From the NCBI GenBank assembly GCA_047967505.1, contig CM106538.1: 64,000 nt of DNA. One strand, 5' to 3'. Shown here piece by piece: positions 1 through 64,000 of this stretch. The notes beneath the pieces were generated by a model, which was not told the origin of the DNA, made no database searches, and worked only from the letters and a program-made list of their open reading frames with translations. A program made the translations under genes and the position numbers. Every line of letters begins with the position of its first letter. The first letter of the stretch is position 1. This stretch comes from Dipteris shenzhenensis. Lineage: Eukaryota.

Positions 1-1129
1 CCCCGCCCTCGATCTCCAACACCTTTCTTCTCCTCCTCAAGCCTTCGTCTCTCCTCTTCCTTCCGATTTAGCGATCTGGGTCCCTCAATTCCTTCACTCT
101 TTCATCGCCAGAACCATCCCGGCCTCTTGGGTGGACTCACTTACAAAGCTTTTTCGAGTGTCGCTTCGAAAGGTGATGTCTCACTGAGTCCGCTGTGCAC
201 CCGTTACAGCCGTATCATGACTAAGAGTTCCAGTTCAGGGACCTTCTTAGATTGTTCCAGCTATAGGCTTGTCTTAACGAAACTAGAGTTTCTTCAAGAG
301 TATGGATTACGTCATGAAAGCGTCATCAACTAGACCTGAAGTTCCGCTTTGAACAACTTAATTGACAAGCTCAACATCTCCATAATGTGATCTGCTTTTC
401 TTTTCTTTCCCTCAATCGCATGTAATACCACCCTTCCAGCCCGTTAAGGTGAGAGCAAGGCGGCCCCCTAGGGAGACAGAGTGAAGCAAAATTTCTGGAG
501 ACACTTTAAAACTAATTTAGTAGCGATACGTGGCTGCCGATACACACTGAAAGGAAAATTTGTTGCTTGTCTGCTGCGCAAAACTATGTGCAAGTTGCAT
601 CTCACATTTTAAAAACTTCTTTCCATTCATTTCATGTTTGAAAGATGGATTTAAAATGAAGTCACAAGCGTGCAGGAAATGTCTGTCCTTCTTGCATACA
701 TGTTTACCTTTTCCTTATGTTTGACAAGGCGATTATATAGCAGGCCAGAAGCTCCTTAACAGGGTCTTGAGCAAGTGGTTAATCTGGCACAATGAGATGA
801 CTGGAAAGGTTGGGGTTGGCACTTCATAACCATAAGGGTCTGGAGTCTTTGGAGATTAGAAGAACCAAACGACAAAGCAAAGGACTTACAGCAGCGGCAG
901 ACAAGGCAGGGGGTGCTTTGAGATTGAAGAGAGTGCTGGATTCGTGACAGAGATATAACAGCTAGACAGTTGGACACATTTCAAGCTTTGCATTTGTTCT
1001 ACATCTTGAAAGCGGACATTTGCTGGAGCACTGGTCTAGATGTGGTTGATGGACTGAACGGCATGGCAAGCACCTGACAAGTGAGAGGATTTGAATACTT
1101 TTGACCGCATTTTGGACAAAGTGGTATCA

Positions 1130-1169
1130 ATGGTGAGCATCAGGAAGCGGCGACATGTTGGCATACTAG
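1130..1169 (+). CDS. Soloist: AP2/ERF Soloist-type transcription factor, coding exon 1 (MVSIRKRRHVGIL)
   Basis: Resembles the MVSLRRRxLLGL N-terminus of Soloist (At4g13040-type) proteins; ends at AG|GTACTG donor, phase 1. Confidence 0.8.
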
Positions 1170-1220
1170 GTACTGTAATACATACTGCAAGTGGTGGGCA
1201 TGCCTATTTAATTCCACGTT

Positions 1221-1270
<50 letters not shown>
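1221..1270. repeat. (TG)n(AG)n compound microsatellite
   Basis: Directly visible. Confidence 0.98.
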
Positions 1271-1274
<4 letters not shown>

Positions 1275-1379
1275 TGATTTTGATTCGATTTAATGTCCAT
1301 TGGACACCCAACAAGATCTATTTGACAGCAGTGATAACACCTCAACAAAGTGCAGTCTACAAAGAGCTTGCGTAGTGAC

Positions 1380-2660
1380 ATAATCCACATGTCATGTCCT
1401 AAGATTTCTTGCCAGATCCAAAACTTACCTGGTACACTGTCAGTACTCAGGTAGATCACCTGTTTGACTGGTGGTTCAAAAGAGACCTGCTTCTTTTGTT
1501 GCATACAAGTATATGCTAGCCGTGTGGTTTTGTCTCCTACTTTACTTTGCTCAAAGGCTACATACCCCCTATTTGGGATGGGGTGTGCTTCTATTGCTAT
1601 TACCACCAGTAAGGATACTATTACTGACAGTAATAAGAATAGTACCAGCAGTACTAATAATATCACTGGCAGTAATACTTCCGCCTGCGACAACTATAAA
1701 GCAAGTTCACTGGACCATTTTTACTGCTTTGGTTCGAGAGGTGATTTTCCTCTCTTATCTTAAGCCCATTTGCCCATTTCCCTTGCTTCCATAACCCTCT
1801 TGATACCTTCTTTCCGCAGTTCAATTTGTGAAAGTGTTAAGATCTTCATTAATGTGATGATTGGGGTCCCTTTGAGGCTTGCCCTCTTCATGAGGACCTC
1901 CTATCTTGCTGAGGCATGCTTAAACTTGGTCAGTGTCTTCTCCTATGTGTCATCCTTTCCCACTCTCCATGCATTCTCAATGTGGGTTTAATCCACCCCA
2001 AACTTTGTCGTGCATATATTTCTTGGCCGCCTCCAAAAGGCTGATTGTCTCCTCTTTCATGGCTAACAATTTAGGTAAGGGCTTTATTTTTCTTCCTGCT
2101 CTCTTCATCAAAAGTGTCACGGATGACTTTTTGAGCTTTGTGTCAGTTCACTTGCATCCATAATTGACATGAGCTTCCATGTTAGCCTCAGTTTTGGCCT
2201 CTATTTTCTTGGAGTCTTGCAAGATCTGTTTGTAACCATTTTTGAGCTCTTCCAGGCTCATTTTCAGGGCTGCTTTTTCAGGTTTGAGGGCTCCCAAAGC
2301 CTTAATGCATGAGGCTTGTTCATCCACAGACTTCCTTATGGCAGCATTCTCCTTCTTCAATACTTGCTGCAAATCCAATTGAGTGTCCGTCCTGTCCATG
2401 CATAAGGAAATGCACTCCTTCATTTGGGTAATGAAGTCTCTAGTACCTTCATACTTTCCCACTTGGCACTCCAAAGCATTCTATAGCTAAATGGTCCAAA
2501 TAAATGCAAAAAGAAGCAGTATACATTACTAGTTTTTTGATGGAAAAGTGTTGATGAATTGATGGAAATTGACACTTCTGTCAACTTCCATTGTCTTCCG
2601 TGGATGGAACTCTTCCAAATTTGTTGCCTTCTTTTGGATTTCATTTTTGATTTGTGTCAT
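1380..2660 (-). mobile_element. Degenerate LINE fragment (ORF1-like coiled-coil/RRM region)
   Basis: Minus-strand coiled-coil ORF 2148-2474 followed by stop-interrupted IENAWRVGK...KFK...LKGTP...EAREMGKWA, typical of non-LTR ORF1; boundaries approximate. Confidence 0.55.
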
Positions 2661-2666
2661 CTTAGG

Positions 2667-2670
<4 letters not shown>

Positions 2671-2714
<44 letters not shown>
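2671..2714. repeat. (GA)n microsatellite
   Basis: Directly visible. Confidence 0.98.
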
Positions 2715-2717
<3 letters not shown>

Positions 2718-3671
2718 ACTTCTGCAGTGATAGAACTTGGGACTTGGTGGGGAGCTCCTGGTCCCCCCTCAAGTCCAAGATGTATGTTGCTGAAGGAGAT
2801 CTAGCCGTATGATACGGTTAATCTTGTCTCGCGGGATCGACTCAGGGGGTGTGTCCATGCTGTACTGAAAGGGGGGGAGCGTGTCCATCTGAATACTGTG
2901 CCTCGCAAACCATGTGGATATCTGTGCATACCATGTGTCTGCTCCACTCTCTGCTAGTCGTCTGGATGACTCTAGGGCCAGTCTCGGTAAGTCTCCATCA
3001 AGGTAAGTCCCAGACTCTGTGGATGAATGTCACTGTCTGAAAGATGGCATCAACCTGTAGAGGAGTCATGAGACGAACTCTGCCTGCACTATCTCATTTG
3101 GGACTGAGGGCTTACTCCGAGTCATCCTGGACCCCATAATCACCTGTAGCCGCTCAAATTTCCTCCACTCGGTCTTCGGTAGATCATATCCCTAGAAGGG
3201 TGCTGCATATACGGCAATCGGTCGCACGAGTGTGTCGAAGAGCCAGCCCTTCGTTGGTGGGTCCTGGAAGTGTGCTTGGAATTATTGTCTCTCTAGCCGG
3301 GCCAAAGTAGTCTGCCCTCGCGTGAGTCGTGCTTGGGCTGCATGGGTCATCATGAAGAGGGGTCCTATGAAGAAGCAGCAAATGTGTAGGACTACACTAT
3401 CTCCACTGGCTCACCAAGGTAAGTGAAGCTGAGTTGACGGGCCATTGCATGTGAGTCTTCCCAAGGTTGACTGTCAAGTCTCTCTCTCTCTCTACAGAAC
3501 ACCTCTAGAGCCTCCAGATGTCTCTGCAGCCCTTCCGCTGAAGATGATATAAGGACTATGTCATCAGCGTATAGCAGTATTTGTATCATGAGATCAGCCA
3601 GTAGTGATCCCCTGCCTCCTAGGCGGTCTATGAAGGATGTGACCTCATCAATGTAAAGCCCGAAGAGGGTC

Positions 3672-3674
<3 letters not shown>
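2715..3674 (-). mobile_element. LINE reverse transcriptase fragment
   Basis: LSPTLFGLYIDE...ILLYADDIVL...GLQRHL...TYLG motifs in ORF 3392-3742; frameshifted downstream. Confidence 0.9.

Positions 3675-3716
<42 letters not shown>
3675..3716. repeat. (GA)n microsatellite
   Basis: Directly visible. Confidence 0.98.
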
Positions 3717-3718
<2 letters not shown>

Positions 3719-4039
3719 CTTTTTGCAATCCTTGAATTGCAATGCAAGTGATTCGATATTGTTCTAGCTTTCAGACTTGGATTGGCTCTAGCATGATGAA
3801 AATTTGGAATTTGCGGGGTGCTTAGGACTCATTTTTAAAAAGTTCATACCTTTGCATGATTGGCATTTCATGCATATTTTTTGCCAATCAGAACTTACAA
3901 TACGATCTTTCACTTTTTTTTTGGTAAAATAAGATAAGCTTGTTACCTGTAACTTAAAAATATCTTGTGAGATGCAGAGCACTCATATGAGATTGATTTT
4001 AAACTGGGACATGAATAATATATTGTCTGGGTGATGCAG

Positions 4040-4170
4040 AAAGGCATAAGGTTCTAAGTCAGATCGCAAGGATCAATGGACAACATCAGTTACTGGAGCC
4101 TGTGGTTCAAGTCGTCGAAAGCTCAGGTTTTCAGAGAGGCAGTTTGGAGTATGATGTGGAATTGAAGCCG
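4040..4170 (+). CDS. Soloist: Soloist coding exon 2 (ERHKVLSQ...YDVELKP)
   Basis: TGCAG| acceptor, open 131-nt frame, CCG|GTGAGT donor; phase 1 in and phase 0 out, which exactly bridges exons 1 and 3; no conserved motif recognised. Confidence 0.65.
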
Positions 4171-6161
4171 GTGAGTTTCAACTTTCAAATAAAGTTCTGA
4201 AGTTTCTGTCTGTCCTGATTCGAGATTTAGTTTATGTTTGCATGAAAATATTGAGATTGTTATGATTATGATGTGATGCTTCCTATTAATTGACCCAATT
4301 TTCAAACTATGCCTCTTGTCAATGTAAACAAATACTTGGTATGATGCCAGGTCTATACCCATGAGTTTTTCTACTGCTCATAGAAATTGGGGGAAATGTT
4401 ACAAGTTAATTGCAAAGTACTTTTGTGGGAAAGAATTTGGAGCTTTTATTGTTTCTGTGGTTGTTCCAAATTGCAACTAGTAGAGGTGGGCTAAATTGTG
4501 TCTGTGAGTGGGAAAAAGTGGGGGGGGGGGTATCCCTGTATTGAAAAAGACACCCGTAGCTTTCAGAATGCCGTAAAGTGGGGTTGGGGAAGTAGGACAT
4601 AAAAGACACTTGATTTGCCATTATTGGACTTGATCAGTTGCCATTATAAGTTAGACATGTGGAGGTTGCATATTAACTATGTGTGGAGGCTTTGCTGGCA
4701 GATGTAGAGGCAGCCAACGTGCACAAGAGGTAAGGTTCTCTAGTCTCAAACACAAGCTCGGCACACTGGCCTCCAACCTTGCTCTTTCCTAGAAGGGTTA
4801 AAGCTTAGCAAATATAGCTGATAGGACAGCAGATTGCTCAAATTGGTAGAGTTATGTCACATGCACCAGTGCCAGGCAGAGTGGTAGCGACAACTAGCTG
4901 CACAGCCATCAAATCGCAGCAAAGTTGCAGGCCCTTTTGGGGCCGTTCGGTGGCCAATTGACAGGCCCACTGGGTCGTCCAGGGGCAATTGACCTGACCA
5001 AAATACCCCCTCATTTCAGGAGGTAGCTCCCAGCCTCCAACAGCGCTTTCCGCCAGCATGCAGTGAGGTTTGGGGTCGTAGTTCTGCAGCATAGCTCCAT
5101 CTCCCGCATGTCTTAGTTAGGGGAGTGGTCTCAGTGCAGTTTTGTATGCTGATTTGGCAACCATGTATAAATAACTCAGTGTACTATAGTTAGGAAGATC
5201 TCTGGTGTCTCTCATATCTATGTTTCCGCTGGCAGCAAAGCTTAGTTATGGGGACTTAGTTAGTAGAGGAGGGAGCATGTCTGGGATTTTATGTAATTTT
5301 GTATTTTGTCCCTACCCCAGACTAGTGGTGGCACCATACTCCATTAGCCCCTCCCTCCCAACCTTCATCGCGCATCGGGCTGGCTCCCGTCTTCACCCGT
5401 ACGCGTTTACACCTTGCGAGGCAAGGTTAGGGGTGATTTTTTTCCCCTCTGTTTTGATAGCTCTTCTGCCTCTTGTGTCTCACAAGCTCTCCTCATGGCC
5501 ACCCTTAGCACTCAACTGTATGGCTTGGGGTTCTTTGCCCTCGTTACAAACTTTTTCACATCCTTCTGCTCCTTGCAAGTCTACCTCTTGACCAGACTTG
5601 TCTCTTAGTTCTAACAGTTACCTCTTACATACTGTGCTCCAGCTTGAAAATTGTATGGGGCAACTTCATCTTGTCTTGAAAATTGCTGTTTCATTATAGC
5701 ATGCTACGTCCTTTTCATACTCCAACTGATCACCTCTATTTCTCCAAGCTTTAATAGACTTTTTTCGCGTGACAGCGGCCTCTCTGTCTACATGGCTTCT
5801 CCACTCAGCTTTTTTAGTCATTGTTGCAGCAGTTGATGGGTCTACCAGTCTTCCATCATGGACCCATCCATCTCAAGCAAGCGTTCAGGGAGCAGGATCA
5901 TCTCCTTGAGCAGAATAGGCTCTTTTCTGAGCAGCCCAAGTAGGAAAAGAAGACAAAGGAGGATTCAACGACATTGGACCGTTTCCGGCTTCTATTGGAA
6001 CAGGAACGCCTTAAGGTGGCCGTGCATCGATCCAGATGTCATGCCGACTTGGCTGCATAGGAGGTCTAGTGCAGGTGACCGAGAGAGCAGATGCTTTTAC
6101 AACACCATCAATTTCTCATGGCCTGCTCATCTGCAATTACCAATGTGAGTTCATCATCCGA

Positions 6162-7052
6162 TGCTCAAGGGTCTTCCATCCTAGAGCACAGTATGGTGGA
6201 CTATTCTTCTGCAGTACCCATAGACCGCTCATCAGCAAGCAGTCCTTTATGTGCTCAAGAGTCTTCCATCTTCGAGCACAGCTTAGTGTACTATTTTGCA
6301 GCAGCTCAGACAATGGTTTTCCTTGGGTCTACCAATCTAGGGGACCATTTAGTTTCCACGGTAGCTACATGCAATGCATCAGGGTCTTCCTTATGCGTGA
6401 TGGAGTTTATGGTTTTCACCCTTACGAGTGACTATCATGAGATTGAAACTGCACTATGTTGTGTTTTTAGAGGATGAGTTTGGGCATGTTCCTGGATTCA
6501 TCTAGATATATGCCTCAGGGTCTTCCACCCATGGGGGTAGTGCAATCATTTCCACAGCCATCTCCCAAGGGTCTTCCATCCTTGGGGCCAGCTCAGCTCA
6601 TTTCGCACGCCTAGATCATGAGACTCTTGGGTCTACCACCCATGGGATCATCCAGCTTCAGTAGCTTATTCTCTTGGAGTTCTTACCCGAGGCGATCAAT
6701 CAATTCGTGGAGTTACGTCGGATGGGTCTTGGACTTGTCTAGCAGCTTTATCATGTCCAGTCAGTTTCTCTGGGTCTTCCACCTCGAGATCTCAGTCAGC
6801 TAGATCAGCTTTAGTAGGGGAGCAGATGGTTTTCACAGCTGTGATCCTTGGAGATATTTCAGACCCATCAGCAGCTGCCATAGATGAGCCTCTTAGGTCC
6901 ACTATTGGAGTTCTCTATTCACCACAGTTAGTTCTCTTGGGGTTTCCACCCAAGGGGACACCCCAGATGCAACAAATAGGTGTGATGGGTCTTCCACCCA
7001 TTAGGCCTCTTCATCACTTCGGTTGGTTCATATGGGACTTCCACCCTTGAAG
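6162..7052 (+). repeat. Array of about 10 stem-loops with conserved GGG-(T)CTTCCA-CCC core
   Basis: Loops start at 6172, 6262, 6328, 6521, 6572, 6632, 6775, 6942, 6990 and 7037, each enclosed by complementary arms. Confidence 0.8.
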
Positions 7053-8562
7053 CTCAGTTGGCCACATCAGTTTCAGTTGGCATGACTCCCATTTCACCTT
7101 CTCATTAGGAGTGTTTAGGACTAGGGGGCTTAGTTTCCAGTCCCATTGGCCGTGATGCTTAGCACCAGCAGGAGGGATTATCCTCATAACTAGAGTCGCA
7201 GGTGTAGCTATTAGTAGTATGGAGGTTGATGATTCCTCGGTAGTCCGTGAGGATAGTCATGCAGTTCCCTCCGCAGCTACCCTTCCTCAGTTCTAAAGGG
7301 AGGCAGCAGTCGCAGTTCTAGTCAGCAAAGAGGTTGGCGACGTCTTCCCATTATTGTGTCCGCTTCGAGAGGCTAGTCATATAGTGTCCTCTCCATTAGA
7401 TCACGAGCCACCAACAGTAGCAGTGACCAGTGTCTACACCGGCAGATCCCTTGGTAATGACAACAGTTCGGTCGATACATCAGAGGTGTGCTCATCAGCC
7501 TTAGTACTTCCTCAGTACTCAAGAAGAAGCTGTGCCAGCCATCTCTCACTCCTTTCAAGAGGCATACCAGTCATTCATGGTAGATGAGTTGTTCTCAACA
7601 GTTTTGGACATCTCACAGTTCTTTCAGGCAGCACCCCATTCAACCGATTCATCAAAGAGGTGCCCAGCAGCTCTCCCATTCCCTTCGGAGAGCATCCAGT
7701 GCAGTCTCCTCCTTAGAACCAATGCCAGTCGCCGCTCAGCTCCTTAGAGAGACATCCACAGTTCCATCTCTCTCGGAGGAGATAGGTATAGTTTCTGCAG
7801 CTCCTAGCATAATGCAGGTTTTTCGGGAGACATTTCCATCCAAGTTCTAGATTCTAGGAGGGTGGCAGAGCTTTTATCCTCAGTAATTATCACGCCAGCA
7901 GATGAGGTAGGTGCATTCCAGCTTTCTCTCATCGCAGTCATGCAGACAGCAGTACCACAGTGCCCAGGAGTGCATGTGAGTATTCTGGAGTTTCCACATT
8001 TTCAGTTTTGGTTGCCTAGCCTCAGTGGCTTTGTCATCACCCTAGCAGTTCCTGGAGTAGTACCATCATTTCTATGTCGGTGGATCTTTTGCAGTGGGGA
8101 GGGTGCAGATCAGCAGCAACTGATAGCCAGTTTTATGCCATTAGCCTTCCAGAGTGCAGTGCATCCACATAAGCAGCCTAGTTAGTCCTTAGCAATTCAC
8201 GAGGACAGCATGCATTTCATATTTTCAAGAGCCTATCTGAGTACCATACCACCTAAGGATAAGAAATTCGTAGTAGTAGCATTGTGGGATGACTGACCTC
8301 AACAGTTCGGTTTTCAGTCTTCACGGCTGTACCAGTTCTCAGGAGTTTTTATTAAGCTGCCGTGTTATCATAGCAGAGCATTCATTCCTCAGCCTCTTGG
8401 AGCGGTACCAGATTAGTCCTAGTGCCAGACTGTTATTTCCCCGTTCTTTGGGAGGATAGTCAAGTTTCGAGCAGCAGATGGTCATCACGATAATATTTGT
8501 TTGGCAGATCCACTCAGTCCCCCTCAGCAGCTATCATCATCTAGAATTTAAGCAGGAGGGAA

Positions 8563-8948
8563 TGCCACATGCACTTCTACACTAGGGAGCATTGTGACAC
8601 ACAGTTTGACCCATTTGTTGTACGCCATGATCCCGTTGTGAGCCCTAGTCCAGGGGCGAGTCAGGCACGAGCTACGGGGGCCCATTCCCAGTTCCCAAAA
8701 TCACAAGCCACAGTGTAGGAGTTTGGCTTGCTAGGGCAAAGCGGTGAGAGGTATCACATGCACCCCTATACTAGGGAGCATTGTGACAGACAGTCTGACC
8801 CATTTGTCGTACATCGTGACTCCATTGTGAGCCCTAGTCCAGGGATGAGTCAGGCACGAGCTGCGGGGGTCCATTCCCAATTTCCAAAATCACAAGCCAT
8901 GGTGGAGCGGTTTGGGTCACCATGGCAAAGTGTTGTGAGGTATCCACC
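8563..8948 (+). repeat. Tandem duplication, unit about 189 bp
   Basis: Units start at 8563 and 8752 (CACATGCAC...CTAGGGAGCATTGTGACA...AAATCACAAGCCA). Confidence 0.9.
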
Positions 8949-9938
8949 TAGCAACAAGTTTTGAAGAGGGGAATATCACATGCACCAGTGCCAGGCACAA
9001 GTGGCAGTGACAACTAGCTGCACAACCATCAAATCACAGCAAAGTTGCAGGCCCTTTTGGGGCAACTTGGCGGCCAATTGGCAGGTCCACTGGGTTGTGT
9101 AGGAGAAACCTTCAACAGGAACCGCATCGGGTCAATTGACCCAACCCAAACAAGTCGGTCAACCGACCCTGCAGGTTGGTCAACTGACTGGTCTGGTTGG
9201 TCAACCTACCAGCAATTCGGCCCATGTACCAGCCCTATATAAGGGGCTCTTTGCTCCTCATTTCAGGAGGCAGCTCCCAGCCTCCAACATCACTTTCAGC
9301 CAGCATGCAGCGAGGTTTGGGGTCGTAGTTCTGCACCATAGCTCCATCTCTCGGGTGTTGTAGTTAGGGGAGTGGTCTCAGCACAGTTTTGTATCCGATT
9401 TGGCAACCATGTATAAATAAAGCAGTGTACTATAGTTAGGAAGATTTCTAGTGTCTCTCATGCTTGAGTTCTCTTTCTACATTTTATCTATGTTTCTGCT
9501 TTGCAAGTCCCTGCATGTTACAAGTTATCACTATAGCAGTAGGCCACAACCTCGACGAAGTTAGAAGAAAATCACATTTTCTGCTGATATGGCAAAAGCA
9601 TATACCTAGATGAATCCGAAACATACCCAAATTATCATATGAAATCAAAATAAACAGTGCAGTTCAACCTTTTGTTTTTTGCCCACAAGGTAAAAACCCT
9701 GGATGGTCCACCTGGTTGATAGCGGAAGCTTCATTGAGAGATTGTTGACAACCTTTGAAATTGAACGAAACTTCGACATGAAGCTTTGGGCAGTTCTGCC
9801 CAATCGGCTTCAGCCTCTTTTGTTTAATCCTTAGATAAATTCATTCTCGTATATCCATTCTCCTTTTGTAGACTCACGTCCATGCTGTGCTTGTATGCCT
9901 TCGTGTGGTAGGCTTCTTTTCATTGGCTATGTTGTCCT

Positions 9939-11299
9939 TTGGGGACTCCAGAATCTGCTCATATGATCCTGAATGACATCCATTCTTCCAGCGTGGGTTG
10001 GACTCCCTATGAAGCAACTTTCGGCAAGAAATTCAAGTCCCTTCTCACTAGGACATCCAAGAAGGTATACGGAGCTGATCGTATCACAGAGGCCTATGAG
10101 GAGATCATGAAGTTAGTAAAGGACCACATTGCCAAAGCCCAAGAGACCTACCGAACGCAAACCAACAAGCACAGAGTTACAAGGAAGGTCAGTGGGTCTA
10201 TCTTGGGATAATGAAAAAGCTTCTCAAGTGGATTGGAAGGAAATTCCCAAAGCTTTCTCATCAGAGTTTGGACCTTTTCCAATCATCAAGGTTGTGAATG
10301 ATGTGGCCTGAAGTTGTAATTACCTTCGACATGGCCAGTGTTTCGTGTGTCATGGATCAAACCATATGTGGGTCTAGCACTTACCACAGTACTAGATGCG
10401 GAGCAGCCTGAAATTGTTGATGAGGCCAAGATCGTTGAACCTGGGCAGATTTTACTTCATTGGTTCAAAAGAGGGACATGCAATTGACAATGTTTGTAGT
10501 TCAAGAACAGAGGCTCCCACGAAGCACCATGGGTGGAAGAGGATTTTTCACAGATTATCCAGACCTCCTTGCAGTGTAAAGGAAGCCTTTTCTCTACCCT
10601 AGTTTGAGTTTCAGCAGAAGGTGATGTCATGGGCATTCACAAGTCCGTGGCCATCGTGGACTGCCACGAGGTTAGCTAGCGCAGCCATTGCCACACAAGC
10701 AGCCACGTGGAATGCCACACAGGCAGCCATGTGGAATGCCACGCAGGCAGCCATGTCAGTAGGCTGCCACGCAGGCACCAGACAGATCAGCAGCAGTACA
10801 GGCCGTGTAGGAGCTGCCACGTTTCAGTGCTGATGTCAGCAGTCAGTGCTGATCGCCACATGGATTGGCTGGTGCCACATCAGCAGGTTGGGGCAGGTTC
10901 TAGGGTCAATGCGACAGACTGATCCAGTAGGTATAGGCAGCCTTCCAGTCGGCCATTTTTCCAGGTCCAAGGGCGCCTATAAAAGGCAGCCCCCTCATCC
11001 ACTTCTGGGCCTTCAGTGCTGAGCTCAGCAGCCAGGATTCCCTGCAGCAGACCAGCAGGGTAGCCTTGGATCTACTGGGATCAGCTAGTGAGGATTGACC
11101 TCCTCTCTACAGTTCTAGTTTCCATTACAGTTTTGTAGTGAGGGTTTCACCCCTTCATACAGCTGTATATTCCACCCATTGTATGTGTGAGCATTTTTTT
11201 AAATACTATGGTCGACACCCACTGTTGGGTGCTGATGACGTCAGTGGGGATGTCTAGTAGCTAGTCCCTGCTATGCATGATGGAGTTTATGGTTTTCAA
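9939..11299 (+). mobile_element. Degenerate Ty3/gypsy 3' end (integrase C-terminus, chromodomain-like remnant) and LTR; LTR resumes at 17318-17410
   Basis: HSSSVGWTPYEATFG...AQETYR...NKHR and GPFPIIKVVNDVA motifs; LTR-like sequence with TATAAAAGG near 10978 that is split by the element at 11300-17312. Confidence 0.75.
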
Positions 11300-11418
11300 T
11301 GCAACCTCGTTGATATAAAACTACTGCAAACACTCTCTCTCTTGCTGTCCCTCTCTCCCTCTCTCTACAGATACACTAGGGCCCAGGACGATCGTCGGGC
11401 TGGACCCTTCCAAAGGTT

Positions 11419-13720
11419 GATTTGTGCCATGAAAAGCTTAGCCATATGATCTGCCTTTATGGTTTAACGAACCGGAATGAAATGAGCTTGCTTGCTGAAT
11501 CTATAAATTCCCTGACTTTGATCTTGGCAAATAAAAAATGAAGTCCATTGCAATACTTTCCCACGGTGCCTGAGGCATGTGAAGAGGCATAAGTAGGCCA
11601 GGTGCCTTCCGTCTATCACACTTCACTTTTTGACACGTAAGGCATTCAGTAACAAACTGATGTATATCTTTCCGCATCCCTGGCCAAAAGAAATACCTCT
11701 CTAGTGCTTGAGTTGTTGATGTAATTCCTCTATGCCCAGCATAGGGAGGTGCATGGCATTCTTCCAAAATCTTTTTCCTCATCTCTTGGGTGATGCATAG
11801 GCAGTAATCTTTCATTAGATACCCATCTTTCAGGGAATAGTGACTGGTGGACTGCCCCTCTTGCATTTGCTGTATAATCTCTCCAAAATCTACATCATTA
11901 GCATATTGTTCTCTCATGTCTTCCAGGTCCTGATGATAAGCAATAGTCACATTGTTGACCTGGGGTCTTCGGGACAAGGCATCTGCCACTCTGTTCCGAA
12001 CTCCTGGAGTATGGACAATCTGAAAATTGTACATTGACAGCATGTTTGCCCATTTCATAGGCTTCTCGGAAAGCTTTGTCTGAGTCAAAAAGTATCTCAG
12101 ACTTTGGTGATTTGTTTTAACAGTAAAGTCTGCACCCAAAAGATAATGCTTCCAAGTACGGATGGCATGAATTACAGCCAATAACTCTTTCTCATAGATT
12201 CCCAGATATCTCTCTGCATCTCGGAGTCTCCTGCTCTCATAGGTCACTACATGACCATTCTGATGCAATGCAGCCCCAACACATTCCCCACAAGCATCAC
12301 AATCCACATCAAATGGCTGATATAAATCTGGAACTATCAAGATTGGTTTTGTGGTCAGCCTCTCTTTGAGTGTGATGAATGCTGTCTTTTGAGGAATTCC
12401 CCATTTGAAAGCTGCATTTTTCTTAGTAAGATCGTGGAGTGGAGCAGCTATATCCACAAAATGCTTGATAAATCTTTTGTAGTAAGAACACATGCTTGGG
12501 AAACTTCGAACTTCATGCACAGTTTTCAGCTCTGGCCATTTCTGAATGGTGCGGATCTTTACCAGATCCATCCGTATCCCATCTTTGGATATTATATGCC
12601 CCAAATAATGGATCTCTTCCAAAAAGAATTCACTTTTCTTGCTGTTTGCATAGAGTTGATGATTTCTCAGCTCTTGAAACACTGTAGCAAGATGTTCCTT
12701 GTGCTCTTCTTCGGACTTAGAAAAGATAATAATGTCATCGAAGAAGGTACCAGTGAATTGTCTGTAGGGTCGAAAAATGCGATCCATCATCCTATTGAAA
12801 GTAGCTAGGGCATGTCAATTCAAAAGGCATCACCAGATATTCATACAACCCAAAACCAGTGCGGAATGCTGTCTTATGGAGATCTTGAGGCTGTATTCTC
12901 ACTTGGTGATAACCACTGTTTAAGTCTATCTTGCTGAAAACTGAAGCTCCATTTAATTGATCTAGCACATCATCAATGCGTGGAATAGGGAATCTAATCT
13001 TGATGGTCATTTTGTTCAGTGCGCGGTAATCGACGCACATACGGAATGAGCCATCTTTCTTTTGTACTAGCAGTACAGGGAACAAAAAGGAGAAGAACTG
13101 GGCTGAATCAACCTCTTGGACAACAAATCCTGCACCTAAGTGATAATCTCCTCTCGCTGAGTTGCACTAACTCTGTATGGGGGCCTATTGGGTGGCTTGC
13201 TGCCAGGAATGAGTTCTATGCCATGATCCTCAAGTCTCTCAGCTGGCAAAGCATCGGAAAAGCAATCTTTAAAATTTTCAAGAAACTGAAATTTATTCTG
13301 ATCTGCCTCACTTATTTCAGCATGCATTTCCATCTCTCTCTCTTTTACAAAAACCATGTAAGTTGAAACTGCAGACTTTATTTCTTTTCCAACAGAACTA
13401 TTTGATACAATGGGAATAGTTTCCCCTCTATTTCTAGCAACCACACGATGTACTTTGCCCCTATGTACAAACTCCAGCACTCTTTCAGGAAGGGTCAACT
13501 TCACTGCCTTGCGATGAAACCAAGGCATACCCAAGACTACATCATGATGTTTTAGTGGAGAAATGAAGAAGTCTTCCTGATCCACATAACGCTGTACATG
13601 AAGACGGAGCTTCCCTATGAAGGGAGTGACTGGCAGAGGGTTCCCACAGAACATCTGGTCGGCATCGAGAGCCTTGCCCAACTCCTCCGTCTTTACTCCC
13701 AGCCTCAGGGCTAGATCCTC
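11419..13720 (-). pseudogene. pol: gypsy pol (partial PR, RT, RNase H, partial IN), with stops and frameshifts
   Basis: [39 protein letters not shown]...CLTCQ, PWESIAMDF in ORFs 13136-13681, 12792-13085 and 11501-12790. Confidence 0.95.
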
Positions 13721-13732
13721 TGATAGCGCTTG

Positions 13733-14922
13733 CTAGTCTCTGAATTCTGGGTTTGAAACATGACCCAGTATGTCAGGAGTTCCTCTTGCCATTGGCTTGT
13801 ATGGTCCCCGTGGCTTCTCTGTCTCTTTTCCCTTCGAAGTTGAAGGCTTTTCTGGGCACTGGGCAGCCACATGCCCCTCTTTGCCGCATTTGAAGCATTT
13901 ACCCTCTTTCTTGAAAGTTTCAATCTGTTCAGGGGTAAGCTGTGGTCTTCCCTTATAGGGCTTTTGCACTTGGTTTGCCCTCGGCTTTTGAGGCTGAAAT
14001 CCCCTCTTCTGAGCCTTGGGAAACTCTCTTGTTTCAAACTTGGGGATCGTTGGCTTTTTATTCCCCGATAACCCTGCCTGTAATGAAGGCACACTAGTAG
14101 GATCCTGCATGTACATAGGACTAGCCACATTGGCTAAATGTGTGAGATCTGATATTTCTTTAATATCTTTAGTGCTAACTTGGGCCTGTATCTTTGGAGT
14201 GAGTCCTGCCCTGTACTTCTTGAGTTGAGTCTTGTCAGAAATATTCTTGAAAGGCGAAACCTGCAAGTATGCGTCCCAAAATTTCTGGTTGTAAGACTCA
14301 ACTGTATCTTGTGCTTCCATATGAATGCTCTCCCAACCCAGAAGGACATGATCCTGAAACTGTTTGGGAATAAACTGTTTATAGAAAGCTTTCTTGAAGT
14401 CCTTCCATTTCCTGGGGGCTACATAGTTGGCTGTTTTAGCTATCCACCATGCACTGGCTGTACCAGTCAAGTGCAAATCAACCGTACAAAGCTTTGAGGA
14501 CTCACTGAAATTTTCCAAGCTGAAGGCAGCATCAAACTGCCTTATGAACTGCATAGCCTTTTCAGCTTGGCCGTACTGGCCATTGTAAGTGGCAAATCTT
14601 ATTGACTTCCCACCATCCTTGAATTCTTTAGTCTCTGCCTTCCCGCTGGACTTTTTCTTCTTCTTCTTGGGCTCTGAAGATCTCGAAGAAGGAGGTGATG
14701 TCGAGGATGAAGAGGTAGAGCTAGAAGATGAAGACAAATTGGATGAACTGTGATGATGCTTCGCCTTTTTCTTCTTGGGAAGAGGACCTGCTCTTTTTCT
14801 CTTTTTGCCCAATTCTTCTTGATCTGCTCCAGAGGGAGGCTTCCTAGCTTTCCCTCAAAAAGAGGTTGTACCATCCTGCGAAAAAAGGGATCGCTTGTTA
14901 CCTCTCCCAACTGAGTAATCAA
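13733..14922 (-). pseudogene. gag: gypsy gag (Ser/Lys-rich N-terminus, capsid, CCHC knuckle), frameshifted near the start
   Basis: ORF 13733-14812 with QFDAAF...SESSKL...ASAWW and CFKCGKEGHVAAQC. Confidence 0.9.
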
Positions 14923-17410
14923 CTCTCTGTAGGTATTCTCTTTATTTATCGGTTAGACTCTGCCATTCCCTCATGGGATGATTGGGCATGCTGCTGTGAA
15001 GCCATCTCTGTAACTTGTCTAAGATTTGCAACTCTCACACACACACTGTGTAAGCAACTGATGCACTCAGCCTCTGCTTTTCAAAGAGAAAAATACCTCA
15101 ACAAGAGGTGTCTTGCATTCACAACTTGTGCAGTGCCGGGCTGTCAACTTAAGGCATAAACTCAAAGCTATGTGCCCCTTTTTTGGCTATTGCAAATGAC
15201 ATTCAAAAGGCATCTGTTTTTTCCCTTTGTCACTGCTCAAAGGTATGCATTTCTTTACGTGTGCGAATCTGTGATTTCTTTGCTTTTCTGCTATTTTTCT
15301 GATAGGAAAAAGTTTGACAGATAAGTGAAAATTGATGGCTAGAACCGTCTCTGCAACTGTCTTTTTTTTTCTTTTTGGACAGTAAGTGGATGGGTAACCG
15401 GTTGGTTACACTAACCAGACTAGTTTTGGTCTGGTTTGGTTGGCTCCCAATTGGGCCTTAACCCACTGTGGTTTGGTTAACCAGCTATAGTCTGGTTAAC
15501 TACACCCAGAGTCAGTTGGTCAAACCTGTTCCACTAACCAGTTTGGTTTGGTTGGGCCAACTAACTGGACCTCTGACCGGGGTTAGCTAACTAGAGTTAC
15601 ACTAACCACGGGTTAGCCACCTATCTGCCACGTGTCAGTGCCACATTAGCATCTGTGTTGGTTGCCACGTGTACTGTTGAGTTGGTTGCCACGTCAGCTC
15701 TGTGCATGCACTGCTACGTCAGCTGGTGTCCTCAGTGCCATGTCACTTGCCACGTGTTAGGTCACACAGGTGTGCCATGTCAGTTGGCTACCTTGCCTAC
15801 CACGTCAGCTTGGCTACCACATTAGCCTAAGGTCAAGAAGTGATGGAAAATTTTTCCTGCAGCGTCACACGTCAACGGAGATACCCATGGGCATTTGCAG
15901 GTGATGAACGTAGGAATGCCTCTCTGTAGTGCATGCACGACACCTTAAACGTGAACGTTCCAGTCAAATGACCTGTGCAAATCAATGAGCATAGGCACCT
16001 CCGTTGCTCACGTCATGCGACAGATCGCTGCCAATTTTCGACACCATGCAAGAAGCCATCTCGCCAGTGTTTTTCCGCCTCCAGTCCTAGTGTCAAATGA
16101 TGAGGGTACTCGGTGAGTTCACGTATCCCGCGCCTGATTACAACGTTTCGAACCTCACAAGAGCTCGACAGCAATCTCTGGTAGCATCTCTGGAAGGCAA
16201 CACAAATACCCAGTGCCCACCATTTTCCCACTGTTTGTCACTTAACAAAAATACCCGGAAGAGCACGACGCCGTTCGGCTTTTTTTTTTGCGTAACTGAC
16301 CGTCGATGACGACCTTCCCTTAAGGCTTACTTTCCGTCAGGCGTTCTACGCCAAAGCCTGCACTCTTCAATCTTACTTGGATCGTCATTTCCTAGGAAGA
16401 AAATGAGACCTTATGCTCTGATACCAATGCAACCTCGTTGACATAAAACTACTGCAAACACTCTCTCTCTTGCTGTCCCTCTCCCCCTCTCTCTACAGAT
16501 ATACGAGGGTCTAGGACGATCGTCGGGCTGGACCCCCCTAAAGGTTTTTATTCATCAAGAGAATCTGAGTACTCTTAAGAGTTCAGCGTAGAGTTGTCTG
16601 ATACAAATTCAAACATGAATCCATTTTTTACAAGAGCTTCAAGCTCATTCTAAAATGGCAACATGCCACTTGTCTAAAGGCCTCCAAAATACTTGCTATG
16701 CTCCAAATTGCTTGGGTCTTTAGTCCCTCATAATACGTGCAACAATTAATTAAAGCGCACCACCATGGCACCCATTAATTGTTAGCGCTTTGCATGCAAA
16801 TAATAAACTGTGGACTAATCCTAGTCACAGGTGGGCGTCCCCACTGGATAAACATGTGAACAAAACATAGAACACAATTCTTGGTCGATTGAAGTCAACC
16901 CTCTTGGTCGTAATTAAGGGGCTTTGACCAATGGTCATGGCCCCTTAATTATGGCCAAGTCTCTCCAACCGAAGCTGGCACATCTCTCCAACCGAAGTTG
17001 GCACAACTTGGTTAACTGTAGTTAACCCTCTTGGCGCATGCCAAGTCTCATTGATCGAAGTCAACACTCTCTGACCGTAGTCAGCTCTGTGGTTCTCTGT
17101 TTAACCGCAGTTAATCCTCTTGGTAATAAACTAAGTCTCCCCGATCGAAATGAGGCTTATTTGACCAGAGTCAAGTGTCTTTGACCGTAGTAAATTCTTT
17201 GACCATTAAAAGAACTCTTTGACCATAATTAACACAAATGAAAACTCTTTAATTATGATTAGATAAATGGTCAACTGTACTTTGACTTAGGATATTTACA
17301 TTTGTGGTGACATTCAACCTTATAAGTGACTATCATGAGATTGAAATCGCACTATGTTGTGTATTTAGAGGATGAGTTTGGGAATGTGCTTGTATTCATC
17401 TAGGTATATA

Positions 17411-18423
17411 TTGAAGTCAATGTGCCAATCGGAGAGTCAACGAATGTACCGAGATCAGAGAAATGATATTTGACTGTTCGGGACAGTCAAAAGAGTATTC
17501 CCCCGCTGTCGAAGCCTCAAGTCAATGTACCAGAGTGTCGGCACAGTCGAAATGACTTGTGGGTAAGCTCGGGAAGCTCAAATCACTGGTGGAGGTCATG
17601 GGAGTCCAAATCTGAGTAAAAAATGCCAAAAAGTAGCCTAAAACTGCTTGGAATCGCCTTCTGACAAGTTGTACGGACTCCTGGCACTGTCTCTCATGTG
17701 CCTGTAGAGGTCTGTATGTCCGTACAGCTGTACGGATAAAAAATCAAAATTTTTTCCTCAGAAATGGTGCGGGACAGGGTCGTTTATGTTTGAGCAGTGC
17801 CAAAATGTCAAAAAACGTCAAAATCGTACCTCAAAAGATCAAAAAACAGCTGCTGGACTGCTTCAAAACAAGTTTTTGGCAACCAACTGACGAGGAATGT
17901 CCGCCAATGCTGAGGGAGAACCACGAACTGATGCGGGAGTGAGCTGAACTCACAAACGAGGAACCATGGCGAGGCTAAGGGAAGGGAGGCTCTACCTTAG
18001 AGGAGAGGGAAGCTTCCATTTGTAGGCTTCTCTCATCCTCTAGATAGAGCAAGAAGAAGGGGGAGGTAGGAAGGGAGGCTCTGATACCACATGAAGGGAC
18101 ATGGTGGAGAGAGGGAGAGAGAGAGAGTAGGCTAAGGAGAGAAGAAGTGATATCAAAAGGAGACATAATGAAATGACTAGAGCAATGAACAAAAATAAAA
18201 GTACTCACATGTAGACCAAAGAGCTTGTAGCTTGATACTTGATTGATTTGACACTAGACAAGTACAGCTCTTATATAAGAGCACACACACACACATATGA
18301 ACACCTATGCATATGGGATAACTCCCAATATGACACGTGGCATCCATAGGACACACTAGACTAGAACTCACACTAGAACACACTAGAACACACCAAACTG
18401 ACTCAACTTGGCTTCATATTCTA

Positions 18424-18426
<3 letters not shown>
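17411..18426 (-). mobile_element. Truncated LTR element: 5' LTR, PBS and leader
   Basis: LTR 18092-18426 (minus strand TGTTAG...TTCA), PBS tRNA-iMet at 18078-18089; abuts a (CA)n(TA)n repeat; no second LTR seen. Confidence 0.7.
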
Positions 18427-18459
<33 letters not shown>

Positions 18460-21400
18460 TCCTCTTTGGAGGCCCGCTATATTCTCTCCCTCTGATTCTC
18501 TCACTCACATCCACAGCATCACTTGTGTATTGAGTGCATCATTCTATTAGTTCAGTTAGTGTTGAGCCTTAGAGAGAGTGAGTCAATCTATCTCACGCTA
18601 CGTTGTTAGTGTTTTTACTGTGTTAACTTCCTTCATTTTGCACATGTTTGATTCGGGTGTGATTTGAATGAGGAGAGCGATGTGTGTTCAATTCGGGTTG
18701 TGATAAGAAGTTTTGGGTGGTGACAAATGTCATGCTCGTTTTCTGTAAGCCAATACATCCAAGTACTTCCATGCTTTTTCGTGTGGCGACTTATGATCAA
18801 AAGTCTCTATCTTAAACAAAGTAGCCTAATATTGATGCGTGTGATCTTTGATCTTTAAAAATTTTGTGGAAGAAAATGCTTCATTTGCTCTTTGATTCCG
18901 TCCCATAGCTCCTTCCTTACAAGCTTCGAGAGAGGAGCTGAACCCTCTTGCAAAGTCCATTTTAGCCCATTCATAGGGTGTCTCGTACAAAATAAGTATC
19001 CATACCACAAATCCAAGTAAAAAAACTTCCGGTTTGTATTATACTTCGGAATAGTGAAAGGTTTAGATCTTGTCACGATATTAGTGAACGACGATGCCTT
19101 TTCTCTTTTTCATGCTCTCTTCCCTTGCATTCACCACTTGTAACCAAATCTTACCATGTTTGTCCTTCTTTTCATATTTGCTTAGAGACTTTCTTGAACC
19201 AAATACTTGCTACAAGAAGTCACACGTCTCTTCAAAATTTTATATGTTCTATATGAAGGAGTTGAAGAAGTCCAAAGAATCTACATTGTCCCGAGATGCT
19301 TTCCATGCCTTCTTTGAAGCTTTTGACCCAATTGTAGGAGGGGGCTGACTTGTGAGCCCCATTTTGTTCCCTTTGATCCTTTTGTCTTTCTTTTTGAATT
19401 TAGAAGAGGCCGAATCTTTCTTCTTCCTTTCCCCCTTCTTAAAGTCTTTAAAAGAAATATTAGCTTGTTATTAGCTAGATATTTAAATCATATGGAAATC
19501 ACACAAGATTCAACAAGGCTATCTTTTCTAAGAATTTTTAGGAATGCTCATTTGGGAGAGACTAAATGAAATACTATACTCTTCACAAGTAGTTGTAGCT
19601 TGACTGAAGAGAATGTGGACTACTTTTTGATTGGCCTTCTGTTTTAGTGCCACCCGTCATGGCTGAGCCTGCCCTTCTCTTGTAGAGTGTTGATAGAAAC
19701 TCTGTACAAAGACTTTGTGTATAAATGGATGCGCAAGTGTGCATGGGTGAACCAAGATCTAGTGCCAAGATAGCACCGATTACTACCATCCGATGTTTTC
19801 TGGATGAGAACAAATATCTCTTAAAGTACTTCGATGGCACTGTCTGATCCAAGGTAGAGAAGGCGCCACGAAGTGTACATGAGGCTAAATGTCAACTAGA
19901 AGGTGCAACCGGGGTTTTTGGAAGCACACCACAATTTTCAAGAGGGGATTTGGCCGGCTAGAATTACATGGTGTTACACAGCAGAGGTCGGGTTTTGGTA
20001 ATTGCAGCAATGAAACAAGAATGTGTAATGGTTTTATTATAGGAAGGAAAAGGGAGTTGTCGAGTGTGCACAGATGCAAATGGCACGTAGAGATGAGGAA
20101 GATATGTTTTTGCACATGGCATGCAGAGATGAGGAAGATACGATCAAAAACATCTTGGAGGGTTTGACTGTCTTGAAGAGCATGTGAGCAGTGAAGAAAA
20201 GCATGGGCTAGCGAAAAGAGGAACATACTTATGAAGGAGGTGTGTGAGACAGAGGTTGTCACCTGTAAAGTTAGTCAGAAAAGTTATCACCTATAAAGTT
20301 AGTCAGAAAAGTAGCAAGCTGAAATGCAAATAAAAAAGCATGAAAGCAATTTTTTCTAGATTGTTAACATTGTGATGGGTGACAATCTAGATTAAATGTT
20401 ACTAGGTCTAATAATAAGCCTATATGTAACTCTTAATAAAAGGTTGGGTTGCCCCAAGACTCCTCTCTCTTTGTGGGGGACTAGAAAAACGTATTTGAAA
20501 GCTACCCTTACATTTAATTAGTTCGCTTATAAAAGTCAAACTTAAGGGATGGCTAGGCTTCCTTGGACTCAGAAACCAAGCTAAGGATCTTAAAATTTAA
20601 CCAAAATTTTCTTGAGTGATTCTGAACATGGGCTAATGCTATATACGATTGTAAATGCTTAGAAACAATGATTACTGTTTTTCTTGATTAAACATCTTGG
20701 AGGCATGCTGATTAAAGCTTAGCATACTCTAATGGTCTCGAATCCCCTCATATGCTTTGTATACCCCCATCACGGCTAAGTCTCACTCCCTAAGCCACTG
20801 AGAAATGGTTTCTATCTATACCAGTGAGTAGGCCTTGCGGTGTGTGTGCTTGTTGATATAACAATCTGGTGGAAGGTGATCTGGCTATGGCATCTATATG
20901 ACCAACTCTCGATTCCTTGTGTGCTTTCTGAACTGAAATTGATGACAATGGTCATGTAGAGTCCTGCCAAAAAATTTCGGATGGATAAAATTTTTTATAA
21001 CCTGGTCTTACAATACTTCTTTTGCAGCCCCTCTTTGGGATTGTATCTTCTTCACCTTAATGTCTTGTATAATCATCCTCCTGTTTTTCTGATAATTTTA
21101 AAGTTGTTATAGTTCTTTCTTGAGTTTTCATTTTCTGGCTTAAGTGCGGTGAATGCATCCGCATTCATGCCATGTACATGAGGCATGCCATAGTTGGTGT
21201 AATGTCTATTGTGTTTGTTGTTCTCGACATGCTCATTTGACATCCACAACACCTGCTTGAAAATACCTTTCAAAATGGAAAGAGAAGCTTTTGGATGTGG
21301 TTTCAAATTTCTCATTTTCTTTAACATATTTCATTACTACAACCTGAGCATCCAATCATTTTGTGTGTTGTGCAAGGGCATACTGCACCTTGATATAAGC

Positions 21401-21805
21401 AGCCCTTGAAAGCAAGTTAGGGAAGTTAGCCTCTTAAAGACACCCTTCATCCTTAAGTGAACAATGTTCTCAACTCGATTGTGGAGTAAAGATGTGCAAC
21501 GTTTTCAACTTTACCCCTTCACTCTTTGTTAGCACTACCCCAAGGCAATGGTAGAGGAACCACGTGGAATTTCTACAAGGTCTTAAGGATTCGAGTTTGG
21601 TCCCACATGGTTGGTTATTTTTGTGGGTTGCTTTTTGTGTTGCAATGCATGTCTTTGCTTATCTAAACACATTTTTTCAGTATAGCCTTCTCGTTTAAGT
21701 GATGCGTTGCCCTATCAGCTAGAGGAGTCTGCCCTTCACCTCCGAAGTGTCGACAGAAAATTAGTACTAAATGGATGCTCAAGTATGTGTGGGTGTGTGG
21801 ATTTG

Positions 21806-22016
21806 TATATGTGAGAGCATATATTTATGCTATGGTCTACCCCTACCGTTGGCTGCTGATGACGTCAGTGGTGATGTCATAGTAGCTAGTCCCTGCTATG
21901 CATGATGGAGTTTATTGTTTTCAACCTTATGAGTGACTATCATGAGATTGAAACTGCACTTTGTTGTGTTTTTAGAGGATGAGTTTGGGCATGTTCCTAG
22001 ACTCATCTAGTATATA
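21806..22016 (+). repeat. Dispersed LTR-end module, also at 11180-11299+17318-17410 and partly at 6393-6510
   Basis: Shared ATGATGGAGTTTA...GTGACTATCATGAGATTGAAA...GAGGATGAGTTTGGG...CATCTAG..TATA. Confidence 0.85.
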
Positions 22017-22716
22017 GAAAATATAGCCTTCTTTTCTTCTCCTAGTCTCTCTGGAAAAGGGCAGTTTCTTGGCATGCCGTGCCCCCTTGTTCTTTGTTGA
22101 TTTTGATACAGCATATTCCCAAAGGAGGGTGGGGGGAGAGGGAAGGCAAATCAAAGGGCTGCCCTTAGCTTTGTCTTTCCCCTTCTCTGGCCCTGATGCC
22201 TCTATGATGAACTTTTGTGCACTGTTATCCAGTGTGCTCAGCAGTTCGTAGTACACTGTTGACTTGTAGTTTTGATCTACTTGTCCTCAAGTCCATTTGG
22301 GTCGAGGAACCCTTTAGGACACCTTTCTTGCATAGTCTTGAATAGGGCATGTGTAAGCACGAGTGGTGTGAATATCCCGTGGCACTTAGGCCCAACAGCG
22401 TTCACACAGTTCTTGAGTGGCCTAGAGAGAAGGGCCACACAGACCTTGAGAAGCATGTACAACGCCGTCTCAACATCTCTGCAATCCAGGTGAGGTCTTC
22501 CATGCCCAGCTGATGCCTTTTTTGGGCAAGATCCTCCCTATGACTGGGCTACAAACAGGTTGCTGTCACCTCAAAGATGGATTAGTGTGCTTGTTGCCCC
22601 AGCCAGTAGGGCAGCAATACACTTCAGGGACATAGTTGCACTGGTGGAGGGGCAGTTCTATGTTTTTTTTTTTGGGGGGGGTGCAGCTGGAGAGCAAGAA
22701 AGAAACTCTATTAAAT

Positions 22717-22774
<58 letters not shown>
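22717..22774. repeat. (TA)n(GA)n microsatellite at LINE 3' end
   Basis: Directly visible. Confidence 0.98.
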
Positions 22775-22778
<4 letters not shown>

Positions 22779-24232
22779 TTTGGGAGGCCTCACGGCCTAT
22801 GAGACAAAGAACAACAAAAATTCTAAATTTGTATGATTGGACTTATTCTAGTCTTACAAAGGTATACAATATAATAAGTAACTCATACAAGCTACTATGG
22901 GCAGGCGAGGGCATGCTAGGGCTTTGCTGAGTGATATGATAAGAAACTCAAGAGCTAGGACTCAAAACCCAAGACTCAGAAGCTCCTGAGAGAGCACGAG
23001 ATGTGATCAACTATCAACTGTGATCGTAATGCCATGGCAGTCCTCTGGTGGGATATGAATATATCTCGTATTTGTCTCTACCTGGTGGTCTCTTGCCATG
23101 GTCAGGGGCGTGGCCTCTATGATCTTGGTAATCGATGTTCCATGTCGAGGGTGACATCTCGGCTCTAACAGTCCCCTTTGAGTAGAGCTGGGATGGGCTG
23201 GACCTCCTTCTTGCATGCTCCGATTAGCCTCTGCCTTGTGCGTGGTCTCTGGGTCTCTAGCTCTATCACTCCATATCGTCTCTCCCTGCTAATCCACGCT
23301 TCCCTCATATCAGCTAGCTCCTCCTCCTCCACTTCATTGTGTCTTGAGGTTGACTCGAATGTGTAGAAATCTATGACATGTCGTTGTGTCCGATCTTCTC
23401 CCATGTCACCTTCATCTCTTGCTGTCTAATCGAGTCTCTCTCTATCGTCGCATCTCGATCAGGTAGAGACCAACATAAACCTAATAATGAAACTGGAGCT
23501 ATTGTGAAAGTCGTGCCTGTTCTGAAAAAGGCAGTGATATCGTCCATGAAGCTCATAGTAGACCGGGCATGAAAGGAGTGACCCCTCACCTCCAAGGCGG
23601 TCAATGAAGCTGTGATCTTATCAATGTAGATCCCAAAAAGTTTTGGTGAGAGGGGGCATTATAACTTCACACTGATCATTCTTTCAATCCAATCTAATAG
23701 GCCTCCTAGGGCATGTATTCTCCCTTTGGCTCGTATACACACTCATGTCAACGGCCTTTTGAAAGCCTACAAATCAAGCATAGAATTTTTTGGGTTTTGA
23801 TCTCGCCTACGCGTAGAGTGAAGGTTTGGTCTAGAGTGGAGTGTTGTCACCGGCATCCAGCTGTCCCAAAGCTCGTTGTCCTTGTGCCTTTGTGTAGGTA
23901 TTGATCTCTCTCTCTCTCTCTAGTACAGATCTGTAAATCTTGGCCAGAGTGTGGCCAATCATGAGAGTGCGGCAGTTCCCAATATCCATGGGATCCCCTA
24001 CTTTGTGAACTGGAACTATAGTCATGGTACTCCAAGCAGCAGGGAAGCTGTGGCATACAACATTGCTGAACATATGAGCTAAGATTGGGGCCAAGACCTC
24101 CTGTCCATCCGAAAGTGCTAAGTCCATAGCCCTTCGTGGTTTTTGGCTCTCCTAGTGTGGAGTCAACGTAATGCAGCTCACACATTCCATATGGTAAACA
24201 AGGTGGTTGTCTGGGCCTGGGCAGGGGATCAG
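22775..24232 (-). mobile_element. Degenerate LINE, 3' part of ORF2
   Basis: FPAAW..IVPVHKVGDPMDIGNCRTLMIGHTLAKIY and CPLSPKLFGIYID RT motifs; continues past the copia nest at 37088. Confidence 0.85.
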
Positions 24233-25270
24233 TGTGAGGGAAAGAGGGGAGTGGAACAGTAGGAGACCGTAGACACTAGGGAGTGTGGGTGTGTAAAGAA
24301 TGCGTTGAGCCACACCACAAACTCAAAAGTTTTATTAGGATTAGGTATTCACCCTATGACTGTCTTAGGACAGTCATAGCGGTCGTAACATTTAAAGGGT
24401 GGCAATGTGCCTTTACCCCAACAACCTCCCACCTAAAGGCCCCAATGTGCCTAAAGGGGAGAAAAGAATAAAAATTACAGCAATATACAGTTACTGTGTA
24501 TACAAGACCATAAAATAAGAATGGTCTCATCCTAATCCCATGATGCGGCGACAATGTGCAAACCGCTCTATAGGCAAGCTCTTAGTGAGCAAATCTGCAG
24601 GATTATCATCAGTGTGCACCTTCACAAGCTCAAGCTGCTTGTCCTCCAGTACCTCCCTGATAAAATGATATTTCACATCTATGTGCTTGGTCTTCTGATG
24701 AAAGACCGGATTCTTTGCCAACATGATAGCACTCTGACTATCACAATGCAAAACAGGTATATCTCCTGTAATGCCCAAATCTCCCACCAGCCGAGTAAGC
24801 CATATTGCTTCCTTGCAAGCCTCAGTGGCTGCAATATATTCAGCTTCTGTGGTTGACAGTGCAATGCATTTCTGCAAACGAGACACCCATGATATAGCAC
24901 CTCTTGCAAATGTGAAAACATAACCGGTAGTAGACTTCCGGTTATCTGCATTTCCCGCATAGTCTGAATGTGTAAAACCATGTATTAATGCATCCTGCCT
25001 ACCATAGCATATGCACAAGTCTTTGGTACCCTTGAGATACCTCAAAACACCTTTCACTGCTTCCTAGTGCCGCTTGCCTGGATTTGCCATATACCTGCTG
25101 ATGACTCCCACCGCAAAAGCAATATCCGGACGAGTGGCAACCATGGCATACATCAAAGAACCAACTGCAGATGCATACGGAACCTTGGCCATCTCAGCCT
25201 TATCATCATCTGATCTGGGGCTGTCCTCATTGCTGAGTTTTAAATGTGGAGGCAACGGGGTAACTAATAG

Positions 25271-28200
25271 TGTTGGGGTAAAGGCACATTGCCAACCCTT
25301 CATTAAAGATAGGACACCTATGACTGTCTTAAGACAGTCATAGGGTAAAACCTAATCCTAATAAAACTAATGAGTTTGTGGTGTGGCTCATCACTTCACA
25401 CCCGCACATTTGGAGTTCTCTCTCTTTCTCACTCTCTCCCTCTTGCTCTTCTTCCCCCTTCAGGCCCTTCAACTGGTATGAGAGCCACCTTTCCCTTCTA
25501 CCCTTGCCTACCCACCCCCTTCGACCTCTACCTAGCCAGCAAGCAGCAACATCCGTACGGACGTACATCGTCCGTACAGCCGTACGGACGGGCTTCGAGC
25601 AGCAACTTCGAGCAACGACGGCATTGCGGGCGCGGGCATCGAGCGTGGGCACGGATCGGATCAGGGCGCAGGGCGGCGGCGCGTCGAGCAGCCAGGGCGG
25701 CGGCGCATCGCGCAGGTCAGGGCGGCGCAGCAGCGCGCCACTTAGCAGGGGAGCAGCGCATCGGCGCATCGCGCAGGAGCAGCCGCAGGCTCCCTTCGCG
25801 TGCACATCTGTACGGCCGTACATCCATCTGTTGGCCGTACGTCCGTGTACGGACGGCCCTGTGCCGTACAGTACAGACTACCGTACTGTACGCTGACAGG
25901 CCCTTCAACTGAGCAGGGAGCTGCTTCCGATTTTTGCAGCAGGGAGGTATTTTTTTTTCGGGATCTGTGTCAGAGGAAACTTTTCTCCTTGGATCTGGCT
26001 TTTGCACAGGTACAGCAAGTACGAAAGTACAACAGGTACATTTTTGTTTGGGGAAGAAAGAGAGGAGAAAGAGCACTCTGCTCTTCATTCCTCTTGATTC
26101 AGGATCATCTTTCAGTTTTCAGAACTGTGTTTTCTTGAAAGTACAGCAAGTACCTTCATTTACCTCGTGCTTGAGGAAAAGAGAACCACAGTGTGGGGTT
26201 GATTGCACAGTTATTTTGTTCTGGGAAGGTAATGCCTTGATTTTGCAAGAGGACATATGCTTTTACTGGGTTTGAATCTCAGTTTACAGGTGAGCAGATC
26301 ATAGGGCTTTTGCCCGGCAGGTGATGCTTTGTATGCCTTGAGGTTGTGTGGTGCCAGAGAGCACACATTTGTCTTGATTTCCGCAGTGTCGAGGTGACAT
26401 TTTCTTGCAGGTCACATTTCTTGTGCAAAACTGAGAGAACCTCAGTTGAGCCACGCTTGGCCAGGGCGCATCGAGTTTACTCGGTCCCTAACTGTCCATC
26501 GTTGACAGTGCTCAAAAGGTTCCTCATTGAGTGTTTGTACGTTGGGATCTGTGTATGTCATTTTTACACAGGACAGTATATGCATTACACTGTTGGTTGA
26601 TTTTGTCAGAGAGACTTTCATATTGCACACTACCTCAGTGTTGAGGTGTTCTTCACTTGGTTCAGGTGTCAGATCAAGGGGCTTTTGCTCAGATTTTGTT
26701 TCATAGCACTTGGGTCACCGACAGAGATCTTCAGATGCATTTTATCCCCTTGGCAGAAGGGTGATTGCTTGGGATTTATCCCATTTTCTGTTGCAGGTTT
26801 TGTGACAGGCTGAAGTGTCATTTTTTTTTGGGTGTTTGCCAAGTGGTTTATGCATATTAACTCAGTGCAATACCTCATCTGAGGTGGGAGAAGTGATCAG
26901 TACAGCCATTACAGCAGTGTTTACAGCAGTGTTTGTTCTTTGTCAGCTGATTATGCACTGTTAAGCACTTGTTGAGCAGCTGCAGCAGTCTGAAATTACT
27001 GTTTTTATGCCTATTTGAGCACGGTACAGTGTTTCAGAAGGTACAGTAACTGGGAGAATTTTCTGTTCCGCTGCAGATTTCCTGACAGTAAAAAACAGCA
27101 CTATTGTGAGTGCTCCTGGCTCTTAATAGAGCAGGTTTTTTCTGAGAAATCAGAATTTTTATTCAGTCTTTTTACTTCCAGTGAGTCAGATACTTTCCTT
27201 ATCTGATATGGCATCAGGGGGAAGTGATTCTTCAATTCTGAACATAAAGAAACTGGAAGGAGCACACAATTATGCATTATGGGCAGAACAGTGCTTGAAC
27301 GTACTTCTATTAAAGAAGATTTCTAAGCCCATAAGGGTGAAGGGTGTCAAGCCATCTGACATGGCAGCTGATGACTGGGAAGAGCTTGATTTGTCCGCAA
27401 GGGCAGCTATCATGCTCACTATTTCTGACACTCTTGTGTTCAATGTTCAGGCTGAAAAGACCTCTTATGGTCTATGGCAAAGGCTAGAAGAATTGTATGC
27501 CCAAAAGAGCTCAGCCAGTAAGGTTTATTGGTTGAAGAAGCTGGTTGATCTTCGCATGAAGGAAGGTACAGCTATGACCTCACACTTGAGTGAGTTCAAT
27601 GCCATCTTTACACAGCTGATTGCACAGGGATTGAATCTTGATGAGGAGTTCAAGGCTACTTTCTTGCTGTGTACCCTCCCTGAGAGTTGGGACACTTTCA
27701 AGACCACCCTGTCAAATTCGAATGTCACTCTTATTTATGCTGATGTAGAGAGCTCTCTCCTTATGGAGGAAATGAGCAGGAAGAATAATGCGAGCAGCAA
27801 GTCTTCAAATGCCTTGCAGGTACAGGATAGAGGCAAGACTCAGCAGAAGGGGAGATCTGCTAGTAAGTCCAAATCCCGAAGTCAGTCCCGTGGTAAAAAG
27901 GATATTGAATGCTTTTATTGTGGCAAGAAGGGACATGTGAAGTCTAAGTGCTTCAAGTTCATACGGGATCAGAAAGCCAAGAAGGCTGAAACAAAAGATG
28001 CAGGAAATGCAAGCAAAGGCAAAGGCAAGGCCAAGGCAGATGACTTGGATGCAGTGAATGTTGCAGCAGAGGACAGTGACAGTGACATACATGATGTTTT
28101 ATGCTCTTCTGCTGTAATAGCACATGCTTTGGTTATTGATGGCCATGACATGCACACCTGGCTCTTGGATTCAGGTGCTTCTTTTCATGTTACTCCTCAT

Positions 28201-31200
28201 AGGGAGTGGTTTACTTCCTACACAGGTACTCATGGGGTTGTTCATCTTGGGAACAACTATGCATGTCAGATTGCAGGGATTGGCAGTATACAGATAGTAT
28301 TTCCTGATGGACGCATAGTCATGCTTGATGGTGTCCGCCATGTGCCGCAAATCAAGAAAAATCTGATTAGCACTGGCTTATTGGATGACAGTGGTTACCA
28401 CACCACATTTGGGGATTCCAAATGGGTGATTACTGATGGCCAGGCTGTAGTGGCTGAGGGTTTTAAGAGTGATACCTTGTACCCTCTTTATGTTTCCAGT
28501 GTGGGTAATCATGTTGTTGCCATAACCGAGCTGCCAAAGGTTTCATTGTGGCATAGCCGGTTGGGACACATGTCCGTTAAAGGAATGCAAGAACTGTCAC
28601 GTTTGGGTTATCTGCCGTCTCTTTCTTTTTCAGATTTGCCTACTTGTGATCATTGCATTTTTGGCAAGCATTCTGTGACTCCTCATAAGAGGAGAACTCC
28701 CCAGAATAGAGCACCACTTGATCTAGTGCACACTGATTTGTGTGAGATGCCAAAGTTATCACTAGGGGGTGCAAAATATTTTATTACTTTCATTGATGAT
28801 GCCACACGCAAAGTGTGGGTCTATTTCTTGAAGCATAAGGGCGATGCCTTAGATGCTTTCAAGAAGTTTGTCGCTTAGGTTGAGAATCGGACAGGTCGCA
28901 GGCTGAAATGCCTCAGATCCGATAATGGGGGTGAGTATGTGTCACATGCTTTTGTGCAGTTTTGCCAAGCTAAGGGCATCAAACAAGAACTCACAGCCCC
29001 TCATAATGCATCTCAAAATGGTGCAAGTGAGTGGATGAATCGAACTATTCAGGAGAAGGTTCGATGTATGTTGTCTTATGCTGCATTACCCCATGGCTTT
29101 TGGGCAGAAGCCGTGCAAACAGCAGTTCACATTATTAACAGGTCGCCAAACAAGGCTTTGGAGTTGAAAGTGCCAGAGGAGGTGTGGTCTGGCAAGCCAC
29201 CTTCATATAAGCACTTACGTGTATTTGGCTGCGAGTGCTTTGCTCATGTACGCAAAGAACTGCGCACCAAACTGGATCCAAAGTCTATTAGATGCATCTT
29301 TATGGGTTATGGTGACGAAGGTGAAATGGGGTACAGGTTATGGGATCCCGTTAAACGGAAGATTATACGCAGCAATGATGTCATCTTTAAAGAGGATAGT
29401 GTACACAAGGAACCCGTGCAACCTGTGGAATACAGGAGGGTTATTTATGATGATGTTGGACAGCAAAGAATGCCCATTTATATGCAGCAGCAGGCTGCTG
29501 CAGATAACCCTGTTCAAGAGGGTATACAGGCTGAAAATCAGCCAGATAATTTTGCCAATGATGCACCACTGGATATGCCAGCAGATGGGGCTGTAGAACA
29601 GCCAGATATGGTGGTACAGCCACCCGTCATGCATGAAGAACAGGCTGGACAGCAGCCTAATCGGGAACATTTTGTTAGGAGGAGCACCCGTGTACAACGG
29701 CCTCCTGCCAGGTTTGTTCCAGGAGCCAATAATGTGGCTGATTTTATCATGCTGACAGATTGTGGTGAGCCTTCCAGCTTCAAGGAAGCTATGGGAAGAA
29801 CAGAGAAAAAGAAGTGGGAGAAAGCCATGCAGTCAGAAATGGACTCCCTACTTCAAAATGATACATGGGACTTGGTGCAGTTACCTGCAGGCAGAAAGGT
29901 TGCCATGCAAGTGGGTTTACAAAGTCAAAGTTGATTCAAATGCTTTACCTAGGTATAAGGCCAGATTGGTTGCCAAGGGATTTAAGCAGGAGAAGGGCAT
30001 TGACTTTGAGATCTTTTCCCCTGTAGTCAAGATGACTACTTTGAGAGCAGTGTTAGCTCTTGTTGCTCATGACGACATGGATTTATGTCAGATGGATGTG
30101 AAGACAGCTTTTCTTCACGGAGATCTCCATGATGAGATCTATATGAGTCAGCCAGAGGGATATGCTGTTAAAGGGAAAGAGCAGCTTGTGTGTAAGCTCA
30201 AGAGGAGCTTGTATGGACTCAAGCAGGCGCCAAGAGAATGGTACAAGAAGTTTGATGCCTTCATGCAGTCCCAAGGGTATCATAGGTGTGAGACCGATCA
30301 TTGCTTGTACACCAAACGGGCAAAGGATGGCAGTTTGATGCTACTCATTCTATATGTGGATGACATGCTTATTGCCAGTAAATCTCAGCATGAGATTAGT
30401 GCTTTGAAGAAACAACTGCATAAGTCTTTTGACATGAAAGACTTGGGTGATGCAAATCATATTCTTGGCATGCGGATTACTCATGACAGGTCCAAGGGAC
30501 TTTTGTTTCTGTCACAGAAAGAGTACATTGACAAAGTACTGCAGCGCTTTAAAATGGAGGGGGGGAAGTCTATTAGTACCCCGTTGCCTCCACATTTAAA
30601 ACTCAGCAGTAAGGACAGCCCCAGATCAGATGATGATAAGGCTGAAATGGCCAAGGTTCCGTATGCATCTGCAGTTGGATCTTTGATGTATGCCATGGTT
30701 GCCACTCGTCCGGATATTGCTTTTGCGGTGGGAGTCATCAGCAGGTATATGGCAAATCTAGGCAAGAGGCACTGGGAAGCAGTGAAAGGTGTCTTGAGGT
30801 ATCTCAAGGGTACCAAAGACTTGTGCATATGCTATGGTAGGCAGGATGCATTGGTGCATGGTTTTACAGATTCAGACTATGCAGGGAATGCAGATAACCG
30901 GAAGTCTACTACTGGTTATATTTTCACATTTGCAGGAGGTGCTATATCATGGGTGTCTCGGTTGCAGAAATGCATTGCACTGTCAACTACTGAAGCTGAA
31001 TATGTTGCAGCCACTGAGGCTTGCAAGGAAGCAATATGGCTTACTCGGCTGGTGGGAGACTTGGGCATTACAGGAGATATGCCGGTTTTGCATTGTGATA
31101 GTCAGAGTGCTATCATGTTGGCAAAGAATCCGGTCTTTCATCAGAAGACCAAGCACATAGATGTGAAATATCATTTCATCAGGGAGGTACTGGAAGACAA

Positions 31201-31612
31201 GCGACTTGAGCTTGTGAAAGTGCATACTGATGATAATCCTGCAGATTTGCTCACTAAGAGCTTGCCTACTGAGCGGTTTGCACATTGCCGCCGCATCATG
31301 GGATTAGGATGAGACCATTCTTATTTTATGGTCCTGTATACAGTAACTGTATATTGCTGTAATTTTTATTCTTTTCTCCCCTTTAGGCACATTGGCCTTT
31401 AGGTGGGAGGTTGTTGGGGTAAAGGCACATTGCCAACCCTTCATTAAAGATAGGACACCTATGACTGTCTTAAGACAATCATAGGGTAAAACCTAATCCT
31501 AATAAAACTAATGAGTTTGTGGTGTGGCTCATCACTTCACACCCGCACATTTGGAGTTCTCTCTCTTTCTCACTCTCTCCCTCTTGCTCTTCTTCCCCCT
31601 TCAGGCCCTTCA
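25271..31612 (+). mobile_element. Ty1/copia LTR retrotransposon (inner element, sister family)
   Basis: 201-bp LTRs 25271-25471 and 31412-31612 (1 difference seen), PBS TGGTATGAGAGCC 25474-25486, PPT 31401-31410, TSD AATAG at 25266-25270 and 31613-31617. Confidence 0.97.
27208..31312 (+). pseudogene. Inner copia gag-pol with one premature stop and one frameshift
   Basis: ORFs 27181-28878, 28939-29934 and 29762-31312: CFYCGKKGHVKSKC, LDSGAS, integrase, YVDD, TKHIDVKYHF; TAG at 28876 and a 2-bp deletion near 29900 relative to the outer element. Confidence 0.95.
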
Positions 31613-34600
31613 AATAGACTTCCCCCCCTCCATTTTAAACCTCTGCAGTACTTTGCCAATGTACTCCTTCTGTGATAGAAACAAAAGTCCCTTGGACCTG
31701 TCACGAATAATCCGCATACCAAGTATATGGTTTGCATCACCCAAGTCTTTCATGTCAAAAGACTTATGCAGTTGCTTCTTCAAAGCACTAATCTCCTGTT
31801 GAGATTTGCTGGCAATCAGCATGTCATTCACATATAGAATGAGTAGCATCAAACTGCCATCCTTTGCCCGTTTGGTGTACAAGCAGTGATCGGTCTCACA
31901 CCTATGATACCCTTGGGACTGCATGAAGGCATCAAACTTCTTGTACCATTCCCTTGGTGCCTGCTTGAGTCCATACAAGCTCCTCTTGAGCTTACACACA
32001 AGCTTCTCTTTTCCTTTAACAGCATATCCCTCTGGCTGACTCATGTAGATCTCATCATGGAGATCTCCGTGAAGAAAAGCAGTCTTCACATCCATCTGAC
32101 ATAAATTCATGTCCTCATGAGCAACAAGAGCTAACACTGCTCTCAAAGTAGTCATCTTGACTACAGGGGAAAAGATCTCATCAAAGTCAATGCCCTTCTC
32201 CTGCTTAAATCCCTTGGCAACCAATCTGGCCTTATACTTCGGTAAAGCATTTGAATCCACTTTGACTTTGTAAACCCACTTGCATGGCAAAACCTTTCTG
32301 CCTGCAGGTAGCTGCACCAAGTCCCATGTATCATTTTGAAGTAGGGAGTCCATTTCTGATTGCATGGCTTTCTCCCACTTCCTTTTCTCTGTTCTTCCCA
32401 TAGCTTCCCTGAAGCTGGAAGGCTCACCACAATCTGTCAGCATGATAAAATCAGCCACATTATTGGCTCCTGGAACAAACCTGTCAGGAGGCCGTTGTAC
32501 ACGGTTGCTCCTCCTAACAAAATGCTCCGTATTAGGCTGCTGTCTAGCCTGTTCGTCATGCATGACGGGTGGCTGTACCACCATATTTGGCTGTCCTACA
32601 GTGCCATTTGCTGGCATATCCAGTGGTGCATCATTGGCAAAATTGTCTGGCTGATTTTCAGCCTGTATACCCTCTTGAACAGGGTTATTTACAGCAGCCT
32701 GCTGCTGCATATTAATGGGCATTCTTTGCTGTCCGACATCATCATAAACAACCCTCCTGTATTCCACAGGTTGCACGGGTTCTTTGTGTACACTATCCTC
32801 TTTAAAGATGACGTCATTGCTGCGTATAATCTTCCGTTTGACAGGATCCCATAACCTGTACCCCATTTCACCTTCGTCACCGTAACCCATGAAGATGCAT
32901 CTGAAAGACTTTGGCTCCAGTTTGGTGCGCAGTTCTTTGCGTACATGAGCAAAGCACTCGCAGCCAAACACACGTAAGTGCTTGTATGAAGGTGGCTTGC
33001 CAGACCACACCTCCTCTGGCACTTTCAGCTCCAAAGCCTTGTTCGGCGACCTGTTAATTAGGTGAACTGCTGTTTGCACGGCTTCTGCCCAAAAGCCATG
33101 GGGCAATGCAGCATAAGACAACATACATCGAACTTTCTCCTGAATAGTTCGATTCATCCGCTCACTCACACCATTTTGAGGTGGATTATGAGGGGCTGTG
33201 AGTTCCTGTTTAATGCCCTTAGCTTTGCATAACTGTACAAAAGCATGTGACACATACTCACCCCCATTATCAGATCTGAGGCATTTCAGCCTGCATCCTG
33301 TCCGATTCTCAACCTGAGCGACAAACTTCTTGAAAGCATCTAAGGCATCGCTCTTATGCTTCAAGAAATAGACCCACACTTTGCGTGTGGCATCATCAAT
33401 AAAAGTAATGAAATACTTTGCACCCCCTAGTGATAGCTGTGGCATCTCACACAAATCAGTGTGCACTAGATCAAGCGGTGCTCTATTCTGGGGAGTTCTC
33501 CTCTTATGAGGAGTCATAGAATGCTTTCCAAAAATGCAATGATCACAAGTAGGCAAATCTGAAAATGAAAGAGACGGCAGATAACCCAAACGTGACAGTT
33601 CTTGCATTCCTTTAACGGACATGTGTCCCAACCGGCTATGCCACAATGAAACCTTCGGCAGCTCGGTTATGGCAACAACATGATTACCTACACTGGAAAC
33701 ATAAAGAGGGTACAAGGTATCACTCTTATAACCCTCAGCCACTACAACCTGGCCATCAGTAATCACCCATTTGGAATCCCCAAATGTGGTGTGGTAACCA
33801 CTGTCATCCAATAAGCCAGTGCTAATCAGATTTTTCTTGATTTGCGGCACATGGCGGACACCATCAAGCATGACTATGCGTCCATCAGGAAATACTATCT
33901 GTATACTGCCAATCCCTGCAATCTGACATGCATAGTTGTTCCCAAGATGAACAACCCCATGAGTACCTGTATAGGAAGTAAACCACTCCCTATGAGGTGT
34001 AACATGAAAAGAAGCACCTGAATCCAAGAGCCAGGTGTGCATGTCATGGCCATCAACAACCAAGGTATGTGCAATCACAGCAGAAGAGCATAAAACATCA
34101 TGTCTATCTCCATCACTGTCCTCTGCTGCAACATTGACTGCATCCAAGTCATCTGCCTTGGCCTTGCCTTTGCCTTTGCTTCCACTGCCTGCATCCTTTG
34201 TCTCAGCCTTCTTGGCTTTCTGATCCCGTATAAACTTGAAGCACTTAGACTTCACGTGTCCCTTCTTGCCACAGTAAAAGCATTCAATATCCTTTTTGCC
34301 ACGGGACTGACTGCGGGATTTGGACTTGCCAGCAGATCTCCCCTTCTACTGAGTCCTACCTCTTTCCTGCACCTGCAAAGCATTGGAAGACTTGCTGCCC
34401 ATATTGTTCTTCCTGCTCATCTCCTCCATAAGGAGAGAGCTCTCCACATCAGCATACATAAGAGTGACATTTGAATTTGACAGGGTGGTCTTGAAAGTGT
34501 CCCAACTCTCAGGGAGGGTACACAACAAGAAAGCAGCCTTGAACTCCTCATCAAGGTTCAATCCCTGTGCGATAAGCTGTGTAAAGATGGCATTGAACTC

Positions 34601-37087
34601 ACTCAAATGTGAGGTCATAGCTGTACCTTCCTTCATGCGAAGGTCAGCGAGCTTTTTCAGCCAATAAACCTTACTGGCTGAGCTCTTTTGGGCATACAAC
34701 TCTTCTAACCTCTGCCATAGGCCATAAGAGGTCTTTTCTGCCTGAACATTGAACACAAGAGAATCAGTGAGAGTAAGCATGATAGATGCCCTTGCGGACA
34801 AATCAAGCTCCTCCCACTCATCATCTGCCATCCCAGATGGCTGGACACCCTTCAACCTTATGGACTTAGAAATCTTCTTCAACAGAAGTACATTCAAACA
34901 CTGTTCTGCCCATAATGCATAATTGTGTGCCCCTTCCAATTTCTTTATGTTCAGCATTGAGGATTCACTTCCCCCTGATGCCATATCAGACAAGGAAAGT
35001 GCCTGACTCCCTGTAAGTCAAAAATGACTAAATAAAATTCTGATTTCTCAGAAAACCTGCTCTATCAAGAGCCAGGAGCACTCACAATAGTGCTGTTTTT
35101 TACTGTAAAAAAACCTGCAGCAAAACAGAAAATTTTCCCTCCAGTCACTGTACCTTCTGACACACTGTACCGTGCTCAAATAGGCATAAAACAGTAACTA
35201 CAGAATGCTGCAGCTGTTCCACAAGTGCTTTACAAGTGCATCATCATCTGACGAAACACAAAACACTGATGTCCTGATCACTTCTCCCACCTCAGATGAG
35301 GTATTGCACTGATTAAACATGCATCAACCACCTGGCATACACTATACTGACCACTGAAAAATGCTCCAAACACCTCAGCCTGTCACAAACCTGCAACAAA
35401 GCACGGGACAAATCCCAACAAATCACCCCTATGTCAAGGGGATAAAAGGCATATGAAGTCTCTACACAGTGACCAAAGTGCTCTCAAGCACAATCTGGGC
35501 AAAAGCCCCTTGATCAATACCTGTACCAAGTGATAAACACCCTCAACAATGAGGTAGCATACAAAATTCAGCGCTCTCCTGGCACTTTCACTTGACAATG
35601 TAATGCATAAACTGCCTGTGTGCACAGTAACAACACAGATCCCAACGTACAAACATCGAAAAGAAAATCTTTTGAGCACTGTCAACGATGGACAGTTAGG
35701 GACCGAGTAAACTCGATGCGCCCTGGCCAAGCGCGGCTCAACTGAGATTTTCTAAGTGCCGTACACAAAATGTGACCTGCAAAGAAATGTCACTGATACA
35801 CTGCGGAAAACGAGACCAATGTGGGCACCCTGGCTCCACACTGCCCCAAGGCATACACTGCATTCACTGTCAGGCAAAAGCCCTATGAAATTGTCACCCG
35901 AAAACTGAGATTTGCACTCAGCAAAAGCATAAAAGCCCTCTGCAAAATCAAGGCATATGATCTCCCGTCAAAAACTGTGCAAACAACCACACACTATGGC
36001 CCCGGTCACCTCCTAGCAAGAGGGACAATGAGAGTACTTGTTGTACCTAAAAAAAAAACACAGTTTTACTCTGAGTAATCCTCGGGAAATGCATAAACAG
36101 CCTTGTTGTACTTTGTACCTGCGCGTACTTGCATGTACCACGCAAAAGAGCAGCGTGCTCTTCACTCTTTTTCTTCTTCCCCAAAAAAAAATTTCTGTGC
36201 CTGCTGTACCTGCAAGTACCTGCTGTGCCTGCACAGAGTACCTGCTGTACCCTGTACTTGCGAGGGCACGGATCCCAAAAAAAAACTGTCGAAATTCTCA
36301 AAAAAAAAATTTGCACTCGAACCTTGGCTGAGGGTACAGCCGGTATGGCTGTACCTGTACGTGCACGCGTCCCGAGGACGCTGTTGAACAGTAAGATCTG
36401 TGCGTGGCCGGTTTGTGCGCGGCTGTTCACAGCCCGCTGATGGAGGTCGGCTGCCTGTGTGCAGCTGGCTGCTGCTGGTCACACGACCCGGCAGCTAACA
36501 GCTGCACGGCCGGCTGCCTGTCGCGGCTGGTCGCGGTCGCGACCAGCTGCCTGTGCAGCCTGGCTGCAGCTTGCAGCTTGCAGCTGCAGGCTGCAGCTGG
36601 CCTGGCTGCGCGCGGCCGATGCTGCACGCTGGCTGCGCCCGCCTTGGAGCTGCTGATAGTCGCTTGCTAGCGAGCTGAAGAGCTCGCTGCTGCCCTTGAA
36701 GAACCGCGTGCTGCTGCCCGCGCTGAAGGAGAACCGCCGCACGATAGAATGCTGCCCGAAGCCTTTACACAGCTCGAGCTGAGACTCGAGAGCAGTTACA
36801 GTGCTGCCTGCTGACAGAGGGCACGAGGCCCAAGGGGAGAGGGAGGGGTAGACCGGAGTGAGAGAGGGAGGAGGTAGGCTCTGATACCACTTGTGAGGGA
36901 AAGAGGGGAGTGGAACAGTAGGAGACCGTAGACACTAGGGAGTGTGGGTGTGTAAAGAATGCGTTGAGCCACACCACAAACTCAAAAGTTTTATTAGGAT
37001 TAGGTATTCACCCTATGACTGTCTTAGGACAATCATAGCGGTCATAACATTTAAAGGGTGGCAATGTGCCTTTACCCCAACAATCAG

Positions 37088-39500
37088 ATGGTACAGGGGC
37101 TGGGACATCATTTGTGATACAGGGGGTGGGACATCATACAATGATGTGGCATATTTGTGCGGGATAGTTGGGTCCTGGATGGGGATGTGTGGCTTCCCCT
37201 CTGAGGGAAGCGCCCATGCAGTATTGGAGTCTCCTCCTCGAGAAGAACGAATCACATCATCTAGCCTATGTGAGAGGAAAGCCAATCTCTTACGGTGTGA
37301 GACCCGCTATGCCTCAAACGTCTCTCAAATGCTTGCTCGTATATGAGGTGAGATTTCATCTCTCGGCACTCAGCGTCAAACCATGGGTTCTGGGGCATCT
37401 TCCCAGCTGAGGGGTGTGCTGTAGATTGAGACGTGCATGGGAATGTTTGGTGGCAACATTTTGAACCAGTGACATGTCTCGATCTGTATGGGTAGCTTGC
37501 ACGTGCCCCATGACTCAACCTCGACCTTAGCTTACCACATCGCTAGCACATTGCAGTTTTTCCCTATCCGTCTATAGTTGCTCATGTGTCAAGCACCTCT
37601 TCACCATTGCACCTGCAACATCATGCTCCCCTTTCCCATGACGCCAGCCAAAGAAATTCCAAGTCATTTGCAGGTCTGTAAGGGCGTAGTATTGAGAAAC
37701 AAAGCATCAAGGGCATGGTCAAAATGTATCTGAATACGCGTGGGGGTAGGAGAATTATGCATTGTGTCCTGGCGTAGTAGTGGAGATATTGAATGCTAAG
37801 TAGGAATGGTCAGCGCTGAGTGAGGGCCGGGGGGTGCAAAGTCATGTACCTACGACACAAAGGCTGAGGAACCTATCAAGTAGTCCACTATACTAGTCCC
37901 CCCACCATGCGGGAATGAAGTGAGCCCTCTAGATAACAGCCATTATATTATCATGTCATATACTGCTCCCATCTTCAATAGATGTTGTCCCATACCTTGT
38001 CACACGTGGTGCATCCTCTTGCCTCACTACCCCAAGCTTGTCTCTGGTACTTAGGGGAGGTCCAATAGAAAGTCTTGTAGGCCCACCTGTCTGCTTCCCA
38101 CAAGCTCATTGGAGTCCCCTAGGAGGAGAATCTCCCCTTGTCTAGAGAACTCTATGATATCATCGTGTATTGTCTTGTAGGGGTGTTTCCCTTTGTGGTG
38201 ACCTCATGCGCATAGGAGGATGTATGAGAGGAAAGTAGCATATTGTAATGGAAATCGGCTGTGCGGTCGTATCAAGTGACCGATCGTATCCACATGTGTC
38301 GTGCGTGCTCCTTCCACATCACAGATCAAGTGTGACCTGAAGAGAACTGCTATGCCCCCAGAGCTTTGTATTCCTCTCTCTCTCTCTCTCATCTCTTTCT
38401 GTGAGTCACTCCCATCTGTGTCCTATCACTGTGGGATAGCCCTCTCGCTTGACTGTCATTACAGTTCCTCACAGCCATGTTCAATCTGTTTTGTATCTGC
38501 ATCCCTTAGGTTCGACACTGTCATGTGTTGTCTGCATCCCTCTCTCCTTTTCTCCTTTTCTTGAATAATCACCTCACCACCTTTGCATGCAGCTGACTGC
38601 CCTTCTTGTCTTGCTGCCATCACTCGGATCATTCCCTCCCTTCTATGCTCTTGCTGCAGGAGAGCGAGGTCATCAACTAAGTATGTCCTGGTCTCCTTCG
38701 GTGTTGAAAGTGGATCTGGCCACTGCAGTCTGGAATCTTAGCACCATTGGCATTGTTGGTGCATCGATCTCCAAGCTGCCTCAAAAGCGAGATTAATACC
38801 CATCTTGGTAATTAATGCTTCAGCATCGGCCTCAGCAATGCCACATTTTTGGCTTACTGTCAATTTTCTCAATCAAAACTAAACAGATTTTGTTAAGGTG
38901 AAAAAGGGCCTCGAATGTAGCCTGAGATGGTGTCCCTGCCATGTAGGGGGTCATAGCATTTTCAAGGGCCTGCTTCCCTTCTACGCTGGCTTGTGTTGGC
39001 GTAGTTGACACACCGCCTTGGGCACACAGTCTTGCACTTCCCTGCTACTTGAAAAGCCCTTGAAATGCAGTTTTCCCTTTACATGGCAGATTGTTTTGTT
39101 TCTAGATTGTGTCCTTACATGTTGTGTGACTTGTTGTTGCAGTCAAAGCTGTCCTCTGTCAGAGAGTTACCTTCCGGTTTTCAGCAAGGCTACCCCCCAC
39201 CCAGACTGGTAACAGCACAGCAGCAGCTGTACAACAGCAATTGCACCAGCCCAGCACAGCAGCTCAGCAGCTACAGCAGCAGGCTATCGTGAGCACCAAC
39301 AGCAGCAAGAAGTCATGACAGTGTGGGGGAGTATTGGGAGCAGGTGGGGATGCTGAAGGGGCAGAGGCAGGGTCACAAAAGGAATTAGGAGGCTTAGTGG
39401 CAGGCACAGATAGGTGCAGGTAGGGGGGCAGTGCTGTGAGGATAGGAGGTTGATTAAAGAGGGCTAGGACAGTGCCGCGAGGGTGGCTTGGGTCAGGCGG
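37088..39500 (-). mobile_element. Degenerate LINE, 5' part (ORF1 remnant, endonuclease, linker)
   Basis: GGIAVLFR, ILLLGDSN and PQNPWFDAECREMK motifs; joins 24232 across TSD ATCAG; 5' boundary approximate. Confidence 0.75.
37530..37715 (-). pseudogene. Short DNA-transposase fragment embedded in the LINE
   Basis: Translates QMTWNFFGWRHGKGEHDVAGAMVKRCLTHEQL, an HGKGxxDxxGxxVKR motif seen in DDE transposases (superfamily not assigned). Confidence 0.6.
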
Positions 39501-39949
39501 GTGGGCTGAGGGGCCTAGGGACTGTTTGCAACGGGTCTGGAAGGGGCTAGGATTGAGAGATATGGCATGATATTATTAATGTCTGTTGGAGACCCAACAG
39601 GATCTGTAGCACAAAGGTGTGTGAGAGAGAGAAGATATGATATTATATTATTAATGTTCATTGGAGACCCAAAGGATCTATAGGAAAGAGATGAAAAATT
39701 TACAGCTTGCAACTCTAAAAAATAGCTGTCAAAAAACAATAGTTCATGTGCTTGCGTCCTTGGGCATGCTTGCGAGCGCGTGTGCCGGGTCCAAGCCTTA
39801 ACTCCAATGTCCAAATACCTCCTTGATGTAAGCTCCTATCCTCTTCGATGGCTGGTCGAACAGGATGTGCAAGTTTGTGTGTGAACATCTTTATTTCATA
39901 TTCTCCCTGATGTGCTGTTAAGCTCGACAGGTGAGGAGTGTGTGACATT

Positions 39950-40520
39950 TGTCCTCTACAATCATTGATGGGAATAGGCTGCAAACCCGATCCTCTCATG
40001 GCACATTTTTTAATCTACGAGTCTCAGCCTTGGAGTTTGTATATTAGTTTCCTTTCCAAGAGAGACATGTTCTCATTGAGAGAATCTCCCCCATTGGGCA
40101 GCATTGGCTTGATTTCACTTTTGTAGAAGGCCATCTTCTCTTTGGGTCCTGCCAGAGTTTTTTATTTGTTTTTCAAAGAAGGGTCCTGCCATAGTTTTCC
40201 TATGATTTTTTCAGCTACCAGTTCTCTGATTTCAATGTCTGTGTCCTGGAGTTCTGATGAATGTCTGTCAGGGAGTTCTGATGCATCAATTGCCCAAATT
40301 CTAGCCACTCTATTCCTGTTTTGTACCAGCCCTTGTCTTTGGTTGCTTCCATTGCTTTCCGGGGCAGCTTGTCCTTGTGCATTTTGGCTACTGTATTGAG
40401 ATATCTATGTGTTGGCATCGGGCTTCCCCTTCTCGTTCCAGCTAGGAAGATGGGGTAGGGAGTTTGAACCTTGATTCCCAGCTCTTCAATTAGAAGCGTT
40501 TTTGGCACTCTCTCCACACT
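39950..40520 (-). mobile_element. LINE ORF2 C-terminal remnant
   Basis: VPKTLLIEELG...RYLNTVAKMHKDKLPRKAM...GWY, typical post-RT region. Confidence 0.55.
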
Positions 40521-40796
40521 CTTCCTTAAGCCGCTGGCGAGCCATGGAGCCCAGGCCTGACATCGTGTGCACTGAAAAGTGCCTCCATTCTCCCCAGGAT
40601 CCTTCTCTCCATGCGCATTCCACTTGCAGTTGCGAAATCAATCTCAAATGTCGTGCTCTGTGAACTCCATTTTACCTTTAAATGATCATTTTAATGCATT
40701 AAATGATGAGAGTGCCAGTGAGAATTGCATTATCAAACTGAGCACCGAGCCGGAAACAAGGAATTGTAAAGAAAAGAGTTGTTCTGTTTGTTTCAG

Positions 40797-40872
40797 GATT
40801 TGGAAAATCAAATCGGTTCTTCTGTATTTTCTGGGAGTAGCTCCTCTAAGGACATGAAAGATCCAGCACAAG
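40797..40872 (+). CDS. Soloist: Soloist coding exon 3 (DLENQIGSSVFSGSSSSKDMKDPAQ)
   Basis: TTTCAG| acceptor, AAG|GTAATT donor; Ser-rich GSSxxSGSSSSK segment as in Soloist proteins; phase 0 in, phase 1 out matches exon 4. Confidence 0.8.
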
Positions 40873-41530
40873 GTAATTTTCCTGCATTATTTGTGATTAA
40901 TTGTGCTGAAATTCGCATGTTGTTTTATAGTTTAACCTGCATTGTATTTTAAGCTTGTAACTTGAGCATGTTGTTTTCAAAAGCATCCATGACTATAAAT
41001 TTAATACTTAACTTTGCTGAAGTTTAGACCTGTCTAGCAAACACCCAACATATTCATTTCTTGCAAATATGGCCTTCTGGCAGGAAAGCAGGATGTGTTA
41101 ATAATATCAATGTGATTGCTGTGATATTATATATATATCTAAATTTCTGCAGGAATTCCTTAGCAAAGAGAGTTGTGGAAGCTTACGATTATGGAATGCT
41201 ATTTTAGTCAATAGAAAAAGGATGATAGAAGTACATTGGTGCCGAATGCTCCTTTTCCAAACCGTCAAATATATGGAAGCAAAAGGCTTTGTGGAAAACA
41301 AGCTCTTTGGTTCCTTTGGTAGCTGACAACCTGATCATGGGATGTTGTACATGCTTTGCCTACCGACTTGTTGACACCCAAGTCATGTTTACGCCTCATG
41401 GGTTGCCTTAGGAAATTCTCAAGACTCAATCCCCAAATCTGTACACGATCCCACATTATCTGTAATGCCATATGTCGCACATATCTATCCTGACAGCATA
41501 ATCAGGTGAAATGTGCTTAGTTGGCTACAC

Positions 41531-43780
41531 TGTTAGAAATCAACCAACAGAGGGTACGCACAGCGGTGGACTGATAAAATAGCCCAAGAGCTTACACAGT
41601 GGTGGTGTGGGTGGAATCACAAACTTCCTTACTTCATGTGCTTCACATATATGTGCAGATCAGCAAATAAACAATGCTCAAAAGAGATATAAGACTAAAT
41701 AAATATTTCCGTCCAATGGACACAATACAACAGAGGGCCAAAGTCCTACCAAATCGTGGTCCTTTTTCCTCACCAAAAGATGCTGACTTACTATGTCCGA
41801 GACACTCCTACATCCCTGAGTCCGCGTGCTCCCTGATGAGCGTATGTAAATTTTAGTCTCCGTGTCTGATCCTCCGCACATTGCTGCCCTGAGTGTCAGC
41901 CTAGGTATGCTGCCCTTCTCCATGCTTTGTCTGCAGTACACAGCCAGCCTTGGTCCTCCTGGATGTAGGCCCTAAGTGTGCTGCTCCTCTGCTCCAAACT
42001 AGCTCCTTGAAGGCTGCCCTGGTGGATGATTAATGGGGCTGCAAATGCCCCCTTATATAGGTCTCCAGGCCCTGCCTTGCTGGCCGACTCCCTGCCCCAA
42101 AAAACCGACCCATGAGTGTCTACTGGCCAATCCAGCACTCTCCTCCATGGGTGCTCTATTTCCAGGCTCCTTTGAGCCGTGTAGCCGACCTGCTTGGCCG
42201 ACTTGTTCTCTGCCTCTCCATGGACCTGTGGGGCTCTATAAAGCTGGGCCTTTGGCCCTCCATTCCATGTAGGGGCCCAACTCCTTGGTCTGCTCCATCC
42301 CGGGCCTGGCGGGCTGGCTCCAACCAGCCCAACCAGCCCTACTTTCTGGCCGACCTTGCTGCTGTTCTCCCTGTGCTTGTTGCAGGCCATCAGCCTGCCT
42401 ACAATCCCCACCATGTAGGCACCTCTGCCTTGGGATAACTCCACCCTGTTTGCTGTGAGGTGCTGCCCATGTGGTAGCCCCCTCTCCACAGCATGCTATA
42501 AAGGCTCAAATCAATGACATCAAGTACATAGCAGAACATTGTCTTGCCTGTGTGCTTGCTCTGAAAGCAAACCATGGACCTCATTGAGGCAGATACCAAT
42601 TACCTGTGTAGTCTTGTAATGCGGCCTTCTGAATTACAGCATCCATCTGAACTTGAAACCCTAGGGCACTCCATGGAATCCACCCTCATGTTAGTATCAA
42701 CAGCTAGGCATTTGGAAAAGTCCAAGCACTCGTTGCTGTCCTTCACCTTCACAGAGGTCTCTGACTCCCCGTCCATCCACATCTCAATATCATACATTTT
42801 CACTGTGACTTCTAGGTCTGCATATCTGACCTCAGTAATACATGGAGATGTCACCAAGAACAGTTCTCCGACTACCACATTAGCCAAAGCTTTTGTCTCA
42901 TCATAGGAATCTGAGTCAGACTCCTTGTTCTTTTGATCCGCCTTCTTCTTTATGCAATCCTTTGCAAAATGGCCTGACTGATCGCAATAGAAGAATGTGT
43001 TTTCTGCTTCCTCTTCTTTTTGGAAGTGTCATGTTCGTCTCCAGAATCTCTTGGGCTTACCACCTGCTAGGCTTGCCCTGCTCCTTTGCCGGATTTGTCC
43101 TTTTCTAGCAATGCCTTGTCGTCGTTGTCTTTGTTATCGAGCTTCTCGTGAGCCTCTTCCTGTAGCAATAAGGGACCCAACTCCTCAAAGGTTAGAGGTT
43201 TGGTCCTTTTTCCTACTGTCATAGTCGTAACAAAGCTCTTGACACTCCGCGGTAGCATCTGAAGTACCATTAAGGTCAACTGGCTTGAGTATACCTAGTT
43301 GATCTCTCACCACCTTGACTTTCGTCAAGTGGTCATGAACTGAATCTCCCTCATCCATATCCATGTTTTGGATTTGATGTTGAAGTCTCAAGATCCGAGA
43401 TGTATAGATATATCTGTCTCATGCAGATCCTTTAAAATGGCCCACACCTCTACTGATGTGTCAGTTATCTAGATATGAGGACTTTGCCTCCATTCCTGTT
43501 GTCATTTTCCACAATTTTCGAGCCACTAAATGACTCCGGATCTTCACCTTCCAGATAGGATAATCGGTCCCATCCAGTTTCTCTGACTCGCCAAAGGAAT
43601 TCAACTTGAGGAGGAGGAAGGAAGAGCATCTCTCTTGAGCATCTTCTATTTGCTTATGTGAAGCACATGAAATAAGAAAGTTTGCGATTCACACCACCAC
43701 TATGTGAGCTCCTGGGCTATTCTATCAATCTTCCGCTGTGTGTACCCTTTGTTGGTTGATTTCTAACATGGTATAAGAGC
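41531..43780 (-). mobile_element. Rearranged copia-like remnant (LTR, decayed gag, inverted LTR end plus PBS)
   Basis: KLDGTDYPIWK, MDEGDSVHDHL and CDQSGHFAKDC on the minus strand; 41531-~41660 is an inverted copy of ~43645-43768, which is followed by PBS TGGTATAAGAGC on the plus strand. Confidence 0.75.
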
Positions 43781-46570
43781 TCAAGTAGGAGGGTGGGAGC
43801 TTGATGGCAGGGACCTTGCTGAAGGATGACCTTGATTCAAGGCTTTAAGGAATTGACTTCCACGACTGGAGGATTGTACCCTTGCGAGAAGGAGGGTGAC
43901 TTAGGTTGAGTTAGGTGTGTAAAGAGTTCTTGTCTGTAGATGGTGGTGTGAGTTTTCGATTTTGCTATGTGGTATAGCAACAGAGATGTCGATTTTAGAA
44001 GCAGAAGCCTCTTCAGCCACTGGGAGGTGACCTTTCTAACATACACTCCATGTAATATGTTTCCAATGCCCTGTACTCATCCTCCGTTTGTGTTTTGTGA
44101 CACTAGGCAGCACTTAAAGAATGAAACTAGCATGTTTGGCATTGGTAAATGGTCAATGATGTAATACAATTTCGCTTTTGATTGTCATCATCTTTGTGCC
44201 CCAGTTGTGTATCACCTTAGCTCTTGAGCTAGGGTCTTTAAACTAAAAAGGATGTCATGTGCACTCTATCTTGCAGTTATTGGCTCTGCACAAGTTTCAA
44301 GGCCTTTCTTTGATGAGATGCCATTTGAGCAAACAATAAACAAGACTAGTGATAGGAAGGTGATCGTTTGGAAATCAAAGTAGAAAAATTGAGAGATTGA
44401 CACCAATTAACCTTGATGCCATGGTTGATCGAAGTGCACACCTTAGCAAAGGGTGTTGTTTGAAGCATTCAAGGTATTTTGGAATGGTTATACCGTAGGA
44501 AGCATCCTTTTGGGACGTTAAAAAAATTCTCTAAAGCCTTACCTGATGCCACTAGGACCCTCCTCTCTTAGCAGCGTCACCTTACTAAAAAGGCCGAGAA
44601 CTACTTCCCCATCCCCATCCCCATCCCCATCCCCAATCCCATCCCCATCCCCATATTCACACAGATCCACATTCGCATTACAAACGCATGGTGGTCTACG
44701 TCGCTTGCGTAGGAAAGGTGGCATGCATTAATCACAGATCTAGCTTGAAGAAAAAGGTGCATGCAAGCGGCTGAGATAGAGATAAGGAAAATATTGATCT
44801 TATGCTGTCTCTCTTTCAATATCTTGAATATACTTCAAGGACAGTAAGTTGTTGCTATAGTTAGCCGGACTAAAGGGGCCATGCGTATTACAAGGCTTGA
44901 TAATGAGATCGCATACATAAATAAATATCCCCAAAGGTTGGAAGAAATTCAGGTGCACCATCTGATGGATGTCAGATGCTAGAAGACGAGTTCTGTCAAT
45001 ATCCTTGTCTTCTCTTATCTTGGCACACGCTGGTTGCATGCCATCTTGCAGGACAGGTTGGTAGAAAGACCACTAGCTAGTTCATCTACCGTCACATTTG
45101 ACAAGTGATTATAGACGTAAGCATGATATGTAACATGATCAGTTGAGGTTTTTCATTTATCATTAATGAATCATTTTCTATGGAGTCTTGATTATTCTTG
45201 GCACTTCAAGTTGCCATTTACTCTAATGTATCATGAATTGTAGGTGGGACTAGAAAAGGTTGTGTCATGAGAACATGAAATTATGGGACTTTTGATTTGC
45301 GACTCCCGTAATTTGCGCGTGACTGCCTTGAGCCTCTGGGGCGAGACTTGGGGAATTAAAATTCCCTAGTGGGCCCTTGGAAATAGTGAATGTGCGCCCA
45401 ATTACTAGGCAATTAATTCCTAGGGCCAAAGTGTGCAACAAGGGGGCCAAAAGAGTGGTACAATTACAAATTGCTAATTTTAGCACAGGACTCCAAAAAG
45501 AGCCCAGATCTCTTCTTTTGGATTGCGATTTGTTTCCATGTGTTTCCAGGCTTTCCAGGCTGCTACAGGAGATTGCAATTTGCTCCCAGGTTGTCCAGGC
45601 TCTTCAGGGAAACTTGCGATTTGATTTTTGGAGACTTCCGGGTGTTACTGCTGCTTTTGGTAACTTTCCAGGCGTGGATGTTCACTTCTAAGCTGCTCTT
45701 GGGGCTGTGCCAAAGCAAAATCAGCTTTTCTCTGCAAGATCTAGGGTTTTTCAGCCCCGGTGACCTTTCTTTTGTGGATACTAGGTAGAAGAAGGCTTGT
45801 CTTTGCCTGCTTTTGTCGTTCCCTGATTGGTTGCTAGCTGGTTATTACGTTTGGGTTTCTTTCCTCGCGAAGAAAGGTTGATTTATCATTAGTAGGGGAG
45901 AATTGGGAGGGGGAGGAGAAGAAAGTAAGGAGGGGGAGGGAAGGAGAGGGGAGGGGGAGGAGGGAGGGAGGGAGGGGGAGGAGGAGTGAGGAGGGGGAGT
46001 GAGGGAGGGAGGAGGGGGAGGGAGGGAGGGAGGAGAGAGAAGGGAGGGAATTCAAAATTCGAATTTTTGAATTTTGAAATTTTTAGTTTCCACCTAGAAG
46101 TAAGAGTTGTGTAAGAGGTGGGGTCACTCGTGGGCTTAACCCACCTAGGTGAGGGGGGGTTAGGACTTTTTGGGACCTACCTTGGCCCTTTCATTAGGAC
46201 TAATCCATTTCTTAATCCATTCCTTATGAGGCCCTTTTGACTCCTCTCCCTCTCTCCCTCCCTTCTCCATGCCTGCTCCTTCAGCCCTCCCCCTTCCTCC
46301 CTCCCCCACGCTTGCTCCTCCTGCCCTTCCCCTCCCTCCTCCACTGCTGCTTGTCCTCCCCCCTCCCTCTTGCTCCTTCCTCCTCCCTCCCTCCTCCTCC
46401 ACGCCTACTCCTCCTCACCCTCCACACCTGCTGGTCTGCCCCCCTTTCCTCCTCTTCAACTACTGGTCCTCCCTCCGCCATCTCTCCTCCTCTTCGTCCT
46501 CCCTCTTCCTACGTGTTGGTCCTTCAAGCCTGCATCTCCACACCTTCTCCTTCTCTACACTCCTTTAGTC

Positions 46571-48822
46571 ATGGCACCATTCGAGGACGTCTCTACTAAG
46601 TACCAGGTTCACTTAGAGTTAGAGGCTGAATATGCAAGCACACGTAGTCTAGGATTGAGGGGAGCTTCCAAAATCCACAGTCTTCGTTCGCAAGGAAAGA
46701 AGCATCTTGACCTTTGGGTAGAAGGATCCTTGTATCCTTTAGATCCTGCTAACCAAAAGAGCCCTCCTTTCCATATAATGCATGAGCTAGTTCGGTTTAT
46801 TGGAAATGGACATGCGGGGTTACTTGGTTATTGCAATCGGTTAAACAATGCTCAGTCAATGGCTATGCAAGCAAGCGAGATGCGCAGAGCCCAAGCAGAG
46901 ATGCTAGCATATTTAGGAAATAGCACCATTATTGCAATGCATAACTCTATGCAGGATCTTCAAAGGGAGAACCAGGATCTTCATGATAAAGCCAAAGCAT
47001 TGGACTTGGAGCGAAATGCATTGGACTTGGAGCGACATAAATTAGAAGAGTCACTCTGTAAGCTAGCTGAGTCCAAAAAAGGCTTGGAAAGATCTATATA
47101 CAATCAAGTAGGACGAGCCGTAGAGAAGGAACGAGAGAAGGCAGAAGAACGAGTGCAAAAGATGAAAGAAACACCTTTGGGATTGAAGGAGAGAAAAAGA
47201 AGGTACTTACATAACATGGATGCATTGGCACCCACTGGTGGTGCTAGAAAGAGGAGAGTCCGGGCTACAAGGTTGGTTATCAAATGTTCCAATGAGATTA
47301 CACTCTTTTGTGCTACACTGTTTGTGACTAAGTTTTTATTGTGTTCTTCTTTAGGAACTTCATGGAAGATGTGATGGGAAGAACGGACGGGGATGATATT
47401 GACTGTTCATATGCTCTAGCTAGTTTATTGAAGTCAAGCAATGTCATTGGGATACTAAGGGACCCAAGACACAAGCGCCTACGTGTGCAAGTTGCTGAGG
47501 AGGTGATGAAGGACTTCAAGGATATTGTGGATGCAAAGGAGATGCTTGCAGATTATGATACTGCCGGTGTAAGTCGTGAAGCTTACACATCTGTTTTCAA
47601 AAATTTCAAGTCTGCTATTTTGGGAAAGTATAAGAAGTCTACAGTGCCCGTTGTGATACAGGGGCAAATGCAATGAGCACATGCCTTTATTGCATGTATT
47701 CGCAACGTAAGAAAAAGGTTGGCTTATAATAGGAGAATGACATTCTATCTTGCAGCCAAACGCAAGCTCCGAATCACGACAAGAAGGATCCAAAGTGGAA
47801 TCCCATCTTGCCCATCCCACTTGAGAGAGTACACATATGTACTTTACAAGCAGAACTGCGTGTACTTGATAAGTTGTTGTATTTGCATCTTGTTTATGCT
47901 TGGAATTTAATTCCGGAAGAAGTATCCGCACGCTGCATTGTGGAAGATGAGAAGTTGTTGTCAGAGATGGGATTCCATGGAGGACATGTCAAACTTAAGG
48001 AGGATAAGAAAATGTCTGGGGCAACACAGAATCTTCCTGCAAAAGTATCCATGGGTGAAGGGAAGGCAAGGAGATTCCAATCGAACAACAATCTCGACAA
48101 AGACAAACATACATTGTCTCAAAGTAGTTTGGGTTGGGAATACTGGAAAGCATTGTGTGAATGCACGACCAATAAGGCTTCTCATCCTCAAGTAGCAACT
48201 TTGAGAGCTAAAGTATGGACAAAGGTAGATGCATTGATAAAATTGCTTCGCCAGGTTCAAATCGATGAGATGTATTATGAAAGGTTCAAGATGGTTGTGA
48301 AAGAGTTTATGCAATTAATGGTGAAAGCATGGGGGGAGTCGCACATTATGCATTACATGGTAATCTTGGCACCATTGTAATATTTAACACTTGCTTTATA
48401 AATAGTTTTTGTTGCTGATTTGATTCTCATCATGTTTGTAGCATATTCTCTATGCACACGGACCATGGTTTGTACAAAATTAGGATCCTTTGTCAATTTA
48501 GAATACACAAGGCATGCAGAAGTCGCACTATAGAGCCAAGGCAACCTACTTCAAGAACTCAAGGCATGGTGGTGGTATCGCTCGTAGCAATGCATTGCAT
48601 GAGATGTTCGACTGGTTTTTGAGATGTTTACTAGGAAGGACTTTGAAGTCTGAAAAGGCAAATGCATCAGAACTTGCAAAAGCAGTTCAAATTGTATCAA
48701 AGAATAGAAGGCATAGTGCTTGGAAAGCATCCATAGGGAGTCAAGGAGTCGCACGTTGTTTGCAAGCTAGAGTGAGAGAAGGGAGCAGATGGGTCCAACT
48801 ACCAACAGAAGCTATGATGTAA
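46571..48822 (+). pseudogene. RAG1/Transib/Chapaev-like DDE transposase, internally deleted (exons 46571-47271, 47355-48359, 48442-48822)
   Basis: Two GT-AG introns restore frame; CLYC at 47682-47693, ICTLQAELR, YMHILYAHGP and *NTQGMQKSH; AATAAA just after the stop. Confidence 0.7.
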
Positions 48823-49273
48823 TTGTATACAAATATTAAATAAATATATTGCTTATTCTACTCTTTAATATCTTGCTTATTTTGACTATAATTTTTGTAC
48901 TCACACGATGTTGGGGAAAGTGGGGACATGGTGAAGGAGGGGGGAGAGAAGGGAGGGGCGTGGGGCGGGGCAAGGGGAGGGGTGGAGTGGTAGCAAGGGT
49001 GGGGGGAGGGGGGGATGGGAGGTATGGGGGAGGGCAATGGGTGTAGGCGGGGCAAGTAGGGGGAGGGCCTCAGCCTTCCCCTCAACCTTAGCCTCAGCCT
49101 CAGCCTCAGCCTCGGCCTTCCCCTCCCCATGAGATCCCTCTCTCGATCGAACAAAATGTGTTCGATAACCTCTCGGATATAGAGAGGCTTCTTGAGGATC
49201 AATAGACTGCCAGGAAGAGCACCATCTTCGCTCTCTTGGAGATACAACCCATGGCAAAGATGACCCTGTGCCC

Positions 49274-49797
49274 ATGAGGAGGGTAAAGCAGACTCTGAGA
49301 AAGCTCCATCCCAAAGAAGGTCAAAGCTCCAGACGTCAGCGAGAGGAGGACTCAGAGGAGGACCAACGCAGACAGGAGCAGCGGAAGAAGTTCAAGGTAG
49401 ACATGAGGCCGTGGGAAGGTGTTCGGATACCTGTAAGGCCCCCGCCAAGAGTAAGGAAGCCGTACCGAGCAAAACCAAGAGCGTGGGCCGTGAGGAAGAT
49501 CAGGCAAATGCAGAAGATCACCGACAACTTGATCCCGCGTGCTTCCTTCGAACGTGTGGTACAGGAGATTGCACAAGGATACAAGGACGACGTGCGCTTC
49601 AGCACATGAGCTATGGGGGTGCTCCAGGAGGTTGCAGAGCAAGTGACAATCGCTTTGTTCGCGAGGACGCCAACTTGTGTGCCATCCATGCAAAGCGCGT
49701 CACGGTCATGGACAAGAACATGGCTCTGGCGAAGCGGCTATGGAGTGACCCAAGTTTGAGGCCCCAGATTCTCTTGCAGCCCACTCTTAGGACTTAG
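49274..49797 (+). pseudogene. Divergent histone H3-like gene
   Basis: MRRVKQTLRK start (cf. MARTKQTARK); histone fold KPYRAKP...IRQMQKITDNLIPRASFERVVQEIAQ...RF...LQE...LF/EDANLCAIHAKRVTVM; TGA at 49607-49609, 2-bp insertion at 49661-49662; AATAAA at 49858. Confidence 0.92.
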
Positions 49798-49957
49798 ACC
49801 ACCCCCTATCCTTGAAGGCACTATCTTGTATCTAAGGCCTGAGGGCCGATTTTTTTAAATAAAATATATCGACATTCTCTACACTATCGCATTGTTGTAT
49901 ATTTTTCATTTCAATGCTTGCAGTAAATGATCATTTTAAGCTAAGTTTTGAATTTTG

Positions 49958-50190
49958 TTAAATCCTGAAGGAATTTCACCGTTGCGTAGAAGGGAAAAGT
50001 GTCCGGCACGTTGCCAGGATCCCAGAAAGCCCAAAATTCGCCACGGTGCGAACTTGGATATTCTGGCTTGATTCTGGCAAGCCAGAATGTCCAAGCTCGC
50101 GCCGTGGTGGGTTTTGGGCTTTCTGGGGTCCTGGCGACGTGTCGGACACTTTTTCCTTCTGCGCGACAATGAAATTCCTTCAAGATTTGA
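49958..50190. repeat. Long fold-back inverted repeat (about 113-bp arms, 7-nt loop)
   Basis: Arms are complementary without gaps around CTTG-ATTCTGG-CAAG; all mismatches seen are transitions. Confidence 0.95.
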
Positions 50191-50419
50191 TTGAAATGAA
50201 CTCTTGATACCCAGAATTGGTGAAAATGATACTAAATTGGCTAGAAATTTATTAAACTAACACAATTAAAATGATGGAGAAAATATATCATCGACAACTT
50301 AAACAAAATACAATGGAATTCATAACGAGCAATGATAACTTAAAACAAATAATAAAGACATGTAGTCATGTATCCATTGAAATATTCATTTAAATATATG
50401 TTTATATATACAAAAGGCC

Positions 50420-51920
50420 TCATAGGCTATCTTTCCTCTTGGCTAGTTCGAGTACATCGAGAATAGGGGTCTTTGAATCCCCTAGTGGATTCCTAGATAT
50501 AAATCTAGCTGCAACAGCACTAACATCCTCCTCTCCTGCTGTCAAAGACATAGTCGTTGCCGTCAATGCCCTGCCATGAATGTTCGATCTAAAGGCATTG
50601 ATAGCAGCCAGGCGGTGTACCAAAATGACTTTGTTGGCATTTCGAGTAATGTTGGAGTATCCGATAGCACGTGACAATGCCTTGCACTTTAGCAGCTCTG
50701 AAGGACCTCGAGGAGAAATTTGCCGTGAAAGACCACGATAGGCTCTGCGACTTTGCCAAGGTAATGGGTCAAAGAATGATCTCGCTCAAATGTGCTGCGA
50801 ACATTACTCCATCGAGATGAGAAATCATCAAGCTCGAACGCATTCTGCAACAATTCAACAAACATTAGAAGATCGACAAAACAAATTATACTGAAAGAAC
50901 ATCAAAATAAAAAATATTGTTCGAACTTACCACTACAGCGTCGTCGGCTTCTATCCCTTCCTTATTTGCAATGTTGATGGAACCAGGTGTTGTGTGATGT
51001 TCCATTTGGGAGGTGGACGCTTTTCCCTGACCTATGTTGGAGGTGGAAGCTGTTGCATAAGAGAGTTGTGCATCGTATACGGACATGTCTGCATCCCTCA
51101 TTAAAACCAGCGTCGTCAAGAGAAAGTCTTCCATTGTCTGGTCTTCGGTACCTAAAATCTCGGGATCTTTGACACTTGTGTTAACATCGAACCGCGATAG
51201 GACTCCGAGTGCCTCATCCTCTCGTAGTCCAAAAAGAATCTCTATGTCATGGAGGAATACGTACTCTTCTCCATCGATGATGAGGGGGGACAAGGACCAT
51301 AATTCTGAGTCTGGGTCAACGGTCTCCGATGCAGATTCTTGCTCTACTAGGGGCTCTTGAAGTAGGCTCAATGCTTGAGCTACTTCCATCTCCTCTGTTG
51401 GATAGTCAAGACTCTCTTCCATGTAGATGTTCGAATCTAGTCTAGGGACGACCAAATCAGCAGTTCTAATAGAGGGGGTGCTAGATGATGAGGCTTCTTC
51501 CTCTAAATTTCCTTCTTGGAGAAGGAAGATGAATGTCATCTCCCATGAAAGGAATTTGGTGCCTATTTTTGCTGTGATCCCTGTGTCTAGGATGTCTTGA
51601 ACTTCGACTGTTCTAAACCCTTCGTTTGTAAGGTTGTCACAAAAGCGGGCCAAGTGCTTTACAAACTTGGGTTCCTCTATGAACAGATACTTTATGTAAT
51701 CTATGGGAACCCATCTCTTTGAAGTGTGGTCAAGTGTATAGGCAAAATTTGAGAAATTATCTTACATGTAAAGGATGAGATCTGAGAAGGCATCCTTTGC
51801 TTGCATATATGTGCCTAGGACATCTAAAGTCCTATCAAACACCAAAAATAGCTCTTCCTCACGATCTGCAAATGCAGTTCGTGAGATGAAGTCATGGAAT
51901 GCAGTTCTAGTTGAATCCAT
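50420..51920 (-). pseudogene. Two-exon gene of unknown function inside the TIR element (51920-50931, 50844-50420)
   Basis: ATG at 51920, one continuous frame with only two premature stops, GTAAGT...TGCAG intron 50930-50845 in phase 0, TATATA and AAACCCTAAA about 110 bp upstream. Confidence 0.7.
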
Positions 51921-52159
51921 GGCAAATAGTAGTTGATGGAGGGAGTAACTTCTGAGGACGGGAGTTTCTATGGCTCTCTAAATGTGAAAGTGAGAATGTG
52001 ATGTAAAAAGAGCTCTTACCCCTTAATATATATCAAAACCCTAAAAATTAAAATTAATCATAAAATCCCCAAATTTTCAGCATTGCGTGGTCTTGTAGCC
52101 TTTCTCCTCACCATGCTTGCAGAGGTTGCAACAGCAAGAATGGGACTCCTACACAAGGC

Positions 52160-52333
52160 AATGCAGCTCCAACAGAGGCACAAAAGAGGGAGAAGGAGAG
52201 GGACAGAGCAGCAGCAATAGAGGCACAGGAGAGGGAGAAGGAGAGGGACAGAGCAACAGCAACAGAGGCACAAGAGAGGGAGAAGAGGAGGGACAGAGCA
52301 GCTCCAACAGAGGCACAGGAGAGGGAGAGGGGG

Positions 52334-52382
<49 letters not shown>
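52160..52382. repeat. Subterminal tandem repeat (about 45-48 bp, 4 copies) followed by (GA)n
   Basis: Repeated CAACAGAGGCACA..AGAGGGAGAAGGAGAGGGACAGAGCA. Confidence 0.9.
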
Positions 52383-52387
<5 letters not shown>

Positions 52388-53316
52388 TTGCAGCAAGCAG
52401 GCCAGAGCAGGAGGGAGCAGAGAAAGAGGGGAAGAGGAAAAATGCGTGGGATTTGGTTCAGATCTGAGTGATTTGGCAGGCTGGACCAGAATAGTGGGGG
52501 ACAGAGGCCCTAGAAAGAGGGAGAGGAGAAGAAAAATTCGCCACAAGGGCCCTACCATCCCATTGAAGGCAGTTTTGGGCTCATGTGGGAGTGGTGCACC
52601 TGGTAGGAGGGTCAAACATGGGTTGAGAGGGGGGGGGGGGGGGATGGTTTGGGTGGTCCCTAGTGTAAGGGGAGCAACCAATAGGGGCTCTTTGTAGGCC
52701 TGCCCACCCTCCACCTCAACATACCATTGCTCCACACCTTCTAGCACTCTCATTGGTACACCTCAAATCACTCTCTAATCCCTTGAAATTAGGAAACAAT
52801 AATTGGAGGCCCTTTGGAGATCCCAATTCTTCCCTAATGGCTGTTGGGCAGTGGACAGGGTAGCTATAGATTGAGACAACCCGTTTGGAAGTGCTTTATC
52901 GATTGATTGCACCAGAGTTTAGCTATTGAGGGCTTTGTCTTGCAGTTGTTCAGCTATGTTTGGCTGGTTGGGCATGTGCGATTGCAGGTGTGGCTCAGAT
53001 AGTGGATGCTATTGGGGTCTCTGTTACATGCTTTGGTTGGCTGAGGATACATGATTCCTTGTTACTGAGTAGGAGCGTTCTAGCTGCCCTGTGATTTGTT
53101 CTGTGGTGCATATTTACTTGTCAATTTGATGCGTATGCTGTAATTAAGTGGATCCTACCACCCTTTACGTTGTTGAGGCTGGTTTCAGTGGTTCCATCGC
53201 TAGGATCCACCTAACTTCTTCAAGAGGGGAGCCTGTGGTTGGCTTGGTGCAAGTCCAGCAGACTAGGTGAAGAAGACAGCATACTATTTAGTAAATATGT
53301 CTCACAGGGAGAGATC

Positions 53317-54898
53317 TTTGAGCCTTATTGGAAAGGAAGAGGAAGAGCAGATGTCTCAGTCTTATGATGATGATCAGGGTGCAAGAGAGGAGTCCTAGCA
53401 TGTTGCTGAGCATGAGGATGATCAGACTGATGAGGAAGATGTGGAATTATTCAAGGCACAGATGCAGAGTTTCATGAGTGCTTTCACGCAGCTCACACAG
53501 GATCCTCACTTCCAAAAGATGATGAATTCAGATGTGCAGCCGAAGAAAGGAAGCCTGATGATGGGGATAGGGATGTTGAAGCTAACAAGAGACTACATGT
53601 CAGCTTTCAGGATCAGCCCTCTCAAATCCCCTTTGGTCAGCAGCAGCCTAATGCTATTCCGGGGCCTACTCAAGGTAATAATTTTCAGTCCGTCGTCTCC
53701 GGACAGCAAGGAGTTATGGCAAACCAGGTGCAACCAGGTTATTTTGGTGGTGGTTCAGTGTTTCATGCTATGGTCAGCCCCCCACAAGCCCAATTTTCGG
53801 GTATGCCTGCTAGTTAAACAGTTGGGTTTCAGCCTAGTTTACAGCCCATGGGACAGAATATGATGTATGCAAATGTTGGAGCAGCCCCAGGAATCCAAAC
53901 AGGTATGCCTAATGCAACAGCAGGTAACCTTGCTTTGGGAAATATGCAAAATATGGGTGTTGGTCTAAAGAATACAGCTTTTCCCAATGCTGGTAGTATG
54001 GGAGATGGAGTGAGTGCTGCTGTCCCTTTTGCCTAGGCACCTATATATGATAATTTGGCACCTCAAGGGAAGATGGACTTTAAAGAGGCTGGTGCGGCTC
54101 TAAAATTTGAGACATTTAGTAGGGTGAAGGATAAACTTAAGGCCTTGACCTTTTTGCAGCAGTTTGATGCAGCCTACACAAGAGGGAATTTTACAGAGTC
54201 ATCCAAAATACGCCGGGCTGCAAGTTTTCTAAAGGGGAATGCTTCAGTGGTGGACCACTATGCTTATGCAAAACACCGCACCAAACACGTGGGTAGGTTT
54301 CAAGCAAGTGTTTTCAGCTGCGTGGCTTACCACGACTTTTGAAGTGGATATCATGATTGCTTGGCATGCGCTCAATTCCAATAATTGCCGTAATTTGGAG
54401 GAGTATAACAGCAAGTTTTGGGCGGCTTTGTTGCTTGATGAATATTGTTGCGGGATGCCTAAGGAGTTGAGAGACTACTGCACAAAGGCTAAAGTTTCCA
54501 ATATGTCTCAGCTTATCGAGAATGCTAGCACGGCATATGCTTTGATGCAAGGGAGGACTTCTGGTTTCAAAGGTGGTCAGAAGCATGATACCGATCCGGT
54601 GAAGGACGAGAGGAAGAATGGATCTCGCAGGGATAAGTCTGATAGAAAAGCTAATCGTCAAAAGGATGAACATAATCGTTTGTCTCCAGAGGAACGACGC
54701 GCTTTATATGAAGATGGCAAATGCTTTATTTGCAAAGAGGAGAGACATCAGTCTAGAGATTGTCCCAACCGTAAGAGGAAGGAGCCGGCTAGTGACACCG
54801 ATAAGCCACGGAATGTTTCGAAGGGGGCAAGAGTTCCTAATTCCACAGCGGGTTGTTTACGGCTGATTTTGTATAGCGCCGTATACATGTACTTGTAA
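53317..54898 (+). pseudogene. gag: gypsy gag, frameshifted
   Basis: FLQQFDAAY...FTESSKIRRAASFL...QWW and CFICKEERHQSRDC; homologous to gag at 13733-14812. Confidence 0.88.
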
Positions 54899-57095
54899 AA
54901 AGAATTTTGTATGGCAGAGTTTGTCACTCTTTTTTTGGCATCTGATTCAAGATGATGTATGTTATACGGTTTGCAAGATGGTGTTTTCCCTGCTACTTTT
55001 GGATGCTATTTTTGCCATGAGGTTTCGATAAGATATGCATGTTATTCTTGTCATGAGGATTCGACAAGATGGGAATGCTCTTTTTTGTCATGTGGTTTTG
55101 ACAAAAGGAGAATGGATTCCCCTAGACCTTGGTTCCGGATGCGCAATTCTTGGAAGTGGTCTATGTCGTGCATCGTTGGTTGCGATGTACGTGGTGTACT
55201 AGTCACATTGGGTGTACTAGTCGCTTGGTTTGCAGTGCTATAACGTATTTGTTATCTGCAGCTCTACAAATCGTATATGCACTGTTGGTGATCTGTTGGC
55301 GGCATGATTGGCTGTCCACTCACATTTGGATTTGATATCTTAGGTACTTCGGATGTTCATGATGTACCACTAGTGTGGGTCTGAAGAGATGGCCATAGGT
55401 GGGTAAAGCATGCATGAACTATCCTTGGGAAGTACAGTCTGAGCATCTATGCGCATGCATTAAGTGTTTACATATGCTCATGATGTACCACTGGCGGTGG
55501 GTCCTTAGCGATGGCCATACGTGAGGTGGATCGGACATCGTGGGGAGCATATTGTTTGTGAATGCATGTATGCTTGTATGCATGTATGTGGAATGTTTGC
55601 TTGTCTTTTGCCTAACAAACATTGTAGTGTTTTCACTTGGTTTTCTTTTACAGGTAATTTATGGCAGTTGCGAACGCTTGCCTTCTTTCAAGAGGGGGGT
55701 CTGTCATGAGGACATGAAATTATGGGACTTTCGATTTGCGACTATCGTAATTTGCACGTGATTGCCTTGAGCCTTTGGGGTGCGAGGGTTCGGCCATGGG
55801 GTGGGACTTGGGGAATTAAAATTCCCTAATGGGCCCTTGGAAATAGTGAATGTGCGCCCAATTACTAGGCAATTAATTCCTATGGCCAAAGTGTGCAACA
55901 GGGGGGTCAAAAGAGTGGTGCAATTAAAAATTGCTAATTCTAGCACAGGATTCCCAAAAAAGCCCAGAGCCCTTCTTTTGGATTCAGAAGGCGAAATCAG
56001 TGAGCCAGACAATCAGTTGTGAGTTGCCAGAGCTTGCCAGGTGCTGCTAGAGCAAAATCGCCTTTTACCAGGAGCTTCCAGAGCCTGCCAAGGAAAATTG
56101 TCATTAGTCAGGGCTTGTACCATTGCATCTAGGGCCTGCCAGATGAAATCACACCTGATCTAGGAACCTGTTGCAGATTGCGATTTCAGCCAGGGTGTCC
56201 TGCATATTGCGATTTCAACTCCAGGTCCTCTTGGCTGTGTAGGTGACTCCGTCCTGTTCTAGAGCTGTTTCCAGGTGTTTGCAGATTGCTAGACTTCCGG
56301 GTGTTGCTGCTGATTTTGGTAACTTTCCAGGCGTGGGTGTTCACTTCTAAGCTGCTCTTGGGGCTATGCCAGAGCAGAATCAGCTTTTCTCTGCAGGATC
56401 TAGGGTTTTCCAGCCTCGGTGACCTTTCTTCTATGGATATTGGGCAGAAGAAGGCTTGTTTTTGCTTGCTTTTGCCATTCCCTGATTGGTTGTTGGCTAG
56501 TTATTGTGTTTGGGTTTCTTTCCTTGCGAAGAAAGGTTGATTTATGCTGTTGGGCAGTGGCTAGGGAGGCTATAGATTGACACAATCCGTTTGGAAGTGC
56601 TTTATTGATTGATTGCACCATAGTTTAGATGTTGAGGGCTTTGTCTTGCAATTGTTCAGCTGTGTTTGGCTGGTTGGGCACTTGGTTGTGCGATTGCAGG
56701 TGTGGCTTAGAGAGTGGATGCTATTGGGGTCTCTGTTGCATGCTTTGGTTGGCTGAGGATACAGGATTGTCTAGTGATTGGATGCCATTCATTGTTTGAA
56801 GTTGAGCAGGGAATTACAAGGTGGGCTGGACGGGGAGTCTGCAGGCATTGGTTTGCTTGTGTTGCAGCTTCCCAGAGACCTTTGTTATCAATCGCTTGGT
56901 TTCAAATGAATGCTAAATAAATACCGCAAGGGGCGCCAATGTTTGGGGCCAATCGGTATCCTTGTTACTGAGTAGGAGCGCTCTAGCTCCCCTGTGATTT
57001 GTTTTGTGGTGCATATTTACTTGTCAATTTTTTGTGTATGCTGTAATCAAGTGGATCCTACCACCCTTTACGTTGTTGAGGCTGGTTTCAGGTTG

Positions 57096-58450
57096 TGCAA
57101 GTTATGATGGATAAATGGCTCAAATTGCAAGAGTATAGGGGCCCTTATTACAAGAGAGTTTTTCAAGGTTGTTTGAAATCCATTTTCCTCTCATTGTTTT
57201 GAGCTACTCATGGAGTACATCGAGAAGCTCTCCCGGGTAAGCACTATATTTGCTAGTGCCATTCGCATCATTGAGTTCTTGTAACTTGTAAGCTGTCTAA
57301 AATTCGACTTGAAGCGTTGTCTTTACTCTTCTTGGTTTCGTTAGGGTGGATGAGCTACTTAGAATTTTTGACAGGAGGTGGAATAGATGAGCCTGCCAAT
57401 CCATAATATGTGTGTCTCACTCCACTTCTTTGAGAGATTTGAGATAGTCTTGTCTCCTCTAGAAGGTAGGAGGCATGTGTTTGACCCATCTCATTGTGGG
57501 AGACATGGAAATTCTACTCTATGCCTACGATCATTGGCATGGGAGGTACTCTTGTAGGTACTCATCATTTGTAATTAGGTGAATTTAGTCTCTAGAATCC
57601 TACATGAAATGATAACATAATATATTAAGAGTTCTTTTCCTTTCAACTTTGGAATGCTATGCACAATAGGATTGCTTTATTAGAGCTTGTGGGAGGAGCT
57701 AGAGTCCTAGTCCCTCATGCCATGTCATAGTTGGAGAGGTTGGTGTATTGTTCGGCGAACTACTCACTGGATAAGCACTATTGATGGTCCCATGTAGATG
57801 ATTACTAGTAATCACTTAGTTTTTCTATGGAATCCGGATCATAGAAAGCTTATTTCCATTAAAGTTTAAACAATTAGTGGTAGTCTCTCGAGTTTAGTTC
57901 AAAGCTCAATGCTCATAAGCCTTTAGATTCTATGTAGGTGGACATCACTAAGATTGACATTACAAAGGTCTCACGGAGGCCTCCATAAGACAAGGCTGAG
58001 GAAGCTCTATATGCTCAGCTGGCTTGGTAGTTGGAGGCTATTGGTCTTAATGTGACACATATGCAATCTTGAGGCCGTGCAGGCATTGGATGCCGTACAA
58101 CTAGATGGGTTCATATTGTTGCACATCAATGTCGTGGATGCATTATCAAGTGAGGAGGTTGAGGTAGATGTGCTTTGTCTATTAGTTGAGCTTGTGCAAA
58201 TATAGATGTATTTGGAGTGTAGACTTGTATGAAGGAACAAATTTGTGTAGCCTTGAGGAGAATCTTGTAGATCCAGAGGTAGAGAGACAACTTGAGGGGG
58301 TGAGTCAGATCCAAAGCAGACTAGGGACCCCAAGTTTGACGATGAGGAGAATATTGTGGATTGTGGGGAATTTGATCCTCAATAAAGAACAGTGATGAGG
58401 ACGATACTGAGTCTGAAGATTCAGCCCTTTGTATAGTGTTGAGGACCTTG
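57096..58450 (+). mobile_element. Possible very old DNA-transposase (hAT-like) remnant, perhaps continuous with ~44200-45262
   Basis: Coding-like, stop-riddled sequence with an acidic end; no clean motif recovered. Confidence 0.25.
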
Positions 58451-59810
58451 TGAATTGATATGGAAATTTGAGATTCCAATGTTTTACTTATATGAGAGAC
58501 TTTAATAGTTTTGATTGGTCATGTGACATGTACTATGCCCATTGCCATGTATGATGTATCATGTCATGTCACACTGCACAGTACATATTTAATTATTTGA
58601 CTCAAGAAATTGTTGCTTTTATCATGGAGTATTCTATCGTGTATGTATAACAACATATGCATGTCGTTATCAGATTCTCTTGGTTTCTTTGCTCTTGATG
58701 ACTATTTGGTTGAATGTAGATGCTTTAGGTTATTTATGTATTTCCTATTCCTCTCTATATGTCATGTAAATATTTTCTCTCCTCTTTTGCCTTTTTTGAA
58801 GGAAAAAAGCATCAGCCTGCTCTACCCTCCTATCATACGTATTCTCCTTCTGCCCATGGCAGCCCAAGCTGCCACTTCCTCTGCCTCCCCCTTGCTATTT
58901 TCTCTCCCCTCTGTGGCTCCCTCTTGGGCTGTTTTTGGCAAGCCTAGCAAGCCTTTTTTCTTTTACAGTCATGAGGAAAAGGAGTGGACACCAATGCTCT
59001 TCAATTTGCAACTGAAGGAAAATCTTTGACGCCATTAGTGTGTGTGTACACGCAGTTTTGCAAAGTGTAACTTGGTTGATGAGGGTTTTGTATTGCTTAT
59101 GGACGCTGTCTACAGTCAACACGATGATGGGATACCAACCTAAAGACCAACTCTCTGTCTTGCAGAAGCTGTATAACAAATATTTTCACTTGTTTTGTGT
59201 AGTTGGGAAACATCCACTTCATCACTACAACTCATATGAAAGGAAATGCCCAGGTTATATGAGAGAGCAACAGATACGGAATGCCAAGATAAAATGGATT
59301 TTTACTTAGCTACAACAAAGCTGAAAACAAGAAAGGAACCCTTTGTAAGGAAGATCTCAACGTAGAGCTTGCTAATGAGGTATATAATGCTTGTATTCAC
59401 TCTAAAAATAATCTGCAAACCACTAAAATAATGCTATTTGTGCTATCCTTTTACTTTGTTTAGATAATTATTCGATTTTGTTGGAAAAATACTCTCCCTG
59501 ACACTTCTATGCATGGTCATCAATGTGAAGTCTATGCAAGTTTCCAAAGAACTCTAATCGTGCACCTTGCACCAGTGATGAGCTGACAAAATATCATAGC
59601 AACATTGAGCTGCCCTAATAATGGGAATTACTTGCAGCTAGGATGACTGCTCCATGCCTTGACAATATGCTCCATCTGATGGGTGTCTACTTGCACCCTT
59701 TTTCTCTTGCTTGGATTCTGAACCTTGAGGCTGGTTTCTTTGCAGTTTTGGCACTCTGTTCTGACATCTTGTGATCTAATATAGGTACGTGCACGTGCAC
59801 GTGCACGCGA

Positions 59811-59824
59811 TGTGTGTGTGTGTT

Positions 59825-59897
<73 letters not shown>
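59811..59897. repeat. (TG)n(GATA)n(GA)n compound microsatellite
   Basis: Directly visible, ending about 21 nt before exon 4. Confidence 0.98.
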
Positions 59898-59900
<3 letters not shown>

Positions 59901-59918
59901 ACTGGAATGCCTGTTTAG

Positions 59919-60102
59919 CTGAACATGAATCAAAAAGGAAGAAACGTCAAAGACGGAAGCATTTTGATAACCAAGAGGCTTGCATGCTACGTGGTGTGTA
60001 TTTCAAGAATATGAAGTGGCAAGCTGCTATCAAGGTTGAAAAAAAGCAAATACACTTGGGCACAGTCTCCTCAATGGAAGAAGCTGCTCATCTCTATGAC
60101 CG
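59919..60102 (+). CDS. Soloist: Soloist coding exon 4, basic region and AP2 domain
   Basis: Translates KRKKRQRRKHFDNQEACMLRGVYFKNMKWQAAIKVEKKQIHLGTVSSMEEAAHLYDR, the characteristic Soloist AP2 domain; TTTAG| acceptor and CG|GTAAC donor. Confidence 0.95.
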
Positions 60103-60428
60103 GTAACTTCTCTTCTTTGTGGTTTCTTCTTCATGTAAAAAGGGGAAGAATAGAAAAACTAGCATGTGTATGTATCCAATTCGATACTGGGCACATTAAA
60201 ACTGTGAGGCTGGGGGTTGAGTGCCACGAGGGGTATTAACTGAAATCTGTTGTTTTAATTACTTCAGGCCAACTTGGTAAGGTCTGGTTCCATTGTCGCC
60301 ACTAGAATTGATTCTTTCTTTACTCCCCTTTTGGAAATATAAAAACCAAGCTGCTATTGCGGGGAATGAATAAAGGAGGGAAAGAGCCTTGTTTGTCATA
60401 GCTTAGCTGACGCATGTTTTTTGTGAAG

Positions 60429-60550
60429 GGCTGCGTATATGTGTGGAAGAGAACCAAATTTTGAGCTCTCTGAGGAGGAGAAGCAGGAGTTGCAGGGAAT
60501 CCAGTGGGAGGAGTTCCTTGCTTTGACAAGGAATGCCATTGTAAATAAGA
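60429..60550 (+). CDS. Soloist: Soloist coding exon 5
   Basis: Translates AAYMCGREPNFELSEEEKQELQGIQWEEFLALTRNAIVNK; GA|GTAAGT donor; phases consistent. Confidence 0.95.
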
Positions 60551-60684
60551 GTAAGTCTGCACTCACTTGCATAAGAGAACATAAAGCCATGGAAAGAACA
60601 CTATACGAAGTTGAATAATGCATATAGATGATGTATTCTTGTTTTGAATACTAAGAAAGAAATGGGATTATGATGTCCCTGCAG

Positions 60685-60761
60685 AAAGGCAGAAGAAGAT
60701 TGATGCTGGTATGCGGAGAAAGCAGACAAGAAGTTTTGGCGGTAGCAGTCCGTCGCCTTGA
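60685..60761 (+). CDS. Soloist: Soloist coding exon 6 (KRQKKIDAGMRRKQTRSFGGSSPSP*)
   Basis: CTGCAG| acceptor, phase 1, basic C-terminal tail, TGA; the six exons sum to 630 nt in frame. Confidence 0.85.
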
Positions 60762-62201
60762 TATCCATGTGCATTGATCCATTTCAAAAGAGTTGTGTTT
60801 TCTGTCCAAAAGTGGTGGACACATAAACACATATATAACGATTCCCCACCATTATCTGGTAAGGAAGCCCAGTATTGGGCGACAGATGGTGGCTTTGGGA
60901 CCTGTTAAGCATCTGTATCCATTGAAAAGACAACAATTATAGATGTTGTGGATGGTACTTTCTGGTAGTAGTAAAGTTGGGGATGATGAGTGATAATAAT
61001 GTCCCTCGAGGGTTATGAGACGGGACACTTCATCTTCCTGCTTCCTAGCTATTTTGGATCCTTTGTAAAATATACAGGGTAGGAATATTCAGTTAAGGAG
61101 TGTGCATCAGTGGTGTGCCCAGCTGGACCTCACATTTTTTAGCGGAAGCTTTCACAGAGGCTGTCAATATTTTACTGACCAAGTATTAAGCTTCTGTGTA
61201 AGGCTTGAAAGTAACGCGAGTTTGAAATATCAAGTTTTCGTTAACACTCTGCCAAATTTCTGCATTTGTTATTTCTTGATCATGCACATGGCAATCTCAA
61301 GATGAAGCCCTGAATTATATGTGGCACTGAAATTTCCAAGAGCGTTTTTGTTGTGTTTTCGTCTGACATATTGGAGTAAGTATCACTTGTCTCATTTGTA
61401 GACGAAATATTGGAGTAAGTATCACTTGTCTCATTGGATGTATCTTTCAAAAGACTCGAGTCAAGACACCAAATTTGGAATTCCATTCAGGATCAAGAAA
61501 GCGATCATGTTGGAGGTTGTGAGCACTTGGGGATAATAGAGCATTACTATTATCAAGTGGAGTTGAACTGGAGCTGCTACAAGGGCTGAAGGTAATAAAG
61601 GTAGTGATCTGAAGTTTCATGTATGATTTTTCCTTTAAAGTGAAAGAGGAAAGTTAGATCTTTTCTTAGGAGGGTATGTATGAGGCTGAACATGTCCACA
61701 AGAGTCACTGCATAGTGAGAGCTAGGCACACATCAGTTGTCATATCCGATGGGTGTATCAAACACCTCTTAGAAGAGAACGAAGTCCAACAAATTTTGTA
61801 TTAGACAGAGGCTTGGGAGGAGATTTTCTTTGTAACCATACGTCCTCCATCCACTTGTTAGCTAATGCCTTGCTGATGAGATGAGGTGTGGCGTGTATGA
61901 TGAACGATATGTGATTGCCCAATGTGTCAGAAATCAAGGCACTGGTTGTATGATTATTGGAGGGGCATGTGGGACATGAAACGATAGGGATTATCCTACA
62001 CGAGAAAGTGCCCAAAAGATAGGATAAGATATATAAACTAATAGCCTTGTGAGTGATATAGTTCCATGTAAGCAAGTGACCTACTTGTGGGGCCACCAGA
62101 CTTACGCCTGTTTAGCTTTTCATACAGGAACCTTATAGCTCCATTTATCAGAACGGCTCTACTTGTGGACCCGAGATGTATATTGGGTAGAATAGATTAG
62201 A

Positions 62202-62515
62202 GACATGCGTAATAGGGAGGTGACTCTTGAGATAATGTTGGTTCATGAAAGTGACAATATGATGGTTCGTGGTGATAGCATATCTAGACCTCCACATACG
62301 TGATGCATGGTAGGTGACTTGGCTAGCCTGGTGACAGGTGACATGCGTAATAGGGAGGTGACTCTTGAGATAATGTTGGTTCATGAAAGTGACAATGATG
62401 GTTCGTGGTGATAGCATATCTAGACTTCCACATACATGATGCATGGTAGGTGACTTGGCCAGCTAGGTGACCCCTAGGTTGATTGATGACAGGTGACCCC
62501 TAGGTTGATCGATGA
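62202..62515. repeat. Tandem duplication (about 138-bp unit) plus short GGTGACCCCTAGGTTGAT repeat
   Basis: GACATGCGTAATAGGGAGGTGACTCTTGAG at 62202 and 62340. Confidence 0.9.
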
Positions 62516-62569
62516 CAAGTTAAGTTTTTGGTTGTTGGAGCCCTGTATTGGTAGGAAATTGTATGCTTT

Positions 62570-64000
62570 TGTAGATGCATTCGAGAATAGGCATAGAGCT
62601 TGATTTAGAGAGTTTAGGTAGCTTTTATGGGCGCTTTGGTGAATGTGGTTCAAAAGTCTGGTGTTCACCCTCACCCATCGCATGCAGAAATTGAAACGAA
62701 CTTCCTACTTACTACAACAGATCACGGGAGTAGCACCACAGAATATCCTCCCAGCCAAATCCTTGCTAGAGCGTGAGAGCTCACACAGAGAAAATCAAAA
62801 TCTGAAAACATATGTGAAGGTCCCTTCTCATTCTCTTACTAACTCCAACAAGCCCCATCTCCCTAGATGGATCTAGATGCCACATGTCATCATCATAGGG
62901 CCTTTCCTAATGCATCTTTTCACCCCTCTCTTGGGATACTTTAATTTCCTTTGCCCCTCGGCACATTGCTTACATTAGGCCCTTAGCCTTAGATCCACCT
63001 AGTCTGGTGCTATCAGCCCTCACCTAGGACCTTGACATTAATTCCTTCTTGATCATTTACATGAATCGCAAACAAATATATTACAAACGTAGATCCTTAA
63101 GGGAAATGTCGACTGATTCTTCCGAGGTCATGCCACCTCAGCTAGAGCATAACATTCCTTCCCTCTTCAGATATCAGCGTCCTCGATGATAAAGTTTGGG
63201 AACGCTCTCCGCAACTGGTATACGGATTCCCAGGTAGCTTCTGATAGAGACTGACCATGCCATGCAACCAACACTGTGGATATCTTTCGATTTCACACTT
63301 GCATTGTTCCTCGGTCCAGGATTCTTGTTGGTTTGCTTCTTGCATTATTCTCCATCTCTTGAAATAAAATCACACCTTCGATTAGTGAGTCACCTGTATG
63401 CAAAAATTTCTTTAAACGAGAAACATGAAACACTTGGTGCACCTTGTAACCCTATGGCAATTCTAATTTATAGGCTACCTTGCCTATTCTCTTTAGAATT
63501 AACCACGGCCCACAATATCGAGGTGATAACTTAGCACACTCTCCTGCAGTCAAAGACTTAGAGTGCGAAGGAACTCTGAGAAAAACTTTTTCTCCTTCCT
63601 TAAATTCTCTTATAGACCGGTTTTCATCCGCATATGCCTTGGCTTTATCCATAGCTTGGCGGATATTAGCTCTCGCAAGTGCTAGCATCTCCCGCATCCG
63701 AACCACAAAGTTCGCGGCACTAGACACTCTCTGAGGTATTCTAATTGTAGTTGGATTTGTTGGTCTATAACCATAATTCAATTCAAACGGACTAAACTTC
63801 GTAGAGGAATGTTTTCTATCATTGTAGGCAAACTCTAATAATGGCAACCACTTGTCCCACGTATGTTGCCTCAATGACACATATGCTCTAAGCATATCCT
63901 CTAAAATTTGGTTGACCCTCTCCGTCTGACCATCCGTTTTAGGATGATTCCCACTACTCATTCCCAACTTAGTCCTTAGTGTCTCAAATACCGCTGTCCA
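62570..64000 (-). mobile_element. Ty3/gypsy chromovirus 3' end (integrase, chromodomain, PPT, 3' LTR), running off the window
   Basis: HPKTDGQTERVNQILEDMLR, KLSPRYCGP, WHGQSLSEATWES; PPT GAAGAGGGAAGG at 63157-63168; LTR starts at 63154; far LTR end uncertain. Confidence 0.88.

Follow-up and report, generated by a model that had tools for sequence, protein, structure and literature searches.

A dead copy of an apparently undescribed histone H3 variant lineage, probably a passenger in a 6,953-bp insertion with terminal inverted repeats

A stretch of 64,000 nucleotides from Dipteris shenzhenensis (contig CM106538.1; referred to as the window) was analyzed around a single H3-like gene. The gene occupies positions 49274-49797 on the plus strand, is colinear and intronless, and lies within an insertion of 6,953 bp that interrupts a direct repeat. 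The gene, the insertion and their neighborhood are composed of the following features:

45263..45886 (+): left piece of an interrupted LTR-like direct repeat, which resumes at 52840-53188
45887..52839 (no strand assigned): 6,953-bp insertion carrying the H3-like gene (BLAST of the flanking repeat, X1 contigs)
45887..45908 (+): left terminal inverted repeat, CATTAGTAGGGGAGAATTGGGA (comparison of the terminal inverted repeats, core search)
46565-47374 (+), 47332-48380 (+) and 50420-51977 (-): other open reading frames of the insertion, without recognisable families
49274..49606 (+): first part of the H3-like open reading frame, with the initiator Met, H3-like first ten residues, a charged tail with the RKKFK.D.RPW motif, a proline run, alpha-N, alpha-1 and loop 1 (translation, Pfam)
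49607..49609 (+): in-frame TGA, the first disabling lesion (sequence and translation)
49610..49660 (+): start of alpha-2 in frame 1, AMGVLQEVAEQVTIALF (aligned to family members)
49661..49662 (+): 2-nt insertion (GC) that follows TTC (F) and precedes GAG (E), a frameshift and the second disabling lesion
49663..49797 (+): rest of alpha-2, alpha-3 and a C-terminal SDPSLR extension, with a TAG stop at 49795-49797
49858..49863 (+): AATAAA, a possible polyadenylation signal 61 nt past the stop (read from the sequence)
49943..50205 (no strand assigned): near-perfect, MITE-like hairpin of 262 bp, arms 82% complementary
52821..52839 (-): right terminal inverted repeat, reverse complement CATTAGGGAAGAATTGGGA (comparison of the terminal inverted repeats, core search)

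Translation of frame 1 gives 111 residues from the initiator Met to the TGA at 49607-49609 (49274-49606 encodes MRRVKQTLRKLHPKEGQSSRRQREEDSEEDQRRQEQRKKFKVDMRPWEGVRIPVRPPPRVRKPYRAKPRAW...), and the frame from 49663 reads EDANLCAIHAKRVTVMDKNMALAKRLWSDPSLRPQILLQPTLRT up to the stop at 49795-49797. Both halves of the gene match the Pfam family PF00125 Histone with 30 bits against a gathering score of 26.4 (E-values of 6.9e-7 for 49274..49606 and 7e-7 for 49663..49797), in agreement with the full-length fold proposed in the initial annotation of this locus. The two disabling lesions reported there are present as well, and the copy has no continuous open reading frame. The first part is colinear with two related proteins (P0271 and P0270, see below) with no intron-sized gap between, and the product of 49663..49797 is 64-70% identical to the C-termini of the same two proteins. 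No second H3-like copy was identified inside the 64-kb window by tblastn, and no histone 3' stem-loop was identified by Rfam.

The tail starts with MRRVKQTLRK and continues as a charged stretch, as originally described. This start represents a degenerate form of the N-terminal ARTKQTARKS of H3: 7 out of 10 residues are identical to the MARTKQTARK start of the long members of the family, and of 2000 shuffled sequences none scored as well as the window start against P0174 and three did so against P0177. By this comparison, the likeness of the window start to the H3 start is no chance match. A similarity of the adjoining upstream segment, 49196-49273, to the start of P0272 is weak, as 46 out of 2000 shuffled sequences attained it, and was discarded. 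A second ARKS was said to be missing from the tail, and it is indeed absent from the window copy and from all 19 relatives compared. Neither the K27 box nor the GGVKKP sequence around K36 is found in the window copy, and in most relatives the corresponding sequence is VK(R/K)K and the GG is missing. The proposed loss of K36 holds for the window copy, which reads VRKP where canonical H3 (P0042) has VKKP, but not for the family, because K is kept in 12 out of the 17 relatives that cover the site.

The alignment reproduces the fold features that had been listed for the window copy, namely a loop 1 of canonical length, F84, LIPRASF and the replacement of T107 by A. The C-terminal extension is also present but comprises 13 amino acids past the canonical ...RGERA rather than about 14. 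Approximately 10 of these amino acids may result from read-through after a lost stop, because the CAG at 49765-49767 aligns with the stop position of the short subfamily described below. Overall, the fold of the window copy is 51-60% identical to other H3 folds (53-54% to the short forms) and keeps 18 out of 21 near-invariant H3 columns, defined as columns that are at least 90% conserved in a 68-row H3 alignment. Since these 18 positions are kept, the window copy is, judged from its sequence, the dead copy of an H3 variant that was once constrained. The earlier proposal that the protein diverged under constraint before the copy died is supported by the near-invariant columns, by relatives with open reading frames, by a GGA codon found in related contigs at the position of the stop and by a family-type X1 contig that lacks the two extra bases of the frameshift.

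Relatives of the window copy were searched among 1.84 billion representatives with phmmer, using the read-through product with the TGA written as X as the query, and two profile searches then added further relatives. A total of 4,430 matches were obtained at E<=0.001; the top ones were all H3-like, the best identity was <=53%, and several matches share the segment that precedes the fold in the window copy. A word-indexed protein search with the 111-aa first half gave no match. The marks of the family in the window copy are RKKFK.D.RPW and a proline run followed by the fold, and SDP.LR at the C-terminus. The tail motif is common to P0018, P0022, P0025, P0071, P0023, P0037, P0170-P0181 and 16 clusters of short forms. 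Aligned in this way, the sequences define a lineage that is marked by the tail segment RKKF(K/R).D..PW and a proline run directly before alpha-N, by IP(K/R)A.F in place of IRKLPF, and by a short C-terminal extension, which reads SDP.LR in the sub-group of the window copy. This H3 variant family is apparently undescribed: in the literature searched, including passages of PMC5809374, neither a transposon-borne H3 nor a fern H3 family of the RKKF..PW kind is described, and supplementary H3 lists may include members.

The long forms (P0174, P0176, P0177, P0178, P0025, P0022, P0170, and P0071) are 324-395 aa in length and 59-85% identical to each other in the fold. The start MARTKQTAR is found in five of the eight full-length long forms, and three of the eight have the exact MARTKQTARK. 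The start is followed by an insert of 200-270 aa with conserved motifs and a Glu/Gln/Arg-rich stretch, by ERRKKF(K/R)ND.PPWE and by the proline run; the sequence then continues as VK(R/K)KY.(F)KPGT into the fold, with LCHVHAKRVTLKP and the C-terminal extension. Within the insert, P0174, P0176, P0177, P0178, P0022, P0170, and P0071 carry the motifs NIF.NLG.I, ATRTP.P and K.CAKR as well as the Glu/Gln/Arg-rich stretch, which is helical, and precomputed Pfam assignments place no domain there. A truncated member, P0023, is annotated as "hypothetical protein L7F22_031152 [Adiantum nelumboides]" and originates from a fern; the other long relatives originate from contigs of 1.4-5.1 kb.

The short subfamily consists of 16 clusters that are 82-96% identical to P0018; their contigs are 0.5-1.25 kb in length and come from a single type of source. 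Six of the clusters reach a natural stop (...RSD(P/L)ALRH), two have frameshifted tails (P0059 and P0279), P0309 lost its stop, and the rest are truncated. The C-termini of the short forms read RIRSDPALR and that of the window copy RLWSDPSLR. Intact relatives do exist, with open frames in P0270, P0271, P0174, P0176, P0177, and P0178. The AF2 model of P0270, the closest open relative, has a mean pLDDT of 86.8 and displays the helix architecture of H3. The modeled helices (48-59, 67-81, 89-116, and 124-134) comprise alpha-N, alpha-1, alpha-2, and alpha-3, with an additional N-terminal helix over the charged segment. The top 50 Foldseek matches of the model are all nucleosome or histone-octamer entries of the PDB, most with a target-normalised TM score of ~0.8.

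Among metagenome contigs, the window protein yielded no relatives in 299 pattern matches, and the eight loci obtained with P0271 lack the family tail and represent ordinary or other H3 genes. Among viral contigs (IMG/VR), all 64 H3 loci retrieved have ordinary H3 tails and none carries the family motif. Across the relatives compared, the traits that can be regarded as family-wide from these alignments are an H3 start with the K4/K9 module, a missing K27 box, the RKKF..PW and proline segment, IP.A.F, a position 107 occupied by A, S, or G except in three long forms, and a C-terminal extension.

Two phylogenetic trees were calculated without named plant CENH3s, and the phylogeny does not show the window copy as a recent pseudogene of canonical H3. 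The tree based on the tail and the fold (36 rows and 164 columns, including 15 other H3s) places the window copy as the sister group of the short subfamily (96/91), unites the long forms (97/90), and joins both together apart from the other H3s (92/94). The tree based on the fold only (39 rows and 95 columns) groups the window copy with the short forms at only 82/84, together with P0304, a CENH3-like protein with an unrelated tail. P0304 has a MARTK start, a long tail, a loop 1 that is two residues longer, and W84. The link between the window copy and the family rests mainly on the tail segment, on IPRA(A/S)F and on the shared C-terminus, because the fold-only columns leave the position of the long forms unresolved. 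In an AU test, a single group of the window copy, the short forms and the long forms was not rejected (p = 0.27).

The initial annotation listed CENH3-like changes in the fold; these are present in the window copy, and the family as a whole carries more of them than had been listed. CENH3 and CENP-A proteins are marked by the loss of Q68, the replacement of F84 (often by W) and the replacement of T107. At position 68, the window copy has E, the short forms have Q, and the long forms have A, S, or T, with Q lost in 13 out of 13 rows of the long group. The change from Q68 to E is therefore no family trait: it is found in the window copy as claimed, but related contigs carry Q, which identifies it as a private decay of this copy. 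Position 84 is F in the window copy, W in the short forms, and I or V in the long forms. At position 107, the window copy and the short forms have A and the long forms have S, G, or T; T107 is replaced in 10 out of 13 rows of the long group and in all short forms with sequence at this position, and three long forms keep T. Loop 1 (H3 positions 73-90) is not longer than that of H3 in the window copy: it has 18 residues there and in five out of six short forms, as in canonical H3, and 19 residues in 10 out of 13 rows of the long group.

These residues bear on the possibility that the family is the CENH3 of this group of plants or has recently branched off from it, and that the window carries a captured or transduplicated dead CENH3 copy without a role of its own. 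The family resembles CENH3/CENP-A in its H3 fold with a divergent, longer tail after the MARTK.. start, in IP.A.F in place of IRKLPF, in a residue other than T at position 107 in most rows, and, among the relatives, in the loss of Q68 (13/13 rows of the long group) together with a longer loop 1 (10/13) or W84 (short forms). Several of these traits are shared by a fish CENP-A (P0369) and by P0304, which the fold-only tree joins with the window copy and the short forms, and the truncated fern protein P0023 bears no annotation beyond "hypothetical". A sequence search of the PDB does not separate H3 from CENH3 ancestry; H3.3 is the best match (105-111 bits) and Schizosaccharomyces pombe Cnp1 reaches 99 bits for P0270. 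However, the window copy and the short forms have a canonical loop 1, the short forms keep Q68, and the tail carries the family motifs and the exact H3 start. The tail motifs are conserved among long forms with a fold identity of 59-85%, which is unusual for CENH3 tails. Furthermore, the short subfamily comprises multiple, partly decayed copies, with 16 clusters that include frameshifted and stop-loss members, unlike a single essential gene, and the copy described here lies inside a mobile insertion. On balance, a CENH3 origin of the family is possible but rather doubtful.

The insertion that carries the gene was delimited by comparison with an uninterrupted copy of the direct repeat at 55702-57091 (86-95% identity between the copies). 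Position 45886 joins 52840 directly in this other copy (BLAST, at 56545/56546), the junction is exact, and X1 contigs join 45886 to 52840 in the same way, which represents an empty site. Inverted repeats are found at the exact boundaries: the terminal repeats, 22 and 19 nt long, agree at 18 out of 19 positions with a 3-nt indel, and their 16-nt core occurs in the window at both ends and at one additional site with two mismatches at 39324 (0.12 expected by chance). The claim that the gene is transposon-borne is thus borne out as far as an insertion bounded by terminal inverted repeats is concerned, but no transposase was recognised inside. A search of seven open reading frames revealed no Pfam family at E<=10 and no transposase or other known transposon protein inside the insertion, and look-alikes of the reading frame at 47733-48380 in the Atlas score <0.9 and were uninformative, as were those of P0177. 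The element cannot be assigned to a class because no target-site duplication is visible at the flanks (...GATTTAT and GCTGTT...); a duplication of 2-3 bp could have been erased, because the repeat copies differ by ~10%. A Helitron was rejected based on ends that are not of the TC...CTRR type and on the presence of inverted termini, and a hAT-type element was rejected based on the absence of an 8-bp duplication. In its structure the 6.95-kb DNA behaves like a non-autonomous element with terminal inverted repeats; the insertion, if an element at all, would be non-autonomous or of another kind than those known.

A search of public sequencing runs identified three that cover small shares of the stretch. 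Four runs were aligned to 45200-53300 at a likeness of at least 80%, and the related contigs of the runs X1-X3 were compared site by site (per-site tables). Contigs of X2 and X3 cover most of the insertion, including the reading frame and its flanks (upstream 48857-49263, downstream 49736-50509), at 80-95% identity, and the reading-frame positions listed are covered by two to four distinct X2 contigs. At position 49607, all four X2 contigs and the single X3 contig carry G, which results in GGA (Gly) instead of TGA. Contigs that start to match at 49662 read ..TT+C GAG GAC (F-E-D) without the two extra bases; one of these is an X1 contig in which the preceding sequence is of the family type and not of the canonical type (both read from the table by eye). 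The 11 best-supported differences between the reading frame and the X2 contigs, out of more than 900 rows, comprise five synonymous changes, five replacements and one change of the stop to Gly; this 6:5 split of replacements (including the stop) and silent changes is no measure of selection because the sample is too small and too strongly selected. For four of the five replacements, the residue in the contigs is the H3 or family consensus (T82, Q93 which is H3 Q68, R97 which is H3 R72, and A120). The contigs carry the consensus residues, and the changes in the window copy, Q68E among them, are therefore private and degenerative.

The depth of X2 contigs is uneven across the insertion (~60-140 at 46555-48722 versus ~15-47 elsewhere), and such depths cannot rank the parts. 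The region 46555-48722 holds a coiled-coil reading frame (46565-47374) and the reading frames at 47332-48380, and its summed X2 contig depth is several-fold above the rest; this region may derive from a repeat that is more abundant than the portion with the histone gene. A second repeat within the insertion is the hairpin at 49943-50205, which follows the H3-like stop at a distance of ~150 nt. In a DNA fold the hairpin reaches -113.7 kcal/mol (z = -20.7), and its two strands match the MIR7724 precursor family with 61 and 50 bits, below the gathering score of 100 (Rfam). The hairpin is probably a separate small MITE-like insertion, because positions 50052-50297 are missing from an X2 contig. 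Given the uneven X2 depth and the hairpin element nested inside, the 6.95 kb may be a composite.

Taken together, the locus is probably a dead, intronless gene copy of a distinct H3 variant lineage that resides as a passenger in the 6,953-bp insertion with its inverted termini. Members of the lineage that are still live would be nucleosomal H3 variants that pair with H4, in line with the P0270 model that folds as H3, and their tail would offer a K4/K9 module without a K27 box. The window copy would have been intact or nearly so when the element inserted, would have decayed neutrally since, and would have no function now.

A putative role for the element itself was weighed against this passenger reading. 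A transposon might keep an H3 gene for its own benefit, with the variant loaded on element DNA or acting as a sink for K4/K9 enzymes and, for lack of the K27 box, blunting H3K27 silencing. The initial annotation pointed in this direction, with putative nucleosomes that might resist K27/K36 marking or a possible K4/K9 decoy. The kept H3 start (MARTKQTAR in 5/8 full-length long forms, 7/10 identities in the window copy) and the lack of a second ARKS in every member would suit such a role, and so would the relationship of the window copy to the short forms, which are sisters with ~54% identity in the fold that both keep the fold and include multiple, partly decayed copies; this fits a long co-travel with mobile DNA. 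However, the K36 equivalent is retained in most relatives, and a host gene that repeatedly spawns pseudogenes could give the same pattern; a benefit to the transposon is unlikely. Similarly improbable, though it would account for the window copy as a dead member, is the more specific scenario of a DNA transposon lineage of ferns or neighboring plants that has long carried its own H3 variant, derived from a long-tailed CENH3-like host H3 and kept by selection, in which a K4/K9 start without K27 marks or a separate chaperone route would let the element set its own chromatin state. That the gene is not mobile cargo at all but a host relic or processed retrocopy in a patchwork of nested repeats, with the 6.95 kb not being one element, is very unlikely, since its intronless structure, the uneven X2 depth and the nested hairpin are set against the exact empty-site junction, inverted termini that match precisely at both ends, contigs of other runs that cover the gene plus its flanks, and, on inspection of the sequence, the absence of a poly(A) tract after the AATAAA at 49858..49863.

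The lineage of which the window copy is probably a dead passenger can be compared with several known systems. H3.3 and H3.1 are its best sequence and fold matches in the PDB (105-111 bits for H3.3; TM ~0.8 for nucleosomal H3) and share the first ten residues, but the fold identity is 51-60%, residues 11-35 are replaced by the charged segment, RKKF..PW and the proline run, and the window copy lacks the K27 box and carries a C-terminal extension. Arabidopsis H3.15 is an H3 variant without K27 that is nucleosomal, encoded by a host gene, and near-canonical in its tail and fold. Both are H3s unable to carry K27 methylation, whereas in the window copy the mid-tail is wholly replaced and the gene lies in mobile DNA. 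Pack-MULE, CACTA, and Helitron elements transduplicate host sequences, and what they capture is usually a recent fragment that still resembles its parent gene closely. The insertion resembles such elements in that a host-type, non-transposase gene lies in an element bounded by terminal inverted repeats without a recognisable transposase, but the window gene extends in full from start to stop and falls into a deep clade with a separate evolution. Histone variants normally serve the host, and most of the selfish elements known to carry histone genes are large DNA viruses. The likeness to virus-encoded histones (review PMC9145170) lies in a histone gene on a selfish genetic element, whereas 0/64 H3 loci retrieved from IMG/VR carry the family motif and nothing in the insertion points to a virus.

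An H3 variant that travels and multiplies with transposon-like plant DNA would, if true, represent a new way for mobile DNA to meet chromatin-based silencing. The plainer reading as a passenger still defines a long-tailed H3 family of 324-395 aa that could be an unrecognised fern centromeric H3 or a new variant class, and it also tells which of the special residues in the window copy are decay only.

The remaining window is rich in retrotransposons, with Ty1/copia and Ty3/gypsy genes confirmed by Pfam. The direct repeats (45263-45886 plus 52840-53188, and 55702-57091) are ~10.4 kb apart and flank a 2.5-kb interior with a gag-like reading frame (54233-54898) that gives a weak zf-CCHC match (E = 0.003). 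The repeats and the interior look like a small non-autonomous LTR retrotransposon, the left LTR of which received the 6.95-kb insertion. One Ty1/copia family is present as two copies arranged head to head at 27130-31312 (+) and 31610-35017 (-), which carry gag, integrase, and RVT_2 domains, and as a further fragment at 24527-25063 (-). Genes of the Ty3/gypsy type, with capsid, protease region, RT/RNase H, and integrase domains, are located at 11501-14854 (-) and 63452-64000 (-). Finally, a pair of inverted repeats of ~120 nt (41526-41649 and 43655-43773, 86-87% complementary, ~2 kb apart) encloses a reading frame at 41896-42495 (-) that matches no Pfam family; the unit at 41526-43773 may be another element with terminal inverted repeats.
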